From the NCBI GenBank assembly GCA_049517655.1, contig JBEKRQ010000002.1:193059-257058 (forward strand): a stretch of 64,000 nt of DNA, in the 5' to 3' direction. Of the stretch, positions 1 through 64,000 are shown piece after piece. The notes under the pieces are model-generated. The model was not told the origin of the DNA. It did not search any database and worked only from the letters and a program-made list of their open reading frames with translations. Source of the DNA: Verrucomicrobiota bacterium (GTDB lineage: Bacteria; Verrucomicrobiota; Verrucomicrobiia; Limisphaerales; UBA11358). The position numbers were made by a program, and so were the translations under genes. Position 1 is the first letter of the stretch, and every line of letters starts with the position of its first letter.

Positions 1-325
1 CGGTGACCAGCAGCATGACCAAACCGGCGCCCGTGTAGCCCAGAATGAATTTATGGATGCCAAGCGAACCCAGCAGAATCCCGAAAATGCCGGCCGGAAT
101 TTTGTTGGACGCCCGCGATGTGACGGTGGACGGCATAACTGGCGGCGGGACGGCATTCAGCCCGGCGGTGAATTCAGGGAGCGAACTCAGCGGCTTCCAA
201 TCCTGGGCGCCTTCCATTTGGACAAGGGTTTGGGCGTGGACACGGTTTTCGGCGAGCCAGCGCCGGATTTGCTCCGCATTCACCGGGCCGTATTGCTGTC
301 CGTCCATTCCAATGATTTTATACAT
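1..325 (-). CDS. GYF_2-domain / TM2-domain membrane protein, partial (C-terminus lies beyond the window start)
   Basis: Own translation of the minus strand from ATG (325-323): MYKIIGMDGQQYGPVNAEQIRRWLAENRVHAQTLVQMEGAQDWKPLSSLPEF (GYF_2-type), then GILLGSLGIHKFILGYTGAGLVMLLVT (TM2-type GxxGxHxFxLG). Not in the ORF track because no stop lies in the window. Confidence 0.6.
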   Translation of the reverse strand, partial: MYKIIGMDGQQYGPVNAEQIRRWLAENRVHAQTLVQMEGAQDWKPLSSLPEFTAGLNAVPPPVMPSTVTSRASNKIPAGIFGILLGSLGIHKFILGYTGAGLVMLLVT

Positions 326-363
326 AATGCGCCTTTCTGTTTTTGGTCGAAGTTACAAAAATT

Positions 364-792
364 TCACGGTTGTTTCGGGGGTTTGCCGGACAAATCCAAA
401 ACAGGAGGGGAAGTGTGTTCTGTCTCAAAATTTTCGAACGATTTCAAACTGTTCCTCGATGCTTCGCGCAACAGGCTGACACTGGTCACCGCCGCCCAGA
501 ACCACGACAGCGCGAACAGAATGGCACCAGCCTCCAGCAGCGCCAGCTTCGGCAGACGCGGCTGCGTCTCGCCGAATATCAGTCCGTAATACCGGATCAT
601 CATCTGGACAAACCAGACGAGCACCAGTGTGAAACCCGCCAGCGCCAACAAAAGCTGCCCGAAACCGGCGAGCCATCGCCCCGCTATAAGCGAACCGAGA
701 CCGGGTGTGGCCAGTTGATTAACGATTACGGCGTTGCGGGCGGCGGCGCGGCTAACTGGCTTGCGGCTGGGAGAAAATGGTTTCATAGGCAT
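364..792 (-). CDS. small integral membrane protein, function unknown
   Basis: 142-aa ORF with hydrophobic helices (LAGFGQLLLALAGFTLVLVWFVQ; LLEAGAILFALSWFWAAVTSV). Same strand as both neighbours. Start uncertain; it overlaps the upstream stop by about 40 nt. Confidence 0.4.
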   Translation of the reverse strand: MPMKPFSPSRKPVSRAAARNAVIVNQLATPGLGSLIAGRWLAGFGQLLLALAGFTLVLVWFVQMMIRYYGLIFGETQPRLPKLALLEAGAILFALSWFWAAVTSVSLLREASRNSLKSFENFETEHTSPPVLDLSGKPPKQP

Positions 793-1660
793 ACATCAAT
801 GCCCCCAAACCGATGGGCAGAGTCACAAAAATCCCGATGCAACACGCGATGATTCCAGCCATGACCAACAAACCATAAACCAGCAAAAATGCAAACACTA
901 GAAACCAATGTTTGTTGACCATCTTGCGACTTAATTCCATGGCCTGCCAAAATCCCATTTGCCTGTCTATAACCAAGGGAATGGAAAAAAACCAAGCCAC
1001 AGCCAGATAAATTCCGGGAACAAGACACAAGACATAACCGATTATTGTCAAAATGTTCATAATCAAACTGAGCAAAACCAACTGACCGATGGAATGACCA
1101 AAGCCCGAAAACGCGTCGCCAATTCCCGCACTTTCACCACGAATTAATTTAAGGTAATATTTAAACAACCCAGCCATAAAGATGGTGTAAATCGGGCCGC
1201 TAACAATCGCCACCAGGACAATGGTGAGGATTCCACGCGGAGAAACGCGGTGTTCCATAATCATAGCGTTAATTGCCGGACGGGTGAACAGTCCAAAAAC
1301 CTGATTGATGGCCACCGTAATCAGCATAATCAGAGCTGTGATGCCTACGATGGGCCAAAAATTATTTTTGACCAGTTCCCATCCACGGCTGATGCAACCG
1401 CCGATGTCCAGTTCATAATCACGCCACAGCCAGTCGGCAGGAGTTGCGGCTGATGGCGGCGCGCTGGGCATCGCAGATTCACCAGCGAGCGCGGCGGCAA
1501 ATTCGGGAAATGCCGAGAGCGGTTTCCACTCGATGTCGCCGTGCGCTTGCACGAGTGTTTGTGCGTTGAGCCGGCCATCGGCAATCCACTTGCGCAGATC
1601 CTCCTCCGAAACCGGGCCGTATTGTTTCTGGTCGCCTCCGATGATTGTGTAGTCTGCCAT
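752..1660 (-). CDS. GYF_2-domain multi-pass membrane protein
   Basis: N-terminus MADYTIIGGDQKQYGPVSEEDLRKWIADGRLNAQTLVQAHGDIEWKPLSAFPEF is paralogous to the N-terminus of the 1..325 gene. It is followed by about five hydrophobic helices. Confidence 0.6.
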   Translation of the reverse strand: MADYTIIGGDQKQYGPVSEEDLRKWIADGRLNAQTLVQAHGDIEWKPLSAFPEFAAALAGESAMPSAPPSAATPADWLWRDYELDIGGCISRGWELVKNNFWPIVGITALIMLITVAINQVFGLFTRPAINAMIMEHRVSPRGILTIVLVAIVSGPIYTIFMAGLFKYYLKLIRGESAGIGDAFSGFGHSIGQLVLLSLIMNILTIIGYVLCLVPGIYLAVAWFFSIPLVIDRQMGFWQAMELSRKMVNKHWFLVFAFLLVYGLLVMAGIIACCIGIFVTLPIGLGALMYAYETIFSQPQAS

Positions 1661-1724
1661 AATTTCACCAAGTTTCTTCAGGTTTTAGTCCGTCGGATGT
1701 TGTTATGCAAGCTCTGGTTTGTAA

Positions 1725-2831
1725 TTACGTATTTCGCACGAAAAGTTTCCCCGGCAGTTGCTTGATCACGCGCTTCATCTCCAGACTCAGCAACGCCACG
1801 CTCACCGCCGAACTCGGCAAACCGCTGCGCCGAATCACCTCGTCAATGCTCGATTCCTCGTGGCTCAAGGAATCATAAATGCGCCTTTCGTTCTCGGACA
1901 ATTCCAGCGCGGGCAGCACGCCGGTTTCGCCAGGCGACGGCGGACGATTGCTCCCCGGAAACAAATACTCGAACTCGCTCAAAATGTCCTCCGCGCCTTC
2001 GCACAGCTTCGCGCCCTTTTTGATCAAATCGTGACAGCCCTTGCTGCGCGGTGAATCAATCCGCCCCGGCACGGCGAAAACCTGCCGGCCGTATTCCGTC
2101 GCAAAATTCGCCGTGATGAGCGCGCCGCTGTTCATGTCTGCCTCCACGATGACTGTGCCGAGTGTCATGCCGGCGACAATGCGGTTGCGAATCGGGAAAC
2201 TCTGTTTGTCCGCCGGACGGTTGAACGGAAATTGCGTGATGACTGCCCCGTTCTCTGCAATTCGCTCAAAGAGTTCCGCGTTCTCCGGCGGGAACACAAT
2301 GTTGATGCCCGTGCCGAGTACGCAAACTGTCCGCCCTTTTGCAGCGAGCGCTCCCTGGTGCGATGCCGTGTCAATCCCGCGCGCGCCACCGCTCACGACC
2401 GTGACGCCGACGTAGGCCAGTTGATACGCCAGCTTGCGCGCGGCCTCGATGCCGTAATGTGTCGTCATCCGCGAGCCGACCATCGCGACAGCGTTTTTGT
2501 CCTTCGCGGTCAACTGACCTTTCGCGTAAAGCACAATCGGCGGGTCGTAAATATGCCGAAGCAATTCAGGATAATCCTCATCGCCCTGAATCAAAACATG
2601 ACAGCCGGATTCCTGAACGCGTTTCAATTCACCGGCGAGGTCAACTGTTTTCTCCCAACTGGCAATCGCGGCGGCGGTTTCATCACCGATGTTGCAGACG
2701 CGGAGTAGTTCACTTTTGGACGCTTGAAGGATTTTTGGCGCGTCGCCGAAATGTTCGAGCAACAGCCGCACTCGCACCGGGCCGACATGTTCGATGAGAT
2801 TGAGGGCGATGAGCGCTTCCCGTGAGTCCAT
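1725..2831 (-). CDS. dprA: DNA processing protein DprA (Smf)
   Basis: 368 aa. N-terminal SAM-like region (ALIALNLIEHVGPVRVRLLLEHFG), Rossmann core (VAMVGSRMTTHYG...VVSGGARGIDTASHQGAL...VLGTGINIVFPPEN...SGALITANFA) and a C-terminal winged-helix tail. Confidence 0.9.
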   Translation of the reverse strand: MDSREALIALNLIEHVGPVRVRLLLEHFGDAPKILQASKSELLRVCNIGDETAAAIASWEKTVDLAGELKRVQESGCHVLIQGDEDYPELLRHIYDPPIVLYAKGQLTAKDKNAVAMVGSRMTTHYGIEAARKLAYQLAYVGVTVVSGGARGIDTASHQGALAAKGRTVCVLGTGINIVFPPENAELFERIAENGAVITQFPFNRPADKQSFPIRNRIVAGMTLGTVIVEADMNSGALITANFATEYGRQVFAVPGRIDSPRSKGCHDLIKKGAKLCEGAEDILSEFEYLFPGSNRPPSPGETGVLPALELSENERRIYDSLSHEESSIDEVIRRSGLPSSAVSVALLSLEMKRVIKQLPGKLFVRNT

Positions 2832-2911
2832 GCAATTTGGATAACGGTTGTGAATAAACGCCGCAAGTCCGCATTTAGCGCGATTGCATTTCGCCGGTTT
2901 TTTGCTACTTA

Positions 2912-3751
2912 ATGCGCGTGCCCGATCCCAGTTTGCTAATCCTCATTCCGGCCCACAATGAAGAGCGCCGCATCGAGCCGGTGCTGCGTGATTACGCGCG
3001 ATTTTTTCAGAAAAATTATCGCGGCAAATTTCAGATCGTCGTCCTGCTCAACGGCTGCACAGACAACACGCTCGCAGTCGTTCAACGTGTTGCTGCTGAA
3101 TTTCCTGCGGTTAGTGCGTTGGAATTCAAGGAACCCATCGGCAAGGGCGGTGCTCTCATCGAAGGCCTCAAGCTGGCGATGCACGCGGATTTGATAGGCT
3201 ACGTGGACGCCGACGGCGCAACGCCGCCACATGCGTTTTTCGAGTTGCTCAAGCACATCGGCGAAGCCGATTGTGTCATCGGCTCGCGCTGGCTGCCCGG
3301 CGCGGTCATCCATCAATCACAAGCCAGCCACCGCAAACTCGCCAGCCGCGCGTTTCATCTCGTCGTGCAATTGTTGTTTTGGATGAACATCCACGACACG
3401 CAATGCGGCGCGAAAGTGATACGGCGCGAGGCAGTCGAAAAAATTCATTCTTACCTGCGGATTGCGGACATGGCGTTCGACATCAATCTGCTTGTGGCGC
3501 TCAAGCGCGCGGGTTTCCGCATTCTGGAAGTCCCGACCGAATGGACGGACCAAGCCGGGTCGAAGGTCGTGTTGTTCCATTCATCACTCGTGATGTTTCT
3601 GTCCACCGTGCGAATACGATTGATTTACTCCCCATTTTACAAATGGCTGCGACCGTTGCGACCGTTGGAAGGTTGGATCTACAAAAAACTCCGCGCACCG
3701 CAACCGTTATCGGGGTCTCAAGTCCAAAGTTCAAAGCCCAAAGTGGAGTGA
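2912..3751 (+). CDS. family 2 glycosyltransferase (polyprenyl-phosphate hexosyltransferase-like)
   Basis: LILIPAHNEERRIEPVL, YVDADGAT (DxD) and QCGAKV motifs typical of GT-A fold GT2. The last roughly 10 codons run into a heptamer repeat. Confidence 0.8.
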   Translation: MRVPDPSLLILIPAHNEERRIEPVLRDYARFFQKNYRGKFQIVVLLNGCTDNTLAVVQRVAAEFPAVSALEFKEPIGKGGALIEGLKLAMHADLIGYVDADGATPPHAFFELLKHIGEADCVIGSRWLPGAVIHQSQASHRKLASRAFHLVVQLLFWMNIHDTQCGAKVIRREAVEKIHSYLRIADMAFDINLLVALKRAGFRILEVPTEWTDQAGSKVVLFHSSLVMFLSTVRIRLIYSPFYKWLRPLRPLEGWIYKKLRAPQPLSGSQVQSSKPKVE

Positions 3752-3776
3752 ACGCGCGACTTTGGACATTAGACTT
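3723..3776. repeat. inverted TCCAAAG-type heptamers spanning two convergent stop codons (possible bidirectional terminator)
   Basis: TCCAAAG TTCAAAG CCCAAAG (3723-3743) faces CTTTGGA (3760-3766). AAGTCCAAAGT / ACTTTGGAC can pair. Confidence 0.6.
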
Positions 3777-5106
3777 CCTGCCTCGGCGAAGCGCAGTGAA
3801 GACGGGTGGACCCTGGACTCTTGAACGTGAACCACGCGCAAACGCCGAGCAATAAAGTGCTGAAGACACCAAGCGTCTGAATCATCATGCGTAATCCCGC
3901 CTGGGTGTCGGCCAAATTTCCCGCGTGTTGCCCAACCACTCCCAACGCCACGCCGTAACCAATTGCCACCAACACCAGCCACGGCACAACGGCAAATCGT
4001 CCGCGCGCCAGCAAGGCATTGATGAGCACATTCGCCAGCGTCAGCGGCAACATGCACCACGCGAACCACGGCACAAGCGGTGTTGAGACGTCAAGGAACG
4101 ATTGGTCATACACGATGCGCAAAGGCAGCCATGGAAACAGTGTGCAGCCAATCACCGCTGCGCCGCCCGCCAGCATCGTCAGACCTAGTGCATGCGCCAG
4201 GACGTTCGTTTTCTCGCCGCGCGCCGCGCTGTGCGCGATTTTGGGAAACATCACCAGCGTCAGCGGCTGGGTAAAGAAAACCAGCGCCCGGCCAATCATA
4301 CCCGCCGCAGCGTAGTAACCCGTTTGCTCGGCCAGGAAAAATTTCCGCGTGAAAACCATGTCCGCGCTCAACATGAACGTCGCCGCGCCCAATCCCAGCG
4401 TCAGCGGCACGACCCTTCGCAGCCATTCATTCCAATCCACCAGTGCGGTTTCCGTCCGCCAGACATCCCGGATTTGCCAGCCGCCGATCACAATCACCAC
4501 CGTCATGCCCAAAAGCACCGCGCTGACTGCGCCCGCAGCCCAACCGTGGAACAGCAGCACAATCACGCAGACTGTGGCAAAACGCCCGACGCCGTTGAAA
4601 ATATTCGTCCAGCCCAGCCAGAGAAAATTCTGCCGTCCCTGCAACATTCCCATGACCAACGGCATCCACATCGCCACAAGTCCAATGACGATGGTCACCA
4701 CCAACGCCGCCGGATTTCCAATTTTTAAACCGGCCACCGTCTGATTCCAAAACACACCCACGATGGCCGCCATTGCCAGCCAGATGAAAAAAATCGCCCG
4801 CCACACGCCGCGAAACGTGCCCACCACCACCCGATGCTGTTCATCGGTAACCGCCGCCGCCGCCTGTTGCGCAAAGACCATTTGCAATCCAATCGCCGGA
4901 ATGGCCATCAGGGATATGACCTGCAGCAGCGTCGTGAACAAGCCGTATTCCTCCTTCGGCATCAGCTTGGCGACCATGTGAACGGCATACATCAGCACGC
5001 CGGCGGCCGTCGCCGTCAGCATCATCCAACCGCTTTGCCGGAAAAACGCGGCGCGGTGGTGCAAGAAGGAAGCCGCTGAAGTTGTTTCAACCTTTCCCGT
5101 GAGCAT
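3769..5106 (-). CDS. polysaccharide/oligosaccharide flippase-like membrane protein (MOP/Wzx-type)
   Basis: 445 aa, about 12-14 hydrophobic helices along the whole length. Convergent with the GT2 gene. Family call comes from topology and context only. Confidence 0.5.
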   Translation of the reverse strand: MLTGKVETTSAASFLHHRAAFFRQSGWMMLTATAAGVLMYAVHMVAKLMPKEEYGLFTTLLQVISLMAIPAIGLQMVFAQQAAAAVTDEQHRVVVGTFRGVWRAIFFIWLAMAAIVGVFWNQTVAGLKIGNPAALVVTIVIGLVAMWMPLVMGMLQGRQNFLWLGWTNIFNGVGRFATVCVIVLLFHGWAAGAVSAVLLGMTVVIVIGGWQIRDVWRTETALVDWNEWLRRVVPLTLGLGAATFMLSADMVFTRKFFLAEQTGYYAAAGMIGRALVFFTQPLTLVMFPKIAHSAARGEKTNVLAHALGLTMLAGGAAVIGCTLFPWLPLRIVYDQSFLDVSTPLVPWFAWCMLPLTLANVLINALLARGRFAVVPWLVLVAIGYGVALGVVGQHAGNLADTQAGLRMMIQTLGVFSTLLLGVCAWFTFKSPGSTRLHCASPRQEV

Positions 5107-5136
5107 GAGCGTTTGACAATATGATGTTGCTTCAGT

Positions 5137-6360
5137 TCAGGGAAGTGAATTCAGAAAATGCAAAAGCAAATTTTTGCCGCGCTCCAATTCCTCCAGCGAA
5201 ATCCATTCGTCCGACGTGTGCGCCTGTGCGATGTCGCCGGGACCGAACACCACACTCGGAATTCCGGCGCGTGATAAAACCGCCGCGTCGCAAAAATAGT
5301 CCACGCCGACCGGCTTCAACTGGCCGACACTGTGAAGAAACCGGCGAACCAGCGGCAGCCCCGGATTCGTCTCCAGCGGCAAACACGGCTCGAGTTTCGT
5401 GCTGGAAATCTTCGCGCTCAATTTCTTTGCGCGCAGCCACGCGGAAATTTCCCGCCGCACGCCGCTTTCCATTTCGTCCGGCAGCGTGCGCCGATCAACG
5501 GTGATGGTACAATGGTCTGGCACGATATTCGGCTGCGTTCCACCGCGAATCGTGCCGACGTTAATCGTCGCGGTGCCAAGCAACGGATGACGGCGTTTTC
5601 GCAAGCGCGCGGCGTAATCCGTTTCGAGCGCGTCCACGATGCGCGCCATTTCGTGAACGGCATTTTTGCCGAGCTGCGGTGTTGCACCGTGTGCCGCCTT
5701 GCCATGCGTTTCAAGCTCCAGCCAAATGCTGCCTTTGTGAGCGGTGACGACCTGCAATCGCGTCGGCTCGCCGACAATCGCCAAATCCGCCTTGAATCCG
5801 CTGGCCGCCAGCGCGCGCGAACCGGCTTGTGCGTTCTCTTCGTCAATCAAACCGGCGAAGACGATTTCGGTTTCCTTCGGACGCGATTTCATCAATTCGC
5901 AAAGCGCGGAGAACATGGCAGCAACGGAACCTTTTGTGTCGCAGGCGCCGCGTCCGTGCAGACGACCGTTTTTGCGACGCGGAACAAATTGCGAATCGCC
6001 GGCGTTGACGGTGTCGAGATGCGGAGCGAGCAGGATGGTCTGGCGGATTTTGTTTCGCGGCAGCAGACGCACAATGAGATTGGAACGAGCCAAATCGGAT
6101 TCTCTTGTTTGGTGGGGCGAGTGTCCTCGCGAGCCGGTCTTGGACTGCGGTGACATGTCACCGCTTTCTAAAGCGCGGACACGTCCGCGCACTCCAAACA
6201 CTTTTTGAAATTCAACCTCAAGCCCAGTGCGTTTAGCAGCGCTGGCAAGAAAATCGGCGACGCGTTTTTCCCCAGCATGCGGATGGTGCGGCGGAAGAAA
6301 AGCTGGGTTTACGCTGGGCAGCGCAATGAGTTCAGCCAGGAGTTTTTCCGTGCGCGTCAT
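5137..6360 (-). CDS. M20-family metallopeptidase (ArgE/DapE-type deacylase) carrying an in-frame repeat insertion
   Basis: LLAELIALPSVNP..., LLAPHLDTV, GRGACDTKG, GLIDEE, and a C-terminal GPGDIAQAHTSDEWISLEEL motif typical of ArgE/DapE. I start at ATG 6360 (MTRTEKLL); the ORF-track start at 6429 is the GTG of a repeat element. Confidence 0.8.
   Translation of the reverse strand: MTRTEKLLAELIALPSVNPAFLPPHHPHAGEKRVADFLASAAKRTGLEVEFQKVFGVRGRVRALESGDMSPQSKTGSRGHSPHQTRESDLARSNLIVRLLPRNKIRQTILLAPHLDTVNAGDSQFVPRRKNGRLHGRGACDTKGSVAAMFSALCELMKSRPKETEIVFAGLIDEENAQAGSRALAASGFKADLAIVGEPTRLQVVTAHKGSIWLELETHGKAAHGATPQLGKNAVHEMARIVDALETDYAARLRKRRHPLLGTATINVGTIRGGTQPNIVPDHCTITVDRRTLPDEMESGVRREISAWLRAKKLSAKISSTKLEPCLPLETNPGLPLVRRFLHSVGQLKPVGVDYFCDAAVLSRAGIPSVVFGPGDIAQAHTSDEWISLEELERGKNLLLHFLNSLP
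6104..6192. repeat. cluster of three short palindromes embedded in-frame in the M20 gene
   Basis: GGGGCGAGTGTCCTCGCGAGCCG (22/23 match to 21978-22000), GCGGTGACATGTCACCGC (perfect 18-bp palindrome), and GCGCGGAC-AC-GTCCGCGC. Confidence 0.85.
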
Positions 6361-6369
6361 GGCTTCAGA

Positions 6370-6429
6370 GTGGCACAGGCTTCCAGCCTGTGAAAAGTAA
6401 TTACTCCACAGGCCAGAGGCCTGTGCCAC
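6370..6429. repeat. REPIN-like double hairpin, GTGGCAC family, copy 1
   Basis: GTGGCACAGGCTTCCAGCCTGTG-AAAAGTAATTACTC-CACAGGCCAGAGGCCTGTGCCAC: two hairpins in inverted orientation with inverted termini. Confidence 0.9.
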
Positions 6430-6465
6430 CTTTCCACTTTATTCTCGACATCAATCATTTTGGAG

Positions 6466-7299
6466 ATGAAAACCGAGCCTGACGATATGACTGGCAGTTG
6501 CAAGCTTTGCAATAAAGTTGAGATATTAAAGGAATCTCACGTTATTCCGGATTTTTACATCCACGGACTAGAACACAAATTACCCACCGGTTCAAAAGGA
6601 GAACTTCAACCATTTTCAATTGTGTTGAGCGCAGATCCTGAAATGGAAGGCGGAGCAATGCAACGTGGCTATTGGGAAAAAATTCTAGGGATTAAAGAAT
6701 ACTTACTTTGTGGTGCTTGTGAGCAAAAATTTCAAAGAAATGAAAGTTATGTTCGTGACTTGCTTTACGGAAACGCTCCGCCACCTCTTAAAAAATTGTC
6801 AATCGGCTCAAGTCTCAACCTTGGTATTGCACAACCTGATTTTGACGGTTTTCTTGGCGCAAAGAAAGTTATTGTCGACTACAAAAAATTAAAACTCTTT
6901 CAACTGTCACTTTTATGGCGTGCTGGAATTGCCAAAGGGTCGTTTTTCAAAAATGTAGATTTGGGCGAATTTCATAGCGCAAGATTGCGGGAGCTTTTAC
7001 ATGCGGAAAACCCGGGTTTGGACACAGACTATGCTTGTGTGATGATTGACCTCCAGCACAATGGAAATGGCTATGCAGATTGGATTGAAGCGCCAAAAAG
7101 GTCAAAGGATGGTCAGGTAAATTATCAATTTATCATTGGCGGTTACATGTATTTGTTTACTGTTTCAAAGCAAAAGTCGCGACCGTCAGCCCAATGTTGT
7201 TCAGTAAAATCATCCGGCGAAATAATTATTCTTGTCGTTGATGCGAAGAAGTTAATCCGTTCCAAGGCGGCGACGCTTCATCGGTTGGGGCGGCTGTAG
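6466..7299 (+). CDS. orphan hypothetical protein with two CxxC pairs (Zn-ribbon/HNH-like?)
   Basis: Visibly AT-richer ORF on the opposite strand to both neighbours. Motifs CKLCNKVEILKESHVIPDFY and LLCGACEQKFQRNESY. The ORF-track start 6460 is TTG; the first ATG is 6466. Confidence 0.6.
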   Translation: MKTEPDDMTGSCKLCNKVEILKESHVIPDFYIHGLEHKLPTGSKGELQPFSIVLSADPEMEGGAMQRGYWEKILGIKEYLLCGACEQKFQRNESYVRDLLYGNAPPPLKKLSIGSSLNLGIAQPDFDGFLGAKKVIVDYKKLKLFQLSLLWRAGIAKGSFFKNVDLGEFHSARLRELLHAENPGLDTDYACVMIDLQHNGNGYADWIEAPKRSKDGQVNYQFIIGGYMYLFTVSKQKSRPSAQCCSVKSSGEIIILVVDAKKLIRSKAATLHRLGRL

Positions 7300-7306
7300 A
7301 TTAATT

Positions 7307-9466
7307 TCAAACAATTTCCACCGGGCATTTCGGCAGCGCATCGAGAAACGCCTGGCCGTATTGCTTCGATAAAATTCGGTTGTCCAAAATCACAATGATG
7401 CCGGTGTCGGTCTTGGTCCGGATCAACCTTCCCACGCCCTGACGGAATTTCAGAATCGCTTCCGGCAATGAAAATTCGCTGAAAGAATTCCCGCCGCGCG
7501 CTTCAATCGCCTCGATGCGCGCCTCGATGAGCGGATGGTCCGGCACGGCAAACGGCAGCCGCGTGATGATGACGTTGCTCAAGGCCTCGCCCGGCACGTC
7601 CACGCCCTGCCAGAAACTGTCCGTGCCGAATAACACCGAGTCCACGTCGTCCTTGAATTTTTCCAGCATCGTCGAGCGCGGCGTGCCGGTGCCCTGCACA
7701 AAACAGGCGACGCCGAGCTTGTTGAAAAACGGTTCCATCCGCTCGCCGAGTTCCCGCATGAGCTTGTAATTCGTGAACAGCACGAACGCCTTGCCGTGCG
7801 TTTGCCTCACGAAATGCCCAATCCAATGCTCCAGCGCGTCGGCGTAGCCGGCTTCGCGCGGGTCAGGCATTTTGCTGGCGACGAACAGTTTCATTTGCCG
7901 CTCGTAATCAAACGGCGTGCCGACCTGGAGTTGAGTGGCGGATTCCGCGCCGATGCGGCGGATAAAATAATTCAAACCCGAGGCGGATTTTTTGGGGCTA
8001 TTAGTAGCCAATAGTCCGTAGTCCGTGGCTTTTGTCTTTGACCGCGTTGCTGTGGACCACTGACCACTGACTACTGACTGTGTTGCCAGCGTCGCGCTGG
8101 TCATTATGATGCTCGTGTCGCTCTCAAAAAGTCGGCGGCGCAGGAAATCCGCCACGTCAATCGGCGCGGCATTCAGCGCGAGATTTTTCTGCGCCTTGCC
8201 GCCGCGCTCGACCCAGTAAACGTGGTCGGCGGCACTTTGTTCGAGGAACGCCTTCACCTCCTCACGCAACTCATCCAGCCGCCGGTTGCATTCAATCAAT
8301 TCCTGTCCAATATCTTTGTCTTCGCTCGTTTTGATCAAATCGCTGACGGCCTCGCGCAATCGCTGAATCGACAGTGTGACGTTGTCCTTGACGAGTTCCG
8401 CCCGCCGGATGCGCAGTTCGATCCAGCTTCGTTTGGTAGCGCGGGATTCCGTCGAGCCGAACCGGTCATTCCCGGCTGTTTTGGCCAGTTTCTCACACGC
8501 TTCTTCAACGTTTTCAAAAAACTTGTCGGATTCGCTCAAGATGTCGGCCACCAGTTTCACTGCGCTGCCTTTGCGCAACGTGGCGAGCAGCCCCTTTTCC
8601 GTGCGCGGATTCCAGAGCCGGTTCAGCGCGTAACGCATCTGGCCGCTCGACACGCTCAAGCCGATGTGTTTCGACGCGACGCGCTCCATCTGGTGCGCCT
8701 CATCGAAAATCACGAAATCGTTCTTGAACAAAATACCGCCCTCGATTTCCTCCTCGATGCCGCCGAGCAGCGTGAAAAACAGAGTGTGATTCAACACCAG
8801 CACGTCCGAGGAAAGAAACTTGTTCCGCGCGCGCTGAAAGAAACAAACGCCATGGTCCTTGGCGAAATCGGACGGGAAACCACATACCTTTGGCGAGCAA
8901 AGTCCACGCTCGGAACAAACCTGCGCCCAGACCTTCGGGTCCGGCTCGACGTCGAAATCCGAAAGGCTGCCATCCCTGGTTTTCTTTGCCCATTCGGCGA
9001 TGCGCTGAAGTTCCTCGGTCTCGGACGACGTGAACAGGTTGCCTGATTGCTGCATGGCCTTGTGCAACCGGCGTGTGCAGAGATAATTCGCGCGTCCTTT
9101 GAGCATCGAGAAACTGAACTTCACCGGCAGAATTTGGACAAGCATTGGCAGGTCTTTTTCCACAAGCTGCTCCTGCAAATTAATGGTATGCGTGGAAACG
9201 ACGGCTTTCTTCTTTTGCGCGACGGCGAACAGAATCGCCGGGATCAGGTAGGCAATCGACTTGCCGACGCCCGTGCCGGCCTCGACCGCGAGATGTTCTC
9301 GGTTTTGCAACGCCCGCGCGACGGCGACGGCCATTTCCTGCTGCTGCGGGCGAAATTCAAAATTCTTCGCCTTCGACAAAATGCCCGTCGGCGAAAAAAT
9401 CGCTTCGACCTGTTTCACCAGATCAATGCCCGCTCCGGCGGGCTGATGTTCGATGATCGAGATCAT
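7307..9466 (-). CDS. dinG: ATP-dependent DNA helicase, DinG/Rad3 (XPD) family
   Basis: Walker A AVEAGTGVGKS, DEAH box FDEAHQM, C-terminal helicase motifs (SATLA..., FWQGVDVPGE, QGVGRLIR). Contains an in-frame repeat-derived segment at about 7995-8095. Confidence 0.85.
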   Translation of the reverse strand: MISIIEHQPAGAGIDLVKQVEAIFSPTGILSKAKNFEFRPQQQEMAVAVARALQNREHLAVEAGTGVGKSIAYLIPAILFAVAQKKKAVVSTHTINLQEQLVEKDLPMLVQILPVKFSFSMLKGRANYLCTRRLHKAMQQSGNLFTSSETEELQRIAEWAKKTRDGSLSDFDVEPDPKVWAQVCSERGLCSPKVCGFPSDFAKDHGVCFFQRARNKFLSSDVLVLNHTLFFTLLGGIEEEIEGGILFKNDFVIFDEAHQMERVASKHIGLSVSSGQMRYALNRLWNPRTEKGLLATLRKGSAVKLVADILSESDKFFENVEEACEKLAKTAGNDRFGSTESRATKRSWIELRIRRAELVKDNVTLSIQRLREAVSDLIKTSEDKDIGQELIECNRRLDELREEVKAFLEQSAADHVYWVERGGKAQKNLALNAAPIDVADFLRRRLFESDTSIIMTSATLATQSVVSGQWSTATRSKTKATDYGLLATNSPKKSASGLNYFIRRIGAESATQLQVGTPFDYERQMKLFVASKMPDPREAGYADALEHWIGHFVRQTHGKAFVLFTNYKLMRELGERMEPFFNKLGVACFVQGTGTPRSTMLEKFKDDVDSVLFGTDSFWQGVDVPGEALSNVIITRLPFAVPDHPLIEARIEAIEARGGNSFSEFSLPEAILKFRQGVGRLIRTKTDTGIIVILDNRILSKQYGQAFLDALPKCPVEIV
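8002..8084. repeat. composite heptamer arrays inside the dinG-like gene
   Basis: TAGTAGC..TAGTCCG TAGTCCG (8002-8025), CTTTTGTCTTTG (8029-8040), CCACTGA CCACTGA CTACTGA CTG (8057-8080). Confidence 0.85.
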
Positions 9467-9530
9467 TTTGTTTGCTGCTAAAGGCGCGGAAAGTTTGCAG
9501 GAAATTCCCGCGCGAACAAATTCATTTACG

Positions 9531-9566
9531 AAAACAAAAAGGCGCGTTCCCGGTCGGGAACGCGCC
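9531..9566 (-). terminator. rho-independent terminator downstream of the 9589..10578 gene
   Basis: The minus strand reads GGCGCGTTCCC-GACC-GGGAACGCGCC (11-bp perfect stem) followed by TTTTTGTTTT. Confidence 0.75.
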
Positions 9567-9588
9567 CGATTTGACCGCGCAAATTTGA

Positions 9589-10578
9589 CTACTGCATTGA
9601 CTGCATCCGTGGCGATCTTATCACCTGTATCTGCTTCTTCTGCTTCTGCTGTTGTGACTTCGCCCCTATCGAAAGCGAGGTGGGTTCGTTCGTAGTCAAT
9701 GTGGGTGTGTTCGTCGTAATGTAGTTCACGATATTGACGCCCTTTATGTTGTTGTAGGTGAATACGAGCTTGTCAAAAATTTTGATGTCGCTCAATGGCG
9801 CATTGGTCTTGCCGTTGACCGCAATGGTGCAGTTGTCGGCCAGATGAAATTTCTTCGGGTGGTAGTTTAACACCGTTGCTGTCGTTATTGTCCGATTAGT
9901 CTGGTTAATCTCAATCACCCTGCCGTTAATAAGCATGGCGTCTGTCTGGGCAATTTTATGGGCGACAGCCTCGTCACCCCCCGGCGTTTCATAAGTAACC
10001 GTCACGTAATTGCCCGACTGAATGTCCGTGATCGCGCCGTTCTTGCCGTCAGACAATATAATCTGGCAGTCGTCCGCAATTTTGAACGTCTTGTTCAGCA
10101 CAAGGAAACGCAGCATCAGCGTATGATGCGTCAGGTCATTGGTCCTTACAGTGCCATTACGGGTCATCAGTTCCTGTTGAACACTATCCGCCACAAACAC
10201 GTCGTTGGTGTAATAATAATTGTTAACCATGATCTTCTGGCCACCCGCCGCGGTCTCCGGCTCCTGCTGGGCGCGATCCGCTGGCAATACGCTGGTGATG
10301 TGATAACTGACCGTGACCTGCTGGCCCGGATGCAAGTCGCCAACCGAACCGGTGTCCTTGCCTACTATCGTGTACGTGCAGGTATCGCTGAGATTGAATT
10401 TTTTGTTTTTTACATCTAGCACACGTCCTTGCGGGTTAATGGCAGTAATTATGCCCGTGTAGGTTTCGCCCGGTTGAGGGGCCGTTGCCGTCTGATCCGC
10501 CGATGACTTAAGCGCCGCAGTCATTGCCAAAATAGATACGCAGACGGCAGCCCATTTCTGAGACAAAGGGATTTTCAT
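9589..10578 (-). CDS. secreted protein with three internal beta-rich repeats, function unknown
   Basis: Signal-peptide-like N-terminus MKIPLSQKWAAVCVSILAMTAALKS. Three similar modules of about 80-100 aa (...FNLSDTCTYTIVGKD...VTVSY / ...FKIADDCQIILSDGK...VTVTYE / ...FHLADNCTIAVNGK...LVFTY). AT-richer than its neighbours. Confidence 0.55.
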   Translation of the reverse strand: MKIPLSQKWAAVCVSILAMTAALKSSADQTATAPQPGETYTGIITAINPQGRVLDVKNKKFNLSDTCTYTIVGKDTGSVGDLHPGQQVTVSYHITSVLPADRAQQEPETAAGGQKIMVNNYYYTNDVFVADSVQQELMTRNGTVRTNDLTHHTLMLRFLVLNKTFKIADDCQIILSDGKNGAITDIQSGNYVTVTYETPGGDEAVAHKIAQTDAMLINGRVIEINQTNRTITTATVLNYHPKKFHLADNCTIAVNGKTNAPLSDIKIFDKLVFTYNNIKGVNIVNYITTNTPTLTTNEPTSLSIGAKSQQQKQKKQIQVIRSPRMQSMQ

Positions 10579-10616
10579 GGTGACAATCGGGTAAACCTAT
10601 TATGCGTCGTTGTCAA

Positions 10617-13256
10617 CTATTGTTGCGAATCTTGTCCACCAAACAAATCCATCTGCGGCGGCGGGGTAAGCTGTTTGAGTTTGTCGCGGTCCTGCTGGCG
10701 GCGGGGGCTTTGTCGCACTGTGCCTTCCGGTGTCAGTTCGGATTCTTCGAGGTTGCTGAGAATCACCTTCGCACGTTCCAACACTTCCTTCGGCACACCG
10801 GCCAGACGTGCGACATGGATGCCGTAACTCTTGTCCGTGCCGCCCTCAACGATTTTGTGCAGGAACACCACCTGATCGCGCCACTCGCGCACGGCCACAT
10901 TGAAGTTCTTCAGCCTTGGCAGGCGCTGGGCGAGTTCGGTCAATTCGTGGTAATGCGTCGCGAACAGCGTTTTCGCACCGACTTGGTTGTGCAGGTGCTC
11001 GACGATGCTCCACGCGAGACTCAAACCGTCGAATGTGCTCGTGCCGCGCCCGATTTCGTCGAGCACAATAAGGCTGCGCGGCGTGGCGTTGTTGAGGATG
11101 TTTGCCGTCTCCGTCATTTCGACCATGAACGTTGACTGTCCGCGTGTAAGATCGTCGCTGGCACCAATGCGCGTGAAGATGCGGTCCACCAAATCAATCC
11201 GAGCCTCCGCCGCCGGCACGAACGAACCACTGTGCGCCAGCAAAACAATCAATGCGACCTGCCGGATGTAAGTGCTCTTGCCCGCCATGTTCGGCCCCGT
11301 GATGAGCGCGATTTGGGGGAAAATGGTGGGGACGCGCTGCTGCGCGTCCTGGCCGACCGGCAGGTCGGCCCTACCAACCGAACCTAGCCCCGCATCATTC
11401 GGCACAAACCGCTCGTCCATCAAACTTTGCTCCAGCACCGGATGGCGTCCGTCGTGAATCTGAATCACGCCTTCGTCAGCAACCTGCGGACGGCAATAGT
11501 TGTGCAGGCGCGCCGTCTCGGCGAACGACGCCAGTACATCGAGTTGTGCGAGTGCCGCGGCGGTTTGCTGAATTTTCGGCAATTGACCGAGCACTTCCTC
11601 ACGCACGCGCTGGAAGAGTTCGTATTCCAGTTTTACGCTGCGTTCCTCCGCGCCGAGGATTTTACCTTCCATCTCCTTCAACTCCGGCGTGATGTAACGC
11701 TCGCCGTTGGCGACGGTCTGCTTGCGGACGTAATGCGGCGGGACCTTGTCGAGGTTCGACTTCGTGACTTCGATGTAGTAGCCGAAGACGGAATTGAACC
11801 GGACTTTCAGCGAGGTGATGCCGGTGTGTTCGATCTCCTGTTGCTGGAGTTTCGCAATCCAATCCTTCCCGCCACGCGTGGCGTCACGGAGTTCATCGAG
11901 CGCGGCGTCGAAACTGTCACGAATCATGCCGCCTTCCTTCACCGCGAGCGGCGGGTCATCCACGATGGCGCGCGAAATCAAATCCACGAGGTCGGGCGAT
12001 TCGGTGAGCTGGGATTCAAGCTCGCCTAGGAGTGGAACAGGCCTCTGGCCTGTTTTGCCTTCTGAAATTTGCAATTTGTCAGAACACAGGCCGGAGGCCT
12101 GTGCCACACTTTGCAAAATCCCCTTCACCGCCGGAATTTGCTCCAAGGCCAGGCGCAGGACAACGAGGTCGCGCGCATTGCCGCTGCCGGAACTCAACCG
12201 GCCAATCGTGCGTTCCAAATCACGAACGTTTACAAGCTGCGCACGAAAATTATCCAAACCCGCAGAGTTCTCAACGAACGTCTGAACGGCGCCCTGCCGG
12301 CAGCGAATGGGCTCGACGGCGGCGAGCGGTTGCGAAAGCCAGTCGCGCAAGCGGCGCGCGCCCATCGGCGTGACAGTGCGATTGACCACGCCGTAAAGCG
12401 AAGCGTTGCGCGGCGCGTCGTGGCGCAACGGCTCGAGAATTTCGAGATGCCGGAGTGTCGTGTAATCGAGCGCGAGGAAATCGTTGCGGCGATAAAACGA
12501 CAGGCGGGTGAGGTGCTTCACGTCGCGGCGCAGGTGTTGCGTGAGATAATGCAGCGCGGCACCTGCCGCGCCAATGGCCGCCATCCTGTCCTTTAGCCCG
12601 AACCCGTCGAGCGACGCGACCTTGAAATGGTCGCGCACGGTGTAGAGTGCGGTTTCCGGTGCGAACGTCCAATCGTCGTAGCCATTCAAAATTTTAAACG
12701 CGCCGCGCAGCAAATCGCGCAGTGTACCCGCCTCGCCCGGATAAATAATTTCCGCCGGGCGCAAGCGTTCCAGTTCAGTGAGCAGCGCCGAATCATTTTC
12801 CAATTCCGTCGTCCTGAAATCGCCCGTGGTCAAATCCACCAGCGCGAGGCCGAAGGTTTTTCCCAGTGGGTAAATTGCGGCGAGGAAGTTGTTGCGTTCA
12901 GCCACAAGCATCCGTTCATCGAAATGCGTGCCGGGCGAGAGGATTTGGGTGACCTCGCGTTTGACGAGCTTGCCGGGTTGGGCGTCTTCAAGTTGATCGC
13001 AAATGGCGACTTTCCGTCCGGCCTTGAGCAGTCTGCCGATGTAGGCATGGGACGCATGGTGCGGCAGACCGCACATGGGCACGCCGTTGCGCGCGGTGAG
13101 GGCGAGGTTGAGCAGTTGCGCGCCTGTCTGCGCGTCTTCGAAAAACATCTCGTAGAAATCGCCGAGCCGAAACAGCAACAGCGCATCCTTGGGCAATTCG
13201 CCTTTGATGCGGCGATACTGCGTCATCATGGGAGTGAGTTGGGCTTCGGCGGCCAT
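10617..13256 (-). CDS. mutS: DNA mismatch repair protein MutS
   Basis: N-terminal TPMMTQYRRIK...FYEMFFEDA, Walker A ITGPNMAGKST, DEIGRGTSTFDG, FATHYHEL. The ORF-track start 13262 is TTG; the first ATG is 13256. Contains an in-frame repeat at 12032-12107. Confidence 0.95.
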   Translation of the reverse strand: MAAEAQLTPMMTQYRRIKGELPKDALLLFRLGDFYEMFFEDAQTGAQLLNLALTARNGVPMCGLPHHASHAYIGRLLKAGRKVAICDQLEDAQPGKLVKREVTQILSPGTHFDERMLVAERNNFLAAIYPLGKTFGLALVDLTTGDFRTTELENDSALLTELERLRPAEIIYPGEAGTLRDLLRGAFKILNGYDDWTFAPETALYTVRDHFKVASLDGFGLKDRMAAIGAAGAALHYLTQHLRRDVKHLTRLSFYRRNDFLALDYTTLRHLEILEPLRHDAPRNASLYGVVNRTVTPMGARRLRDWLSQPLAAVEPIRCRQGAVQTFVENSAGLDNFRAQLVNVRDLERTIGRLSSGSGNARDLVVLRLALEQIPAVKGILQSVAQASGLCSDKLQISEGKTGQRPVPLLGELESQLTESPDLVDLISRAIVDDPPLAVKEGGMIRDSFDAALDELRDATRGGKDWIAKLQQQEIEHTGITSLKVRFNSVFGYYIEVTKSNLDKVPPHYVRKQTVANGERYITPELKEMEGKILGAEERSVKLEYELFQRVREEVLGQLPKIQQTAAALAQLDVLASFAETARLHNYCRPQVADEGVIQIHDGRHPVLEQSLMDERFVPNDAGLGSVGRADLPVGQDAQQRVPTIFPQIALITGPNMAGKSTYIRQVALIVLLAHSGSFVPAAEARIDLVDRIFTRIGASDDLTRGQSTFMVEMTETANILNNATPRSLIVLDEIGRGTSTFDGLSLAWSIVEHLHNQVGAKTLFATHYHELTELAQRLPRLKNFNVAVREWRDQVVFLHKIVEGGTDKSYGIHVARLAGVPKEVLERAKVILSNLEESELTPEGTVRQSPRRQQDRDKLKQLTPPPQMDLFGGQDSQQ
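12032..12107. repeat. REPIN-like double hairpin, GTGGCAC family, copy 2 (inside mutS)
   Basis: Minus strand: GTGGCACAGGCCTCCGGCCTGTG-(30 nt)-AACAGGCCAGAGGCCTGTTCCAC. Confidence 0.9.
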
Positions 13257-13357
13257 CGGCAACGAAACTAAACATGAATATCGGCCGCGTCGAAGAATTT
13301 TTGCGCGTTGCGAAGGACCTGACGAACCACGCTTAACGTTGACAGAGTCGTCAGATT

Positions 13358-16172
<2,815 letters not shown>

Positions 16173-16291
16173 GCGGCGGAAAGCTACAAGGCGCCGGCGC
16201 GGAAACCCAACTGAAAAAATGTTACTTTTGGCAGCGGTATGGTTTGCAATCCTGGCAGGGTGAACGTCCCGCCCGTTTTCCAAAGCTGAAG

Positions 16292-16696
16292 TCAGCCGAT
16301 ACGGAACGAAATCCGTTGAATCAGATTTCTTCCGAAGCTGTGCCGCAATCGGTCGAGAATTTCCTTGCGGCGGTAGCGGACGATTTCCGAGAGCCACACG
16401 CTGCTGTCCACATTCACGAACAACGTGCCCTTGTGCAGATTGGCCGGTTGCGCGTGCGCGACAATGTTCGGATCGATCAGCGAGTTCCAGACCTTGACGA
16501 TTTCCGCCTCGGCGCGACGGTCGTCCATGCGCAGATCCGACATCACGCGCGGCAGCACATCGCCGGCGGAACGGGCGCGCGCGGCCTGCGCGATTTCCAG
16601 CGGCGTGAGGTCCACGCCGCGCCATTGCGCAAGCACGCGGCGACGGGCGGAAATTTTTCCCGGCCCAAGCGGCGGAATGTATTTGGGCGGCGGCAT
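16292..16696 (-). CDS. DUF721 (DciA-like) protein
   Basis: About 134 aa. ...VWNSLIDPNIVAHAQPANLHKGTLFVNVDSSVWLSEIVRYRRKEILDRL resembles the DUF721/DciA core. First ATG at 16696. Confidence 0.55.
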   Translation of the reverse strand: MPPPKYIPPLGPGKISARRRVLAQWRGVDLTPLEIAQAARARSAGDVLPRVMSDLRMDDRRAEAEIVKVWNSLIDPNIVAHAQPANLHKGTLFVNVDSSVWLSEIVRYRRKEILDRLRHSFGRNLIQRISFRIG

Positions 16697-16710
16697 CAAA
16701 ATAGTTTTAA

Positions 16711-16768
16711 GTTTCGAATTCTTGATTTTGAATTTGAACTAAAAATTCAAAATTCAAAACTAAAAACT
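16711..16768. repeat. inverted heptamer arrays (TTTGAAT-type / CAAAATT-type) in a divergent promoter region
   Basis: TTCGAAT TCTTGAT TTTGAAT TTGAACT | AAAAATT CAAAATT CAAAACT AAAAACT. Confidence 0.85.
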
Positions 16769-16827
16769 CGCGCAGCCAATTTCCGGCTAGACAAATTTGC
16801 CCGGCGGGCGCGTCATATTAAGGTGAA

Positions 16828-17349
16828 ATGCGGCGCGGACCGGAAATCGAACGGCTCTACGACGAGCACAGCCAGTCGCTTTATGCCTTTCTCCTGAATT
16901 TCACCCGCGATGAATCCGACACGCGCGATTTGCTTCAGGAAATTTTCGTCAAGATCGCCCGTGACCCGGATTTGTTGACCGGCGTGCGCGACGAACGCGC
17001 CTTTCTCATCCGACTTGCGCACAACACGGCGATTGACACGATGCGACGTCGCGGGACGCGCGACAAAACACGCGAAAACTTCGCCGCCGAAACCATCTCG
17101 CCGTTCGCGCCGGCAACCGACCTGGACGAACAAACCTTTCGCGATGCGCTGGCCGATGTGCTGGCCGAATTGCCGCCCGAACAGCGCGCCGTCGTCCATT
17201 TCAAACTCTGGGAAGGTTTGACCTTCGAGGAAATTGCCGCCACGCTGGACATCCCGCTGAACACCGCCGCCAGCCGCTATCGCTACGGGTTAGACAAATT
17301 GCGCGAGTGCCTGCGTCCCCTCTACGAGGAAATGAAAAAGGCAGAATGA
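16828..17349 (+). CDS. ECF-type RNA polymerase sigma-70 factor
   Basis: Region 2 (LYDEHSQSLYAFLLNFTRDESDTRDLLQEIFVKI...LIRLAHNTAIDTMRRR) and region 4 (LPPEQRAVVHFKLWEGLTFEEIAATLDIPLNTAASRYRYGLDKLR). AAGGTGA lies upstream of the ATG. Confidence 0.88.
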   Translation: MRRGPEIERLYDEHSQSLYAFLLNFTRDESDTRDLLQEIFVKIARDPDLLTGVRDERAFLIRLAHNTAIDTMRRRGTRDKTRENFAAETISPFAPATDLDEQTFRDALADVLAELPPEQRAVVHFKLWEGLTFEEIAATLDIPLNTAASRYRYGLDKLRECLRPLYEEMKKAE

Positions 17350-17795
17350 TGAATGAAGAAATGGAACAGTTTGAACAACGCTTGAGTCGTCAGCCGCTAA
17401 AGGGAATTCCAGCGGAATGGCGCGGGGAGATTTTGTCGGCGGCTTGGGAGGGACGGCGTGTCGCCGTCCCTGAAATTGGGGACGCCAACATGGCGTCCCT
17501 CCCAAAATTACGCGATTGGCTTTTAGCCATCCTGTGGCCTCATCCGCGGGCGTGGGCCGGCCTGGCAGTGGTTTGGATTTTGATTTTAACGGTGGATTTT
17601 TCGGTGCGCGACACATCGCAAACTGTCGCCGGGAAATCTTCGCCACCATCGCCGCAAGTCATCACGGAACTGCGGCAGCAGCAACGGCTGCTGGCCGAAC
17701 TGATTGGTTCGCGCGAAACGCACGATGCCGATCGGACCAAACCGTTCGTGCCGCAGCCGCGCAGCGAGCAGCGTTTTGAAATTTTGACAACGTAG
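17346..17795 (+). CDS. putative anti-sigma factor (single-pass membrane protein)
   Basis: ATGA start/stop overlap with the sigma gene. One hydrophobic helix (WAGLAVVWILILTV). Assigned by position only. Contains an in-frame repeat at 17445-17504. Confidence 0.45.
   Translation: MMNEEMEQFEQRLSRQPLKGIPAEWRGEILSAAWEGRRVAVPEIGDANMASLPKLRDWLLAILWPHPRAWAGLAVVWILILTVDFSVRDTSQTVAGKSSPPSPQVITELRQQQRLLAELIGSRETHDADRTKPFVPQPRSEQRFEILTT
17445..17504. repeat. GGGAGGGACG-family double hairpin, copy 1 (inside the anti-sigma-like ORF)
   Basis: TGGGAGGGACGGCGTGTCGCCGTCCC-TGAAATTG-GGGACGCCAACATGGCGTCCCTCCCA. Confidence 0.9.
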
Positions 17796-17797
17796 GC

Positions 17798-17865
17798 CGG
17801 GAGGGACGGCGTGTCGCCGTCCCAAAAACCCGAAACCATGGATGCTGATATGGCATCCATTCCAA
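17798..17865. repeat. GGGAGGGACG-family double hairpin, copy 2 (degenerate second arm)
   Basis: CGGGAGGGACGGCGTGTCGCCGTCCC-AAAAACCCGAAACC-ATGGATGCTGATATGGCATCCATTCCA. The second arm differs from copy 1 mainly by transitions. Confidence 0.8.
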
Positions 17866-17874
17866 GATAAAATT

Positions 17875-19626
17875 ATGAACGAAGAACCCAAAAATATCTG
17901 GACGAGACCATGGAAAGGTCCCGCGAAAATTGTAGGCTGGTTCTTAATACTGGTCGTCGTCGTGTTTGCGGTCGTTCTTTGTATTGGTTTGGTCCCCGTC
18001 CAATCGACCATGACTGTGAATTTGGTGGCTTCCGCCCTGGCTATTGCCATCCTCGCCGCTTTCATTGGTATTCTAGTAATCCTGTTTGTCCGCTGGTTGT
18101 GCTGCTGGCGCAATTTCAAACGGTTCCTATTCGGTCTCGCTTGTTTCGTCACTTTGATTGCGCTGTTTTATGCCGAGGAGGACTGGCGGGGCTGGCATGC
18201 GTGGCAAAAGTTCAAACACACATGGGAGGCCAAAGGCGAACGGTTTGATATGGCCAGCGTGATTCCGTCGCCGGTGCCGGACGACCAAAACTTTGCGCTG
18301 ACGCCGATTGTCGCCAGTTGCTACAGCTACATTTTGGATAAGAATGGGCATCGAATTCAACCGCCGAACACAAACGTGGTTGATCGGCTGCAAATGACCG
18401 TTTCGCACAACTACGGTTACGACTCGCCCACTAACGGAATCGGCAACTGGCAGAAATCAACCATGAGCGATTTGAAAGTCTGGCAAAATTATTATCGGGC
18501 ACTGGCGGCGACAACGAACGAGTTCCCCGTCGCGTCGGAACCTCAATCGCCCGCTGCCGACGTATTGCTGGCGTTGAGCAAATATGATTCGGCCATTAAA
18601 GAACTGCGACAGGCAAGCCAAATGCCTTATTCCCGGTTCCCATTGAATTATGACAACGAACCTCCAGCGGAAATATTGCTCCCGCATCTGGCCGCGATGA
18701 AACGATGCAGCCAAGTTCTCCAACTGCGCGCCGTTGCTGAACTGCAAAATGGTCGAAGTGACGAGGCGCTCGCTGATGTGAAACTCATGTTGCGTCTGGC
18801 GGATTCGATGCACACCGAGCCGTTTTTGATTTCGCATCTGGTGCGAATTGCGATTGTGCAAATCGCCCTTCAACCGGTTTGGGAAGGTTTGGCGGAATAC
18901 AAATGGTCGGATGCACAGCTCACCGAACTCGACTCGGAACTCGCAAAAATGGATTTCTTGCCCGATTACGGTACAGCCATGCGTGGAGAAATGGTGCTGT
19001 GCCAAATCGGTAACATCGATTATTTGCGACGCCACCCCGAGCAACTTGCAAATTCTTCCGGCGAAGGCGACTCTTCGCCGCCTCGCTCAGCTCGAATCCT
19101 TTGCCATTTAATTCCCAGCGGCTGGTTTTATCAGAACCAGCTTCACTGCGCCCGCATGATGCTGGAACAAGGCCTGCCTGTGGCAGACACGGAGCGAAGG
19201 ATTGTTTCGCCGGCAGCCATTCGCAGGGCCGGTGCAGCCGCCGAAGCCGACATTGAACATCATAATCCTTACAACATTCTCGAAAGGATGTTGATGCCCG
19301 CATTCGGCGCCGCCACAGGAAGATTTGCCAACGGACAAAATGCGGTGGACATGGCGCGAGTAGCCATCGCTTTGGAGCGTTACCGGCTCGCGCACGGCGA
19401 GTATCCCGAATCGCTTGATGCGCTCACGCCGCAGTTCATCGCCAAACTGCCGCACGACATTATCAACGGCCAGCCATTGCATTACCGCCGCACTTCGGAT
19501 GGTCAATTTGTTCTTTATTCCGTCGGTTGGAATGAAACAGACGACGACGGAGAGGTTGGTCTCAACGAAAATGGTTCAGTGGACAGGGATAAGGGCGATT
19601 GGGTCTGGCAGTATCCGGCCAAATAA
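17875..19626 (+). CDS. membrane-anchored protein of unknown function with pseudopilin-like C-terminal motif
   Basis: Three N-terminal TM helices. C-terminus GEYPESLDALTPQFIAKLPHDIINGQPLHYRRTSDGQFVLYSVGWNETDDDGE resembles the GspG-type pseudopilin tail. Start moved to ATG 17875 because the track start lies inside a repeat. Confidence 0.55.
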   Translation: MNEEPKNIWTRPWKGPAKIVGWFLILVVVVFAVVLCIGLVPVQSTMTVNLVASALAIAILAAFIGILVILFVRWLCCWRNFKRFLFGLACFVTLIALFYAEEDWRGWHAWQKFKHTWEAKGERFDMASVIPSPVPDDQNFALTPIVASCYSYILDKNGHRIQPPNTNVVDRLQMTVSHNYGYDSPTNGIGNWQKSTMSDLKVWQNYYRALAATTNEFPVASEPQSPAADVLLALSKYDSAIKELRQASQMPYSRFPLNYDNEPPAEILLPHLAAMKRCSQVLQLRAVAELQNGRSDEALADVKLMLRLADSMHTEPFLISHLVRIAIVQIALQPVWEGLAEYKWSDAQLTELDSELAKMDFLPDYGTAMRGEMVLCQIGNIDYLRRHPEQLANSSGEGDSSPPRSARILCHLIPSGWFYQNQLHCARMMLEQGLPVADTERRIVSPAAIRRAGAAAEADIEHHNPYNILERMLMPAFGAATGRFANGQNAVDMARVAIALERYRLAHGEYPESLDALTPQFIAKLPHDIINGQPLHYRRTSDGQFVLYSVGWNETDDDGEVGLNENGSVDRDKGDWVWQYPAK

Positions 19627-19835
19627 CCGGAAGACGGAGGCCGGAAATCAGAAGGCGGAAAAATTTCGGCACCGATTTCTGATCTCCATTTTTACTTTGT
19701 GCCTTCGTGTCTTTGTGGTGGAATTTCCATCAACTTTCACTGGGCACGACAAACTGCTCGCCATATCCGTGTATCAACGGCATATTGTGGGCGATTTATG
19801 TTGTCGTTTCAGTTTAGAATCCGGGGTTTGGCCAG

Positions 19836-20942
19836 ATGAACCAGATTCCCTATCTCGATTTGCCCGCGCAAATTCGCGGCATCCGCAAAGACCTTGATGC
19901 CGCCATTGCGCGAACGCTCGACAATTGCTCATTCTGCCTCGGCCCGGACGTGACGCAGTTTGAAAAGGACTTCGCCGGATACATCGGCGCGGAGCATTGC
20001 GTCGGCTTAAACAGCGGCACTTCGGCGCTGCACGTCGCCATGCTGCTGCTCGGTGTCGGTCCCGGCGACGAAGTCATCACCACGCCGTTCACGTTTGTCG
20101 CAACGAGTTGGGCAATTTCCTATGTCGGTGCGAAACCGGTTTATGTGGATATTGACGACGCGACGTTCAATCTTGATTCCAAGCTCATCGAACGCGCCAT
20201 CACGCCGCGCACCAAGGCCGTCCTGCCGGTGCATCTTTATGGTAATCCGTTCGATCTCGATCCAATTCTGGCGATCTGCAAAAAACACAAATTGCCGCTG
20301 GTTGAGGACACGGCACAGGCGCACGGCGCAAAATACAAAGGCAAGACCGTCGGCGCGTTCGGTGACATTGCCTGCTTCAGTTTTTATCCCGGAAAAAATC
20401 TCGGCGCCTGCGGCGAAGGCGGGGCACTCGTAACGAACAACTCCGTTTTTGACAAACGCGCCCGCGCCCTGCGTGAACATGGCTCGACTGTCCGGTATTA
20501 TCACGACGAGGTTGGTTTCAACTATCGCATGGAAGGTTTTCAGGGCGCAGTCCTCGGTGTGAAGTTGAAACATCTGGAAGAATGGACGCGCGAACGCCGC
20601 CGCGTCGCGCACCGCTACCACGAACTTCTGGCTGATACGCCGTTGCAACTGCCGTGTGAAACCGCCGGTGCCGAAAGCGCATGGCATCTTTACGTCGTGC
20701 GCCATCCGCGCCGCGACGAACTCAAAAAACATCTCGAAGACAACGGTGTCGGTTGCGCGCTGCATTATCCACTGCCGTTGCACTTGCAGAAATGCTACGC
20801 GAATCTCGGCCACAAGAGCGGTGATTTTCCAGTTGCCGAAAAAGCCGCGCGCGAATGTTTGAGTCTGCCGATTTATCCCGAATTGACCGACGCGCAAATC
20901 CAGCGCGTGGTGAGGGTCATCAGGGAATTTTTCAAAAATTAG
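19836..20942 (+). CDS. DegT/DnrJ/EryC1/StrS-family PLP aminotransferase
   Basis: GAEHCVGLNSGTSALHVAM, ITTPFTFVATS, FSFYPGKNLGACGEGGALVTN (PLP Lys), NYRMEGFQGAVL. Confidence 0.9.
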   Translation: MNQIPYLDLPAQIRGIRKDLDAAIARTLDNCSFCLGPDVTQFEKDFAGYIGAEHCVGLNSGTSALHVAMLLLGVGPGDEVITTPFTFVATSWAISYVGAKPVYVDIDDATFNLDSKLIERAITPRTKAVLPVHLYGNPFDLDPILAICKKHKLPLVEDTAQAHGAKYKGKTVGAFGDIACFSFYPGKNLGACGEGGALVTNNSVFDKRARALREHGSTVRYYHDEVGFNYRMEGFQGAVLGVKLKHLEEWTRERRRVAHRYHELLADTPLQLPCETAGAESAWHLYVVRHPRRDELKKHLEDNGVGCALHYPLPLHLQKCYANLGHKSGDFPVAEKAARECLSLPIYPELTDAQIQRVVRVIREFFKN

Positions 20943-20961
20943 TCCGTCACCCATATTATCC

Positions 20962-21966
20962 ATGAAAACCGCCAAACCCAAAGACACCGCCACCAGCCGC
21001 TGGCTCTCGTTCCGGCCTGAAATCAAAGTCCTCGATTGCACCATCCGCGACGGCGGATTGATGAACAACCACCACTTCGACGACAAAATCGTCAAGGCGG
21101 TTTATGACACGTGCGTCGCGGCGGGCATTGATTACATGGAACTCGGCTACAAGGCGTCGCGCAAAGCCATCAAGGTCGGCGAATACGGCTGCTGGAAATT
21201 CTGTCTGGAAGACGACCTCCGCCGCGTCGTGGGTGACAACCAGACCGGCTTGAAACTTTCCGCCATGGCCGACGCCGAGAAATGCGATTACAAGGAAGAT
21301 ATTTTGCCGAAGAAGGACAGCGTCCTGGACATGATTCGCGTGGCGACTTACATCAACCAGATTCCCACCGCGCTCGACATGGTCAGGGATGCGCACGACA
21401 AGGGCTACGAGACCACCATCAATCTGATGGCCGTCTCCGCCGTGCCGGAACACGAATTGGACGAGGGACTGGAAATGCTCGCCGCGTCCGAGGCCAAGGC
21501 CATTTATGTTGTGGACAGCTTCGGCGCGCTTTACAGTGAGCGGGTGCATTACCTGGTGAAAAAATACCAGCACTACTGCAAGACATCGGGCAAGGAAGTG
21601 GGTGTGCACATGCACAATAACATGCAGCTCGCCTACGCCAACACCATTGAAGGCATCATCGCGGGCGCAAATTTTCTGGACGGCACCATGGCCGGTCTGG
21701 GCCGCGGCGCGGGCAACTGCCCGATGGAATTGCTCCTCGCATTTCTGCACAACCCGAAATACGACCTACGCCCAGTGCTCGGCTGCGTGCAAAACCACAT
21801 CGAGCCGATGCGCGCCAAGCTCCTGTGGGGTTACGACCTGCCCTACATGCTCACCGGCATGTTGAACCAGCATCCGCGCACCGCCATCAAATTCAAGGAA
21901 GCCGAACTCAAGGGCGAGAAGGGCGACATCCTCCAGTTCCACGATACCGTCACGGATCAGGAATAA
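20962..21966 (+). CDS. HMGL-like (pyruvate carboxyltransferase/aldolase TIM-barrel) protein
   Basis: VLDCTIRDGG...MELGY...VHMHNNMQLAYANTIEGIIAGANFLDGTMAGLGRGAGNCPMELL is the DRE-TIM metallolyase pattern. Confidence 0.75.
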   Translation: MKTAKPKDTATSRWLSFRPEIKVLDCTIRDGGLMNNHHFDDKIVKAVYDTCVAAGIDYMELGYKASRKAIKVGEYGCWKFCLEDDLRRVVGDNQTGLKLSAMADAEKCDYKEDILPKKDSVLDMIRVATYINQIPTALDMVRDAHDKGYETTINLMAVSAVPEHELDEGLEMLAASEAKAIYVVDSFGALYSERVHYLVKKYQHYCKTSGKEVGVHMHNNMQLAYANTIEGIIAGANFLDGTMAGLGRGAGNCPMELLLAFLHNPKYDLRPVLGCVQNHIEPMRAKLLWGYDLPYMLTGMLNQHPRTAIKFKEAELKGEKGDILQFHDTVTDQE

Positions 21967-21982
21967 AGACTAAAGTTGGGGT

Positions 21983-22011
21983 GAGTGTCCTCGCGAGCCG
22001 AGACACTTTTT
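21983..22011 (+). terminator. rho-independent terminator built from a dispersed repeat core
   Basis: AGTGTC-CTCGCGAGCCGA-GACACT followed by TTTTT, 17 nt after the HMGL-like stop. 21978-22000 matches 6114-6136 at 22/23 positions. Confidence 0.6.
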
Positions 22012-22162
22012 GCCGCATTCGTTACGCCGATACAGTGTAAACGCGGAAACAGCTTCTGTTTATCTTTGCAACCACCGGTTTGCCGGTTAGAATCAACCGC
22101 GATAGATGCAACTGGTTAGATGGTATGTCCCTCGAAACCACACTCAATCGTAGTAATATTCA

Positions 22163-23082
22163 ATGACAATGACGCTGTTGCAACAGATACGAGATGAAGC
22201 GGTTGGTAAGGGAACTGACTTAGCGGTGATCCTCCGCAAATGCCGGGTTCTGGCGCAACGGCTCAAGAATGAAGAGTTTAAACAGTGGGTGGACTACGAG
22301 TTAAATGGGTATCCGTCGTCTCAATCCATTCCGGATTACCGATATCTTAAACACTGCATTTGTTGTGGGAATTTCATCTCGCCGGTCGGGCACCAATTGA
22401 GTAATGCTCAAATTCCGATGCTTAATATACCAGAGAAATTCAGAAAACCTTTAATGGAAATGACATTCCCCGCCAGCATCGTACAACTACAGGACGACAT
22501 CAAACAGGCAGATGATGGTATCCTCAAATACGCATGGCCGCCTGATTTGTCCCGCTTTCTTGGCAATAATTTCTATCCGAACTTCAGCTTGCTGGAGGCA
22601 TGGAGGCTGTCCCGGTTAGCGTCGTGGCGGGAATATTAGACACGATTAGAAACCGCGTTCTGAATTTCGTTTTGGACATTGAATCTGAAAACCCGAAAGC
22701 AGGAGAAGCCATTGTAAGCGAACATCCAGTCCCACCAGAGAAAGTTGAGCAAATATTTCATACTCATATTTATGGAAACGTGGGTAATGTTGCGGCAGGA
22801 TCGCATGCATTTTTTCAAAACGCTTCCATCAATGTTTTACAGAATGATTTTAAATCTCTCGCAGAATTCGTTAGATCCATCGGCGGGGCAGATGAGGACT
22901 GCAACGAATTACAGAAGGCAATCCAGGCTGATGGTCAGCCTACGGGCAAGAGCTTCGGAAAGAAAGTGGCCGGCTGGTTAGGTGGGATGGTAACAAAGGC
23001 CGCCCAAGGGATGCTTAAAGTAAGCGAGGATGTAGCAGCCAAAGTCATATCCGAAAAGCTCAAGCAATATTACGGCGTCTAG
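22163..23082 (+). pseudogene. AbiTii-like abortive-infection-type protein, split by a frameshift near 22600
   Basis: N-terminus LLQQIRDEAVGKGTDLAVILRKCRVLAQRLKNEEFKQWVDYELNGYPSSQSIPDYRYL matches my memory of the AbiTii N-terminal signature. ORFs 22163..22639 and 22600..23082 overlap in different frames, and the second frame is open from 22570. Confidence 0.5.
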
Positions 23083-23095
23083 GTAGAACACCGCA

Positions 23096-24079
23096 TTAAT
23101 GACGTTGTCCGCGAACGCGGTAACGTCCATGTGGTTCTGCCAAGGCCATGGTGAGCTGGCTTTCTTCGACTGCCTCTTGCGGATAATCGCTCAAATCGAA
23201 TTCAAGGCTGTCGCCCTCGAACGTCGGGTAAAGCACAGCCAGCTTGGGTATCGCGGTTTCGGCGAGGCGGAAATAATCTTTGTCAATTTCAATTCCGACT
23301 GACCGGTAGCCGACCGCTTCGGCGGCGGCGATGGTTGAACCGGAGCCCATGAACGGGTCGAGCATTAACCCCTCGCCCAACGGCAGCAAGGCGCGCACGA
23401 TGATGCGCATGAAATGCTGCGGCTTCAGGCATGGATGATCGGAAATGGCTTCTTCACGCTTGGGAGTTCGACCACTGGGAACGACTTCGGGAAATGGTTT
23501 GTCGGTAGAGAGACGCCGCAAGCCGCCGGTTTTCCATTTTCGGAGATTTTCGGCCACGGTTTTTTCACCGACCGGTTTGCGGAACAGCATCCATGGTTCG
23601 TAAGCGCCTTTTGGCGTTACGCAAACTTCCGGAAATTCCTTTTCGGCGTTCTTGGGCCGGTCGCCGCCGCGAAAGCCAAAATACAACCGCATGATGGCCG
23701 GGCGGACCTCGTAGCCGACTTCAGCCATCGCTCCCTGCACGTGATGTTGCAGGATGGGATGCCCGGCAACGCATACGTGCGCGCCGGGAACGAGGGCGTC
23801 AAATAGAATCTTTCCAAAATCGCGGAAGAATGCTCGAAGTTTCTGCTTCTCTTCGTCGGTCAGCACGGTGAACCGGGGCAACGGATCGCGTTTGTGTCCG
23901 CCGATAGCGGGAGGCAGCCGCCAGACGCCGCCGCGCCCGTTGCGCAGCTTGGACAACTCTTTCTCCGAGAATTCGATCAGCCCGTAAGGCGGGTCGGTGC
24001 AGACGGCATGAATGGTCTGCGGCGGACAGCCGCGTAGCCATTCAAAGCAATCTGCGAGGTGAATCTCGTATTTCCTCAT
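23096..24079 (-). CDS. DNA methyltransferase, beta-class N6A/N4C (type II R-M)
   Basis: Motif IV VCTDPPYGL lies N-terminal to motif I FMGSGSTIAAAEAVGYRSVGIEID (order IV...I indicates beta class). The ORF-track start 24088 is TTG; the first ATG is 24079. Confidence 0.85.
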   Translation of the reverse strand: MRKYEIHLADCFEWLRGCPPQTIHAVCTDPPYGLIEFSEKELSKLRNGRGGVWRLPPAIGGHKRDPLPRFTVLTDEEKQKLRAFFRDFGKILFDALVPGAHVCVAGHPILQHHVQGAMAEVGYEVRPAIMRLYFGFRGGDRPKNAEKEFPEVCVTPKGAYEPWMLFRKPVGEKTVAENLRKWKTGGLRRLSTDKPFPEVVPSGRTPKREEAISDHPCLKPQHFMRIIVRALLPLGEGLMLDPFMGSGSTIAAAEAVGYRSVGIEIDKDYFRLAETAIPKLAVLYPTFEGDSLEFDLSDYPQEAVEESQLTMALAEPHGRYRVRGQRH

Positions 24080-24092
24080 CGCGCGCAATTTT

Positions 24093-24139
24093 CAACTATA
24101 GTCGAAAGACAATCAAGCCTGTTTTTGGTATCAACTATA
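24093..24139. promoter_or_regulatory. candidate operator pair in the divergent M/R promoter region
   Basis: TCAACTATA occurs twice (24093-24101 and 24131-24139). The first copy contains the perfect palindrome ACTATAGT (24095-24102). Both lie in the 66-bp spacer between the divergent methylase and HTH-endonuclease starts. Confidence 0.35.
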
Positions 24140-24145
24140 AACGAA

Positions 24146-25042
24146 ATGGATGCTAAGACCGTCATCGGCAATTTCGTCCGCCGTCTGCGTGAGCAAAAGA
24201 GATTGACGCAGGATGAACTGGCCGCGCGAACCGGCATCACCTACCAGTATTTATCCGGTTTGGAGAACGGACGCGAGAATTTTTCCATTGGCATTCTCGA
24301 ATCGCTCGGCGAGTCATTGAATTGTCCGCTCCCCCAACTCGTGGCGGGTGCATTTGCCGGTCCAGCGGCCATTTCAACGGGCGAAGCTAATCCAGATTAT
24401 TTCCGTTCAAAAGTTCCGTTACCGCCCGGCCTCAAGATCGCTCATCTGCAACGCGCAATGAGCGAGACTCAGCGGATTGTTTCGCTGATTAACGCGAACC
24501 TGTTGGCCAGCAGCGCGAAGCCATTGCCGCAATATATTCAGGGCAACAACTTCAGCGGGCTTGTTTCCAACATTCTCTGTGACGCGATTCACGAAAACTC
24601 TCCATATAAACATAACTCTGACCAAGCGTATCCAGACCTGATCAATCCAAAGGTTTCTGTGAAAGGCAAGCCGGTCGGTTTGGAGGTCAAGTCAACAATC
24701 CAAGTCGGCAAAGGTGGAGAAAGTCACAATGGACATTCCGGCTGGCATCTGGTGGCGTGCTTCGCAATCGATCGAAAGACGGGTAACATTCGCTTCATTC
24801 ATGCCATGGTTGCCGTGCTCAACGGTCACAACCAACCCGAGCCGGATTGGGTTTACGTGGGCAGCAAAGTGAACGTTGATACCGGCAGCCGCCGAACCGA
24901 GACATACAACACAACGTTGATTGGCACGACAAAACTGCGGGACGGTTCAGTTTATCTTGATCCCACCGAGATAAACTTCAAACGTTGGCGACAGGGCCGA
25001 CATGGGCCTGTGCCTTCCTACTCGATCTTTTATCCGTGTTAA
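24146..25042 (+). CDS. XRE-type HTH domain fused to a PD-(D/E)xK restriction endonuclease-like domain
   Basis: N-terminus FVRRLREQKRLTQDELAARTGITYQYLSGLENGREN (HTH_XRE). C-terminal AYPDL...GKPVGLEVKST gives a PD...E-x-K pattern. Divergent from the methylase. The track start 24059 is GTG inside the methylase 5' end, so I use ATG 24146. Confidence 0.55.
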   Translation: MDAKTVIGNFVRRLREQKRLTQDELAARTGITYQYLSGLENGRENFSIGILESLGESLNCPLPQLVAGAFAGPAAISTGEANPDYFRSKVPLPPGLKIAHLQRAMSETQRIVSLINANLLASSAKPLPQYIQGNNFSGLVSNILCDAIHENSPYKHNSDQAYPDLINPKVSVKGKPVGLEVKSTIQVGKGGESHNGHSGWHLVACFAIDRKTGNIRFIHAMVAVLNGHNQPEPDWVYVGSKVNVDTGSRRTETYNTTLIGTTKLRDGSVYLDPTEINFKRWRQGRHGPVPSYSIFYPC

Positions 25043-25110
25043 TCCGTGTCCATCCATGGTTGATGACTTTGTGTCTTGGTGTCTTGGCGGTTGGAAGTTA
25101 AACTGCCTTC

Positions 25111-28100
25111 ATGTCGCACGCGGATTTTGTTCATCTTCATCTGCACACCGAGTATTCGTTGCTCGATGGCGCCTGCCGTGTGGACAAGCTCGTCGAGAAG
25201 GCGCATGAACTGAAATTCCCCGCGCTTGCCATCACCGACCACGGCGTGCTTTACGGCGCGATTGACTTTTACAAGGCTGCGAGAGAGAAGGGCATCAAAC
25301 CCATCATCGGTTGCGAGGCGTATGTCGCGCCGGGCAGCCGGTTGGAAAAGAAAGCCGCCGGCGGGGGGCGCGATGTTTATCACCATCTGCTGCTGCTGGC
25401 CAGGGACGCGACCGGCTACAAAAACCTCATCAAGCTCACCACGGAGGCGCATCTCACCGGCTATTATTACAAGCCGCGCATAGACAAGGAACTGCTCGCC
25501 GCGCACAAGGACGGGTTGATTGTGCTATCGGGCTGCCTTGCCAGTGAAATTCCCGAATGGATTCAAAAGGACCAGCCGGACAAGGCGCGCGCGGCCATTG
25601 ACTGGTTCAAGCAAACGCTCGGCGCAGACAATTTTTATCTCGAACTGCAAAATCACGGCATCGCGGAACAGGCGAAGGTGAACCGCCACCTGATTCAATG
25701 GGCAAAGGAATTCGGCTTGAAGCTCGTCGCGACGAACGATGTGCATTACATCGAGAAGAGCCATTCGCACGCGCACGACTGCCTGATTTGCATCGGCACG
25801 CAGATGCAGCTCGCCGACACGAAACGAATGCGCTACGAGCCGGAGCAATTTTATCTGCGCTCGGCGGAGGAAATGAAGGCGCGCTTCGCTGACACGCCGG
25901 ACGCGATCAAAAACACGCTCGAAGTCGCCGAGAAATGCAACGTCGAGATCCAGTTCGGCAAGCTGCATTATCCCGTCTTCACCCCGCCGGAACATTTCAC
26001 GCGCGAGGGTTATTTGCGCAAGCTGGTCGCGGAAGGATTATTCCGCCGCTATACGATTCACGCCAAAGCCGAGGGGAAGGAATTCCTCATCGAGGGAATT
26101 GATGATCCGAAGCGATTGCCAACATTTGATGTGGGACAGGCTTCCAGCCTGTCTCAAACTTCAAATGGAACTGCTCCCAAGAAAGAAGGCGACAGGCAGG
26201 ATGCCTGTCCCACCTTGGATGATCCCACCGTCGCCGCAGCCATCAAAGCCGTGTTGGATCGGTTGAAACTTGAACTCGCGGTTATTGAAAAGACCGGTTT
26301 CATCAGTTACTTTCTCGTCGTCGGCGATTTCATCCGCTACGGGCACGAACACGGCATTGCTTGCGTGGCGCGCGGTTCCGCCGCCGGTTCGATTGTCACT
26401 TACCTGCTGGAAATTTCAAACGTGGACCCGATCCGCTACGGCCTGCTGTTCGAGCGCTTTCTCAATCCCGAACGCATCAGCCCGCCGGACATTGACATTG
26501 ATTTTGCCGACGACCGCCGCGCCGATGTCATCGAGTATGTCCGCGAGAAATACGGACGCGATTCCGTCGCGCAAATCATCACCTTCGGCACGATGGGTGC
26601 GAAGTCCGTCGTGCGCGACGTTGGCCGTGTGATGGGTTTGAGCTACGGCGACTGCGACCGGCTCGCCAGGATGATTCCGTTCGATTTGAAGATGACGCTT
26701 GAAAAGGCGCTCAAGCAGTCACCGGAATTCAAGGAGGCTTACGAAGCCGAGGAAGCCACGCGCGAGTTGGTTGACACCGCGCTTATTCTCGAAGACATCA
26801 CGCGCAACGCCTCCGTCCACGCTGCCGGCGTCGTCATCGGCGACCAGCCGCTGGTGAATCTGCTGCCGCTCAAGCAGGACGAAAGCGGCACGCTTGTCAC
26901 GCAATACGCGATGAATCCCGTCGGCGACCTTGGCCTGTTGAAGATGGATTTTCTCGGGCTGAAGACGCTGACCGTCATCCGCAACGCGTGTGAAATGGTC
27001 AAGCGCACGCACGGCATTGAAGTGCCGATCGATAATCTGCCGCTCGACGACGCAAAGACCTACGACCTGCTCAATCGCGCGGAAACGCTCGGCGTGTTCC
27101 AATTGGAATCCGGCGGGATGCGGGATTTGTGCCGCAAATTTCAAATCAGTTCCATCGAGCACATCACGGCGCTGGTCGCGCTTTATCGTCCGGGGCCGAT
27201 GGAATTGATTCCCGAATTCATCCGCCGCCGGCACGGTGAGGTAAAGATCGAGTATGAACATCCGTTGCTCGAACCGATTACGCGCGAGACGTACGGGATT
27301 TTGATTTATCAGGAGCAGGTGATGCAGGCCGCGCAGGTGCTCGCGGGTTACACGCTCGGCGGCGCGGATTTGCTCCGGCGCGCGATGGGCAAAAAGAAGC
27401 GGGAGGAAATGGCCAAGCAACGCGCCATTTTCGTCAAGGGCTGCAAGGAGAAAAATCATATCCCCGAAAAAAAGGCGAATGAGATTTTTGACTTGCTCGA
27501 AAAATTCGCAGGCTACGGCTTCAATAAATCACATGCCGTCGCCTACGCCATCGTTGCGTATCAAACCGCTTATCTGAAGGCGAATTATCCGGTGGAATTC
27601 CTGTGCGCCATGATGACGAATGACATGGCAGACACTGCGAAACTCGCGCAGTTCATCAACGAAGCGCGTGAGTTCGACATCGAGGTTTTGCAGCCGGATG
27701 TCAACGAAAGCCAGGTTTATTTCGCGCCGGCACGGGATGGCAAGGCCATTCGCTTCGGTCTCGCCGCCATCAAAGGCGTGGGCGAAGTCGCGGTGGAAAC
27801 CATTTTGAAGGCGCGGAACGAAGGCGGAAAATTTAAATCGCTCTCCGATTTGTGCGAGCGGGTGGACAGCCGTACGGTGAACCGGAAAATTTTGGATGCG
27901 CTCATCAAATCCGGCGCGTGCGATGGTTTCGGCCAGACGCGTGCCACGCTTTGCGCCCAAATCGAACGCACTTTGGGCCGCGCCGCGAGCATCACCTCCG
28001 ATCGCCAGCGCGGGCAAAGCTCCCTTTTCGGCGTGCTCGAAGAAAAAGCGCCGCAGATGCCCGAGTCCATCAGCAATTTGCCCGAATGGCCGCAACACGA

Positions 28101-28800
28101 ATTGCTGGCGCATGAAAAGGAACTGCTCGGTTTCTACGTCACCGGCCACCCACTCACGCCTTACGCGCCATTGCTGGAAAAATACGCGCTGACGAACACG
28201 GCGAAACTCGCGGAATTGCCGAATCGCAGCCTGACACGCATCGGCGGATTGATCGCGGTGGTTCAAAACGGTGTGGCGAAGAAAAGCGGCAAACCGTATT
28301 CGATTATCACACTCGAAGACCTCGAAGGCTCGGTCCAAGTGCTCTGCATGAATGAAAACTATGACAAATACCGTGAGTTGTTGAAGCCGAACAAGGCCAT
28401 TTTTGTCATTGGCGAAGCGAATACCAGCGATGAACGCCCGAAAATTTTCCCGCAGGAAATTCTGCCACTGGAGGATGCGCCAAAAAGATTCACCAAACAG
28501 GTTCATTTGCGTCTGCACACGGCGCATTTGCAACCGGAACAACTGGATTCCGTGCGCGAGCTTGTTGCGGCGCATCCCGGCAAATGTCCGCTGCTTCTCT
28601 GCTTCATGCGTCCGGGTGGTGAAGTGATTTTTATGGATACGAACGAACGTTTTAGCGTCACGCCGTCGTTGAAATTGCAGCAGGAAGCCGACGCGCATTT
28701 TGGCGAGGAGACTTACTACGCGAAAGTGGATACGAGTTCGCCTGAACGCACACCGCGCCGTTGGGAACGTAAAAATGGATACAACGGCGGCGGGGAATGA
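25111..28800 (+). CDS. dnaE: DNA polymerase III alpha subunit
   Basis: PHP domain FVHLHLHTEYSLLDGA, palm/fingers (YFLVVGDFI..., PDIDIDF, GLLKMDFLGLKTLT, YQEQVMQ, GYGFNKSHA) and an OB fold at the C-terminus. Contains an in-frame repeat at 26131-26213. Confidence 0.97.
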   Translation: MSHADFVHLHLHTEYSLLDGACRVDKLVEKAHELKFPALAITDHGVLYGAIDFYKAAREKGIKPIIGCEAYVAPGSRLEKKAAGGGRDVYHHLLLLARDATGYKNLIKLTTEAHLTGYYYKPRIDKELLAAHKDGLIVLSGCLASEIPEWIQKDQPDKARAAIDWFKQTLGADNFYLELQNHGIAEQAKVNRHLIQWAKEFGLKLVATNDVHYIEKSHSHAHDCLICIGTQMQLADTKRMRYEPEQFYLRSAEEMKARFADTPDAIKNTLEVAEKCNVEIQFGKLHYPVFTPPEHFTREGYLRKLVAEGLFRRYTIHAKAEGKEFLIEGIDDPKRLPTFDVGQASSLSQTSNGTAPKKEGDRQDACPTLDDPTVAAAIKAVLDRLKLELAVIEKTGFISYFLVVGDFIRYGHEHGIACVARGSAAGSIVTYLLEISNVDPIRYGLLFERFLNPERISPPDIDIDFADDRRADVIEYVREKYGRDSVAQIITFGTMGAKSVVRDVGRVMGLSYGDCDRLARMIPFDLKMTLEKALKQSPEFKEAYEAEEATRELVDTALILEDITRNASVHAAGVVIGDQPLVNLLPLKQDESGTLVTQYAMNPVGDLGLLKMDFLGLKTLTVIRNACEMVKRTHGIEVPIDNLPLDDAKTYDLLNRAETLGVFQLESGGMRDLCRKFQISSIEHITALVALYRPGPMELIPEFIRRRHGEVKIEYEHPLLEPITRETYGILIYQEQVMQAAQVLAGYTLGGADLLRRAMGKKKREEMAKQRAIFVKGCKEKNHIPEKKANEIFDLLEKFAGYGFNKSHAVAYAIVAYQTAYLKANYPVEFLCAMMTNDMADTAKLAQFINEAREFDIEVLQPDVNESQVYFAPARDGKAIRFGLAAIKGVGEVAVETILKARNEGGKFKSLSDLCERVDSRTVNRKILDALIKSGACDGFGQTRATLCAQIERTLGRAASITSDRQRGQSSLFGVLEEKAPQMPESISNLPEWPQHELLAHEKELLGFYVTGHPLTPYAPLLEKYALTNTAKLAELPNRSLTRIGGLIAVVQNGVAKKSGKPYSIITLEDLEGSVQVLCMNENYDKYRELLKPNKAIFVIGEANTSDERPKIFPQEILPLEDAPKRFTKQVHLRLHTAHLQPEQLDSVRELVAAHPGKCPLLLCFMRPGGEVIFMDTNERFSVTPSLKLQQEADAHFGEETYYAKVDTSSPERTPRRWERKNGYNGGGE
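26131..26213. repeat. REPIN-like double hairpin, GTGGCAC family, copy 3 (inside dnaE)
   Basis: GTGGGACAGGCTTCCAGCCTGTC-(37 nt)-GACAGGCAGGATGCCTGTCCCAC. Confidence 0.9.
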
Positions 28801-28802
28801 TC

Positions 28803-28879
28803 TGGCGCGTCCGGCAGGACTTGAACCTGCAACCATCTGATCCGAAGTCAGAAGCTCTATCCAATTGAGCTACGGACGC
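28803..28879 (-). tRNA. tRNA-Arg (anticodon UCG)
   Basis: Minus strand GCGTCCG-TA-GCTC-AATTGGATA-GAGC-T-TCTGA-CTTCGGA-TCAGA-TGGTT-GCAGG-TTCAAGT-CCTGC-CGGACGC-G-CCA folds as a cloverleaf by hand. The anticodon loop CT-TCG-GA gives TCG. CCA is encoded. Confidence 0.85.
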
Positions 28880-29044
28880 CTGCCGCCAGTGTGCCAATTC
28901 TTCGGCGGCAATAAAGAGGATTTAACCGGCGGAAGCACTTCACGCACTTCCGGGCATTCATCGGGAGAAGTTCTGTGCGCAGGGTCTGCGGAACGCCGCA
29001 TTGTGAACAACATTGTCGGCAGTTCGGCTCGTTTAAGCAGTCTG

Positions 29045-30526
29045 CTATTGCGGGGACCAGATGCGGAATTCGCCGCTGCAATGTAGCAGGGCCATCATAT
29101 ACAGCAAACCATTGTAGTAACGCCCGGCTCCATCCGGAATCGGCGTGTTCCACAGGGCCTCCACAAATTGTTTTGAACGCGGATTTGTTGCCGCGAGGCT
29201 GGCCACCGCGTTCATCGCCACCAACCCCTGCGCATGCAAGCTGTCAAGCTGGTGGCCATCGAGCGTGAATTGGCATCCATAGTGAGCCATCCCTTTGGAT
29301 TCGAAAAAAGCCTGCAACCGGTCACTCAATTCCCTTTCCCGGACATCCTTGCCCCACCATGACCAATCCACCGACCAATTCCCCGCAGTGCGAAACGCGT
29401 CGTATCTGAAATTGACTGCCCCTTTGTCCCAAACGTTAGTGGTCGGTATCGTCGGTGTTCCGTCAAAATTCGCATAGTCCGGAGCCAAACCTGTGACCGG
29501 ATGAGTTGCGCGCGGAAAAAAGTCCCGGCTGGCTGCAGCAGCCTCCATCCAGAAATCCCGGTCCGCCACCGGCCCCCATCGCGCCCACAATTCATAAAAC
29601 GCAGGCAGATGATACGAGGGATCGGTAAAAGGCGGACGTTCCAAGCTCGGCGAGAAGACGACCATTTTGTGTTTCGCATTAAAGAGCGGCCCGATGGTCA
29701 CGGTTGAATTCGTATTCCTCCGTGCGTTGGAAATGGTGCCCGTGATCGGCGCGCGATGCCTTTTGTGTTCCGTATTAAAGAGCGGCCCGGCGGTCACGGT
29801 TGAATTCGTATTCCTCCGTGCGTCGAAAATGGTGCCCGTGATCGGCGCGCGATGCCTCATGTTGGTCAGCAACCGGTCGGCTTCGGCCTTGTAATTGTAA
29901 ATTCCACTGCCGCTGCCCCACCGGTTCGCAGCAAAGTAAAGTGCTGTGACATAATATTCCTCGCCATCCGGCGCCACATATTCGCTCATGCACACGCCGT
30001 TTGGCCGCGCCTCCCAGGAAAAAAATCCGAAGGACGGATGCGCCGGGTTATCGTGATACAGGTATGTTTTTGACCAGTTCCAGATCGCGTCGAACTCGGC
30101 CTTCTTGTTCAACTGCACCGCAATCATCATGCCGTAGGACATGCCTTCTGTGCGCACGTCGTTATTGGCGATATCAGTGACATAGGCAAGCGGACCGTTT
30201 GCGTTCGCTCCTGCAGGGTAATAAACCGTCTGCGTGGCTGGATTCCCGTGGAATAACTGCTCGAAGGCGCCATTGATTTTCGCGGTCACCTGCTGCGGCG
30301 AGTGGCCGGTCTCGACAAAAAGGTCCCGGTAATAGCCGGTGGCGAAAGCGCCTGAACCGTTGACATCGCTTCCGGCAAGGCTGTCCCTGCCGAATGCCGG
30401 GGTGTGCGGAAAAACTCTTGCCCCTTCCTGGTTCGGCGTGTCTTGTTGCTGTCCGGCTAAAGAAACGCAGCCAACAAGCACGAGAAAGAGCGGGACGACG
30501 GTTTTCACGGCGAGTGTTTGCTTCAT
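29045..30526 (-). CDS. glycoside hydrolase family 8, Rex-like (reducing-end xylose-releasing exo-oligoxylanase type), lipoprotein
   Basis: DVRTEGMSYGMMIAVQ, APDGEEYYVTALYFAANRWG, DPSYHLPAFYELW and the C-terminal YYNGLLYMMALLHCSGEFRIW closely follow my memory of Bacillus halodurans Rex8A. Start set at MKQTLAVKTVVPLFLVLVGC (lipobox). Contains a 2 x 32 aa tandem duplication. Confidence 0.82.
   Translation of the reverse strand: MKQTLAVKTVVPLFLVLVGCVSLAGQQQDTPNQEGARVFPHTPAFGRDSLAGSDVNGSGAFATGYYRDLFVETGHSPQQVTAKINGAFEQLFHGNPATQTVYYPAGANANGPLAYVTDIANNDVRTEGMSYGMMIAVQLNKKAEFDAIWNWSKTYLYHDNPAHPSFGFFSWEARPNGVCMSEYVAPDGEEYYVTALYFAANRWGSGSGIYNYKAEADRLLTNMRHRAPITGTIFDARRNTNSTVTAGPLFNTEHKRHRAPITGTISNARRNTNSTVTIGPLFNAKHKMVVFSPSLERPPFTDPSYHLPAFYELWARWGPVADRDFWMEAAAASRDFFPRATHPVTGLAPDYANFDGTPTIPTTNVWDKGAVNFRYDAFRTAGNWSVDWSWWGKDVRERELSDRLQAFFESKGMAHYGCQFTLDGHQLDSLHAQGLVAMNAVASLAATNPRSKQFVEALWNTPIPDGAGRYYNGLLYMMALLHCSGEFRIWSPQ
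29663..29854. repeat. 2 x 96 bp in-frame tandem duplication inside the GH8 gene
   Basis: 29663-29758 and 29759-29854 are near-identical. They encode HRAPITGTISNARRNTNSTVTIGPLFNAKHKM and HRAPITGTIFDARRNTNSTVTAGPLFNTEHKR. Confidence 0.95.
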
Positions 30527-30575
30527 GATTCGACTCCGTTGTGTTTTCTGTATTACTCCGTTGCTCAATTTTTGG

Positions 30576-32102
30576 CTACATCCAAATCTGCCGATCCAAT
30601 GAACGGTATTGAATCGCTTCCGAAATGTGGTCGCCCAGAATTTTTTCCGAACCGGCCAAATCCGCAATCGTCCGTGCCACTTTCAGAATCCGGTCGTAAG
30701 CGCGGGCGCTTAAATTCAACTCCGCCATCGCCATCTTCAGCAATTCCTTTGTCGCGTCGTCCAACGCACAGAATGTCTTGAGTTCCCTGGGTCCCATGAG
30801 GGCGTTGCAGGTGATTTTCCGCTTGTGCGCGAAACGCGCCTGCTGGCGCTTGCGCGCGGCCACGACACGCTCGCGGATTTGCGCGGATGTTTCGCCGGTG
30901 CGGTCGCCGGCGATTTCGCGAAACTTCACCTGCGGCACTTCCACGTGCAAATCTATGCGGTCAAGCAGCGGCCCGGAAATCCGGCCCAGATAATTTTGGA
31001 TTTCGCGCGGAGAACTTTTTGATTCGCCCGGCATTTTGCCGTCCGGCGTCGGGTTCATCGCTGCCACCAGCATGAATTGCGATGGAAAGGTCATCGTGCC
31101 CGCAGCGCGCGAAATCGTCACGCGGCCTTCCTCCAGCGGCTGGCGCATCGTTTCCAACACGCTGCGTTTGAACTCCGGCAGTTCGTCCAGAAACAAAACA
31201 CCGTTGTGCGCCAGCGAAATTTCGCCCGGCGTGGGATTGACGTTGCCGCCGAGCAATCCAGCGTCGCTCGCCGTGTGATGCGGCGTGCGAAACGGCCGGC
31301 GCGTCACCAGCGCCTGCCCCGGCGCAAGCAAGCCGACGATGCTGTGAATCTTCGTCGTTTCCAGCGCCTCGTCCAGGGTGAGCGGTGGCAGGATCGTCGG
31401 CAGCCGCTTGGCCAGCATGGATTTGCCGGTGCCGGGCGGGCCGATGAGCAGCGCGTTGTGTCCGCCGGCGGCAGCGATTTCGAGCGCGCGTTTCACGTTT
31501 TCCTGGCCCTTGACTTCGGCGAAATCCAGGTCGTCGTCGTGCGCTTGATCGAAAATTTTGGCGATGTCCACCTTCGCAGGCGCGATTTTAATTTCGCCTT
31601 CGAGAAAACCCGCCGCCTCACGAAGGTTTTGAATCGGAATGACTTGCAACCCTTCGACGACCGCGGCTTCGGCGGCATTTTCGGCGGGAACGAGCACGCC
31701 GATTTTGCCTTCGGCCTTTGCGCGCAACGCGACTGGCAAAACGCCCTTGCACGAACGCACTGCGCCGGTCAGCGCGAGTTCGCCCACGACGATGAAATTA
31801 TCTAGCTGATCCGTTTCGATTTGTTCGCTGGCCGCCAGCATTCCGACAGCGATGGGCAGGTCGAAGCTCGGCCCTTCCTTTTTCACGTCGGCAGGCGCGA
31901 GATTGATGGTGGTGCGCCCCATCGGGAATTTGAAGCCGGAATTGGTGAGCGCGGTCGAAACGCGGTCGCGCGATTCCTTCACTGCGGCGTCCGGCAGGCC
32001 GACGATGACGACAAGGGTGTCGCCGTAACCGGCGTTGACCTCGACTTCAACCGGATACGCTTCAATGCCATTGAGCGCGGCGGAACAAACCCTGGCTAAC
32101 AT
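30576..32102 (-). CDS. comM: YifB/ComM Mg-chelatase-like AAA+ ATPase
   Basis: N-terminal Lon-protease-like domain ([16 protein letters not shown]), Walker [23 protein letters not shown], then a ChlI-type C-terminus. Start at ATG 32102. Confidence 0.9.
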
Positions 32103-32199
32103 GCAAAAGTTATGGTCGAACCGGGGCGGGACTTCAATCCAGTTTTTTGAACGCAAAAATCTTTTACGCTAATTCCGCGAATTGGCGCGAATTTGAATG

Positions 32200-32334
32200 G
32201 GGAGCGCGCCCGCCCCCGGGCGCTGTTTTCCGCGCCCCCGCGGAAAATTTGTCCGTTTTAATTCAATCAGCGGTTACTGTCCGAATTGCTGGACGCGAGG
32301 CGCGTCCAGCCACGCCAGAGGCGGGCGTGCTCCC
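32200..32334. repeat. GC-rich multi-hairpin palindromic element with terminal inverted repeats
   Basis: Termini GGGAGCGCGCCCGCC ... GGCGGGCGTGCTCCC are inverted with 1 mismatch. Internal hairpins: GCGCCCG/CGGGCGC, TTTTCCGCG/CGCGGAAAA, CTGGACGCG/CGCGTCCAG. Confidence 0.85.
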
Positions 32335-32369
32335 AATCTATTTTCTGCCTTTTTGCGGCTATTCTCCCC

Positions 32370-32445
32370 GAAATTGGACTTTGTTTTTTCGGCAAAAGTC
32401 ATTAAATGACAAAGTGAGTTCGGCTGAATAATGCTGTTCGGCAGA
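32370..32445 (+). promoter_or_regulatory. copy 1 of a duplicated ~75-bp 5' module (promoter-like plus palindromic operator GTCATTAAATGAC)
   Basis: About 85% identical by eye to 33048-33121. Contains the palindrome GTCATT-A-AATGAC (32398-32410) overlapping ATGACA (-35-like), with AATAAT (-10-like) about 17 nt downstream. Ends at the AAGGAG RBS of the DUF3795 gene. Confidence 0.5.
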
Positions 32446-32452
32446 AGGAGAC

Positions 32453-32788
32453 ATGATGATTGGCTACTGTGGACTGGACTGTGAGCAATGCGAGGCCTTC
32501 ATTGCCACACAGAACAACGACGACGCCCTCCGCATCAAAGTCGCTGGGGAATGGGCAAGATTATACAATGCCCCCATCAAACCCGAACACATCAACTGCA
32601 CAGGATGTCAATCGGCGGGCGTGAAGACATACTACTGCGATCAGCTGTGCGAGATCAGGAAATGCGCGACAAAGAAATCCGTTGGCACATGCGCGGACTG
32701 TTCTGATTACCCCTGTTCGGTGCTGAACGAAATGTTCCGGGCGGCTCCACAAGCAAAAACAAGGCTTGATGCGCTGAGGAAGAAATAG
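32453..32788 (+). CDS. DUF3795-family Cys-rich protein
   Basis: MMIGYCGLDCEQCEAFIA...INCTGCQS...YYCDQLCEIRKCATKKSVGTCADCSDYPC is the DUF3795 cysteine pattern as I remember it. AAGGAG lies 3 nt upstream of the ATG. Confidence 0.7.
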   Translation: MMIGYCGLDCEQCEAFIATQNNDDALRIKVAGEWARLYNAPIKPEHINCTGCQSAGVKTYYCDQLCEIRKCATKKSVGTCADCSDYPCSVLNEMFRAAPQAKTRLDALRKK

Positions 32789-32864
32789 AATGCCGAACAA
32801 GGCGTTCTGCCGAACTCCGACATGCGCCGCGAGCGGGCATACCGCTGACATATTTTCTTACGTT

Positions 32865-32940
32865 GGTAGGGACGCGCGGCCCGCGCGTCCGGCGGAAGTT
32901 CCGCCTCCCAACCCGGTCGCCTCGGCGAGGTGACTCTACC
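32865..32940. repeat. GC-rich multi-hairpin element with GGTAG...CTACC termini
   Basis: GGTAGGGACGCGCGG-C-CCGCGCGTCC, GGCGGAA-G-TTCCGCC, GTCGCC..GGCGAG, ending in TCTACC. Confidence 0.8.
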
Positions 32941-32980
32941 TTTGTTTTTGTAGCGGCGCTCTATGAGCGCCGGTGAAATC

Positions 32981-33039
32981 GGTAGGGCGGCGCTACTGCG
33001 CCGCCGGGGATGATGGCCGCGCAGCAGCGCGGTCCTACC
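32981..33039. repeat. REPIN-like double hairpin with GGTAGG/CCTACC termini
   Basis: GGTAGG-GCGGCGC-TACT-GCGCCGC-CGGGGATGAT-GGCCGCGC-AGCA-GCGCGGTC-CTACC. Confidence 0.85.
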
Positions 33040-33047
33040 ATCGCAGT

Positions 33048-33121
33048 GAAATTGGACTTTGTCTTTCTCCATAAAAGTCATTAAATGACAATGTGAGTTT
33101 GCCTGAATAATACTGTTCTGC
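33048..33121 (+). promoter_or_regulatory. copy 2 of the duplicated 5' module with palindrome GTCATTAAATGAC
   Basis: Aligns with 32370-32445. The palindrome is at 33077-33089. Ends 2 nt before the ATG of the 33124 gene. Confidence 0.5.
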
Positions 33122-33123
33122 AA

Positions 33124-34296
33124 ATGAACCATAGACGCATGACATACATCGCCGGTGCAGCGATTATTCTCTGGCCAGTATCGGTACTCGCAGACGCTGG
33201 TACCCCCTTGGTATGGGGCAGCACATTTCATTTGTTTCTTGGAAATGCAATCATCGGACTGTTCGAAGGATGGCTGCTAGCGCGTTTCTTCGGGTTGAGT
33301 AAACGGCGATGTATCGGCTTTCTTATCCCGGCCAATTACCTCTCGGCGTGGATTGGATTCATGCTGATGTCCTTTCTCTTTGACAGATTTGCGACGGACA
33401 TTTACTCCGGTCTGCGCGTCACGTGGCTGCTGATTGCTGCAACGTATTTACTGACATTGATCGTTGAATGGCCGTTTGTTGCGTTGTGCTTCCGAGGAAC
33501 ACAACACTGGTTCATGGGCAGTATCAAAGGGTCGGTTCTGATTCAGTCAGCCTCTTATGTATTGCTCTTCGGCGGATATTGGTTGCTGAGTGGCACGTCG
33601 CTCTACACCAACATGAATGTTGTTTTACCTGGCCAAATTTCTGCGCCACGCGGGGTGGTAATGTTCTTCATTTCATGCTCGGATGGCGATGTTTACCGCT
33701 CGGAGCTGGGAAGTTTTACTGACGCCAAGGTTGCGGAGCTGGATTCGACGAATCACTGGGAGGATCACCTTGAACTCAAGGAATCCCAGGTTGACAGCAA
33801 CTATTGGGATTTGGCAGCAGTCCTTGAGAGGCGGCAGACCGTGGTGCTGCTTCCGCATATCTCATCGATACGCCAGATCGCACCCGATCAAGCATATCGC
33901 ACGAGCCAATACGGTGGTTGGGGTATAGCCCCGTTTCAGGTGGGTGTCGCTACGAACAGTAATTGGAGATTCGGATGGGCGAACTGGCCTGACGTTGGAA
34001 TGTGGGGACGTAATGGACCGCGCACAGTTCGGATAGCGTATGGTATCCCCTTCGGCGGCTGGTCACCATGCCGGGTGATTCATCTGCCTGACGACAAGGT
34101 GCTGTTACAACTTGGCGACCACCAGATCTGTCTCGTCGATATTTCAGACAGGAAGATTGCACTGATCAGAAATGGGTATGGGGTGCTCGCCTTCCAAAAG
34201 GATCAAATCAGCGAAACAAGCAGTCCGGCGAACGGAAGCCAGCCGATTCGCTCAGAGACAAATCGAACGTCATCGGCGGCTGGCTCCCGTCGCTGA
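33124..34296 (+). CDS. membrane protein of unknown function (N-terminal multi-TM domain plus C-terminal soluble domain)
   Basis: 390 aa with about 5-6 hydrophobic helices in the first 170 aa, then a Trp/Gly-rich soluble part. No motif I recognise. Confidence 0.5.
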   Translation: MNHRRMTYIAGAAIILWPVSVLADAGTPLVWGSTFHLFLGNAIIGLFEGWLLARFFGLSKRRCIGFLIPANYLSAWIGFMLMSFLFDRFATDIYSGLRVTWLLIAATYLLTLIVEWPFVALCFRGTQHWFMGSIKGSVLIQSASYVLLFGGYWLLSGTSLYTNMNVVLPGQISAPRGVVMFFISCSDGDVYRSELGSFTDAKVAELDSTNHWEDHLELKESQVDSNYWDLAAVLERRQTVVLLPHISSIRQIAPDQAYRTSQYGGWGIAPFQVGVATNSNWRFGWANWPDVGMWGRNGPRTVRIAYGIPFGGWSPCRVIHLPDDKVLLQLGDHQICLVDISDRKIALIRNGYGVLAFQKDQISETSSPANGSQPIRSETNRTSSAAGSRR

Positions 34297-34316
34297 CCTT
34301 AGTGTTGGATAAGAAT

Positions 34317-34640
34317 ATGAAATGCCCTAAATGTTCTGCCGATTTTCCTCTGACGTGGCGACTTTACCTCAAAGCACCGTTCGGCAAATTTCCGTACCCT
34401 TGCTGCAAGACAGCATTGGCAGGAAAACATCGTTGGTGGTATTGGCCCTTAATGGCGCTTGGGTGTTGCGCCTTTGGAGTTCCTTTTGCGTATATCGCCG
34501 GTACTCGCTTTGGATGGCAGGTTGGGCTCGTGGCTTGGGTTATCGGTTGCTTGTTGTCTGGTATGCCTTTCGACAAGTATCTCGAGAACAGGTTTGCAAT
34601 TCTTACTGTCCGACAAGATCGATCCAGCAAATCCCAATAA
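34317..34640 (+). CDS. zinc-ribbon membrane protein of unknown function
   Basis: MKCPKCSADFPL...YPCCKT (CxxC...CC), then two hydrophobic helices. Lies 20 nt after the previous stop. The track start 34302 is GTG; the first ATG is 34317. Confidence 0.45.
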   Translation: MKCPKCSADFPLTWRLYLKAPFGKFPYPCCKTALAGKHRWWYWPLMALGCCAFGVPFAYIAGTRFGWQVGLVAWVIGCLLSGMPFDKYLENRFAILTVRQDRSSKSQ

Positions 34641-34657
34641 AAGGCACCGGGGGTAAG

Positions 34658-35695
34658 TTATTTCTTCGCCGCTAGCAACTCGTTCACTTTTCCCATCACA
34701 GCAAATGCGTCGGCCACATAGAGCACGTCGGCTTTGCCGCGCGCCCAGCCGCAGTTCGGGTCGAGGTTGATGGCGCGGCGCTCACCAATGAATCGCCAGC
34801 CCACCGTGTGCGGTTCTTCACCATGACAACAGGTGGACAGCCCCTTCGGATGACGCGGCGTCGCGCCGGTCTGGCCGACTTGATTAAGATGCGACATGAA
34901 TGAAAGCACCGCCTGGCCTTCGCCGCTTTGGTCCACCAGCGATTTGCTGCTGCCAAGCGATGCGCGGGCGGCCTGGAGAAAACCGCGAATGAGTTTCTCC
35001 GCCTCCGGCACATGCGTCTGGCCGTCGGCTTGTTTCTTCGTCCAACCCGCGCCGGTAACGAACAGCAATTGTGCATCGGGCCGGATGGTCTGCGCATCCG
35101 CCGCCAGCGCGCGGATTCCGACCACCGTGGTGCGTTTGCAAGTGTCGGGCAGGTTGACGGCAACTACTTCAACTTTGGCCGTGCCCGCGCCGCACTGGCA
35201 TGGTGCTTGGCTGCCGGGATCAACGAGTATGAACCACGGGCGTTGCGCGCGGGTGAGCGTGGCTTCCATGCGCTGGCGGTAATACCAGCGGTTCACGGTG
35301 ATTTTGCCGCCGTCCGCCGACACGCCGGTGACGTGTGTCTCGGCGCGTCCGCCGATGCGTTGCGCCACCCCGGGCAGCGAGCGGGTCCATTGCGAAGTCG
35401 CCGGAGCCACAACCAATGTGGCTTGGGCCGCTTTGCAAATCGCTTCAGCAGCCGCCGCGTCGGTGGCGTATCGCGACTGGCCAAAATCCTTGCCGGTAAC
35501 GCCGAAATATTTTACAGCCGGGCATGCGGCGATTGAATTCGCCGCCGCTTGAACGTCTTCGCCGACAAGGCCCACGACGAGTTTTGAACCCGCGAGCGCT
35601 TTGTTAAGAGTTGCCGCCACGCGCAACGCTTCGCGGGCGGACTTGGCTAGTGAGCCGTCGGTCTCCGTATGAGCAAGAAGAAGAATGGTTTCCAT
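34658..35695 (-). CDS. electron transfer flavoprotein alpha-subunit-like protein (divergent FixB/EtfA)
   Basis: N-terminal ETF domain (ILLLAHTETDGSLAKSAREALRVA...) and C-terminal ...RAINLDPNCGWARGKADVLYVADAFAVMGKVNELL resembling AIN.D...AD.g.VgD. The canonical GISGAIQH stretch is replaced by STCCHGEEPH. Confidence 0.7.
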   Translation of the reverse strand: METILLLAHTETDGSLAKSAREALRVAATLNKALAGSKLVVGLVGEDVQAAANSIAACPAVKYFGVTGKDFGQSRYATDAAAAEAICKAAQATLVVAPATSQWTRSLPGVAQRIGGRAETHVTGVSADGGKITVNRWYYRQRMEATLTRAQRPWFILVDPGSQAPCQCGAGTAKVEVVAVNLPDTCKRTTVVGIRALAADAQTIRPDAQLLFVTGAGWTKKQADGQTHVPEAEKLIRGFLQAARASLGSSKSLVDQSGEGQAVLSFMSHLNQVGQTGATPRHPKGLSTCCHGEEPHTVGWRFIGERRAINLDPNCGWARGKADVLYVADAFAVMGKVNELLAAKK

Positions 35696-35707
35696 AAATT
35701 TATTTAT

Positions 35708-35787
35708 TGGGAGGGACGCCGTGTCGGCGTCCCTTATATTTGGGACGGCAACCCGGGCTACGCCGAGGCGAGCATGCCGTCCCTCCC
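35708..35787. repeat. GGGAGGGACG-family double hairpin (copy 3) in the etfB-etfA-like spacer
   Basis: TGGGAGGGACGCCGTGTCGGCGTCCC ... GGGACGGCA...TGCCGTCCCTCCC. The termini are inverted repeats. It occupies most of the 97-bp spacer. Confidence 0.85.
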
Positions 35788-35792
35788 GGTTT

Positions 35793-36602
35793 TTATTTCT
35801 TTATCCACTCGACGATTTCCTTCGCAATGTCGTCCGTTGACTTGTCCTTCACGATTTTGGTTTCGCGCAACTGTTTCGGCAGCGAAACAGCCGCGAAGCT
35901 CAAGCCTTCGCCGGCCAGTTTCACCGGTTTGGCTTTTTGCAACGCCGGCATCACGGTGCGCATGTTGACCATGCCGACTTGCGGATTGTTCTTCGGCTCC
36001 GGCAAATTGCCCGTCGCCCAGCCGAGCAATGCGGGCGCGCCGGCGCATTTCGAAACCTGCTGTTTGCCGCCTTCAATGCGCTCCAAAATTTCAAATGAAC
36101 CGTCAGTGTTCACTTTCAACTCGTCCACGCCCTGGAACTGGTCGGTGATGCCGAGGCGTTCGCCGATAATTTGCATGGTCGCGCCTGCGCCACGCGACGC
36201 GGATTCCCAGCCGCCGAAAACGAGGAGTTTCGATTTATCGAGGCCGGGAATGGCGGCAATGGCATCGGCAAGCGCAGCGGCGGTTTCACCGGCATCGGTA
36301 AAACCACTGGCCGAACCGTCCAGTGCAATCAACTCAAACGGCACTTTTTGCGCGACGGTCATCATGACCTGCTGAAGCTTGGCCTTGGGACCGAGGCTGA
36401 CGAGCCAGACTTTGCTGCCCGGCGCGTTCTTCGCCAGATTGGCGGCTTCATAAAGCGCGTGGCTCGCCCACGGGTCGAGGACCGCGGGCAACATCATTTC
36501 ATTTTTCAACGCGGGACCAGTCGGGCCGGTTACCGGCTCCAAAGTTTGGAGCGGGTCTGGCACGATGCCGGCGCAAATGATGATTTGATAGGATTGATTC
36601 AT
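35793..36602 (-). CDS. electron transfer flavoprotein beta-subunit-like protein (FixA/EtfB)
   Basis: IIICAGIVPDP...LDPWASHALYEAANL...VWLVSLGPK...LLVFGGWESASRGAGATMQIIGERLG follows the EtfB pattern. Start at ATG 36602 (the track start is TTG). Confidence 0.75.
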   Translation of the reverse strand: MNQSYQIIICAGIVPDPLQTLEPVTGPTGPALKNEMMLPAVLDPWASHALYEAANLAKNAPGSKVWLVSLGPKAKLQQVMMTVAQKVPFELIALDGSASGFTDAGETAAALADAIAAIPGLDKSKLLVFGGWESASRGAGATMQIIGERLGITDQFQGVDELKVNTDGSFEILERIEGGKQQVSKCAGAPALLGWATGNLPEPKNNPQVGMVNMRTVMPALQKAKPVKLAGEGLSFAAVSLPKQLRETKIVKDKSTDDIAKEIVEWIKK

Positions 36603-36718
36603 AAATTCAAATAGCCGCAAAAATGCGCAGAAGACGCAAAAGAAGTCAAATGCCAGTAACGCTGTGGTGCATGTTTTGGTCTTTTTGTGCCTCTTTGCGG
36701 CAACGGATCTTCACATTT

Positions 36719-37903
36719 TTACTTCAACTTGCCAGTGAACCGCTTCAGACGCACCATGGCTTCCTTGAGATTTTCCATGTTCGTTGCGTAGGCGCAACGG
36801 ATGAAGCCTTCGCCACAGTCGCCGAAGGCCGTTCCCGGCACCGCCGCGACTTTTTCCTCTTCGAGGAATTTCATGGCGAAGTCCTTCGATTTCAGACCGA
36901 ATTTGGCCACGCTCGGAAAGGCGTAAAACGCGCCGAGTGGGCGATGACATTCGATGCCCATCTCTGCAAAAGATGACGCAATGAAATTCCGCCGGCGCCG
37001 ATATTCATTGACCATCTCGCCGATGTCCGAATCCGGGCGGGCGAGCGCTTCAATGGCGGCTTTCTGCCCCATAGAAGAAGCGCAAAGCATCGTGTATTGA
37101 TGAATCTTCATCATCGCCTCGATGAGTTCGGACGGGCCGCAGGCGTAACCGAGGCGGTAACCGGTCATTGCCCATGCCTTCGAAAAACCGTGCAGGAAAA
37201 TCGTGCGGTCGCGCATACCCGGCAGACTTATAATGCTCGTGTGCGGCGAATCGTAGGTCAGCTCGCCGTAAATGTCGTCTGTGATGACAATGAGGTCGCG
37301 CTCGCGGGCAAACTTAGCGATGTCCTCCAAATCCTGACGCCCCATGATGGCGCCGGTCGGATTATTCGGAAAATTCAGCATCAACACCCTGGTCTTGGGC
37401 GTGACCTTTGCCTCCAGCATCTTGCGTGTGAGGCGGAAGCCATTCTCCGGCTTCGTCTCCACCGCAATTGGAACCCCGTGCGCGAACAAAATTGTCGCCC
37501 GATACGACACGTAACACGGTTCGTGGTAAAGCACTTCGTCGCCGGGCGTGATGAGCGCGCGCAGGGCGAGATCCAGTGCCTCACTCACGCCAACGGTGAT
37601 AAGGATTTCGTTCTCCGGGTTGTATTCGGCGCCGAACTTTTTGCCGACGTATTTGGCCAGCGCCTTGCGAAGCTCGAGATAACCGAGATTACTGGTGTAA
37701 TGCGTCACGCCGCGTTCGAGGGCGAACATCGTGGATTCGCGCACGTGCCAGGGCGTGTCAAAGTCCGGTTCACCGATGCCCAGACTGATCACATCCTTCA
37801 TCGTGCTGACGATATCGAAGAAGTCGCGGATGCCCGAGCGCGGGATATCGCGCACCGTCGCATTGATGCGGTTACGGAACGATACTGAGTCTTTCTTCTG
37901 CAT
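36719..37903 (-). CDS. class I/II PLP aminotransferase (aspartate/aromatic type)
   Basis: IPRSGIRDFFD, LGIGEPDFDTP, NFPNNPTGA, SFSKAWAMTGYRLGY (PLP Lys), RCAYA. Confidence 0.9.
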   Translation of the reverse strand: MQKKDSVSFRNRINATVRDIPRSGIRDFFDIVSTMKDVISLGIGEPDFDTPWHVRESTMFALERGVTHYTSNLGYLELRKALAKYVGKKFGAEYNPENEILITVGVSEALDLALRALITPGDEVLYHEPCYVSYRATILFAHGVPIAVETKPENGFRLTRKMLEAKVTPKTRVLMLNFPNNPTGAIMGRQDLEDIAKFARERDLIVITDDIYGELTYDSPHTSIISLPGMRDRTIFLHGFSKAWAMTGYRLGYACGPSELIEAMMKIHQYTMLCASSMGQKAAIEALARPDSDIGEMVNEYRRRRNFIASSFAEMGIECHRPLGAFYAFPSVAKFGLKSKDFAMKFLEEEKVAAVPGTAFGDCGEGFIRCAYATNMENLKEAMVRLKRFTGKLK

Positions 37904-38351
37904 GGCCGGATTCCATCAATACACCGAGGCGTTTGTAAGTTTTGAGCATGAAATGAGTGGACGTGGACAGCACGCCTTCAAGCGGCGAGAGCCGTTCACT
38001 GACGAACGCCGCCACCTCGCGCAGGTTATGGCCCTCGACAAACAACAGCACGTCGTAGGTGCCGCTCATGAGATAGGACGAGCGCACCTCGGGAAAACGG
38101 CTGATGCGGTCGGCAATGGTGTTGAACCCGCCCTGGCGCTGCGGTGTTATTTTGACCTCGATAACGGCGGTGACCGTGTCGAGGTTAAGTTTGTCCTCGT
38201 CCAATACGGCCTGATAACCGCGGATGACACCGCTCTTCTCGTATTTAGCGATGCGCTTGTTCACCTCCGCGACGGAGAGATTCAGCATCTTGGCGATGGT
38301 TTCCCGCGATTCAATCGCGTTGGCCTGCAAAATTTTCAACAGTTCATCCAT
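37872..38351 (-). CDS. Lrp/AsnC-family transcriptional regulator
   Basis: HTH (ILQANAIESRETIAKMLNLSVAEVNKRIAKYEKSGVIRGY) plus a RAM domain. Overlaps the aminotransferase start by 32 nt. Confidence 0.85.
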   Translation of the reverse strand: MDELLKILQANAIESRETIAKMLNLSVAEVNKRIAKYEKSGVIRGYQAVLDEDKLNLDTVTAVIEVKITPQRQGGFNTIADRISRFPEVRSSYLMSGTYDVLLFVEGHNLREVAAFVSERLSPLEGVLSTSTHFMLKTYKRLGVLMESGHAEERLSIVP

Positions 38352-38762
38352 AATTCACCTCAAGTTAACGTATAGTGTGCAACGTAGCAGTGAATCAAGG
38401 GTTTCGTCGAGCAGGAAGAGATGCGAACTAATGCCTCGCCCATGTATGGCATTTCCCGATTGCTGCTGTGAAACAGTTAACCGAAAATCCGTGCATGAGG
38501 AAGGCAGGCACCGTGCTCCGACGTGAAATTGGCGACAACTGCCCGGCGAAACAAAGCGGGTGGAATACAAGACTTCACTGGACGAACAAAGCGTGAAGCG
38601 GCAATTGAAGACGACCAGCCTGATAGACAGTTACCAGTGATGCAGGAGCATTTCGAGTGAGGAAACCCAAACGCGCCAGCAGCACAGAAACTGTTAATTA
38701 TCGGGACTGACTCCTTTACTTACTGACCCCTTTATTTACTTTATTTACGCACTGGTAGAACA

Positions 38763-39956
38763 ATGAAACGCCTCGATTTCTTTTTATGCTATTTCGAGAC
38801 GACCCGGCAATGTGATCAGGGTTGCCACAATTGCATGACCGAGTCGGCGATGTCACCTGCCAGGGCGGAGCTCTCCACGGACGAAGCCAAGCGCTTGGTG
38901 CTGGATGAGTTGAAGGTCGTCTGCCCCAAAGGCGCGGTCTCTTTTTCCGGTGGTGAGATCCTACAAAGAGCCGATCATTTGGAGCTCATCGCGCACAACG
39001 CCAAAAACGGCCTTTACACTTTTGTAAACACCAGCGGCAGCAACCTCGATTCGGCCAAACTCAAGCAGCTCAAAAGCGCGGCTGCCGGCCGCCTGACCAT
39101 GGGCTTTTCCCTGGACTCCGTAGATGAGGATATCCAGAAAAAAAGCCGCTCCGGCGGCCGGGAATGTCTCGAGCGCCTTCTGAAGATCTGCGACGAGAAC
39201 AAGGTCCCATATTTCGTGCTGGTTACGGTTTCCAAGCAAAACCTCGAATCGCTGAAGGCCACCATGGATTGGTTGTACTCGAAAAAAATCGCGGTAATCC
39301 GCTCACCCTTCATGCCGCGCGGCGCCGCGGCCAAGGCCCGGCATTTGTGCTTTGACCGGAACGACATGGAAAAAACGATTCATCCGGCCCTGCGGGATAA
39401 TCCTCTCAGTTATGTCAGTTATACGCCGTTTTTCGCCGCGCCGAATGCGACCCACCTGACTCTGGGCGGCCACGGGCTCATTCTGGGTAACCTTGGCTGC
39501 CAAGCCGGCCGTACCTTCATCGGCATTAACGCGGAAGGCGACGTGGCTCCTTGCGTGCACCTGCTGGATACCCCGGTCTGCTGCGGCAATGTGCGCGAGC
39601 AACCCCTCTCCAAAATCCTCGCCGAGTCCGAGGTCATGCGCACCCTGCGTGGCGAGCGCCCGGTCAAAGGCAAGTGCGGGCGCTGCCGCTATGGCGATTC
39701 CTGCCGCGGCTGCCGTTCCCTGGCGCATCACCTCACCGGCGACTATCTGGCCGAAGACTCGTCCTGCTTTTTCGACCCAAAGAGTATCGAGACCCGCAGC
39801 CCTTATGAAGACATTCAGACAGCCAACGCCCGCGTCTTTATGAATCACCTGGTACAGAACCCTCCCTGGAGTGACATCTTCGGCGCCCGGGGCCGGCTGG
39901 GCGTTACCCTGCTCAACCTCAAAGCCAGACTCAACGCTCTCTTTGGGAACCGTTGA
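38763..39956 (+). CDS. radical SAM protein with C-terminal SPASM-like Cys cluster
   Basis: CDQGCHNC (CX3CX2C) near the N-terminus. C-terminal PCVHLL...CCGN...GKCGRCRYGDSCRGCRSLA...DSSCFFDP resembles AhbD/NirJ/PqqE-type SPASM domains. Confidence 0.75.
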   Translation: MKRLDFFLCYFETTRQCDQGCHNCMTESAMSPARAELSTDEAKRLVLDELKVVCPKGAVSFSGGEILQRADHLELIAHNAKNGLYTFVNTSGSNLDSAKLKQLKSAAAGRLTMGFSLDSVDEDIQKKSRSGGRECLERLLKICDENKVPYFVLVTVSKQNLESLKATMDWLYSKKIAVIRSPFMPRGAAAKARHLCFDRNDMEKTIHPALRDNPLSYVSYTPFFAAPNATHLTLGGHGLILGNLGCQAGRTFIGINAEGDVAPCVHLLDTPVCCGNVREQPLSKILAESEVMRTLRGERPVKGKCGRCRYGDSCRGCRSLAHHLTGDYLAEDSSCFFDPKSIETRSPYEDIQTANARVFMNHLVQNPPWSDIFGARGRLGVTLLNLKARLNALFGNR

Positions 39957-39958
39957 AT

Positions 39959-41248
39959 ATGAGGATTCTGCTGGTTAAACCCAGATGGTTCGTTAAAGAC
40001 GGAGTCTATCGTTTCCTCACCCATGTTAGCTTCCAACCCTTGCATCTGGGCATTCTGGCCGCGCTGTCACCGGGACACGACTTAAAGGTGATTGACCAGG
40101 ATTGGGATGAAGTCCCTTTTGACGAGGACTTCGACCTGGTCGGTCTTACCGCCACCACGTTCTCCTCGCAAAGAGCCTTTGACATCGCCGACGTGTTTCG
40201 AAACAAAGGCGTCAAGGTGGTTATCGGCGGTGTACATGCATGCCTGATGCAGGAAGAATGTTTGCAGCACGCCGACGCGATCGTCATCGGCGAGGCGGAA
40301 TACGTGTGGCCCCAGGTGCTCAAGGATGCCGCCGCCGGCACCCTCAAGAAGACTTACCAGCAGGACAAGCCCACGGATATGGATGACGTGCCCATCCCGC
40401 GGCGCGACCTGCTCAGGCACGACCCCCTGGTCGGGATGATACAAGCCACCCGCGGCTGCAATCGCGCCTGCAAGTTCTGCTACCTGCCAAGCGTACCCTG
40501 GCACTTGCACCGCCGCCGCTCGCCGGACAAGGTCTATGCAGAGATGAAAGGCATGAAACAAAACGTCGTCTTTTTTGTGGATGACAACCTGTTCGTGGAC
40601 GAGGAATACGCCATCGCCTTGTGCGAGAAGATCGCGCCTTTGAAAAAAGCCTGGTCTGTGCAGGCGCCCACCACCATTACCAAGAACCTCAGGCTGCTCA
40701 AGGCCATGCAAAAGTCCGGCTGCTTTTTTGTGCAGGTGGGTTTTCAGGCCGTGCATCCGGACTCATTGCAGCGTGCCGGCGTGGTGCAGAACAAAATTGA
40801 GAACTATCAGGAGGTCGTGCGGCGTTTTCACGACCACGGCATCCTGGTGCAGGGATTCTTCATCTTCGGCTTTGACAACGAGGATCAGCGCATCTTCAAG
40901 ACCGCGGAAACCTACATCAAGCAGATGGGGATTGAAGACGCCTTGCTCTACATCCTGACGCCCTACCCCGGTACGCCAATCTACGATCAGCTGAAGCGCG
41001 AGGGACGCCTTTTGTCCCATGAACGTGAAAAATACGGCTGGGCCAACGCGGTGTTCATGCCGGCCAAAATGACGGCCCGGGAGCTGGAACAAGGCGTGCA
41101 GGAGACCTACGAAAACCTCTTTACCTTTTTCAAGCGGCGGGCGCCAAAGCAGATCTTGAAGTGGCTGCCTTTCTTCATCCGCCATCCCCGTGTGCTCATG
41201 ATCGCGTGGCAGGCCCTGCACCGCAGAGTCAAGATCGTTAAGGCTTAA
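39959..41248 (+). CDS. B12-binding-domain radical SAM protein (class B)
   Basis: N-terminal Rossmann-like cobalamin-binding region (ILLVKP...DLVGLTATTFSSQRAFDIADVFRNKGVKVVIGGVH), then ATRGCNRACKFC (CX3CX2C). Start at ATG 39959, 3 nt after the previous stop. Confidence 0.8.
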   Translation: MRILLVKPRWFVKDGVYRFLTHVSFQPLHLGILAALSPGHDLKVIDQDWDEVPFDEDFDLVGLTATTFSSQRAFDIADVFRNKGVKVVIGGVHACLMQEECLQHADAIVIGEAEYVWPQVLKDAAAGTLKKTYQQDKPTDMDDVPIPRRDLLRHDPLVGMIQATRGCNRACKFCYLPSVPWHLHRRRSPDKVYAEMKGMKQNVVFFVDDNLFVDEEYAIALCEKIAPLKKAWSVQAPTTITKNLRLLKAMQKSGCFFVQVGFQAVHPDSLQRAGVVQNKIENYQEVVRRFHDHGILVQGFFIFGFDNEDQRIFKTAETYIKQMGIEDALLYILTPYPGTPIYDQLKREGRLLSHEREKYGWANAVFMPAKMTARELEQGVQETYENLFTFFKRRAPKQILKWLPFFIRHPRVLMIAWQALHRRVKIVKA

Positions 41249-41283
41249 CCAACGTGGATTCAACCGGCGGCAAGTGGGGTATC

Positions 41284-42371
41284 TCACTTGCCGACCAACG
41301 ATGCAATCGCTTCCATCCGCTCGCGGATCGGCAGATGTTGAGTGGCAGCGGTCTTCGCAGTCGCCGCATTGGATGCAGGCTGCGGCCGCGTCGGGGGCCA
41401 GTGACCAGTGCCATTTCAGACGCTCTTTGATGGCGTCGTCACTGCCATCGAGGATCTTCATGTTGTACGCATCCATGAGCTTGGGAATCTCCACGTCCAA
41501 CGCGCATGGCAGGCAATAGCCACATCCGGTGCAGAGCCCCTCGAAGCTGGCGGTGAGGTGCGACTTTACCTTCTCGATGTGCTCGGCTGAATGGGGCTTG
41601 AAGTTTTCGATGGCCGCCACAGCCTGATCCACTTCGGCCTTGGAAGCGAAGCCCACCAGTGCCGCGGTGATGGCCGGGTGCGACACATTAAAGCGAAGGG
41701 CCGCCTGAACCACGTTCTTGTCTTCCGGTCCCTTGAGAAACGCCAGCCGGTCGGGGTTTCGCGGAATCATACCGCCGCACAGAGGGTTCATTGTCACCAA
41801 GCCGACGTTACATTTCGCCGCAGCCTCCACTCCCTTGGTGCGGAATGGAAAATTGAGAACGTTGTAACCCAGAGTCACGCCCTCGAAATAGCCGGAGTCC
41901 AGCACGGTCGCAATATCCTCACCTTTCAGGTGCGTGGACACCACCAGATGTTTGATCAAGTCCTTCCTCCTTCGCTTTCAGGGCGGCAGGCACGGCTCCC
42001 TTGGCGATGCGCTCCGGCAACTGGTTCGGGAACATCAGGCACCAGATGTGGAAGAAATCGATCTGCTCGACATTCAGCCGCTTCAGGGAGCATTCCAGGC
42101 TGCTGCGCAGTTCCGCGCCATCGGCCGCCGCGCATTTCGTGGAGACATAAAACGAGTCGCGCGGCAGTTGCTTGATCGCGGCTCCCGTGATTTCCTCGCT
42201 CTTGTCGTCGCAGTAAAAGGGTGCGGTATCGAAATAGTTAATCCCCTTGGAGTGAGCGTAGGTGACCAGCTCGGCGGAACCATCAATGTCATTCGGCTTG
42301 GGAAACCGCATGCCGCCAAATCCAATCACCGAAATGTCTTTGCCTGTCTTGCCGTAAGTCTTTTTCCACAT
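41284..42371 (-). pseudogene. aldo/keto reductase with C-terminal 4Fe-4S domain, interrupted by two 1-nt frameshifts
   Basis: ORF 41919..42371 (GKTGKDISVIGFGGMRF...YFDTAPFY...) continues in another frame as LIKHLVVSTHL... (shift near 41960). After CIQCGDCEDRC the expected ...TQHLPIRERMEAIASLVGK-stop is in a third frame (shift near 41344), ending at 41284. Confidence 0.6.
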
Positions 42372-42447
42372 GGTTGACAGAGGATTGTTGGTTAAGGATC
42401 AGTTAACAGCATCGTGATATTCCCAAGCCCGTTCGATTCATAAACGA

Positions 42448-44274
42448 CTAGTTCTCCGCCGAGTGCAATCCACCTGTTCCGGCCTGGAAGTTGATATTGG
42501 TGCGTTCGGGATTTTCCGGCAACGGTTGCGAGCAATTCCACAGGCACGCGCCGCAGTGGACGCATTTTTCGCGGTCGAATGACGGCACGCCACCTTCGCC
42601 CGGCGTGATGGCCTGGCCGCTGCACAGTTCGATGCAAATCTTCGTGCCGCATTTCTCGCACAGTTCCGGGTAAAGAAAAACAACATGGTCTTCGTAACCG
42701 GGCGGGGCTTGCACTTTGCCGCCCATGAGCAACGCGTCCTGGTGTGACACCAACAGCTTCCCGTCGTAGGGAATCGCCGGCCAGTCGCACCGTTGCATAA
42801 GCACATCGTGCAGTGACACGCCTTTGATCTGACATTCCTTGCGCAACCGCTCGATTTCACCAGCGGGGATTCTGCCGCGATAGTATTCTTCAACGCTCGG
42901 AATGCGTTTCCACGGCGGCACAGGATCGCCGCCCAACGTAAACCTGCCATTGGTCAACCCAGCGAGGGCCATGCCGATCATGCCGCGCACGATGCCCTTC
43001 TGGAATCCGTCTCGGGATTTTTCGGCCACAACGGCTTCCCGATCCATCCAACTGGCACGGCGGCGCTTCACATAGGTCTCTTCAAGGTTTTGTTTTGTAA
43101 ACGGTTTCTTCGCCTTGAGCAATTCGAGCACGGCTTCGGCAAGTTGTGTGCCGGTGGCCCAAGCTTCGTCCACGCCGGAACCGGTCAGGACATTCGTGCT
43201 GCCGCTGCCTTCGCCAATGCGCGCGTAACCGTCGCCGGCAAGATACGGTTCGCCGCGACGGCCGGATTCGCCAAGCGTTTTTGCGCCCCACGAACGCAGT
43301 TTTGAGCCTTTGAGATAACGCCAGAGATACGGATGCAACATCCAACGCTGGAGGTAGCGATAAGCCGTGCGCACCGGGCTGTCGAACCACGACGGCACGA
43401 AAATGCCGAGCGACGCCACGTGGTTGGGATGCACATAAAGAAAACCGAAAATCTCCGGCTCGGGATAACCGAATGTGTGCAGCACAGTGCCGGGTTTCAG
43501 TGGCGTGTCGGCGGGTAAATCCACCACAAACTTCATGCCTACTGCCCAATCGCGTGTGTGATGTCCATTCGGCAGACCGAAATGCGCGTTCAATTGCTGG
43601 CCGATGGGACCGACCGGGCCGTCGCCGACGACCGTGAGCGCGGCGCGAATGTCCATGCCGGGCGTAAAACCGTCAGACGGCTGGCCTTTCCTGTCCACGC
43701 CCTGGTCAAGCAGACGCACGCCGACGACTTTGTTCTCTTCGATGAGCGCCTCCGACACCGGCGTACCGGGCCAGATTTGGACTGTGCCAGTACTTTGCAC
43801 CCGCGCGCCGACCCATTGCATGAACTGGCCCATCGAGAGCACCATGCCCCCGCGTTTATGGAGGAAGGCCGGAGTCCATGGCAGATTCATTGCATGCTGC
43901 TCGAATGGCAGCACGAACCTGAACGCCCGGATGAATGAATCGGCGAGACGGAGCATCGCCGAACGCCGGCTCGCACCGTGCGGGTCGAGCAGATAAAGTA
44001 CTTTTTCCTGACCGACGGGCGCGGCCATCGGGATGCCGGCCTTTTCGATTTCTGGAAAACTTGTCCGCAACGCACGCGCACGTGTCACGACACCGGAAAC
44101 ACCAAATCCGATGTCATCCGCGCGTTCATAACACAATACTTGCGGCGGCATCCCGGGCGCGGCGGCGCTCTCGACGGCAGGCGAACCGTCGGCGTTGACG
44201 AGTTTCTTGGACAACGTGGTAAGAAATCCCGCCGTCGCCGGGCCAAACCCGACGCATACGATGTCCGCGTCCAT
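42448..44274 (-). CDS. electron transfer flavoprotein-quinone oxidoreductase (FixC-FixX-type fusion)
   Basis: DADIVCVGFGPATAGFL dinucleotide fold. C-terminal ferredoxin-like part (CEKCGTKICIELC...CVHCGACLWNC). Start at ATG 44274 (the track start is TTG). Confidence 0.82.
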   Translation of the reverse strand: MDADIVCVGFGPATAGFLTTLSKKLVNADGSPAVESAAAPGMPPQVLCYERADDIGFGVSGVVTRARALRTSFPEIEKAGIPMAAPVGQEKVLYLLDPHGASRRSAMLRLADSFIRAFRFVLPFEQHAMNLPWTPAFLHKRGGMVLSMGQFMQWVGARVQSTGTVQIWPGTPVSEALIEENKVVGVRLLDQGVDRKGQPSDGFTPGMDIRAALTVVGDGPVGPIGQQLNAHFGLPNGHHTRDWAVGMKFVVDLPADTPLKPGTVLHTFGYPEPEIFGFLYVHPNHVASLGIFVPSWFDSPVRTAYRYLQRWMLHPYLWRYLKGSKLRSWGAKTLGESGRRGEPYLAGDGYARIGEGSGSTNVLTGSGVDEAWATGTQLAEAVLELLKAKKPFTKQNLEETYVKRRRASWMDREAVVAEKSRDGFQKGIVRGMIGMALAGLTNGRFTLGGDPVPPWKRIPSVEEYYRGRIPAGEIERLRKECQIKGVSLHDVLMQRCDWPAIPYDGKLLVSHQDALLMGGKVQAPPGYEDHVVFLYPELCEKCGTKICIELCSGQAITPGEGGVPSFDREKCVHCGACLWNCSQPLPENPERTNINFQAGTGGLHSAEN

Positions 44275-44312
44275 GCGTTGACGGTCAATCGAAGCCAATC
44301 ATTCCTCCATGG

Positions 44313-46457
44313 TCAGACCGGATAATCCAGAGCTTCGCGCGTCATCACTTTGGTCAGTGCTTCGGCTGCGCGGTCCTTGGCAAGCCGGCAGCCGGTGAGG
44401 CAACCGTCAAGTTTGGTGCGCAGTTGGACGAAGTCTTCAAGGCCGGTGAATTTCACGCACGGACCGGCTTTCGGCGCATCGGAACAGGTGTGGCCGGCTG
44501 TCTTGTCCCACGCCGGATGACGGTTGTAGCCGTGAACAAGTTCGGCACAGATGCGGCCGACTTCACCACCGGCGCGCGCGGTTTGGACATGACACAGATC
44601 GGTGAAAAACGCGACCGTGCCGGCCAGTCCATCGGCGAGCACCGGATTCGCGGCACCCTTGGTGTCCAGTTCAATCACGTCGAGTATGAATTGCCGCGCG
44701 GCCAGCAGCCAGCAAAGCGCATCGGCCAGCGCGAATGTCACGCCCTGGCGCGTTTTATGATACAGCTTCGCGCCGTCGGCATCTTTGGCCTCGAGCGTGT
44801 GTTGCAACGTCCAAAGCCAGAGTTGCATGGCGCTGGCTAGCGTGCAGGCGCCGGTGCCGGGACGTTCCGACGCGACGCGGCGCATTTCGTCAATCCATTG
44901 CTGGAATTGCGCAAGGAACAGTTCGTTCGTCATCGTGATTGAGAGCTGCAACCGTTGCACCGCCTCAGGGCCTTCGTAGGTGGCTTCGAGCTGGGCGTCC
45001 ATCCATTTCTGGCCGAGAAAGCCCGGGCAATCCTCCGTGATGCCGTAGCCGCCCATCAGGCTGACGGCCTCGCGCATCATGTTCGCGCCGTGGCCGGTGT
45101 TCCAAAGCTTGCAGGCGGGGCAAAGAACATTGGCCAGTGAATCGAGTATGACAAATTTCACCAGCGGGTCTGCCTCCAACGCCCCGGCGCGATTTAGATC
45201 GCGCTGGCCAGCTGGCTTGGAATTGATTTGAACCAATTCCATCGCCTCCTGCTGTTTCCTGCTCAATTCCTTGAGCGCAGCGCGCCCGGTCAATTTTTTT
45301 TCCACAAGCCACCGGTCTTTTTGTTTTTCGAGCGGATCCAGCACGTCGAACAAGCGCGCGGCCTCGAAACCAAGTGATGCGCTTGCCTCGCCCGCAGCCC
45401 AGATGTCCACGAGCCGATGCAGCGCGTCTTCCTTTTGCTGGATGCCCAACTCATAACGCGGCGTGCCGGGCGCGCCTTCACCGCCACGAAACCGGCGGCG
45501 GTGGTAGAGAATGATTGGTTCAATCGCGGAAAGCAATTTCGCCGCGGTCATCAGGCCGACTGTGACGCGCGTGCGGCGGAAAACGGCCTCGATGATTTCG
45601 CCGTGCGAATAATTCGGAACAATGACGCCTTTTTCAATTGTGTAGCCGCCGACAATCCGGTTTGCGGGCACTTTCAAGTTGAAAACGGGGTCGTTCGTGG
45701 ACGAGAGCTGGTGAACGAGTTTCTTTGTGGGCGTGCCGCGGTCGAACGTGCCGGGATCCGTTTCCTCCAGAATGATCATGCAACTGCTCTTGATGCGTTT
45801 GTCGTCAGTGTCCACGGCGGCCGTGACGACATTGGCAAAGCCCATGTTCGTGATGAACCGTCCGCGTTTCTCCACCTGTAACAGCGGCTCCTGGCCGTCC
45901 TTCCACTCGGCCACACGCACTTTGCCGCCGAGCATTCCGGTCTCGACGCCGACAAATGGGATGGGCTCGGTGAGCGCAAACGCGGCGCGGATTTGTTTGC
46001 GGTTTTCGCCGGGTTTGAGCAGCGCCGCACCGCCGACATATTTCGCTATTTGTTCCGGCGTGCCGCGTTCGCGAATTGGCGCCAGGCCCAGATTACTGGC
46101 AAGGCTGCTGGTGGCCGCGCCGGCGTCCACCCACGACAGTTCGAACGCCACCAGCGACAGCGCGAGATTTTTCGGCCCGGCGATGAAACCGCCATGTTCC
46201 GGATCCAGAGACGCGGTGGTGATGCCACTTTCGTCGAAATGCGGGAGCAGGCCGGCCTTTCCCGCCGTCCATTCGTGCGAATTGCGCCCGCCCGCGGCGA
46301 CGAGCCGTGCGACTGGTCCCCGCGCCACCTGCCGCGACGCTTGCACAAGCATTTGCAGTTCGTAGCGGTCGGCGAAACGCCACATGATCTGGCGCACATC
46401 GTCCCCGGGCAAAGTTTGCAGTCCCGGCGGCGATTTCGTTTCAGCAGGCGCTTCCAT
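44313..46457 (-). CDS. large acyl-CoA dehydrogenase-family protein
   Basis: 714 aa. AFALTEPIPFVGVETG... middle-domain signature and an ACAD-like helical C-terminal half. Lies 14 nt upstream of ETF-QO. Confidence 0.75.
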   Translation of the reverse strand: MEAPAETKSPPGLQTLPGDDVRQIMWRFADRYELQMLVQASRQVARGPVARLVAAGGRNSHEWTAGKAGLLPHFDESGITTASLDPEHGGFIAGPKNLALSLVAFELSWVDAGAATSSLASNLGLAPIRERGTPEQIAKYVGGAALLKPGENRKQIRAAFALTEPIPFVGVETGMLGGKVRVAEWKDGQEPLLQVEKRGRFITNMGFANVVTAAVDTDDKRIKSSCMIILEETDPGTFDRGTPTKKLVHQLSSTNDPVFNLKVPANRIVGGYTIEKGVIVPNYSHGEIIEAVFRRTRVTVGLMTAAKLLSAIEPIILYHRRRFRGGEGAPGTPRYELGIQQKEDALHRLVDIWAAGEASASLGFEAARLFDVLDPLEKQKDRWLVEKKLTGRAALKELSRKQQEAMELVQINSKPAGQRDLNRAGALEADPLVKFVILDSLANVLCPACKLWNTGHGANMMREAVSLMGGYGITEDCPGFLGQKWMDAQLEATYEGPEAVQRLQLSITMTNELFLAQFQQWIDEMRRVASERPGTGACTLASAMQLWLWTLQHTLEAKDADGAKLYHKTRQGVTFALADALCWLLAARQFILDVIELDTKGAANPVLADGLAGTVAFFTDLCHVQTARAGGEVGRICAELVHGYNRHPAWDKTAGHTCSDAPKAGPCVKFTGLEDFVQLRTKLDGCLTGCRLAKDRAAEALTKVMTREALDYPV

Positions 46458-46496
46458 AAAATGTATTCAGTCAAAGATGATTATTTTTGTCATCGA

Positions 46497-46545
46497 AAAC
46501 CCGCGCCCGGCTTTGGCAACCGATGGGCGCGTGGGATTTTCCACG
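46497..46545 (-). terminator. possible terminator hairpin after the GT2 gene
   Basis: The minus strand reads CCCACGCGCCC-(16 nt)-GGGCGCGGG followed by TTTTC. The stem has one bulge and the T-run is short. Confidence 0.3.
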
Positions 46546-46588
46546 AAAAACCGTGGTTTCGCCAGAATAAACGGCACAACCTTCAATA

Positions 46589-47320
46589 TTAATTCACCCG
46601 CTCTGCGATCCGGTATTTGAACATGCGCTTCTTCATCCAGCGCACGGCGAGCAGGTCGTAGAATGACGCGAACAGCCGGTTCCATACGCCGTAATGGCTC
46701 TGGCCGGCGAATCGCGGGCTATTGCTCACTTCGATTTCGGTGACCGTGTGACCTTCAATCTTGAACAGCGTCGGCAGAAACCGGTGCATTCCCTTAAAGA
46801 ATTTCAGATTGTCAATGCACTCGCGCTTGAACGCGCGATAGGTGCAGCCGGCATCGGAAATTTGCTCGCCGCTCAACTTGTTGCGCACCCAGTTGGCGAT
46901 GTTCGACGAGGCTACTTTGACGAAATTATCGCCTTCACCGCGCGCTTGAACACGCGTGCCGCAGACGCAATCATAATGCTTCAACGCCTCAAGAAATTTC
47001 GGCAGATCTTTCGGGTCGTTCTGCAAATCGGCGTCAATGGTGACGATGTATTTGCCCCGGGCCGCTTTCATGCCGGCGAAACTCGCCGCGCTTTCACCGC
47101 AATTGAACGCGAACCGCTGCACGCGGATACGAGGGTCGCCCGCCGCGAGTTCCTTGAGGATTTCCCAAGACTTGTCTCTGCTGCAATCGTCGGTAATGAC
47201 GACTTCGTAAGGAAGCTTGAGCGGCTCAACCGCCTCGCGGATGGCCGTGATGAGCGCGCGCAAATTGCCCTGCTCGTTGTAGCAAGGAATGACGAGGCTG
47301 ATTTCGGGAATATTTAACAT
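46589..47320 (-). CDS. polyprenyl-phosphate glycosyltransferase, GT2 (ArnC/GtrB-like)
   Basis: ISLVIPCYNEQGNL, VVITDDCSRDKS, IVTIDADLQNDP, then C-terminal TM helices: the ArnC/GtrB pattern. Confidence 0.85.
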   Translation of the reverse strand: MLNIPEISLVIPCYNEQGNLRALITAIREAVEPLKLPYEVVITDDCSRDKSWEILKELAAGDPRIRVQRFAFNCGESAASFAGMKAARGKYIVTIDADLQNDPKDLPKFLEALKHYDCVCGTRVQARGEGDNFVKVASSNIANWVRNKLSGEQISDAGCTYRAFKRECIDNLKFFKGMHRFLPTLFKIEGHTVTEIEVSNSPRFAGQSHYGVWNRLFASFYDLLAVRWMKKRMFKYRIAERVN

Positions 47321-48037
47321 TTATTGGCCCGCTCGTTGTTGCAACAGCTTGGCGCGTCCGCAACATTCGGAAATAATTTTTTGCAATTCCTTTTTGTCGC
47401 CTAGCTCCGCGTATTGACTTGCCAAAGTGGTTAAAGGCTCAAGCGCCGGAGAATGCCTCGCAATCAACATGGTGATGTCGTTTTCGTAAACCGCCGCTCG
47501 ATCCATGTCGAATTGTCGATACAGCGACGGCAACGCGTAAAGTTTCAACACAATCAAACCTTCCACCGTCACCGCCGGAACTTCCATTTCCATGAATGAA
47601 TGCTTCGTGGTAAATTTTTCCGCGACAATTTTGAACAGGGGATTCTTTGTCAGCAACAAATCCACTTGGATGCTCTTGAACTTGCCGCGCGCAAAAAAGT
47701 CTTTCCGGTCTTCAATCGTCAATTCAGGCAGTTGTTCCAGCGCGGCGACGGACATCAGCAAGTTCACGTCCTTGGTGTTGCGGCCTTGCACGTAGGTGAG
47801 CATCGCCATGCCGCCGACCAGCAGATAATCCACGCGCCGTCCCGCGAGTAGCCGGAATAATTCCATCGTGTCTTGTGGTACGGGCATGGGCGGCGCGGGG
47901 CCGGGGCCCTCGCGCAGTTGCAGCGGCGTGTTGGTCCACCGATGCGAACCGGCTTCCCACGCGTCCACCAAAACCTCCGCGACGCGCCGCAAACTGACGC
48001 CTTCGGGAAGTGTGACCGCTGTGTTTGCCTTGCTCAT
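47321..48037 (-). CDS. nucleotidyltransferase-fold-like protein of unknown function
   Basis: VDYLLVGGMAMLTYVQGRNTKDVNLLM resembles the GG...DxD minimal-NTase motif, but reads D-V-N. Its stop abuts the GT2 start. Start uncertain (first ATG at 48037). Confidence 0.4.
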   Translation of the reverse strand: MSKANTAVTLPEGVSLRRVAEVLVDAWEAGSHRWTNTPLQLREGPGPAPPMPVPQDTMELFRLLAGRRVDYLLVGGMAMLTYVQGRNTKDVNLLMSVAALEQLPELTIEDRKDFFARGKFKSIQVDLLLTKNPLFKIVAEKFTTKHSFMEMEVPAVTVEGLIVLKLYALPSLYRQFDMDRAAVYENDITMLIARHSPALEPLTTLASQYAELGDKKELQKIISECCGRAKLLQQRAGQ

Positions 48038-48131
48038 GCCGCCGTTCAGGACCACGGAATTATCGCATGAGCGGCAGTCTGGTGAAAGCTTATTAGCTCA
48101 ATAACATCAGCAAAAAATCATTTCCCACCGT

Positions 48132-49220
48132 TCACTTCTTCCCGTAAAACTCCGCGATCGCGTCGCAAACCTTGTCCGCAGTGTCGAGGGTCATTTCACC
48201 GTGGATGGGTAGCGACAAAATTTCCTTAACTGCCTGTTCGGTCTTCGGCAAGCGCGGAATGTTTTTGAATTTATTCGTGATCGCCGGCTGTTGATGGTTC
48301 GGCACCGGATAATGAACGCCGGTTCCAATGTTCCGTTCCTTCAAGAATTTTTGCAGCTCATCGCGCTTTTCCGTGCGGATGACATACATGTGATAGACCG
48401 CCCGCGCCCACGGCCTTTCCACCGGTGTTTTGACGATGCCCTTGAGCCGTTCATTGTAACGCGCGGCGATTTTCCGGCGGTTGTCATTGAAGCCGTCGAG
48501 ATGCTTCAACATCACACGGCCAATGGCAGCCTTGATTTCGTCGAAGCGCACGTTGAATCCGGCGAATTCGTGGAGATATTTGTCCCTGCGCCCGTGATTG
48601 CGCAACATGCGGACTTTTTCGGCGAGCGCGTCGTCGTTCGTCACGAGACAGCCGCCGTCGCCGAGCACGGTGAGATTTTTCGACGGGAAAAACGAGAACG
48701 CGCCGAAGTTGCCCATCGAGCCGACGGTTTTGCCGTTGTATTTCGCGCCCTGCGCCTGCGCGCAATCCTCCAGCACCCACAACTTGCGCTTTGCGGCGAT
48801 TTGAAACACGCGATCCAAATTCACTGGATGACCGTAGAGATGCACTGGAATGACGCTTACCGTGCGCGGCGTGATGAGCGATTCAAGCTGCTCCACATCC
48901 ATGCAAAACGTGTCGTCAATGTCGCAAAAAACCGGCGTTGCGCCGCAATGTATCAGCGGTTCCATCGTCGGGAACGCCGTGTGCGACGGCACGATGACCT
49001 CGTCGCCGAGTTTCAATCCCTGCGCGAGGTGAAGCATGTAAACAATCATTGTCCACGACGTGCCGAGGATGGCGTGTTTGACGCCGGTATGCGCGGCGAG
49101 CTCGGCTTCAAAGGCCTTGCACTCGGACGAGAGGATGTATTGGCCGGAACGGATGGCGCGCAACGCGGCCTCCTCGACCTCCGGGTTCACGAAACATTTT
49201 GATAATGGGATTTTTTGCAT
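48132..49220 (-). CDS. DegT/DnrJ/EryC1/StrS-family sugar aminotransferase
   Basis: GVKHAILGTSWTMIVYM, FSFFPSKNLTVLGDGGCLVTND (PLP Lys), NVRFDEIKAAIG. Confidence 0.9.
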   Translation of the reverse strand: MQKIPLSKCFVNPEVEEAALRAIRSGQYILSSECKAFEAELAAHTGVKHAILGTSWTMIVYMLHLAQGLKLGDEVIVPSHTAFPTMEPLIHCGATPVFCDIDDTFCMDVEQLESLITPRTVSVIPVHLYGHPVNLDRVFQIAAKRKLWVLEDCAQAQGAKYNGKTVGSMGNFGAFSFFPSKNLTVLGDGGCLVTNDDALAEKVRMLRNHGRRDKYLHEFAGFNVRFDEIKAAIGRVMLKHLDGFNDNRRKIAARYNERLKGIVKTPVERPWARAVYHMYVIRTEKRDELQKFLKERNIGTGVHYPVPNHQQPAITNKFKNIPRLPKTEQAVKEILSLPIHGEMTLDTADKVCDAIAEFYGKK

Positions 49221-49322
49221 AAAATTTTTGACGCGAATTGCGCTAATTTTCGCTAATTCAATCCACTTTTTTGGAATTTGTTTTTATGGTTTTAATTCGC
49301 GGTAATTCGTGAAATTAGCGTC

Positions 49323-50309
49323 TCAAGTTAGTGTAACTGCCTTGCCGGTTTTCACCGATTCCAGCGCGGCGTTCAACACCCGCACGGAATCGTATCCCGC
49401 CCAACCGTCGGCGCGCGGCGCTTTGCGCGTTTGCACCGAATCCACAAACGCGCGCAACTCCGCCAGCAACGGTTCCTCCGGCGGCGTTTCGATTTGCGTC
49501 ACGACACCCTCGGTCGCTTTGAAATCCTTGCCGTCGCGGATGTGTTTGTTCTCGTAAGTCTTGATTTTGTATTGCGCGACGTTGTAATCGCACACCGCGC
49601 TCCTCTTGTCGCCGCAGACGATGACTTCACGGAATTTGCCGGGGGTGAAATAGTCGTTCTCAACCGTAGCCCAAACCTTGCCATGCGGCGTTTCATATTC
49701 GAGCGACACGAACGACACGTCTTCCATGCCGCGTCCCATGAAATCATGGTGAATGGCCAGCACACTCTTCGGCAGTGCATTCAAGATGAAATTGAACAAA
49801 TCCACGAAATGGATGCCGTCGGCGAACATCACGCCGCTATCGTTGCGGGGGCGTTTGAAACCGCCGAAATGCCCGCGAATCATGTTCACGCGACCAAACT
49901 GGCCGGATTGAATGGCGTCGCGCATCCACAACGTCGCTGGGTCGAACCGCAGAATATGGCCGACTTGCAGAATCCGGCCCTTGCAGGCGGCCAACTCGGC
50001 CAAAGCCTTGGATTCCTCGTTCGCGAGAGTCAGCGGTTTTTCAACAAACACGTCCTTGCCGGCTTCCAGAAATTCCTTGCAGAGCGAAAAATGCGTTTGC
50101 GCGGGCGTCACGATGACAACGCAATCCACCTTGGTCACGAAATCCTTGTAATTCGTCGTGAGGCGCGCATCGGGCAGGCCGAGTTTGCGCGCCAGCTCAA
50201 GCTGTTTCGCACCCACTTCAGCCACGTAAAGCTCAACAGGCATTGAATTGAGATTGCGCAAATGATTGACGCCCCAGCGGCCCAGACCCAAAAGAAGAAC
50301 TTTTGCCAT
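49323..50309 (-). CDS. Gfo/Idh/MocA-family NAD-dependent sugar oxidoreductase
   Basis: MAKVLLLGLGRWGVNH Rossmann start, VFVEKPL, and a GFO_IDH_MocA C-terminal domain. Start at ATG 50309. Confidence 0.85.
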   Translation of the reverse strand: MAKVLLLGLGRWGVNHLRNLNSMPVELYVAEVGAKQLELARKLGLPDARLTTNYKDFVTKVDCVVIVTPAQTHFSLCKEFLEAGKDVFVEKPLTLANEESKALAELAACKGRILQVGHILRFDPATLWMRDAIQSGQFGRVNMIRGHFGGFKRPRNDSGVMFADGIHFVDLFNFILNALPKSVLAIHHDFMGRGMEDVSFVSLEYETPHGKVWATVENDYFTPGKFREVIVCGDKRSAVCDYNVAQYKIKTYENKHIRDGKDFKATEGVVTQIETPPEEPLLAELRAFVDSVQTRKAPRADGWAGYDSVRVLNAALESVKTGKAVTLT

Positions 50310-50378
50310 CAGCGAAATTTTCAAGCAAACCTTCCAGCCCAGCAAGAAAAATGCACCGCGTTCCTTGTTTGGAGGCGC

Positions 50379-52100
50379 TTAACGATTCACAAACAATTTC
50401 CATTGGCCGACGTTAGTCACCAGATTCAACGGCGTGGTGCCGTGGTGCTGCTGGAAATGTTCCATTGTGCCGCTAAAGCCGACAATCCATATGCGCCTTT
50501 TGCCCTGAAGCAACTGCGCAAGCGCATCCTCATCAGGCAGAAGCAGTTCGCCCAGCCGCTCGCGGTTGCCGGGAAATTCAAACGGGACTTGCGCCAATTT
50601 CATGCCACCAAAATACGGACGGTTCGCCATTGAAATCACTCCGCCCGAATAAAATGCCAGCCCCTGTGGCAGCTTGCCCCAGCACACAATGGCGTCGCCG
50701 GGTCGAAAATTCTCGCGCAACGCCAGACCGATCGGTTTCAGGGTTTGGTTCCCTCTGAAATCGGTTTCAAATAATGGGGCCTCGGCAGTAACAGCTATCA
50801 GCGAAAAAATTCCCAGCCCGGCTGTGATTGCCGCACACGCGGAAGTGCTCCGGTTTTTTGCCAGCCAAAAAATTCCCAGTCCAATGACAGCTGCAGCCGG
50901 CGCCTGCCATTTCATCCATCCCGGCAGTGTCACGTGAAAAACAGGCGGGAGCGCCAGTGGAATGGCAATCAAAAGCAACATGGGACTGGCCGCGCATAAC
51001 CGCCAAACCCAGTTCGGAATGCGTGGAATATTTGGATTTTCCTCTTCATTGAAAAAACGAAGCGCAACGAGCAAGGCGACCGCAGGAAAAACCGGCAGAA
51101 TGTAAGCGGGCAGTTTGGCCTGTGAAAAAGAAAACAGTGCGAACGTAAAAATTGCCCAAACGTTCAGCAGCACCCACGCGTCCTTTGAGATTTGAGATTT
51201 GAGATTTGAAATTACAGAGCGGCGCCACAGCCAGCCGAGCAGCCATATCCACGGCAAAAGTCCGACGGCGAGAATTCCGAAAAAATAGAAGAAGTTGCCG
51301 GGGCGATCTTTTATCGTCGTGCCGAGCAAATGTCCGGCAGCCTGACCAAAGACCATGTAATGAAACGCGTTCGGCACCCGTTGAAAAACCGCCAAAAACC
51401 ACGGCATCGCCAAAACCAAAAACAGCGCCAAGCCGGCAACCAGTCCACCGAGTAGAAGTTTCCATTGGGAAAAACTTTTCCGGTGATAAATCACCAATGC
51501 CGCCAGCGCAATAAGTGGAATGGCCATGGCAACCGGTCCCTTGGTCAAAAAACCAAGCGCAATGGCAATCCAACCGGCCAGATGCCACCCAAGAAATTGC
51601 GAATTGCGAATTGCGGATTGCGGATTTAGAGAAAGCCAGCTTCGCCAGAAGAAATACATTGCCCACGCGACAAACTGCGTCAGGAAAATGTCCGGTGTCA
51701 GCATTCGCGCCATGGCGAAGTAGAGCAGGGAACTTTGCAGAATCAGCGCGCTCCACAACCCGACGCGGCGACCGCCGATGGAACAGCCCAGCAACCACAC
51801 CGCCCACACGCCGCTGATGCCCGCCAGAGCGAGTGGCAGGCGCACCGCCCATTCATTCTGGCCGAACAGTTTCATCGAAGCCGCCACGAGCCAGTAAGTC
51901 ATCGGCGGTTTGTCGAGGTGCGGCAGATACCAGAAATGCGGCACGAGCCAGTTGCCGGTCTCGATCATTTCACGCGCGATTTCCGAGTAGCGGCCTTCGT
52001 CCGGCTCGTTCAACGCGCGGCCGCCGAGCAGAAAGAAAAACGTGAAGACGGTCAGCGCCAGCAAAACCCATCGCTGGCGCGCTCCAGTTGAAATCGGCAT
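50379..52100 (-). CDS. GT39/GT83-type (ArnT/PMT-like) polyprenyl-phosphate-sugar-dependent glycosyltransferase
   Basis: LNEPDEGRYSEIAREM...HLDKPPMTYWL is the ArnT/PMT_2 signature, followed by about 12 TM helices. Contains two in-frame heptamer arrays. Confidence 0.8.
   Translation of the reverse strand: MPISTGARQRWVLLALTVFTFFFLLGGRALNEPDEGRYSEIAREMIETGNWLVPHFWYLPHLDKPPMTYWLVAASMKLFGQNEWAVRLPLALAGISGVWAVWLLGCSIGGRRVGLWSALILQSSLLYFAMARMLTPDIFLTQFVAWAMYFFWRSWLSLNPQSAIRNSQFLGWHLAGWIAIALGFLTKGPVAMAIPLIALAALVIYHRKSFSQWKLLLGGLVAGLALFLVLAMPWFLAVFQRVPNAFHYMVFGQAAGHLLGTTIKDRPGNFFYFFGILAVGLLPWIWLLGWLWRRSVISNLKSQISKDAWVLLNVWAIFTFALFSFSQAKLPAYILPVFPAVALLVALRFFNEEENPNIPRIPNWVWRLCAASPMLLLIAIPLALPPVFHVTLPGWMKWQAPAAAVIGLGIFWLAKNRSTSACAAITAGLGIFSLIAVTAEAPLFETDFRGNQTLKPIGLALRENFRPGDAIVCWGKLPQGLAFYSGGVISMANRPYFGGMKLAQVPFEFPGNRERLGELLLPDEDALAQLLQGKRRIWIVGFSGTMEHFQQHHGTTPLNLVTNVGQWKLFVNR
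51184..51211. repeat. tandem heptamer array TTTGAGA x3 + TTTGAAA inside the GT39 gene
   Basis: Read directly. Encodes ...ISNLKSQISK... on the minus strand. Confidence 0.95.
51595..51629. repeat. tandem heptamer array AATTGCG x3 + GATTGCG + GATTTAG inside the GT39 gene
   Basis: Read directly. Encodes ...NPQSAIRNSQF... on the minus strand. It is the same heptamer (phase-shifted GCGAATT) as in the intergenic arrays at 32161-32198 and 49221-49322. Confidence 0.95.
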
Positions 52101-52198
52101 GGTTTGTTTCAAGAAGACTGTCCACAGATTACGCGGATTCCGCCGATTAGAAATAAAAATTCATCTGCGTTCATCTGCGAAATCTGCGGATTTCTGAT

Positions 52199-53329
52199 TC
52201 AATTCAACAGCCGATACCAATTATCACGCTGATGCGGCTCGTATCCGATGTCTTTGATGAGCCGTCTCATGTCGGCGACCGCCATGCGGAACGTCGTGCC
52301 GGCCCGGCTGACGACATTTTCCTCAATCATGATGCTGCCGAGGTCGTTCGCGCCGAATTTGAGCGCAATCTGGCCGATTTCCTGTCCCTGCGTCACCCAC
52401 GAACTTTGGACGCTCGTAAAATTATCGAGGTAAATCCGGCCCAGCGCCTGTGTCCGCAAATATTCATGCGCGCCGACCGTCGGCGCCTTGAGCTTGGTAT
52501 GCTCGGCCTGAAACGTCCAGCAGATGAATGCAGTGAACCCTTTGGATTTATCTTGCTGCACGCGCAACCGTTCCAGATGCTCGATGCGATCATCAACCGT
52601 CTCCACGTGGCCGAACATCATCGTCGCGCTTGAACTCAACCCCAGCCGATGCGCCACGTCCATGACTTCGAGCCAGTCGTCGCTCATGACTTTGAGCGGT
52701 GAAACCCTCTGGCGCACAGTGTCCACCAGAATTTCCCCGCCACCGCCGGGAATCGAGCCAAGCCCCGCCGCCTTGAAATCTGCAATGATCTTTTCCAGCG
52801 GTTCATTGAACACTTCGCGGAAATGGGCAAATTCAGGCGGACTGAAGCCGTGAATGTTCACCTGCGGGAATTTGGCTTTGATGTGCGACAGCAAATCCAG
52901 ATACCACTGCTTCGTCAGTTTCGGGTGATGCCCGCCCTGCAACAAAATCTGCGTGCCGCCGAGTGCAACCGTCTCCTCGATTTTGCGATCCATCTCGTCG
53001 AACGTGATGACATAGGCGTCGGCATCCTTCTCCGTCCTGTAAAACGCGCAGAACTTGCAATAAACATTGCAGACGTTGGTGTAATTGACGTTGCGATCAA
53101 CGATGTAGGTGACAATTTCGTTGCCGCACCCGTTGTAGGCATCTTTTCTGGCCAGTTGACGGCGGCGATCGGCAAGCGCGCCGAGTTCCTCGAGCGGCAG
53201 ATGATAAAGCCTTAAGGCCTCGGCCTGATTGATGCGTTTGCCGTCCCAAACTTTCTGCAGCAACTCGTCGAGCCTTCGCTGCGACGGAGCAGCTTCAGCT
53301 ACGCAGGCCAATGACGCGTCGTAAATCAC
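52199..53329 (-). CDS. radical SAM enzyme of the MqnC/MqnE (futalosine-pathway, CofH/ThiH-like) family
   Basis: VNYTNVCNVYCKFCAFY (CX3CX2C), GGTQILLQGG, GLGSIPGGGGEIL, ATMMFGHVE. GTG start. Confidence 0.8.
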   Translation of the reverse strand: MIYDASLACVAEAAPSQRRLDELLQKVWDGKRINQAEALRLYHLPLEELGALADRRRQLARKDAYNGCGNEIVTYIVDRNVNYTNVCNVYCKFCAFYRTEKDADAYVITFDEMDRKIEETVALGGTQILLQGGHHPKLTKQWYLDLLSHIKAKFPQVNIHGFSPPEFAHFREVFNEPLEKIIADFKAAGLGSIPGGGGEILVDTVRQRVSPLKVMSDDWLEVMDVAHRLGLSSSATMMFGHVETVDDRIEHLERLRVQQDKSKGFTAFICWTFQAEHTKLKAPTVGAHEYLRTQALGRIYLDNFTSVQSSWVTQGQEIGQIALKFGANDLGSIMIEENVVSRAGTTFRMAVADMRRLIKDIGYEPHQRDNWYRLLN

Positions 53330-53403
53330 GATGAAAGGTTAGCGAAACTGCCAATTGAAACAAGCCGTACAAAATTAACCGCAGAGACGCAGAGGAAAAT
53401 GAA

Positions 53404-53508
53404 GTAGCACCCGCGTCTCGCGGGTTGTTTCGGGCGTCACGCCCGAAACTGAATCAGTGGAGTAATTCGGCGGGACGCCAAATTAAACCCGCCAGAGGCG
53501 GGTGCTAC
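53404..53508. repeat. REPIN-like element with GTAGCAC...GTGCTAC termini
   Basis: GTAGCACCCGCG-TCT-CGCGGGT, TTTCGGGCG-TCA-CGCCCGAAA, spacer, CCCGCC-AGA-GGCGGG-TGCTAC. The outer 11 nt are inverted. Confidence 0.85.
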
Positions 53509-53544
53509 AACAGCTTTTTTTTACTCTTTTGCCGACCCTCATCC

Positions 53545-54162
53545 TTAAATCTTTTTCTGTTCTGCTATTTGGCAAAGCCTTGAACCCAGAGGAGATTCCC
53601 TGAGACTTTTAAGCATACGGCTGTTTGTTTCCCTATACCAATCATGACCAGCAATCATTATCTCCATTTCTTCGTCACTTATTTTTAGCGCCTCCGCTGT
53701 TTTTGGATGAGTGATTCGGTCGCGGATTTTTTGCGCATCCATCAGTTGCGTCCATCCTGTGGAGTTAAAATCAACTTCGTTTTGTTGTTGAATCGCTCTA
53801 TAAAAAATTTGCACCGCAGATTTTATGTCGTCCTTAAACTTCAAGTGGTGCTTGTATTCTTTTCCGGTAAATCCTTTCAACATCGCTCTTTCTTCTTTAG
53901 TAAACAGCACCATTCGTGATTCTTTTGCGCCAGGAACAAGATTTTTCAATGGATGCAGAATATATTCAAAGGCCAGAACTACCTGCTTGAATGCATACAA
54001 ATGCCCCTCAAAAAATGTGAATATTGTCTTAATCAGCACCCGTTTTGAATATTCGCTAGGTGCTTGCCGGCACTGCGTGCGCGCCAATTGAATATCTTCT
54101 TCAAGAACGTCTGCGATTTGAAGAAAGTTCTGAAGTGTTTTTATCGCTTCGGCTTCAGTCAT
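53545..54162 (-). CDS. hypothetical protein with HEPN-like R-x4-H motif
   Basis: 205 aa, AT-richer, all-helical-looking. KIRDRITHP (R147-x4-H152) near the C-terminal third. Co-oriented 40 nt downstream of hicA. Confidence 0.45.
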   Translation of the reverse strand: MTEAEAIKTLQNFLQIADVLEEDIQLARTQCRQAPSEYSKRVLIKTIFTFFEGHLYAFKQVVLAFEYILHPLKNLVPGAKESRMVLFTKEERAMLKGFTGKEYKHHLKFKDDIKSAVQIFYRAIQQQNEVDFNSTGWTQLMDAQKIRDRITHPKTAEALKISDEEMEIMIAGHDWYRETNSRMLKSLRESPLGSRLCQIAEQKKI

Positions 54163-54202
54163 ACGCTTTAGCGGGGTTTCATAACTTCACCTTCGCCACG
54201 CG

Positions 54203-54388
54203 TTACGGTTCAGTGATTCCCAAGTCGCGGCAAATCTTTCGAGCCAGAAATTTGTTGATCTCGTTGTGCCTCGGCACGGCAGAGCGGAGATTTCTCGCCG
54301 GGTTTCCCCACCATGAATGGTTGCTACCTTCGCGGATGAGCACGCAGCCTTGCGCGGCCAAATACCGGATTAGCTCCCGCCGTTTCAC
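54203..54388 (-). CDS. hicA: HicA-family mRNA interferase toxin
   Basis: MKRRELIRYLAAQGCVLIREGSNHSWWGNP...VPRHNEINKFLARKICRDLGI fits the HicA/YcfA pattern. GTGA start/stop overlap with hicB. Confidence 0.8.
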   Translation of the reverse strand: MKRRELIRYLAAQGCVLIREGSNHSWWGNPARNLRSAVPRHNEINKFLARKICRDLGITEP

Positions 54389-54597
54389 ACAAGGATGGAG
54401 GCTTCTTCGTAACCGTGTTTTGCGGCGGAGAGTGCGTCTTCCCGGTTGAACTCCAGCGCTTCTTTCAAGGCGGAACGCAAGTTTTTCAAAAGTTCGATGC
54501 GGGTTTTACCCTGGGAATTAACTCCCGGGATTTCCTCAACCCAGCCGATCCACCAGCCTTCGTCCTGTTTGATGACGACAGTAAAATTGCGTTTCAT
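54385..54597 (-). CDS. hicB: HicB-like antitoxin (short UPF0150 type)
   Basis: FTVVIKQDEGWWIGWVEEIPGVNSQGKTRIELLKNLRSALKEAL is the HicB N-terminal fold pattern. Lies upstream of and overlapping hicA. Confidence 0.7.
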   Translation of the reverse strand: MKRNFTVVIKQDEGWWIGWVEEIPGVNSQGKTRIELLKNLRSALKEALEFNREDALSAAKHGYEEASILV

Positions 54598-54704
54598 AGC
54601 ATTATCCTAAGCCTTTTACCGTTGAACTCAAGGTAGCATTTTCTCCGCGCCTCTGCGTCCTTGCCTAGGCGTAGCCTCCAGCGAAGCCAGGGTCTGCGGT
54701 TAAA

Positions 54705-55919
54705 CTATTTCGGCATCTTCAATTTCATTTTGTCCGCCACCTGCGCCACGTCTTTGTCGCCGCGACCGGAAAGATTGATGATGATGAGCTTGTCCTTGCT
54801 CATCTTCGGTGCGCGTTTCATAACTTCAGCAATGGCGTGCGCGCTTTCGAGCGCCGGAATGATGCCTTCCAGTTGCGACAGTTTCATGAACGCGTCCAGC
54901 GCCTCGTCGTCTTTCGCATAGGTGTATTCCACGCGCCGCTGGTCGCGGAGAAAAACGTGTTCCGGCCCGACAGCGGCGTAATCCAGTCCGGCACTGACGC
55001 TGTGCGTGAGTTGAATCTGGCCGAACTCATCCTGCAACAGGTAGGAACGCGTGCCCTGCAGGACGCCGAGTGAGCCGCCTTGGAACCGCGCGGCGTGTTT
55101 GCCAGCTTTAATGCCTTCGCCACCAGCTTCCACACCAACCATTTTCACGGATTTGTCTTCGAGGAACGGATAGAACAGTCCCATCGCGTTCGAACCGCCG
55201 CCAACGCAGGCGACGAGCAGGTCGGGCAGACGTTTTTCCTTTTCCAAAATCTGCGCCCTCGCTTCATCGCCGATGACGCGCTGGAAATTCCGAACCATGA
55301 GCGGATACGGATGCGCGCCATAAACCGTGCCGAGGATGTAATGCGTGGTGCGGACGTTCGTGACCCAGTCGCGCATGGCTTCGTTGATGGCTTCCTTGAG
55401 CGTCTGCTGGCCGGCTTTCACGGGCACGACTTCTGCGCCGAGCATTTTCATGCGATAAACGTTCAGCTCCTGCCGTTTGCAATCCACCGCGCCCATGTAA
55501 ACAACGCATTTCAGTCCGAACATCGCGGCCACGGTGGCCGTGGCGACACCGTGCTGGCCCGCGCCGGTCTCGGCAATGATGCGGGTCTTGCCCATGCGCC
55601 GCGCCAGCAGGATTTGGCCGATGCAATTGTTGATCTTGTGCGCGCCAGTGTGGAGCAGGTCTTCGCGCTTGAGATAAATTTTCGCGCCGCCGAGTTCCTT
55701 GGTAAGCCGTTCGGCAAAGTAGAGCGGGGTGGGGCGACCGCAAAATTCCTTCAGGTAATATTCAAACTCGCGCTGGAACGCCGGATCTTTCTGCGCGCGC
55801 AGGTATTCGTCCTCCAGCTCCTGTAACGGTTGCATCAGCGTTTCTGGCACAAAACGTCCGCCATACGGACCGAAATGGCCGTGTGCATCCGGAACTTTGG
55901 CGCTGGAATTCTTGTTCAT
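54705..55919 (-). CDS. trpB: tryptophan synthase beta chain
   Basis: [29 protein letters not shown] (PLP Lys), [21 protein letters not shown]. Start at ATG 55919 (the track start is GTG). Confidence 0.95.
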
Positions 55920-56105
55920 AGCCCGATTTTCACGCAAAGACACAAAGACGGAAAGCTAATTTGCAACGACACCTAATTTGAAGAAACTTCCAACTCATTT
56001 TGAATTTCACGCTTGGAGAAATCCCAAATCGGAGGAAATTTGACTTGGGGATTGCAATTTGTGCTTGCAATTTGTGCTTGTATAAGCTTTTCTACATAAA
56101 TTGGC

Positions 56106-59100
56106 ATGTCGTTTAAGTTTGTTGCCAGACGATTATTCGGTGAACGCTTTGTTGCCATCGCGTGCGCGTTGGTCTTGCTCCCGTTAGCGGCACACGCCCA
56201 AAATTCCGGCAGACAGTTTTTGCAGGGTCATGTGCAGCCGGCAGTGGCGCGTTTGCATTTACAGCCATTGGGCAGGCTTTCAGCCACACAACGGCTGAAT
56301 CTGGCGATAGGTCTGCCCTTGAGAAATCAACAGGCGCTCGACAATCTGCTCCAGCAAATCTACGACCCGGCAAGTTCCAATTACCGTCATTACCTGACGC
56401 CGGAACAGTTCACAGAGCAGTTTGGTCCGACTGAGGAGGATTATCAGGCGGTTATCACATTCATGGAATCGAAGGGTCTGACAGTAACCTACCGACATCC
56501 GAACCGGGTGGTGCTGGACGTGAGCGGGTCGGTGGCGGACATAGAGAAGGTGTTTCATGTAAGGATGCAGGTCTACCAGCATCCGACGGAAGCACGGACA
56601 TTTTACACGCCGGACGTTGAACCTTCACTGGACTTGACCGTTCCAATTTTGCACATCAGCGGATTGGACAACTTTGCCCTGCCGCGTCCTTTGCATGTTG
56701 TTAGACCAATTCCCGACCATCAGGCGACGAGCGTGACACCGAATTCCGGTTCCGGGCCGGGCGGCGCTTATATGGGGAATGATTTTCGGGCGGCTTACGC
56801 TCCGGGAGTTACGTTGAATGGTTCTGGGCAAATCGTGGGACTGTTGGAGTTTGACGGTTATTACGCAAATGACATCACAACTTACGAAAACGCAGCCGGG
56901 CTGCCTGCCGTCACAGTGGCAAATGTATTATTGGATGGGTTCAATGGATCCGCGGGCAGCAATAACGTGGAGGTAGCTTTGGACATTGAGATGGCCATCT
57001 CAATGGCACCTGGATTGTCCAAAGTGATTGTGTATGAAGCCGGGCCGACTGGCAATCCGAATGACATTTTGAACCGCATGGTAACAGACAATCAGGCCAA
57101 GCAACTTAGTTCCTCTTGGGGATGGTTGCCTTTCGACCCAACCACTGACAAGATCTTTCAAGAGTTTGCCGCTCAGGGACAGTCGTTCTTTCAAGCTTCC
57201 GGCGACTGGGATGCTTTTATAGGGGCGCCTTGGTCGCCGATGGATAACCCGTATATCACGCTTGTGGGCGGGACAACTTTGACAATGACCGGCGCAGTAA
57301 CCACCGCACGCTATTGTCACACGGCGACATTGCTGCCCAATGGGAAGGTGTTGGTTGCAGGAGGCACACACACGGGGTCGGATGCTATTTCTGACGCGGA
57401 ACTGTACGATCCAGCCACCGGGATATGGACGAATACCGGTGTGTTGAACACCTCACGCGGTTATCACACGGCGACATTGCTGCCCAATGGGCAGGTGTTG
57501 GTCGCGGGTGGCTACAACGGCGGTTCTCTTTCCAGCGCGGAGCTATACGATCCGTCCACCGGGAAGTGGACAGCGACCGGCTCGATGACCAGCGGACACG
57601 CTGGTCACACGGCGACGTTGCTCCCCAATGGGAAGGTGCTGGTCGCAGGGGACTTCTATAGCGGGACGAGCGCAGAGCTATACAATCCGGCCACCGGGAC
57701 ATGGACGGCGACCGGCTCGCTGAACACCGGACGCTATGACTATGATCAAACGGCACCGTTGCTGCCCAATGGGAAGGTGCTGGTCGCGGGGGGCGTTGGC
57801 GGCGGTAACAGTGCGGAGTTATACGATCCAGCCACCGGGACGTGGACGCTGACCGGTGCAATGAACACCGCACGCTTTAGTCACACAACGATCTTGCTGC
57901 CCAATGGGAAGGTGCTGGTCGCGGGGGGCTGGAATAGTGGCCCTCTTTCCAGTGTGGAACTATACGATCCGGCTACCGGCACCTGGACAACGGCTAACGC
58001 AATGAACACCGCATGCTATGGCCGTACAGCTACGTCGCTGCCAAATGGGCAGGTGCTGGTCGCGGGTGGTTGTAACTATCAGTCTGTTTCCAGCGCGGAG
58101 TTGTATAATCCAACCACCGGAACATGGACAACGACCGCCGCGATGGCCACCCCACGTTATTTTCACACAGCGACGCCGCTGACCAATGGGCAGGTGTTGG
58201 TTGTGGGTGGTTTTGACGGAAGTTACGGAGGTTTTAGTGGCCGTTCTCTTTCCAGCGCGGAGCTATACGATCCATCCACCGAGAAGTGGACAGCGACCAG
58301 TGCGCTGAACGGTGCCAGTGGTTCTTGGGTATCGGAAACCACTTGGAATTGGGGCGGTGGAACTGGCACCGGCGGTGGGATCAGCACCAATTATTCAATC
58401 CCTAGCTGGCAACAAGACATCAACATGACGGCCAACCACGGTTCGACCACCATGCGGAACGTTCCGGACGTGGCTCTGACCGCTGATAACGTTTATGTCA
58501 TCTACAACAACGGCTTCGGCGGAGTCTTCGGCGGCACCAGTTGCGCAACGCCCCTGTGGGCGGCTTTTACCGCGCTGGTCAATCAACAAGCCGTGGCGGC
58601 TGGCAAGCCAACGGTTGGTTTTATCAATCCGGCGGTCTATGCCATTGGCAAAAGCACGAACTATACTGCGGATTTTCACGATATCACCACCGGCAACAAT
58701 ACAAGTCCCAGCAGCCCCCAAAATTTCTATGCCGTTCCTAGTTACGACCTCTGCACCGGATGGGGCACGCCCGCTGGGCAAAATTTAATTAACGATTTGG
58801 CCGAGTTGTGCGATTGGCTGATCATCACGCCGACAACAGGCTTCACTTCCATCGGTGGGATTGGTGGACCGTTCACTATCACTTCGCAAAGCTTGTCGTT
58901 GACTAACGCGGGAACAAATTTACTGACTTGGACTCTGGTCAACACATCCCTTTGGCTCAATGCCTCGTCCAGCGGCGGCACACTGACGCCTGGTGGACCG
59001 GCAACCACCGTGACCGTGAGTCTAAACTCGGCAGCCAGTAATCTGCTGGTGGGGACATACAACGCAACGGTGTGGTTCACCAATCTAAACAACGGTATCG

Positions 59101-60851
59101 GGCAAGGTCGCCAGTTCAGTTTGTTGGTGATCAGCCCGCCAATAATTACGATACAACCGACCAATCAAGCGGTGCTAAAAGGGGCGACGGCGACATTCGC
59201 GGTGGAAGCCACTGGCGATTTGCCGTTGTATTACCAGTGGCGGGATAACGGAACAAACCTGACCGATGGAGGTAATATTTCCGGTTCGACGACCACTAAT
59301 CTGATCATCAGCAGTGTGTCTTCAGCGAATGTGGGAACTTACAGTGTCATCGTGAGCAACGTTGCCGGTATAGTGACTAGTTCCAATGCCGTGCTGACAG
59401 TGAATCCGCCGCCGCCCTGCGCGCCGGTGTCTTCCGGGATGGTCAGTTGGTGGCCTGGGGAAGGCAATGCCAATGACATTGTGGACACCAACAACGGGAC
59501 GCTGGTAGGTGGCGTGAGCTATGTCGCCGGCGAAGTGGGCCAGGCGTTCTTGTTCGACGGAACGAGTGGCTGCGTTTCCATCCCTGATTCGCCTTCACTG
59601 GACTCATTTACCACAAGCATGACCATTGAGCTGTGGATGAAGGCCGGCCAGACGAACGTCAATGCGGATTGGAAGGGACTTGTCACCAAGGGGAATTCCT
59701 CCTGGCGACTGATGGCTACGACTTTTGCCAAAACAGTTTATGTGGCTTTCTCCGGTGTTAGCCCCCCGGACTTGTCTGGCACACGGAATGTCAACGATGG
59801 CCAGTGGCATCATGTGGCTGCCGTTTACGATGGAACTAACATGTTCCTCTATGTGGACGGCACGCTGGATGTTTCGCAGCCGGCCACGGGTTTGATTGCC
59901 CAAGACACCGATCCCATGTGCATTGGAGCAGACTCGAAGGCATATGTTCCCAGTTGTGGTTGTGCTGAACTGGGGTATTTCTTCAACGGGTTGGTTGACG
60001 AGGCGTCCATCTACAATCTGGCGCTGACGGCCTCGGAAATTCAGGCCATATACGCGGCAGGCAGCGGGGGTAAATGCTATACGCCCACTGCGCCGGTGAT
60101 CGTAACACAGCCGACGAACCAGACCGTGGCGGTGGGCGGCACGGCAACATTCACGGTGGTAGCCGGCGGCACACCGTCGCCGGGGTATCAATGGAATTTC
60201 AACGGGACGAATATCGATGCAGCGACGAATGCGACGCTGACGCTGACTAACGTGCAGTTCAGCCAGGCGGGCAATTATGCGGTGCTGGTGACGAACCTGC
60301 TTGGTTCGGTGCTCAGTTCTAATGCGGTGCTGACGGTGACGCTGGATCATTTCGCCTGGAACCCCATACCGTCGCCGCGGTTCGTCAATACGCCGTTTTC
60401 CGTCATCATCCAGGCGCAGGACATGACCAATGGCCTGTTCACCAACTTTACCGGCCCCGCCATTTTGGGAACAACCAATGGCGTCGCCGTCACCCCGCCG
60501 GTTTCCGGCAGTTTTGTTCAAGGGGTATGGACCGGCACGGTGGTGATTTCGCAGACGGCTTCGAATTTGGTGTTGCGAGCTGACGACGGGCTCGGGCACT
60601 TCGGCTTGGCCAACCCGATCAATGTCATCAATCTGCCTAATCTGGGGATGATGCATTCCGGCAATATTGCCTTGTTCATGTGGCCGGTCGGCTACTCGGG
60701 ATTCGTGCTGGAGACTTCGGGCAACTTGTCGCCGCCAGCCACATGGGTAGTGGTGCCCGATGTTCCAATCCAGATTGGCGATCAATACCTGCTGCCGCTG
60801 GAAATGAGCGGGACCAATGGTTTCTATCGCCTGTGGTTCACCGGCCCTTAA
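56106..60851 (+). CDS. secreted multidomain protein: pro-kumamolisin activation domain + S53 sedolisin peptidase interrupted by a 7-blade Kelch propeller + Ig-like + LamG + Ig-like + C-terminal beta domains
   Basis: Signal peptide MSFKFVARRLFGERFVAIACALVLLPLAAHA. The propeptide (LNLAIGLPLRNQQALDNLLQQIYDPASSNYRHYLTPEQF) is followed by S53 motifs (EVALDIEMA, SGDWDA, GGTSCATPLWAA). Seven repeats of type HTATLLPNGKVLVAGG...AELYDPATGTWT, two Ig I-set-like modules and a LamG module (...DGQWHHVAAVYDGTNMFLYVDG). Confidence 0.8.
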   Translation: MSFKFVARRLFGERFVAIACALVLLPLAAHAQNSGRQFLQGHVQPAVARLHLQPLGRLSATQRLNLAIGLPLRNQQALDNLLQQIYDPASSNYRHYLTPEQFTEQFGPTEEDYQAVITFMESKGLTVTYRHPNRVVLDVSGSVADIEKVFHVRMQVYQHPTEARTFYTPDVEPSLDLTVPILHISGLDNFALPRPLHVVRPIPDHQATSVTPNSGSGPGGAYMGNDFRAAYAPGVTLNGSGQIVGLLEFDGYYANDITTYENAAGLPAVTVANVLLDGFNGSAGSNNVEVALDIEMAISMAPGLSKVIVYEAGPTGNPNDILNRMVTDNQAKQLSSSWGWLPFDPTTDKIFQEFAAQGQSFFQASGDWDAFIGAPWSPMDNPYITLVGGTTLTMTGAVTTARYCHTATLLPNGKVLVAGGTHTGSDAISDAELYDPATGIWTNTGVLNTSRGYHTATLLPNGQVLVAGGYNGGSLSSAELYDPSTGKWTATGSMTSGHAGHTATLLPNGKVLVAGDFYSGTSAELYNPATGTWTATGSLNTGRYDYDQTAPLLPNGKVLVAGGVGGGNSAELYDPATGTWTLTGAMNTARFSHTTILLPNGKVLVAGGWNSGPLSSVELYDPATGTWTTANAMNTACYGRTATSLPNGQVLVAGGCNYQSVSSAELYNPTTGTWTTTAAMATPRYFHTATPLTNGQVLVVGGFDGSYGGFSGRSLSSAELYDPSTEKWTATSALNGASGSWVSETTWNWGGGTGTGGGISTNYSIPSWQQDINMTANHGSTTMRNVPDVALTADNVYVIYNNGFGGVFGGTSCATPLWAAFTALVNQQAVAAGKPTVGFINPAVYAIGKSTNYTADFHDITTGNNTSPSSPQNFYAVPSYDLCTGWGTPAGQNLINDLAELCDWLIITPTTGFTSIGGIGGPFTITSQSLSLTNAGTNLLTWTLVNTSLWLNASSSGGTLTPGGPATTVTVSLNSAASNLLVGTYNATVWFTNLNNGIGQGRQFSLLVISPPIITIQPTNQAVLKGATATFAVEATGDLPLYYQWRDNGTNLTDGGNISGSTTTNLIISSVSSANVGTYSVIVSNVAGIVTSSNAVLTVNPPPPCAPVSSGMVSWWPGEGNANDIVDTNNGTLVGGVSYVAGEVGQAFLFDGTSGCVSIPDSPSLDSFTTSMTIELWMKAGQTNVNADWKGLVTKGNSSWRLMATTFAKTVYVAFSGVSPPDLSGTRNVNDGQWHHVAAVYDGTNMFLYVDGTLDVSQPATGLIAQDTDPMCIGADSKAYVPSCGCAELGYFFNGLVDEASIYNLALTASEIQAIYAAGSGGKCYTPTAPVIVTQPTNQTVAVGGTATFTVVAGGTPSPGYQWNFNGTNIDAATNATLTLTNVQFSQAGNYAVLVTNLLGSVLSSNAVLTVTLDHFAWNPIPSPRFVNTPFSVIIQAQDMTNGLFTNFTGPAILGTTNGVAVTPPVSGSFVQGVWTGTVVISQTASNLVLRADDGLGHFGLANPINVINLPNLGMMHSGNIALFMWPVGYSGFVLETSGNLSPPATWVVVPDVPIQIGDQYLLPLEMSGTNGFYRLWFTGP
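57294..58310 (+). repeat. seven tandem Kelch-motif coding repeats (~141-150 bp each) with high DNA-level similarity
   Basis: Recurrent cacacggcgac(a/g)ttgctgcccaatggg(a/c)aggtg(c/t)tggt(c/t)gc(a/g)gg blocks, for example at about 57319, 57466, 57604, 57750, 57885, 58030 and 58165. Confidence 0.9.
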
Positions 60852-60950
60852 ACACACAGTCGGGAATCAAGGAATTGACGAAGCGGGGCAATCTGTCAGC
60901 GTTGCCAGGACGGAGTTGCTTTGCTGCGAGAGCAACAATCCTGATGCCAC

Positions 60951-62354
60951 TTAACTTGCCTTCACCTGCGCGATGAGCGCCTGCAGCGAAGCCTTGGCAT
61001 CGCCGAAAAGCATCCGGGTGTTGTCCTTGTAAAAGAGGTTGTTTTCGATGCCGGCAAAACCCGCGGCCATGGAGCGTTTCATCACGATGACGGTCTTGGC
61101 GCGGTCGGCTTCAATGATGGGCATGCCGTAGATCGGGCTGCTCTTGTCCTCGCGCGCGGCGGGATTGACGACGTCGTTGGCGCCAATGACGAGGCACACA
61201 TCCACACGGTCCATTGTGGGATTGATGGCTTCCATTTCGCAAAGCTGGTCGTAAGGGACGTTGGCTTCGGCGAGCAAAACGTTCATGTGACCGGGCATGC
61301 GGCCGGCGACGGGATGAATGGCGAAGCGGACTTCGACGCCGCGTTTGCCGAGTTCATCGGCGAGCTCGCGCACCTGATGTTGCGCCTGCGCAACTGCCAT
61401 GCCGTAACCAGGCACGATGACGACCTGTTGGGCGTTACCGAGGAGCAGGGCGGCTTCGTCGGCCTGAATCGGCTTGACGGTGCCTCCGCCAACATGAGCA
61501 GCACCAGCGCCGCTGGACGAGGTGGTTGAGCCAAACGCGCCGAACAAAACATTTGTGACCGGACGGTTCATGGCTTTGCACATGAGCAGCGTCAGCAATG
61601 TGCCGGAGGAACCTACGAGCGTTCCGGCGACGATCATGGAAATGTTGTTGATGGTGAATCCGTCCGCGGCGACCGCGAGGCCGGTGAACGAGTTCAACAG
61701 CGAGATGACCACCGGCATGTCCGCGCCGCCGATGGGCATGACCATTGCCACACCGAAAACGAGCGCGAGTGAGAACATCACGATGAACGCCGTGGTGTTG
61801 GTCGTCGCCCAGCCGGTGAGATAAACGCACAGGCCGAGGATGACGGCGAGAACTAGGCCGTTGAGAATGTTTTGTCCGGGGAACGTGCGCGGTTTTTCGA
61901 GGTAACCCTGCAACTTGGAGAACGCGACAAGGCTGCCGGAAAACGACAGCGAACCAATTAATGTGGCGAACAGCATTGTGACAGTGAAGAACGTCGTGGT
62001 GCCTTCGGGGCTGTTTGCGCGCCGTAAAAATTCCAGGCTTGCGACCAAAGCCGCCGCACCACCACCCACGCCGTTGAACAGCGCCACCATCTGCGGCATC
62101 GCCGTCATCTTCACCGAATATGCGCCGATGGCGCCGATGATAAGGCCGGTCACAATGCCGACGACCATGAGAGTGCAGTTCAGATTCCAGCTCTGAAGTT
62201 TCATCAACGGAATCGTGGCAAAAAACGCGACGAGCATTCCAGCAGCGGCAACCAAATTGCCGTATCGCGCGGTTTTGGGCGAACTCAACAGCTTGATGCC
62301 GAGGATGAACAAAACTGCAACTGCAATAAATATGATGGCGATGAACGAGCTCAT
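60951..62354 (-). CDS. pntB: NAD(P) transhydrogenase beta subunit
   Basis: N-terminal multi-TM domain. C-terminal dIII (VIVPGYGMAVAQAQH, HPVAGRMPGHMNVLLAEA, VIGANDVVNPAA). Confidence 0.92.
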   Translation of the reverse strand: MSSFIAIIFIAVAVLFILGIKLLSSPKTARYGNLVAAAGMLVAFFATIPLMKLQSWNLNCTLMVVGIVTGLIIGAIGAYSVKMTAMPQMVALFNGVGGGAAALVASLEFLRRANSPEGTTTFFTVTMLFATLIGSLSFSGSLVAFSKLQGYLEKPRTFPGQNILNGLVLAVILGLCVYLTGWATTNTTAFIVMFSLALVFGVAMVMPIGGADMPVVISLLNSFTGLAVAADGFTINNISMIVAGTLVGSSGTLLTLLMCKAMNRPVTNVLFGAFGSTTSSSGAGAAHVGGGTVKPIQADEAALLLGNAQQVVIVPGYGMAVAQAQHQVRELADELGKRGVEVRFAIHPVAGRMPGHMNVLLAEANVPYDQLCEMEAINPTMDRVDVCLVIGANDVVNPAAREDKSSPIYGMPIIEADRAKTVIVMKRSMAAGFAGIENNLFYKDNTRMLFGDAKASLQALIAQVKAS

Positions 62355-62632
62355 TTTTTCTTCTTGAACATTTGCAGCATGCGGTCGGTGACCATGAACC
62401 CGCCGAACACATTGGCCGAACCGAAAACGACAGCGATGAAGCCGAGCGCGATGGTCAGGGGGCTGTCCGCGCTGGCGAGCACCAGCATGCCGCCCAGCAA
62501 AATGATGCCGTGAATGGCGTTGGTGCCGGACATCAGCGGCGTGTGCAACATCGAGGGCACTCTGGAAATCAATTCAAACCCGAGAAAAATCGAGAGGACA
62601 AAGATGAAAAATACCAGAATTTCAGTGCTCAT
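62351..62632 (-). CDS. pntAB: NAD(P) transhydrogenase alpha subunit part 2 (membrane)
   Basis: About 93 aa with three TM helices. SGTNAIHGIILLG motif. ATGA overlap with pntB. Start at ATG 62632, just after the pntAA stop. Confidence 0.85.
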   Translation of the reverse strand: MSTEILVFFIFVLSIFLGFELISRVPSMLHTPLMSGTNAIHGIILLGGMLVLASADSPLTIALGFIAVVFGSANVFGGFMVTDRMLQMFKKKK

Positions 62633-62636
62633 AAAC

Positions 62637-63776
62637 TCAACCGGGTTTGGCCGCGCCCGCCAGCTTTTCATTTACGATTTTGCCGCCGTGCGTCACAAGA
62701 CAGCCCTTGATGATTTCATCGTCGAGCTTGAGGACGAAATTTTTATTCTGCTTGTCCCAAAATTCCTCGACCAAATTCTCCAAGTTCGCCGAATAAACCT
62801 GGCTGGCATGGAGCGGCACGCGCCCCGGCAAATTGGCGATGCCGACGATTTTCACCCCGTTGTGGTCGGCCACCTTGTCCAAGATCGCGCCTTCGACGTT
62901 GCCGCCGTTCTCAATCGCCAGATCCACAACCACACTGCCGGGCTTCATCGCGTTGAGCATTTCAGCGGTGACGAGAATCGGCGCGCGGCGGCCAAACACC
63001 TGCGCGGCGGTGATGACGACGTCGGAGTCGCCGCAAACTTTTTTCATCGCGTCCCGCTGTTTCTGGATTTGTTCCTCGGTCAGCGCCTTGGCATAGCCGT
63101 CCTTCGTCTGGCCGGTTTCGCCAATATCAATCTTGAGAAATTGCGCGCCGAGCGATTTGACCTGTTCTTCCACAACGGGGCGCGTGTCGTAGGCGGTGAC
63201 TTTTGCGCCAAGCCGTTTGGCAGTCGCAATCGCCTGCAAACCGGCGACGCCGACGCCGATAATGAATACTTTCGCCGGCAGAATCGTGCCCGCCGCCGTC
63301 GTCATCATCGGGAAAATTTTGTTGGAATAGCGCGCGGAGAGGATGACTGCCTCGTAGCCGCCAAGGTTCGCCTGCGACGACAGCACGTCCATCTTCTGCG
63401 CGCGGGTCGTGCGCGGAATCAGTTCCATGCTGATGGCGCTCACGCCGCGCTCGGCCAGTTTTTGAATCAATTCCTTCTCGTTGAATGGGTCCAGCAGGCT
63501 CGCGTGAATGCAGCCGGATTTCAGCAGCGCAATTTCCTCGACCGGCGGTTTGCGCACACGCAAAACCATGTCGGCGGAGTTGAGCAAGGCTTTGCGGTCG
63601 GCGGTGATCGTCGCGCCGGCGGCAGTGTAGGCGGCGTCGGCAAATCCCGCCCTCAGCCCAAGGCCTGCTTCGACTTCCACTTGCGCGCCGAGCTTGACCA
63701 GCTTGGCCGCGCTGTCCGGCGTCAATGGCGTTCTCGTTTCGCCCGGATGCGTTTCTTTGGGAACGGCAATCTTCAT
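62637..63776 (-). CDS. pntAA: NAD(P) transhydrogenase alpha subunit part 1 (AlaDH-like dI)
   Basis: MKIAVPKETHPGETR, VFIIGVGVAGLQAIATAKRLGA (Rossmann), DVVITAAQVFGRRAP. Confidence 0.92.
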   Translation of the reverse strand: MKIAVPKETHPGETRTPLTPDSAAKLVKLGAQVEVEAGLGLRAGFADAAYTAAGATITADRKALLNSADMVLRVRKPPVEEIALLKSGCIHASLLDPFNEKELIQKLAERGVSAISMELIPRTTRAQKMDVLSSQANLGGYEAVILSARYSNKIFPMMTTAAGTILPAKVFIIGVGVAGLQAIATAKRLGAKVTAYDTRPVVEEQVKSLGAQFLKIDIGETGQTKDGYAKALTEEQIQKQRDAMKKVCGDSDVVITAAQVFGRRAPILVTAEMLNAMKPGSVVVDLAIENGGNVEGAILDKVADHNGVKIVGIANLPGRVPLHASQVYSANLENLVEEFWDKQNKNFVLKLDDEIIKGCLVTHGGKIVNEKLAGAAKPG

Positions 63777-63886
63777 TTCTCGAAAAAAGTGGCGCGCACA
63801 CTATCACATTCCCTTCCTAGCGGTAACTCAAATGTTGCCATTTTCTGTGCGTCTATTGCGGGCTTAATCAGCCACCCTTTTCAACG

Positions 63887-64000
63887 TCAACCGGCGGCGG
63901 TTTTGGCGGCATGGATGAACGCGCGCATTTTCGCGTGATCTTTTTTCCCCGGCGAAGATTCCACGCCGCTCGAAACATCCACGCCAAACGGCCTCACCTT
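63887..64000 (-). CDS. trpF: phosphoribosylanthranilate isomerase, C-terminal fragment (N-terminus beyond the window end)
   Basis: Own translation of the minus strand: [37 protein letters not shown]-stop. [13 protein letters not shown] is the TrpF C-terminal signature. Confidence 0.6.

Follow-up and report, generated by a model that had tools for sequence, protein, structure and literature searches.

In-frame REP double hairpins inside mutS of a Limisphaerales genome, at sites where repeat families alternate among relatives

Introduction

Classical REPINs are overwhelmingly extragenic. Those of Pseudomonas and E. coli, together with their RAYTs, have reportedly been described by Bertels and Rainey, Nunvar, and Ton-Hoang. 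Rickettsia palindromic elements (RPEs), of which RPE-1 is longer than the element treated here, are said to go back to Ogata et al. in 2000 (Science 290:347).

The closest described system is the set of in-frame GTAG/GTGG REPs catalogued by Di Nocera, De Gregorio and Rocco in 2013 (BMC Genomics 14:522, PMC3733652). Their numbers peak in the verrucomicrobium Opitutus terrae, and they often fall in genes of DNA replication and repair, with uvrA, dnaE2, polA and recBCD among the hosts. A GTGG head variant is documented for GTAG-20 of O. terrae, and more than half of the intragenic inserts are dimers encoding 20–30 aa. The same paper presents RPEs as palindromes that enter genes of functional proteins, R. 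conorii dnaE among them, without breaking the frame, and that are thought to lie in surface loops. It equates RPE-4 and RPE-6 with CGTC-4 and CGTC-1, members of a CGTC-tagged superfamily with no known dedicated transposase (PMC3733652). A classification of HUH-Y1 transposases records in-frame REP insertions inside RAYT genes of subclass 2.4, and its survey discarded unexpectedly long RAYT proteins as fusions or errors (PMC6006769).

The locus described here lies in a 64-kb stretch of DNA analysed as a whole (the window). It resembles the intragenic REPs of O. terrae in its GTAG head degenerating to GTGG, its stems of 6–9 bp, its inverted dimers and, in relatives, its RAYT association (REPtrons). 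It differs in its host, a Limisphaerales MAG; in the host gene, since mutS does not occur among the hosts in the catalogue's text and the supplements compared; and in the presence of in-frame RAYT genes in relatives, which that text does not mention (PMC3733652). A preliminary description of the locus had called translated carriage in a core repair gene unusual. The genic carriage itself stands, but the adjective is overstated, since the 2013 catalogue already lists in-frame REPs, above all from Verrucomicrobia and from genes of replication and repair (PMC3733652). An in-frame REP in a gene is an already described phenomenon, for which mutS is a new host gene. The same description had compared the element with RPEs. 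Like them, it is in frame in a gene for a probably functional protein, in a predicted loop; unlike them, it is GTGG-tagged, belongs to another superfamily and another phylum, and has no CGTC tag anywhere in its 76 nt. The resemblance is thus one of in-frame loop carriage and not of sequence kinship.

Anatomy of the mutS Element

The features discussed below are as follows.

10617–13262, minus strand: mutS ORF, 881 aa from a TTG start (879 aa in the public annotation)
12032–12107, inside mutS, in frame: double-hairpin element of REP/REPIN type, 76 nt
12085–12107, minus strand: REP unit 1, GTGGCACAGGCCTCCGGCCTGTG on the mutS coding strand, with GTGG head, 8-bp stem and TCC loop; peptide VAQASGLC
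12055–12084, minus strand: AT-richer spacer of 30 nt between the two REP units; peptide ..SDKLQISEGK..
12032–12054, plus strand: REP unit 2, inverted, GTGGAACAGGCCTCTGGCCTGTT on the plus strand; coding-strand peptide TGQRPVP
11325–11375, minus strand: second palindromic insert in mutS, in frame, a GTAG..CCAC heterodimer of two different hairpins
6370–6429, no strand assigned: REP dimer of the same family as the mutS element, 14-nt spacer, between divergent genes
25111–28800, plus strand: dnaE
26131–26213, plus strand: REP dimer of the same family, 37-nt spacer, in frame in dnaE; peptide VGQASSLSQTSNGTAPKKEGDRQDACPT
Examples of predicted junction peptides: GILQSVAQASGLCSDK and TGQRPVPLLGELESQLTESPDLVDLISR

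Each REP unit of the mutS element is 23 nt long, with a GTGG head, a GC stem of 8 bp and a 3-nt loop, and the two heads face outward. The coding strand from 12107 to 12032 reads GTGGCACAGGCCTCCGGCCTGTG, the 30-nt spacer and AACAGGCCAGAGGCCTGTTCCAC; it translates as VAQASGLCSDKLQISEGKTGQRPVP, and the protein context is ..AVKGILQS VAQASGLCSDKLQISEGKTGQRPVPL LGELESQLTESPDLVD... The arms are 88% complementary to each other, the RNA folds at −42.1 kcal/mol (z = −6.3 relative to shuffles), and four of the six frames are free of stops. The element shows no target-site duplication (flanks CAAAGT/GTGG..CCAC/TCCTAG, slashes marking its ends), and an Rfam scan of the window found only a tRNA and no RNA family at this position. 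An intein or intron was considered and rejected: the insert measures only 76 nt, shows no domains or structure of that kind, and recurs with the same sequence in intergenic positions elsewhere.

Repetition within the window is far beyond chance: the 23-mer with up to three mismatches has four matches against 0.00 expected, and ACAGGC-N5-GCCTGT has six against 0.14. All three dimers of this family are inverted, with spacers of 14, 30 and 37 nt, giving six units in 64 kb. The dimer at 6370–6429 precedes an M20 peptidase gene by 10 nt, counted from that gene's probable ATG (6360), and is therefore intergenic. The preliminary description had proposed two inverted hairpins around a 30-nt spacer, a mutS frame open through them, a REPIN-like identity, and related copies at 6370–6429 and 26131–26213. 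Its anatomy and open frame agree with the coding-strand sequence and with the read-through of the ORF, both copies are real and of the same family, and the sequence recurs in many genomes besides. The REPIN-like label is borne out by the GTGG/GTAG heads, the inverted pair, and the covarying stems and, in relatives, RAYT association given below. That the copy at 26131–26213 is itself in frame, within dnaE, had been overlooked.

The second mutS insert is made of the hairpins GGCCGACC/GGTCGGCC and GGACGCGC/GCGCGTCC; it encodes GRADLPVGQDAQQRVPT, immediately ahead of the strand leading to the P-loop. In-frame inserts are also borne by a helicase gene and a peptidase gene, and the window contains other GTAG-headed hairpin families. 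Its GC-rich perfect hairpins number 37 in all, against 5–16 in shuffles.

The REP Family in Other Genomes

The family shows clear stem covariation. Among 211 copies, pairing at the four variable stem positions is Watson–Crick in 206–210, with three or four pair types at each. Of the heads, 200 are GTGG and 11 are GTAG, and the loop, read from the head, is TCC or TCT. Relatives have several units per 22-kb locus, GTDB genomes hold at least 120 stretches with the family, and single units are also found alone and in tandem.

In a census of other genomes, 31 of 142 copies, about a fifth, lie within ORFs of at least 250 aa, and eight of ten genic copies checked are in real genes. The genic copies use all six frames, and their hosts include RecG (twice) and HrpB. 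Together with the two of three window dimers that are in frame in genes, these figures set the family apart from classical REPINs, in that it cannot be called predominantly extragenic. Such REP inserts would explain the odd low-complexity peptides (VAQASGL.., GTGFQPV.., VGTRSTAS..) that litter the proteins of Verrucomicrobiota and Planctomycetota, and likewise the length variation of their core genes.

The MutS Host Protein

The protein is an intact MutS. None of the 56 columns invariant in 127 MutS sequences is altered, and these include the F36/E38 mismatch motif and the P-loop (656–663). In the window the segment at site 1, where the element described above lies, runs to 47 aa; the median for 140 diverse MutS representatives is 26 aa, and E. 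coli MutS has an 18-aa gap there. By these alignments the insert is lineage-specific, being absent from the 140 diverse sequences and from E. coli. In an AlphaFold model (mean pLDDT 91.4), residues 391–410 form a coil with pLDDT of 54–58 between helices 376–389 and 411–418, and this low-confidence coil contains the insert; the second insert is likewise predicted to be disordered. Both the gap in orthologues and the surface loop anticipated in the preliminary description are thus seen, the latter as modelled. Since the ORF is open, the invariant residues are intact and the insert is modelled as low-pLDDT coil, the element is carried in frame in a gene for a probably functional protein.

RAYT Genes of Relatives

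A tblastn search of the 64-kb window revealed no RAYT gene. In one relative (L006), a RAYT gene has a REP of the same family as the mutS element on either side; the product reaches 29.7 bits against Pfam Y1_Tnp, where the cut-off is 23, and among NCBIfam models it best matches REP_Tyr_transpos (E = 5e-20). The same flanking is found in L146, L161, L169 and L135. The arrangement is that of the Pseudomonas and E. coli REPINs, where two inverted REPs make a larger hairpin and a RAYT gene sits between its cognate REPs. The RAYT motifs NHVH, WQ and YIRQNP agree with subclass 2.7 in the scheme of Quentin et al. (PMC6006769).

In relatives, the RAYT gene is itself found in frame inside the genes of DnaE, a DinG-like helicase and CarB and inside restriction-modification genes, without a stop codon of its own and sometimes without an ATG. 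A RAYT carried in this way may be made together with the host protein, forming a domain within it. If so, the DnaE and helicase hosts would bring a transposase of single-stranded DNA to the replication fork. A literature search for REPs in mutS or RAYTs inside polymerase genes returned nothing beyond PMC3733652 and PMC6006769, and we found no earlier report of in-frame RAYT genes inside host genes. From the repeated in-frame occurrence of RAYT genes and the dimer turnover at fixed loops, we put forward, as a tentative and somewhat doubtful generalization, that the REP/RAYT system of these bacteria regularly inhabits the disordered loops of large, often essential proteins.

Origin of the Insert

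We consider it likely, at a probability of roughly 80%, that the element is a REPIN mobilised by a RAYT from elsewhere in the genome and now a selfish or neutral passenger in a tolerated loop of MutS. Two inverted GTAG/GTGG-headed REP hairpins are of the type that serves as substrate for a RAYT (REP-associated tyrosine, HUH-Y1 transposase), which would here have been supplied from another part of the genome. A copy would have arrived in a MutS core-domain loop that joins two helices and would persist there because it is stop-free and in frame, with some 25 disordered, tolerated residues being read through and forming no working part of MutS. The window copy would not represent a de novo insertion; it would have been inherited from, or acquired by allelic recombination with, close relatives that have the same spacer. 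A core repair protein would then be tolerating two translated selfish hairpin elements.

The main alternative is that the insert is kept for a benefit to the host, either because the very stable hairpin, in mutS DNA or mRNA, tunes expression or promotes a reversible loss of MutS function (a mutator switch), or because the extra loop alters MutS activity. The strength of the hairpin (−42.1 kcal/mol) speaks for this, as does the recurrence of REP inserts in replication and repair genes, which include mutS and dnaE here, RecG and HrpB in the census and the hosts of the published catalogue, whose authors speculated on altered function (PMC3733652). Site 1 is, moreover, never empty among 120 close relatives, which is also why the insertion event there is not seen. 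Against it, relatives show no conservation of the insert peptide, disorder is predicted for both inserts and the invariant residues of MutS are untouched. Hot-spot behaviour is also found in a peptidase, CarB, a tRNA synthetase, a glycosyltransferase and a xanthine dehydrogenase-type enzyme, so that an enrichment in repair genes is not established, and large multidomain proteins may simply provide more permissive loops. We therefore regard a host benefit as unlikely; the pattern may still help to tell whether REPs sit in replication and repair genes through selection, targeting or accident.

A conventional MITE, that is, a deletion derivative of a DDE-type IS with terminal inverted repeats, mobilised by the transposase of that IS and unrelated to RAYTs, would fit the 76-bp length and the inverted ends, and DDE transposase genes do occur near mutS in relatives (IS1595-type in L002, DDE_Tnp_1 in L005). 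However, each arm is a hairpin of its own with a GTRG head, single units stand alone and in tandem, and units of the family flank RAYT genes. A target-site duplication is lacking at the mutS copy and at the filled alleles of DnaE site B, where comparison of empty and filled alleles also reveals no conserved target or clean junction; the junctions there differ in frame and hold extra unrelated bases. A MITE origin is thus very improbable. The chance that repeats have caused a mis-join within mutS during assembly or binning is smaller still. The genome was evidently assembled from a metagenome, and assemblers can be misled by repeats, but an 879-aa MutS cluster (P0001) that starts two codons downstream is 100% identical over the aligned length and is present on 63 contigs from four sources (NCBI, JGI, ENA and Logan assemblies). 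Five more clusters at ~100% identity carry the insert as well, and dozens of independent assemblies have the same allele with small differences. The reading frame stays open, and typical assembly k-mers (k141, for example) exceed the element in length. We conclude that the sequence is real.

Turnover at Fixed Sites among Relatives

The proposed passenger REPIN sits at a site where the repeat differs among relatives. Different REPs at about one site are known from a single case in the earlier catalogue, Xanthomonas recB (PMC3733652). Here, by contrast, each of the two mutS sites is occupied by 13–15 different repeat families across the 120 close relatives. Relatives whose MutS is 84–100% identical have 15 families at site 1, and the families at the two sites assort freely among strains that are at least 90% identical. 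Fitch parsimony on a neighbour-joining tree gives at least 54 and at least 55 family changes for the two sites. A shared insert family predicts local identity only within the adjacent 40-aa window, by about +0.02, in a comparison of metagenome contigs that may be strain-chimeric. The switching may reflect either recombination or repeated replacement: at permissive loops, REP dimers of many families would replace each other, or recombination would shuffle them.

Relatives at 63–70% identity already have degenerate inserts at site 1. For the allele shared with the window, pairwise identity is 85.6% in the insert against 92.5% in the rest of the protein. Across the 25 relatives compared that have this allele, conservation of the spacer is fairly good, so that some constraint may act on the insert beyond its hairpins.

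We see the hot spots in mutS, dnaE, the DinG-like helicase and the M20 peptidase of this Limisphaerales clade as permissive loops, and the inserts would then mark where MutS and DnaE are open to insertion. Such many-family hot spots, together with the in-frame RAYT genes, would provide a natural system for studying how REPs and RAYTs spread and how proteins absorb insertions. One relative (P0074) has an almost empty mutS site 2.

The mutS Element and Its Host Gene

The element in mutS is a pair of short hairpin repeats (REPs) in inverted orientation, the arrangement called a REPIN. Each arm consists of GTGG followed by a hairpin (8-bp stem, 3-nt loop), and the arms, whose heads face outward, are 88% complementary to each other. 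The RNA is predicted to fold at -42.1 kcal/mol (z = -6.3 versus shuffles). The features discussed are as follows.

10617..13262, minus strand: mutS ORF, 881 aa
12107..12032, minus (mutS coding) strand: the element, GTGGCACAGGCCTCCGGCCTGTG - 30-nt spacer - AACAGGCCAGAGGCCTGTTCCAC; MutS residues 386-410 (site 1)
11325-11375, minus strand: second mutS insert; MutS residues 630-646 (site 2)
26131-26213, plus strand: dnaE copy, in frame in DNA polymerase III alpha, aa 341-368
27721-27759: DnaE site B, after aa 874, empty in the window
7979-8077, minus strand: palindromic insert in frame in a DinG-like helicase gene (7307..9466), encoding SVVSGQWSTATRSKTKATDYGLLATNSPKKSAS
6109-6192, minus strand: the three hairpins of a palindromic insert of about 35 aa, in frame in an M20 peptidase gene (5137..6360)

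As the preliminary description held, the element lies in frame within mutS, the ORF being uninterrupted through 12032-12107. The ORF matches E. coli MutS structures at E = 2e-185, and P0001, a public MutS 100% identical to it over the aligned length, has all five MutS Pfam domains on record. The sequence comes from a metagenome-assembled genome of Verrucomicrobiota (Limisphaerales). Since P0001 is present on 63 contigs from four sources, a one-off assembly error as the origin of the insert is ruled out. The window MutS appears functional from its sequence, with 56 of 56 invariant columns of a 127-sequence alignment intact, including F36/E38 and the P-loop.

The REP Family and an Associated Transposase in Relatives

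The element family is represented in the window by 6 units, against 0.14 expected, with dimers at 6370-6429, 12032-12107 and 26131-26213. The first and last of these had been listed as further copies, rightly, although the position of the last in frame inside dnaE had been missed. Among 211 copies from the window and the other loci compared, the stem varies at four positions, each of which shows three or four kinds of base pair and keeps Watson-Crick pairing in 206-210 copies. The loop, reading from the head, is TCC or TCT; 200 copies have a GTGG head and 11 a GTAG head. The window contains 37 GC-rich perfect hairpins, compared with 5-16 in shuffles, and additional GTAG-headed families are among its hairpins. 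Among other REP-like families, three consecutive intergenic GTAG-headed hairpins occupy 32870-33005, a GTAGCACCCGCG.. dimer with an additional hairpin at its centre lies at 53404-53508, and a GGGAGGGACGSCG hairpin occurs in four copies (17444-17505, 17803-17823, 35712-35734).

No gene for a REP-associated tyrosine transposase (RAYT) was found within the 64-kb window. At L006, a locus from a relative, the same REP stands on both sides of a gene that encodes the HUH motif NHVH. Its product matches Pfam Y1_Tnp at 29.7 bits (cut-off 23), its top NCBIfam match is REP-associated tyrosine transposase (E = 5e-20; 71.8 bits, below the 80-bit cut-off), and its motifs NHVH, WQ and YIRQNP fit subclass 2.7 of Quentin et al. 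(PMC6006769). In four further RAYT loci (L146, L161, L169, L135), the same REP lies on either side at a distance of about 130-160 nt. The mutS element belongs to the RAYT-associated REPs, and the REPIN-like reading is upheld by the inverted GTGG-headed dimer, the covarying stems and the RAYT-flanking copies in relatives. A conventional miniature element with terminal inverted repeats is argued against by the absence of a target-site duplication at the flanks of the mutS element; none was found at DnaE site B either.

The exact 23-mer GTGGCACAGGCYTCYRGCCTGTG occurs in at least 120 genome stretches (GTDB genome contigs L008-L127) from Verrucomicrobiota, Planctomycetota, Desulfobacterota, Cyanobacteria and others, carriers including Moorena and Prochloron (Cyanobacteria), Binataceae and Terriglobia. 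Its presence in several phyla implies that either the REP/RAYT pair has spread horizontally or the sequence is very strongly conserved. Of 142 copies, 31 are in ORFs of at least 250 aa, with all six frames in use; 8 of 10 such ORFs tested are real genes, RecG (twice) and HrpB among them.

Insertion Sites in MutS

An alignment gap in orthologues had been anticipated at site 1, and E. coli MutS is indeed 18 aa shorter there, at the A388/P389 boundary; the segment is 47 aa in the window, compared with a median of 26 aa among 140 diverse MutS. The site 2 insert, a GTAG..CCAC dimer of two unlike hairpins encoding GRADLPVGQDAQQRVPT, lies in frame immediately ahead of the P-loop strand. This insert is missing from the 140 diverse MutS (segment 39 aa in the window versus a median of 21 aa) and from E. 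coli MutS, where gaps just upstream of that strand total 19 aa.

An AlphaFold2 model built on the 127-sequence alignment (mean pLDDT 91.4, pTM 0.90) agrees with the predicted loop location. The site 1 insert is modelled as coil between helices 376-389 and 411-418, with pLDDT of 58 and 54 in the ten-residue blocks 391-400 and 401-410 and below 50 at 398-404. The site 2 insert is likewise modelled as coil, between strands 622-627 and 651-655 (pLDDT 53 for 631-640 and 69 for 641-650). On this model, the element is an insertion into a permissive loop of MutS. Site 1 falls in what we take to be the core domain, going by published E. coli domain boundaries.

Turnover of the Inserts

Among the 120 closest MutS relatives (P0001-P0120, 84-100% identity), inserts follow window aa 385 and aa 626. 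Site 1 is occupied in all 120, by 15 families that are different GTAG- or GTGG-headed REP dimers at the DNA level; site 2 has 13 families and is nearly empty in one relative (P0074). About 90% of pairs at 98% core identity or above carry the same family, while at 95-98% sharing is 12-18%, which is background. Families at one site assort independently of those at the other, and correlation of family with the rest of mutS is gone beyond about 40 aa. Since alleles within one family have a common spacer, they are of common descent, and together with the free assortment this points to recombination within mutS, repeated replacement, or both. The shuffling thus suggests frequent intragenic recombination and/or rapid replacement, with chimeric metagenome contigs as a caveat. 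Recombination within mutS has been reported for E. coli.

For the window-type allele, pairwise identity is 85.6% in the insert versus 92.5% in the rest of the protein, the insert evolving about twice as fast. The peptide at site 1 is thus not the conserved feature. Four of the six frames of the element are stop-free, and therefore a frame-compatible length is the main survival filter.

Some relatives have a third insert position, after window aa 185, which is empty in the window. P0013, P0015, P0018 and P0020 (L005 10001-12802) have nested or duplicated elements at site 1; there, the window-type dimer is adjoined by a REP dimer with spacer ..AKGELVQSVQEEHRSE.., a type that also flanks the RAYT of L006.

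Origin of the Element and Comparison with Known Systems

The most likely course is that a REPIN copy, mobilised by a RAYT, either inserted in the disordered MutS loop or arrived there by recombination. Being in frame, free of stop codons and harmless at that position, the copy would persist, presumably translated as part of MutS, and selection would purge all other genic insertions. The main rival, which is less likely, holds that the insert is kept because it changes how MutS is expressed or works, for instance as a mutator switch. That explanation is weakened because the insert peptide is without conservation and metabolic genes behave likewise. Both DnaE sites behave as REP hot spots across 120 relatives, and the helicase and M20 peptidase inserts of the window are absent or different in orthologues, the latter being missing from the L006 orthologue.

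GTAG-tagged REPs were defined by Di Nocera et al. 2013 (PMC3733652). In that survey, Opitutus terrae, in which GTGG heads occur, has the most intragenic GTAG REPs, and dimers encoding 20-30 aa make up over half of the intragenic inserts. Many inserts are in replication and repair genes (uvrA, dnaE2, polA, recBCD, ligase, R. conorii dnaE), which makes the earlier view that in-frame carriage in a repair gene is unusual an overstatement, and in one case different REPs occupy about the same recB site. The mutS element belongs to this already-known kind, and mutS is an unreported host gene, being absent from the searched text and supplements of that paper and from the other literature searched. The suggested resemblance to Rickettsia palindromic elements holds for behaviour and fails for membership: RPE-4 and RPE-6 are CGTC-tagged (PMC3733652), and therefore the GTGG-headed mutS element acts like one of these elements yet is not one.

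RAYT Genes Inside Host Genes

In L006 (13696-16599), a RAYT lies in frame in the orthologue of the window's DinG-like helicase (ORF 967 aa), at a position identical to that of the window's insert. The DnaE of P0337 (L128 2001-6470) and of P0354 also contain an in-frame RAYT (ORFs 1489 and 1483 aa). All three ORFs are uninterrupted and carry a whole REPtron, that is, a REP dimer, the RAYT gene and more REPs; the RAYT lacks a stop codon, and in the DnaE copies no ATG precedes the catalytic core. We found no description of such in-frame RAYT genes in the literature searched; an earlier RAYT survey (Quentin et al., PMC6006769) dropped RAYT proteins that were longer than expected, treating them as fusions or errors. 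Of the best 80 metagenome loci for RAYTs related to that of L006 (L131-L210), 43 have the RAYT inside a much larger ORF, and the other 37 carry ordinary stand-alone RAYT genes. Pfam searches on 14 of the 43 identified as hosts the DinG-like helicase, CarB (at two different sites), Eco57I/MmeI-type restriction-modification methylases, an N6_N4 methylase, and DUF1156, UDPGP and radical SAM proteins.

Follow-up and report, generated by a model that had tools for sequence, protein, structure and literature searches.

A translated REP doublet in dnaE

The window (the whole 64-kb stretch of DNA that was analyzed) contains, at 25111-28800 on the plus strand, an open reading frame identified as dnaE, which encodes the alpha subunit of DNA polymerase III (1229 aa), by its Pfam PHP and DNA_pol3_alpha domains and by 100% identity to P0001. 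Positions 26131-26213 of this gene are occupied by an 83-nt doublet, GTGGGACAGGCTTCCAGCCTGTC followed by 37 nt and then GACAGGCAGGATGCCTGTCCCAC, in which two inverted 23-nt REP units, each made of GTGG, an 8-bp stem and a TCY loop, are arranged tail to tail. The left unit (26131-26153, plus strand) has the GTGG head, the stem GACAGGCT/AGCCTGTC and a TCC loop; the spacer of 37 nt occupies 26154-26190; and the right unit (26191-26213, minus strand) reads GTGGGACAGGCATCCTGCCTGTC on the minus strand. The two arms are complementary at 21 of 23 positions, and the minimum free energy of the element is -46.7 kcal/mol (z = -5.65), with fold z-scores for the doublet anatomy spanning -5.7 to -8.0. A GT[AG]G head directly precedes a GC-rich palindrome (hairpin GTGGGACAGGC..GCCTGTC), as in REPs, where the palindrome is imperfect and 20-40 nt long, and the inverted REPs with their short spacer are able to form one hairpin, as in REPINs. 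The element is a GT[AG]G-headed, tail-to-tail REP dimer of REPIN-like form.

The GTG that begins the element is in phase 0 of dnaE (26131 - 25111 = 1020), and the translation is VGQASSLSQTSNGTAPKKEGDRQDACPT, residues 341-368 of DnaE; the length of the element, 83 nt, is not a multiple of three, and the translated insert comprises 84 nt, or 28 codons. Sequence, phase and translation agree with the initial annotation, which had also placed the insert between the PHP domain and a conserved block of the Pol III alpha subunit. It does lie there, ahead of the conserved block of the palm, in a variable linker equivalent to residues 306-322 of E. coli alpha, which are left unaligned while both sides align. 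AlphaFold2 applied to residues 1-620 of DnaE gave a mean pLDDT of 48 and a pTM of 0.39, with residues 209-367 below 50, from 55 orthologues, an alignment that was shallow because the available homologues were all at least 85% identical. A model this poor carries no information on exposure of the loop; the length variation of the linker suggests that the insert forms a loop exposed at the surface.

Four other identities were considered for the element and rejected: a CRISPR array, because the arms are inverted rather than direct and there are only two units; an intein, because the insert is only 28 aa and has no intein motifs; an intrinsic terminator, because there is no T-run; and an assembly artefact, because the same insert is present in many independent assemblies.

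Further copies in the window

The full doublet pattern has three matches in the window versus none in 100 shuffles, and the 11-mer head has seven matches versus 0.81 expected, which bears out the earlier proposal of a repeated element family; with at least 120 further loci in other genomes, these three doublets in 64 kb amount to a dispersed, multi-copy distribution such as REPs have. The three copies comprise six REP units, each consisting of GTGG, one variable nucleotide, an 8-bp stem and a 3-nt loop. The spacers of 14, 30 and 37 nt have no similarity to one another, and no direct repeat indicative of a target-site duplication flanks any of the three copies (flanks TTTGAT..CTTGGA, TTCAGA..CTTTCC and CCTAGGA..ACTTTG).

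The second copy (76 nt, 12032-12107) lies in mutS (10617-13256, minus strand; 879 aa, identical to P0121), at a position where E. coli MutS has a gap, and is read on the minus strand as VAQASGLCSDKLQISEGKTGQRPVPL. It is in frame in phase 0 (13262 - 12107 = 1155), the phase that it was said to share with the dnaE copy, although the minus-strand location of mutS had not been mentioned. The same gene hosts a second doublet at 11326-11374, immediately ahead of the Walker A motif, which is composed of units of other families (GTAGGGCCGACC.. and GTGGGGACGCGC..) and is translated in phase 1 as GRADLPVGQDAQQRVPT.

The third copy (60 nt, 6370-6429) belongs to the same family, as had been claimed, but its use as a third in-frame case does not stand. 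It is flanked by divergent genes at 5137-6360 (minus strand) and 6460-7299 (plus strand), upstream of a peptidase gene, and the mechanically predicted open reading frame that covers it begins at the element's own GTG (6429), three codons past a stop. A peptidase product of 407 aa with an ATG start is called on 71 contigs, versus two contigs for the 430-aa form; the true start of the gene is most likely the ATG at 6360, and the copy is most likely extragenic. REPs are typically extragenic and two of the three window copies are translated, but a minority of REPs have been documented inside genes, so genic location is no bar to membership.

Codon phase, orientation and the encoded peptide

From the peptide V-[AG]-Q-A-S-[GS]-L, the initial annotation suggested either that a single phase and orientation of insertion are tolerated or that the peptide is selected. 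Both genic copies of the family in the window are in phase 0, for which the probability by chance (two genic copies in one of three phases) is 1/3. Orientation turns out to be undefinable, because, except in the spacer, the reverse complement of the doublet is the doublet again, with the same nTCYn loop in both arms; it is because of this symmetry that dnaE on the plus strand and mutS on the minus strand both give V-x-Q-A-S-x-L. The 3' arms differ in phase between the two genes, being read as DRQDACPT in dnaE and as TGQRPVPL in mutS.

A census of phase in other genomes covered 126 further doublets among the matches listed, with the genes verified by Pfam. Phase 0, which reads VxQASxL, was found in 10 verified genes (12 with the two of the window), and phase 1, which reads GTGxxPV, in eight (HisA/F, PanC, RecQ, amine oxidase, UvrD, UbiD, SurA-like and ceramidase-like), so that both phases are common among the 20 genes, contrary to the single-phase reading. 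Phase 2 (W-x-R-x-x-A-C), with zero to two doubtful cases, looks depleted, as that reading would have it; this may be due to the canonical GTAG head, which in phase 2 would put TAG in frame, TGG being one transition away from TAG. Filtering by phase is weak: genes use both 0 and 1, and rarely 2. MutS orthologues 85-90% identical to that of the window have CGTGFQPV...REACAT at the second site in phase 1, the phase also of the window's second mutS doublet, although this peptide could come from the present family or from its sister family, which are indistinguishable at the peptide level. For the sister family in Opitutus terrae, published cases cover all three phases (Di Nocera, De Gregorio & Rocco 2013, BMC Genomics 14:522, PMC3733652).

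Among DnaE orthologues, the linker varies from 0 to 58 aa; several linkers are empty and others contain unrelated palindrome families, so this site does not require a peptide, and the comparison of orthologues yields linker peptides that are unrelated or absent in place of a conserved one. The V-x-Q-A-S-x-L shared by dnaE and mutS is not a peptide under selection; it is a by-product of the same DNA being read in the same phase. The first DnaE site does lend the single-phase reading some support, as the heads of all five or six palindrome families there are in phase 0; these were mostly read by eye, since an automated detector of head phase was too strict and caught only seven loci. Given the phase-1 genes, the symmetry of the arms and the variety of the linkers, it is very improbable that one phase and orientation alone are tolerated or that the peptide is selected.

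The insertion sites in orthologous DnaE and MutS proteins

An orthologue with an unoccupied site (P0112/L121) has a linker of 9 aa, compared to 9 + 28 aa in DnaE of the window, and the linkers of three others (L134, L136, L169) are short or empty. Alignment to the empty site of L121 did not define the insertion target, the linker being too diverged. Seven orthologous copies in dnaE have in common a spacer that starts with TCTCAAACTTC, and the indels among them are multiples of three nucleotides. In MutS, the peptides at the first site all begin with V-[AG], and those at the second are mostly in phase 1.

Some signals hint at constraint on the nucleotide sequence rather than pure neutrality, and a hairpin kept by selection inside dnaE, as an RNA structure or as a DNA site, would make the insert functional at the level of nucleic acid: the RNA could pause translation between domains or affect mRNA stability, and the DNA could bind RAYT or another protein. 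Consistent with this, 92% of cells are paired among the seven orthologous copies under a model with two hairpins and a closing stem; three base pairs are changed on both sides, with a covariation score that only 8 of 500 shuffles reach; and the heads pair as GTGG/CCAC in the window and as GTAG/CTAC in L128 and L193, with L205 intermediate. The fold z-score given above points the same way, and identity at third codon positions is 0.845 in the left arm, compared to 0.59-0.62 in flanking dnaE codons. The right arm, however, has no excess of conservation (0.649); a model of one long hairpin has no covariation; pairing has decayed in L203, L204 and L206 (heads GCAG, GGGG and GTCG), with the fold of L203 down to -27 kcal/mol; orthologues with empty sites exist; and positions 25800-26500 have no match in Rfam apart from two chance matches to miRNA hairpins, at 21 and 17 bits versus gathering thresholds of 85 and 65. 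The sample of seven related sequences is too small, and the same pattern would result from conversion by other REP copies of the genome. Selection for the hairpin is considered unlikely.

A further proposal is that dnaE and mutS did not acquire their inserts by accident and that these modulate the fidelity of replication or repair, as a form of mutator tuning. Within 64 kb, dnaE contains one REP doublet and mutS two, most of the relatives listed have inserts at both sites of MutS and at both of DnaE, and such an effect has been raised as a speculation for replication and repair genes tagged by REPs (Di Nocera et al. 2013, PMC3733652). The same element is found in housekeeping genes as unrelated as those for HisA/F, PanC, RF3, KsgA, FabD, GlnE, PurM-like proteins, UbiD and aminotransferases, and therefore is not specific to replication or repair; long proteins of several domains simply provide more linkers that are permissive. 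Mutator tuning is accordingly regarded as a highly doubtful explanation.

RAYT genes and the origin of the insert

The doublet pattern occurs at no fewer than 120 loci in Verrucomicrobiota, Planctomycetota, Lentisphaerota, Kiritimatiellota, 'delta' groups, Cyanobacteria and Chloroflexi. In one of the related genomes (L208), a Y1_Tnp gene has GTAGCACAGGC[TTCCA/ATCTT]GCCTGTG on either side, and in another (L209) a RayT homologue is flanked by GTGGGACAGGCGTCCCGCCTGTC. No RAYT gene was found in the 64-kb window by tblastn, so the association with RAYT genes is seen in other genomes only; among the at least 120 loci, the single RAYT match (L111) is weak and non-adjacent. The phase-1 peptide GTGFQPV that flanks RAYT genes is encoded by both ACAGGC and ACGGGC stems, the stem of L207 being ACGGGC, and the families can be told apart only by DNA (as in L208 and L209) or by phase-0 peptides (Q/L versus R/P), a caveat that extends to the phase-1 peptides of MutS orthologues.

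The DnaE insert is very probably a REP doublet of the kind mobilized by RAYTs that is tolerated in the linker and has been inherited vertically. RAYTs, the REP-associated Y1 HUH tyrosine transposases, process and spread such small, non-autonomous repeats by acting on single-stranded hairpin DNA, and one copy would have landed or arisen in the length-variable surface linker between the PHP and palm domains of the polymerase. Because the 28-codon insert has no stop in the frame that is read and gives a loop that is small, polar and probably unstructured, the polymerase is predicted to tolerate it. The insert would then have been passed down within a group of related Limisphaerales, with spacer indels of whole codons, arms that have drifted and, in some lineages, pairing that has been lost.

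Some related DnaE genes contain, in frame, a complete RAYT gene together with the REP doublets that flank it (P0084/L122 and P0067); the L209 case is fragmented.

A more speculative extension of tolerated insertion is that the loops of DnaE and MutS are, in this clade, long-lived landing pads in which one REP family takes over from another at an unchanged position and phase, and that DnaE-RAYT fusions couple the mobilization of REPs to the replication fork; we consider this improbable. Re-use of the same loops by many REP families in one fixed phase and the presence of whole RAYT genes in frame within dnaE of relatives would, if both hold up, bear on how REP/RAYT systems select their targets and persist, and on whether they are coupled to the fork. 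Should RAYT-DnaE fusions be produced and have activity, a single-stranded DNA transposase would travel to the fork with the replicase, which would physically couple the mobilization of REPs to lagging-strand synthesis.

Comparison with known systems

The dnaE doublet shares with the REPIN-RAYT system (Bertels & Rainey 2011, PMC3116915; Nunvar et al. 2010) two inverted REPs that can fold into one long hairpin, and RAYT genes flanked by the same REP in the related genomes L208 and L209. Classical REPINs are extragenic, have been studied mainly in Proteobacteria and are conserved as whole units including the spacer, whereas the window copies have unrelated spacers and two of the three are translated; the spacer difference counts against a classical REPIN and fits the variable-spacer dimers of Di Nocera et al.

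MITEs such as Correia/NEMIS and Nezha are, like the window element, short, non-autonomous, bounded by terminal inverted repeats and sometimes located in genes. The window copies differ in having no target-site duplication, which together with terminal inverted repeats characterizes MITEs, and in the build of their arms, each of which forms a hairpin of its own with a GT[AG]G head; the transposase found with this REP in related genomes is a Y1 HUH enzyme, versus DDE for MITEs.

Rickettsia palindromic elements (Ogata et al. 2000) are reportedly palindromic repeats located in frame within protein-coding genes. Like the window element, they are carried by functional genes and add surface peptides, but they have no known RAYT, and their host is an obligate intracellular alphaproteobacterium. 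The likeness is behavioral only, as the sequence families are unrelated: the Rickettsia elements are of CGTC type (RPE-4/6, with different peptides) or are the longer RPE-1, while the head of the window element is GTGG and its stem is unrelated to theirs. One Rickettsia palindromic element lies in dnaE of R. conorii (Di Nocera et al. 2013, PMC3733652).

The closest likeness in sequence is to the GTAG-19 REPs of Opitutus terrae, a verrucomicrobial host like that of the window, which is an uncultured Limisphaerales MAG. For O. terrae, about 70 REPs of the GTAG type are listed as intragenic, many of them in genes for replication and repair, and most of the REPs described inside genes come from a verrucomicrobium (Di Nocera et al. 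2013, PMC3733652). Both elements have a GT[AG]G head and a GC-rich stem-loop, pair tail to tail across variable spacers into dimers that code for 20-30 residues in frame, and include cases in genes that serve replication and repair. The published peptides, among them GTGVPPV, VARASRP, TGGTPVP and HGRDARAT, are readings of the sister family (PMC3733652), being translations of GTGGCACGGGC..GCCCGTG, one compensated pair away from the window stem (ACGGGC/GCCCGT in GTAG-19, ACAGGC/GCCTGT in the window). The host genes of the window are dnaE (the replicative gene, not dnaE2) and mutS; 'polymerase III' for O. terrae and 'MutS' are absent from the text and table of that paper (PMC3733652). The kind of insertion has already been described (Di Nocera et al. 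2013, PMC3733652), and the dnaE/mutS case is one more example of it, documenting a replicase and a mismatch-repair protein that tolerate translated mobile palindromes, segments that should be annotated as REP-derived and not as conserved protein features.

Anatomy of the palindromic doublet in dnaE

The dnaE gene (25111-28800, + strand), which encodes a DNA polymerase III alpha subunit of 1229 aa, contains at 26131-26213 two inverted units of a GT[AG]G-headed palindromic repeat (REP), which read directly from the window are GTGGGACAGGCTTCCAGCCTGTC and GACAGGCAGGATGCCTGTCCCAC with 37 nt between them. The DnaE protein is 100% identical to a homolog (P0001) encoded on a JGI contig of 165 kb; the nearest named relatives of the protein are in Verrucomicrobiota/Limisphaerales MAGs. 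Translation of the open reading frame bears out the initial annotation of the element as in frame, with its head GTG in codon phase 0 on the + strand, yielding the peptide VGQASSLSQTSNGTAPKKEGDRQDACPT.

The full doublet pattern has three matches in the window (6370-6429, 12032-12107 and 26131-26213) and none in 100 shuffles, and all three doublets fold much more stably than shuffled controls (z of -5.7 to -8.0). In each arm, the GTGG head and a single variable base are followed by a GC-rich stem of 8 bp (ACAGGCN/N'GCCTGT) with a TCY loop. Both arms have the same nTCYn loop when each is read from its own head; thus, they are true inverted repeats, and except for the spacer the doublet reads the same on both strands. 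The three spacers (14, 30 and 37 nt) bear no relation to each other, and variable spacers are typical of tail-to-tail REP dimers (Di Nocera et al. 2013, PMC3733652). By its anatomy, the element is a tail-to-tail dimer of GT[AG]G-headed REP units.

Insertion into a variable linker of DnaE

Among 120 DnaE orthologues (85-100% identical), the stretch between ..DDPxRLPT[YF] and ..DPxVAxAIKxVxDRLK.. is hypervariable. In one orthologue (P0112) the linker consists of the 9 aa APAHPNEHD; at the same place the window reads D + 28 aa + LDDPTVAA, and so the insert is exactly 28 codons, equal to the 83-nt element plus one base. The E. coli alpha subunit aligns at 242-305 and 323-471, with residues 306-322 between them unaligned. 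In a second set of 80 metagenome orthologues (62-88% identical), of which about 50 could be anchored on flanking motifs, the linker ranges from 0 aa (locus L169) to 58 aa (L202). The orthologue comparison that had been proposed as a check thus finds the linker short or empty in some proteins, and the dnaE element was inserted where the linker is permissive. The proposal that a peptide is selected fails on the same comparison, as the linker is missing, short or unrelated in many orthologues.

The window's family occupies the same place in many orthologues, as VGQAS[SR]LSQTS...GDRQDACPT; others have different GT[AG]G-headed palindromes there (GTGGCACGGGC.., in some as GTGGCACGGGC..GCCCGTG, GTGGCTGCGGACG.., GTAGGAGACGACG.., GTAGCGCAGGC.. 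and GTAGGGACGCC..). Seven orthologous copies compared as DNA have in common a spacer that begins with TCTCAAACTTC, and the indels between them are codon-sized, which indicates one old insertion, vertically inherited.

The case for selection on the dnaE hairpin itself is equivocal. When two hairpins and a closing stem are modelled, 92% of cells are still paired among the seven copies and three pairs are altered on both sides, with a covariation score equalled by 8 of 500 shuffles, but a long-hairpin model gives no covariation signal; third codon positions are 0.845 identical in the left arm versus 0.59-0.62 in flanking codons, but the right arm has no excess conservation (0.649). Heads and pairs have been lost in several lineages (L203, L204, L206), and conversion from other genomic copies would imitate selection.

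Other copies and other repeats in the window

The mutS gene (10617-13256, minus strand) encodes 879 aa identical to P0121 and contains doublets at two variable sites. The site 1 doublet (12032-12107, minus strand, read downward from 12107) is in phase 0 and is translated as VAQASGLCSDKLQISEGKTGQRPVPL; E. coli MutS aligns with the window's MutS on both sides of this insert, with a gap at the insert itself. Four MutS orthologues (P0133, P0135, P0138, P0140) have two window-family doublets in tandem at site 1 (VAQASGLC..HRSETCAT..VAQxSGLCSDKLQISE.KTGQRPVPL), the site having been enlarged by gain of a second doublet. The site 2 doublet (11326-11374, minus strand), directly before the Walker A motif, belongs to other REP families (GTAGGGCCGACCTGCCGGTCGGCC and GGACGCGCAGCAGCGCGTCCCCAC) and yields, in phase 1, the peptide GRADLPVGQDAQQRVPT. 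At this place, just ahead of the Walker A motif, MutS orthologues with 85-90% identity to that of the window have CGTGFQPV...REACAT, which judging by the peptide would be the phase-1 reading of either the window's family or a sister family (stem ACGGGC/GCCCGT), the two stems being inseparable at the peptide level. Site 2 is empty in P0194 and is a hot spot among orthologues, with many different palindrome families.

The copy at 6370-6429 lies between divergent genes. The initial annotation had counted it as a third in-frame phase-0 copy, but the mechanical open reading frame uses the GTG of the element itself as its start, three codons past a stop, and the neighbouring gene's product is called in its 407-aa form with an ATG start at 6360 on 71 contigs versus a 430-aa form on 2. 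This copy is most likely extragenic and drops out as a third in-frame case.

The M20 peptidase gene (5137-6360, minus strand) has at 6090-6190 three perfect palindromes, short and lacking the GT[AG]G head (minus strand; GCGCGGACGTGTCCGCGC, GCGGTGACATGTCACCGC and a third of GGCTCGCGAG type), translated in frame as ..GVRGRVRALESGDMSPQSKTGSRGHSPH.., which look like another sort of intragenic palindrome. Other GT[AG]G-headed families are present as a cluster of five REP units at 32289-33038 and as a doublet (GTAGCACCCGCGTCTCGCGGGT ... inverse) at 53404-53508 between two minus-strand genes. A further palindromic family without this head, TTGGGAGGGACGGCGTGTCGCCGTCCC...GGGACGCC..GGCGTCCCTCCCAA, has three copies (17444-17505, 17797-17842, 35707-35755). 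There are also about seven tandem 141-nt coding repeats of 60-90% identity (57276-58308) within a 1581-aa open reading frame (56106-60851), and a 96-nt tandem duplication of 94% identity (29665-29856).

Reading phase and orientation

The claim that only one orientation is tolerated is meaningless where the doublet is symmetric, and the same symmetry accounts for the reading V-x-Q-A-S-x-L in both + strand dnaE and minus-strand mutS. The 3' arms differ in phase, reading DRQDACPT in dnaE and TGQRPVPL in mutS. Two genic copies would share a phase by chance with a probability of 1/3.

Scanning species-representative genomes for the pattern gave at least 126 complete doublets, which were filtered for long open frames with coding-like GC1/GC2/GC3, and 30 were then checked against Pfam. 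Phase 0 (V[AG]QASxL) is found in genes for a class-III aminotransferase, Pyr_redox_2, a PurM-like protein, a DUF1156 protein (two copies), RF3, KsgA, GlnE, FabD, SDR and DUF2064, besides dnaE and mutS of the window; phase 1 ([SG]GTG[IVF]xPV) in those for HisA/F, PanC, RecQ, an amine oxidase, UvrD, UbiD, a SurA-like PPIase and a ceramidase-like protein; and phase 2 (WxRxxAC) in only two doubtful cases (L091, L113) with the insert outside the matched domain. Among the matches listed, the verified genes including the window's two are thus in a ratio of approximately 12 : 8 : 0-2. Restriction to a single phase is refuted by the eight Pfam-verified phase-1 genes among these matches, and contradicted also by the phase-1 doublet in the window's own mutS (11326-11374) and by CGTGFQPV in its orthologues. 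Of the suspected phase bias, what stands among the listed doublets is the scarcity of phase 2; phases 0 and 1 are both frequent. The phase 2 deficit is weak and the sample small. A plausible reason for it is that a GTAG head would place TAG in frame and that TGG is one transition from TAG; GTAG heads occur in orthologous dnaE copies, and 7 out of 39 other headed units have one as well.

Different REP families at one intragenic site tend to share a phase: DnaE site 1 (L122-L206) is in phase 0 (V-[AG]..), as is MutS site 1 (P0121-P0240), and most cases at MutS site 2 are in phase 1, unlike the general census, in which phases 0 and 1 are about equally frequent among the matches listed. These few cases suggest in-place turnover, or a phase-fixed target, at intragenic sites.

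Association with RAYT transposases

No Y1 transposase was found in the 64-kb window. In a Planctomycetota MAG (L208), a Y1_Tnp gene has GTAGCACAGGC[TTCCA or ATCTT]GCCTGTG on both flanks, a GTAG-headed form of the window's REP, and at L209 a RayT homologue (62% identical to the RayT query) is flanked by GTGGGACAGGCGTCCCGCCTGTC; JGI annotates homologues of this transposase as "REP element-mobilizing transposase RayT". Since RAYT genes (REP-associated Y1 tyrosine transposases) are flanked by the window's REP in related genomes, the family belongs to the RAYT-associated REP class, and from what is established for this class a RAYT would be expected to mobilise it.

Two DnaE orthologues, P0084 (L122, insert at 5617-6392) and P0067, contain a complete Y1 transposase at another variable site, which lies between VYFAPA and IRFGLAAIKGVGE and is empty in the window ("VYFAPARDGKAIRFGL"). 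The insert (Pfam Y1_Tnp, motif YVIMPNHVHVLV) has REP doublets on its flanks and is wholly in frame with no stop codon, giving DnaE proteins of 1483-1489 aa. L209 (1501-2546) likewise has a RAYT and REPs in dnaE, but there dnaE is called in pieces. Nine RayT homologues (P0247, P0257, P0269, P0275, P0304, P0342, P0347, P0354, P0356) have, in addition, Pfam domains or names of host proteins (D-Tyr-tRNA deacylase, EcoEI_R_C/HsdR, AdoMet decarboxylase, SMC/AAA), and so in-frame read-through between RAYT and host genes may occur at further loci.

Comparison with known systems

The dnaE element, a REP doublet of the RAYT class, is translated and makes up a passenger loop in a permissive linker of DnaE. 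The RAYT within DnaE, the fused RayT homologues and the shared phase of sites are more unusual than this doublet, but are outside the window or few in number. GTAG-type REPs within genes have been described and were most numerous in the verrucomicrobium Opitutus terrae, where the sister family occurs in all three phases (Di Nocera, De Gregorio and Rocco 2013, PMC3733652). The GTAG-19 peptides of that study are translations of GTGGCACGGGC..GCCCGTG, one compensated pair away from the window's stem. The kind of element is therefore already described, and the present one is new only in detail: its stem variant, its lineage, and dnaE and mutS as hosts. The classical functional analogue of this intragenic element is the RPE of Rickettsia.

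Follow-up and report, generated by a model that had tools for sequence, protein, structure and literature searches.

Kumamolisin (MEROPS family S53; PDB entries 1t1e, 1gt9, and 1sio) combines a pro-domain, a subtilisin-like fold, a catalytic triad, an oxyanion Asp and a Ca site, all of which are shared by P0001, a protein encoded by a soil Verrucomicrobiota bacterium within the 64,000-nt stretch of DNA analyzed here (the window). The two differ at a single connection in the catalytic domain, where about 11 residues link the CGGT and ETVWN motifs of kumamolisin, whereas P0001 carries 340 extra residues in the form of a Kelch propeller. In P0001 the catalytic domain is also followed by a further ∼680 residues, which comprise BACON-like, Ig, and LamG domains. 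The hairpin that accommodates the propeller is not described in the TPP1 structure paper.

An accessory domain situated before the catalytic Ser is likewise found in S8 subtilases such as plant SBT3, C5a peptidase, lactocepin, and P57, which also belong to clan SB; in these enzymes the PA domain is nested in the catalytic domain and is reported to lie near the active-site cleft, where it binds or restricts substrate (PMC5177683). The S8 guest is a PA domain of ∼130 aa, whereas that of P0001 is a 340-aa Kelch propeller in an S53 host, and the absence of any PF02225 or PF00082 match in a Pfam search of P0001 makes it an analogue of the PA subtilases rather than a member of the group. In an S8 protein from a genome of the same order (L096), the PA domain lies between ITVANSIDN and SSSRGP. 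An hhalign comparison set the S53 segment GSTTLRNVPDVA on S8 SSSRGP..KPDLAAPG, a weak match (8.5% probability) that would put the two guests into one and the same inter-strand connection; in a second S8 type (L101) the PA domain occupies another site.

In prolyl oligopeptidase (family S9), the active site lies beneath a seven-bladed beta-propeller. P0001 resembles the S9 enzymes in that a serine peptidase is joined to a propeller of seven blades with the potential to restrict substrate access, but the latter have an alpha/beta hydrolase fold, their propeller is of a non-Kelch type and forms a lid between two catalytic-domain segments, and gating in P0001 is conjectural. A further comparison is with tandem proteins from Verrucomicrobiota metagenomes (P0010, P0020, P0056, P0441, and others), which are secreted, come from similar habitats and are built from the same two domain families. 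In these, however, the hairpin is uninterrupted (e.g., TSGPGGSWVSEAVWNW), the catalytic domain is succeeded by a single propeller or a pair of them, and the S53 sequences mostly fall in a separate clade. The tandem proteins are unannotated or labelled 'kelch repeat-containing protein.'

Organization of the P0001 gene and its catalytic residues

P0001 is encoded by a single open frame of 1581 codons at positions 56106–60851 of the window, on the + strand, as are all features described below. A Sec signal peptide is predicted at residues 1–31 (56106–56198), with a basic n-region, a hydrophobic core and an A-x-A site (AHA/Q) that can be read from the sequence. It is followed by a Pro-kumamolisin activation domain (residues 55–190, 56268–56675; PF09286, E = 5.7e-29), which aligns to the 1t1e propeptide and is modeled with pLDDT >90. 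The S53 catalytic domain is in two parts by alignment to 1t1e, an N-terminal part (residues 200–396, 56703–57293) that terminates in the hairpin strand V387-G396, and a C-terminal part (residues 737–905, 58314–58820) that contains the returning hairpin strand ASGSWVSETTWNW and aligns to 1t1e 386–543 (E = 3.8e-24).

Downstream lie a BACON-like Ig domain (residues 926–992, 58881–59081; a weak PF19190 match, E = 0.0012), an Ig-like domain (residues 1016–1096, 59151–59393; Pfam Ig_2/Ig_3), a Laminin_G_3/concanavalin-like lectin domain (residues 1151–1313, 59556–60044; PF13385, E = 2e-24) and an Ig_3/I-set domain (residues 1330–1404, 60093–60317; PF13927, E = 9.4e-27). The C-terminal region (60318–60848), with the tail ...NGFYRLWFTGP, had no Pfam or NCBIfam match. 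A BACON-like domain 3′ of the catalytic domain is common in the S53 clade of P0001 and is precomputed for many homologues; the FYR-type tail is common to the paralogues in the same genome and to the clade consensus. In the Pfam search of P0001, no model recognized the catalytic domain of its clade, and standard annotation therefore reads 'Pro-kuma_activ + Kelch + Ig,' in which the nesting is invisible.

The residues expected of an S53 peptidase are found on both sides of the insert. Glu289 (56970–56972) and Asp293 (56982–56984) occur in the motif VEVALDIE, the oxyanion Asp367 (57204–57206; kumamolisin D164) in QASGD, and Ser812 (58539–58541) in GGTS812CATP, the last lying downstream of the insert as the earlier note had claimed. 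All four fall at the corresponding positions of kumamolisin, and none of them varies across an alignment of 48 sequences. The putative Ca-site segments FHD859ITTGNN and YD881LCTGWG align to kumamolisin FHDITEGNN and WDPCTGLG. With a pro-domain, the Glu-Asp-Ser triad, the oxyanion Asp and the Ca-site residues recognizable by alignment, and a subtilisin-like fold in the predicted structure, the gene product is shown to be an exported zymogen of the S53 (sedolisin/kumamolisin) type.

A complete Kelch propeller nested in an intact S53 domain

In a phmmer search against the PDB, residues 13–385 of 1t1e (pro-kumamolisin) matched residues 35–394 of the open reading frame and 1t1e 386–543 matched residues 737–898, and the two-part alignment places the intervening ∼340 residues at one position in the S53 fold. 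This position is a beta-hairpin tip after the VGGT strand, downstream of the oxyanion Asp and upstream of the catalytic Ser. Neither of the two S53 paralogues encoded in the same genome carries the insert, and each has an uninterrupted hairpin (VGGTTLTMSG-AGGSWLSETVWNW and VGGTTLSTSG-PGGSWLSETVWNW), which compares with VGGTTLTMTG-[340 aa]-ASGSWVSETTWNW in P0001. No host residues were deleted, the ends of the propeller leaving and re-entering between the two hairpin strands. By these alignments, the insert is an addition to a pre-existing S53 hairpin; no further Kelch repeat was detected elsewhere in the genome. At the left junction, the host sequence TTLTMTG resembles the blade strand GTWTxTG (11–15 of 21 nt), a microhomology that is suggestive at most.

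The nested propeller comprises A397-G736 (340 aa; 57294–58313), virtually the interval 57294–58310 proposed in the earlier note, and is recognized by Pfam Kelch families, AF2 and Foldseek. Kelch_1 matched in six stretches (E = 2.5e-54; 180.8 bits against a cut-off of 20.1), and Kelch_2, 3, 4, and 6 likewise scored far over their cut-offs. Seven E-L-Y-D/N-P and seven H-T-A-T-L-L-P-N-G motifs are present, and the DNA is repetitive with a period of 141 (6.6 copies, 71% matches), with seven units in register. The blades correspond to residues 397–447 (blade 1, 57294–57446), 448–494 (blade 2, 57447–57587), 495–539 (blade 3, 57588–57722; the shortest B-C loop), 540–586 (blade 4, 57723–57863), 587–633 (blade 5, 57864–58004), 634–680 (blade 6, 58005–58145) and 681–736 (blade 7, 58146–58313; the longest B-C loop).

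The AF2 model (mean pLDDT 78.7, pTM 0.64) has 27 strands in the insert, arranged in seven groups as about seven blades of four, with pLDDT <50 at the junction residues. When it was searched with Foldseek, 1t1e was matched across the split (E = 1.7e-19, target-normalized TM 0.74), indicating that the S53 fold closes around the insert in the predicted structure; solved Kelch domains, which are six-bladed, were matched with target-normalized TM scores of 0.74–0.78 (∼0.75). Each sequence repeat probably supplies a whole four-stranded blade, so that the ring would lack an interlocking ('velcro') closure; blades 1 and 7 would instead be joined through the host hairpin, which would also serve to fix the propeller to the protease. 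Variation among blades is concentrated in two loops (D-A and B-C) that share one face, where the aromatic share is marginally raised (0.16 against a background of 0.11).

The earlier note had proposed the nesting, with the S53 match flanking the Kelch matches, and had recognized that a S53 domain complete upstream of the Kelch region, or a truncated one, would speak against it. The split 1t1e alignment, the Pfam Kelch matches between its two parts and the retained catalytic residues reveal neither, and an intact but split catalytic domain holding a complete seven-bladed Kelch propeller is thereby shown.

Distribution and evolution of the nested architecture

Four other metagenomic lineages (P0100, P0118, P0389, and P0390) share the nested layout with P0001, with the same site, seven blades and all of the catalytic motifs. 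Their C-terminal domains have been freely swapped while site and blade number stay constant. The four are 54–89% identical per region, and between lineages the identity of the Kelch part (54–66%) is similar to that of the N-terminal S53 half (52–77%). An identical P0001 protein was found on 58 public contigs (NCBI, JGI, and ENA), together with near-identical full-length variants, and the gene is, to judge from these sequences, real and under selection.

Beyond these five lineages the layout is rare. Homologue searches with residues 200–905 and with the junction (690–800) were swamped by multi-Kelch proteins, from which nested members were selected by script, and no insert was present in ∼270 other S53 proteins. 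In the initial set of 239 retrieved proteins, the two S53 halves were separated by 0–19 residues in 131 N-half/C-half pairings, and larger gaps were confined to the four nested proteins and to two others that have a tandem pair of S53 domains; the rest of the S53 proteins were checked for a Kelch repeat immediately upstream of the C-half. None of the 865 other Verrucomicrobiota genomes that were sampled contained a nested case. Whole-genome searches, which took in 40 relatives (24 of the same genus), 400 genomes of the same order and 400 of the same phylum (the last two sets with two candidates scored per genome), returned only the P0001 gene itself. A junction-alignment scan of GTDB species genomes yielded 80 S53 loci, none nested, one of which (L039) has a C-terminal Kelch region. 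No paper on a Kelch propeller nested in an S53 domain was found.

The motif ETTWN occurs in all five nested lineages compared with 18 of 256 other sequences. A free tree search, in a poorly resolved tree, did not recover the nested proteins as a clade; a single origin was not rejected by the AU test (p = 0.49), the constrained tree being slightly better. The data are compatible with a single origin of the nested architecture and are most simply explained by a single insertion event, which affected one paralogue within a large S53 family of the Verrucomicrobiota and is now represented in at least five lineages.

The suggestion, made from the similarity of the repeats in DNA, that the blades reflect recent expansion or concerted evolution is not supported, as blades are 48–70% identical within the protein and 40–75% identical between proteins, and blade-by-blade comparison between lineages gave no register signal of orthology. 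Recent amplification had seemed indicated by the share of identical codons among identical residues (0.63 within the gene), which strongly exceeded a naive expectation of 0.34. The same level is seen between genes (0.55–0.64) and in the S53 parts of homologues (0.40–0.65), and on the strength of these controls amplification and concerted evolution were rejected. A 70-nt tract at the end of blade 2 (57519–57588) is 90% identical to 58239–58308 at the end of blade 7, with 16 of 17 codons identical; it looks like a candidate for local gene conversion, and is the sole such tract.

Proposed role of the propeller

The explanation that we favor, at a probability of roughly 0.6, is that P0001 is an intact exported S53 peptidase whose nested propeller, acquired by one insertion, serves as an exosite or access filter. 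Following secretion, the pro-domain would be removed in response to acid and the enzyme would cleave proteins. The variable D-A and B-C loops could then form a binding exosite or an access filter beside the substrate groove, holding or selecting a macromolecular, perhaps glycosylated, substrate, while the BACON-like, Ig, and LamG domains at the C-terminus would supply further attachment. The role proposed is that of the nested PA domain in S8 subtilases, and by this analogy the propeller probably provides the enzyme with a binding platform beside the substrate groove. The suggestion in the earlier note that it could gate or target the active site is plausible. In kumamolisin-As, the mutations D179H and D210Q were designed to alter substrate binding (PMC5935664). 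In the 1t1e alignment these positions map ∼17 residues before and 13 residues after the insertion point, respectively, which by alignment is to say that the base of the hairpin is at the substrate site.

Alternatively, the propeller may be a general anchoring or targeting module that binds cell-surface or matrix polymers or mediates oligomerization, much as the Ig, LamG, and BACON-like domains at the C-terminus would, in a position that is merely tolerated and leaves access to the active site unaffected. Because the termini of a propeller are adjacent, any hairpin tip could accept one, and pLDDT at the junctions is low. The tandem proteins that carry a Kelch propeller, or two, at the C-terminus (P0010, P0020, P0056, P0441, and others), which occur in related bacteria and in different S53 clades, indicate that the nested position is unnecessary for Kelch and S53 domains to work together; they also favor general targeting over precise gating as the service that the propeller performs. 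Yet the exact site and the seven blades have been retained in five lineages in which the C-terminal domains were swapped, substrate-site positions flank the hairpin in sequence and the nested PA domains of S8 subtilases do affect substrate binding, and we consider mere anchoring a serious but rather unlikely account.

Galactose oxidase is likewise seven-bladed, and the propeller might itself be an enzyme, such as a galactose-oxidase/GlxA-like copper radical oxidase or a NanM-like mutarotase, which would make P0001 bifunctional. The match to NCBIfam GlxA (NF052501, E = 3.2e-26) and the source name 'N-acetylneuraminic acid mutarotase' carried by many Kelch homologues point in this direction, but the former, at 91.7 bits, falls far short of its cut-off (800) and reflects generic Kelch similarity. 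The blades are also close to consensus, with strong conservation only at core positions that recur in every blade, and no conserved candidate active site was found in the propeller, the loops of which lack positional conservation between lineages; a second enzymatic activity is accordingly held to be very improbable. Even less credence is given to an artefact or a decaying gene, that is, a chimera assembled across the repeats or a pseudo-enzyme whose S53 domain was broken up by repeat expansion. Assemblers can be misled by tandem repeats, and the genome sequence is in 7 contigs, but the repeat units, ∼70% identical in DNA, are too divergent to collapse or misjoin, 1581 codons are open, the catalytic and Ca-site residues are all retained, and four other lineages have the same layout. 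The presence of the exact protein on 58 contigs indicates that P0001 is not an artefact.

A wider and decidedly speculative proposal, to which we would give only slender odds, is that the sedolisin hairpin after the oxyanion Asp is a cross-phylum hot spot that has captured entire beta-propellers more than once, the Kelch case in Verrucomicrobiota being one instance. It would define a 'propeller-capped' class of S53 enzymes, in which the propeller lies over the substrate groove and selects macromolecules or peptide sizes. If true, this would be a case of functional convergence with both the propeller lid of prolyl oligopeptidase and the PA domain of S8 subtilases.

S53 enzymes, in the form of kumamolisin derivatives, have been engineered for use as acid proteases in therapy and industry, and the hairpin is for this reason a candidate site for grafting binding modules. 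The insert-free paralogues in the same genome and the relatives with an appended propeller are natural controls that allow a direct test of nesting. Nested insertions also reveal where an enzyme fold has loops that can take up large guests, and how new specificity is gained while the catalytic machinery is left untouched. To our knowledge, and in the literature searched, the PA domain of the S8 family has been the only nested guest in clan SB, and a seven-bladed propeller in the S53 hairpin extends the principle to the acid-active sister family of S8.

An intact zymogen with a nested Kelch propeller

P0001 is an intact, exported zymogen of the sedolisin (S53) family in which a Kelch propeller is nested within the catalytic domain. 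It is encoded by a single open frame of 1581 codons (window 56106-60851, plus strand), the only gene on that strand between minus-strand genes for a TrpB-like PLP enzyme and an NAD(P) transhydrogenase beta subunit. Directly upstream of the ATG, at window 56052-56080, is a 13-mer repeated perfectly in tandem (TTGCAATTTGTGC, 2.2 copies), which could be part of a promoter or operator. The Pfam scan (window 56106-60848) detected a pro-kumamolisin activation domain (residues 55-190, E=5.7e-29), Kelch_1 matches (residues ∼397-735, E=2.5e-54) and, C-terminal to these, BACON-like (weak match), Ig, Laminin_G_3 and Ig_3 domains, and thus only pro- and accessory domains; no Pfam model, Peptidase_S8 included, matched this clade's S53 catalytic domain. 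The nesting would therefore stay hidden in routine annotation, which accounts for names like 'kelch repeat-containing protein' in the sources.

When P0001 was compared with all PDB chains using phmmer, residues 13-385 of the pro-kumamolisin structure 1t1e aligned with residues 35-394 and 1t1e residues 386-543 with residues 737-898, so that ∼340 residues part neighboring 1t1e positions. One hairpin strand (V387-G396) precedes the insert (A397-G736, nt 57294-58313; the earlier note had placed its end at 58310) and the other (A737-W749) returns after it. Seven ELY(D/N)P...TWT and seven HTATLLPNG...VLVAGG motifs are found in the insert, and its seven units are in register at the DNA level (period 141 nt, 6.6 copies, 71% matches). 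Catalytic Glu289 and Asp293 (VEVALDIE), the oxyanion Asp367 (QASGD), Ser812 (GGTSCATP), which follows the insert as had been noted, and the Ca-site residues Asp859 and Asp881 are all retained; the catalytic E, D and S and the oxyanion D are invariant in an alignment of 48 sequences. The nested architecture claimed in the earlier note is thus upheld by the split alignment, the motif pairs and the catalytic residues.

An AlphaFold2 model of residues 32-910, built with 48 aligned sequences, has a mean pLDDT of 78.7 (pro-domain >90) and a pTM of 0.64, with 27 strands in seven groups in the insert and low-confidence insert junctions. In Foldseek, the model matched both 1t1e, across the split (target-normalized TM 0.74), and solved Kelch domains (TM ∼0.75); the S53 fold is accordingly predicted to close around its guest.

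The C-terminus of P0001 (window 60318-60848) is a divergent version, NGFYRLWFTGP, of a conserved domain of ∼70 aa with a (P/N)xRFYR(L/V) tail (consensus LxWNxxxGLxYQVQYxTNLxxTNWxxLG...PQRFYR). This domain, which has no Pfam or NCBIfam match, also ends two S53 paralogues of the same genome (C1:698220-700229 and C3:223835-226282), many homologues and a congener S8 protease with a PA domain, L101, and may represent a C-terminal signal for sorting or anchoring that is specific to the lineage.

Distribution and origin of the insertion

The protein was found unchanged on 58 public contigs, and near-identical full-length variants exist as well, which rules out an assembly artefact. A survey of homologues found four further lineages nested alike (P0100, P0118, P0240/P0389 and P0332/P0390), each with seven blades at the same hairpin and all catalytic motifs, but the insert is absent from most S53 homologues screened. 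Since C-terminal domains vary among the nested lineages, the conserved unit is the pro-domain plus S53 with its seven-bladed guest; the P0118 gene neighborhood is unrelated to that of P0001. Among the first 239 proteins retrieved, the gap between the S53 N- and C-halves was 0-19 residues in 131 pairings, and larger gaps were confined to four nested proteins and two with tandem S53 domains; for the remaining S53 proteins, the screen covered only a Kelch repeat immediately preceding the C-half. The insert was absent from the 150 best cluster representatives (two nested fragments excepted), from 80 S53 loci in GTDB species genomes, and from the sampled genomes of 40 relatives (24 same-genus), 400 same-order and 400 same-phylum members. 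The GTDB loci place the clade in Verrucomicrobiota/Limisphaerales MAGs from peat, palsa, bog and soil. In an alternative layout (P0010, P0441 and others) the S53 domain is uninterrupted and one or two Kelch propellers lie C-terminal to it; the tree includes 12 such tandem proteins, 10 of which group in a supported S53 clade of their own. Two metagenomic proteins, P0122 (1919 aa) and P0123 (2003 aa), apparently contain two S53 catalytic domains per polypeptide, with C-halves ∼910 residues apart and a doubled summed score.

The window genome (2.29 Mb, seven contigs) holds three S53 genes; it is small (96% complete) relative to most of its congeners (1.8-5.9 Mb, most at least 3 Mb). The two paralogues, 56-71% identical to P0001 by segment, have contiguous N- and C-halves, with the hairpins VGGTTLSTSG-PGGSWLSETVWNW and VGGTTLTMSG-AGGSWLSETVWNW where P0001 has VGGTTLTMTG-[340 aa]-ASGSWVSETTWNW, and the insert has therefore been added at the hairpin tip with no loss of host sequence. 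No Kelch repeat was found elsewhere in this genome; free-standing Kelch proteins of congeners share as much as 71% identity with the insert (e.g., G017:C4:116003-117442).

Resolution of the S53 tree is poor, and nested proteins are not a clade in the free search; a tree constrained to unite them has a slightly higher likelihood and is not rejected (AU p=0.49). ETTWN is found in all five nested lineages vs. 18 of the 256 others examined. The simplest interpretation is a single insertion. The outer blade strand GTWTxTG and the host strand TTLTMTG are alike at 11-15 of 21 nt, and insert and repeat unit are in phase, hinting at homology-assisted insertion. The P0100 pro-domain is 89% identical to that of P0001 (75% identical codons among identical residues) vs. 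68% for the catalytic N-half, a hint of recombination between S53 genes.

Evolution of the repeats

The suggestion that the repeats reflect recent expansion or concerted evolution was not borne out. Blades are 48-70% identical within P0001 and 40-75% between proteins, and no pair of nested lineages exhibits a register signal (blade i to blade i). The share of identical codons among identical residues is 0.63 within the P0001 gene, 0.55-0.64 when genes are compared with each other and 0.40-0.65 for the S53 parts of homologues; given these similar values, neither recent amplification nor gene-wide concerted evolution is indicated. A 70-nt tract (57519-57588 vs. 58239-58308; 90% identical, 16 of 17 codons identical) looks like local conversion. 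The Kelch part, with 54-66% identity between nested lineages, is conserved about as much as the N-terminal S53 half (52-77%) and is hence under purifying selection. Blade variation is concentrated in the D-A and B-C loops, which share one face of Kelch propellers.

Proposed role of the propeller

The propeller is probably a binding exosite or access filter beside the substrate groove. Each sequence repeat would supply all four strands of a blade, so that there would be no velcro closure, and blades 1 and 7 would instead be clamped by the host hairpin. The Kumamolisin-As design mutations D179H and D210Q were meant to alter substrate binding (PMC5935664); via the phmmer alignment to 1t1e, their positions fall ∼17 residues N-terminal and ∼13 residues C-terminal to the insertion point. 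These positions would put the hairpin base at the substrate site and hence, probably, the propeller beside the groove. The main rival is that the propeller serves as a generic anchoring module that leaves access to the active site unaffected, as favored by the relatives that carry Kelch repeats C-terminally. That the propeller is itself an enzyme is unlikely, given a GlxA score of 91.7 bits against a cut-off of 800 and the lack of conserved loop residues.

The best precedent for an exosite or filter of this kind is provided by S8 subtilases, whose nested PA domain is situated close to the cleft and either binds substrate or restricts it (PMC5177683). In L096, an S8 protein encoded by a same-order genome, the PA domain is flanked by ITVANSIDN and SSSRGP; hhalign placed S53 GSTTLRNVPDVA on S8 SSSRGP..KPDLAAPG, weakly (8.5% probability), and both guests would then share one connection. 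S8 subtilases of this order carry PA domains at two distinct sites, that of the same-genus L101 lying between APGVNILSALP and YLDGTSMA, directly before the catalytic Ser. A full-text literature search found no paper on a sedolisin with a Kelch or other propeller of such architecture. P0001 extends a known principle, that of the nested accessory domain in a clan SB peptidase.
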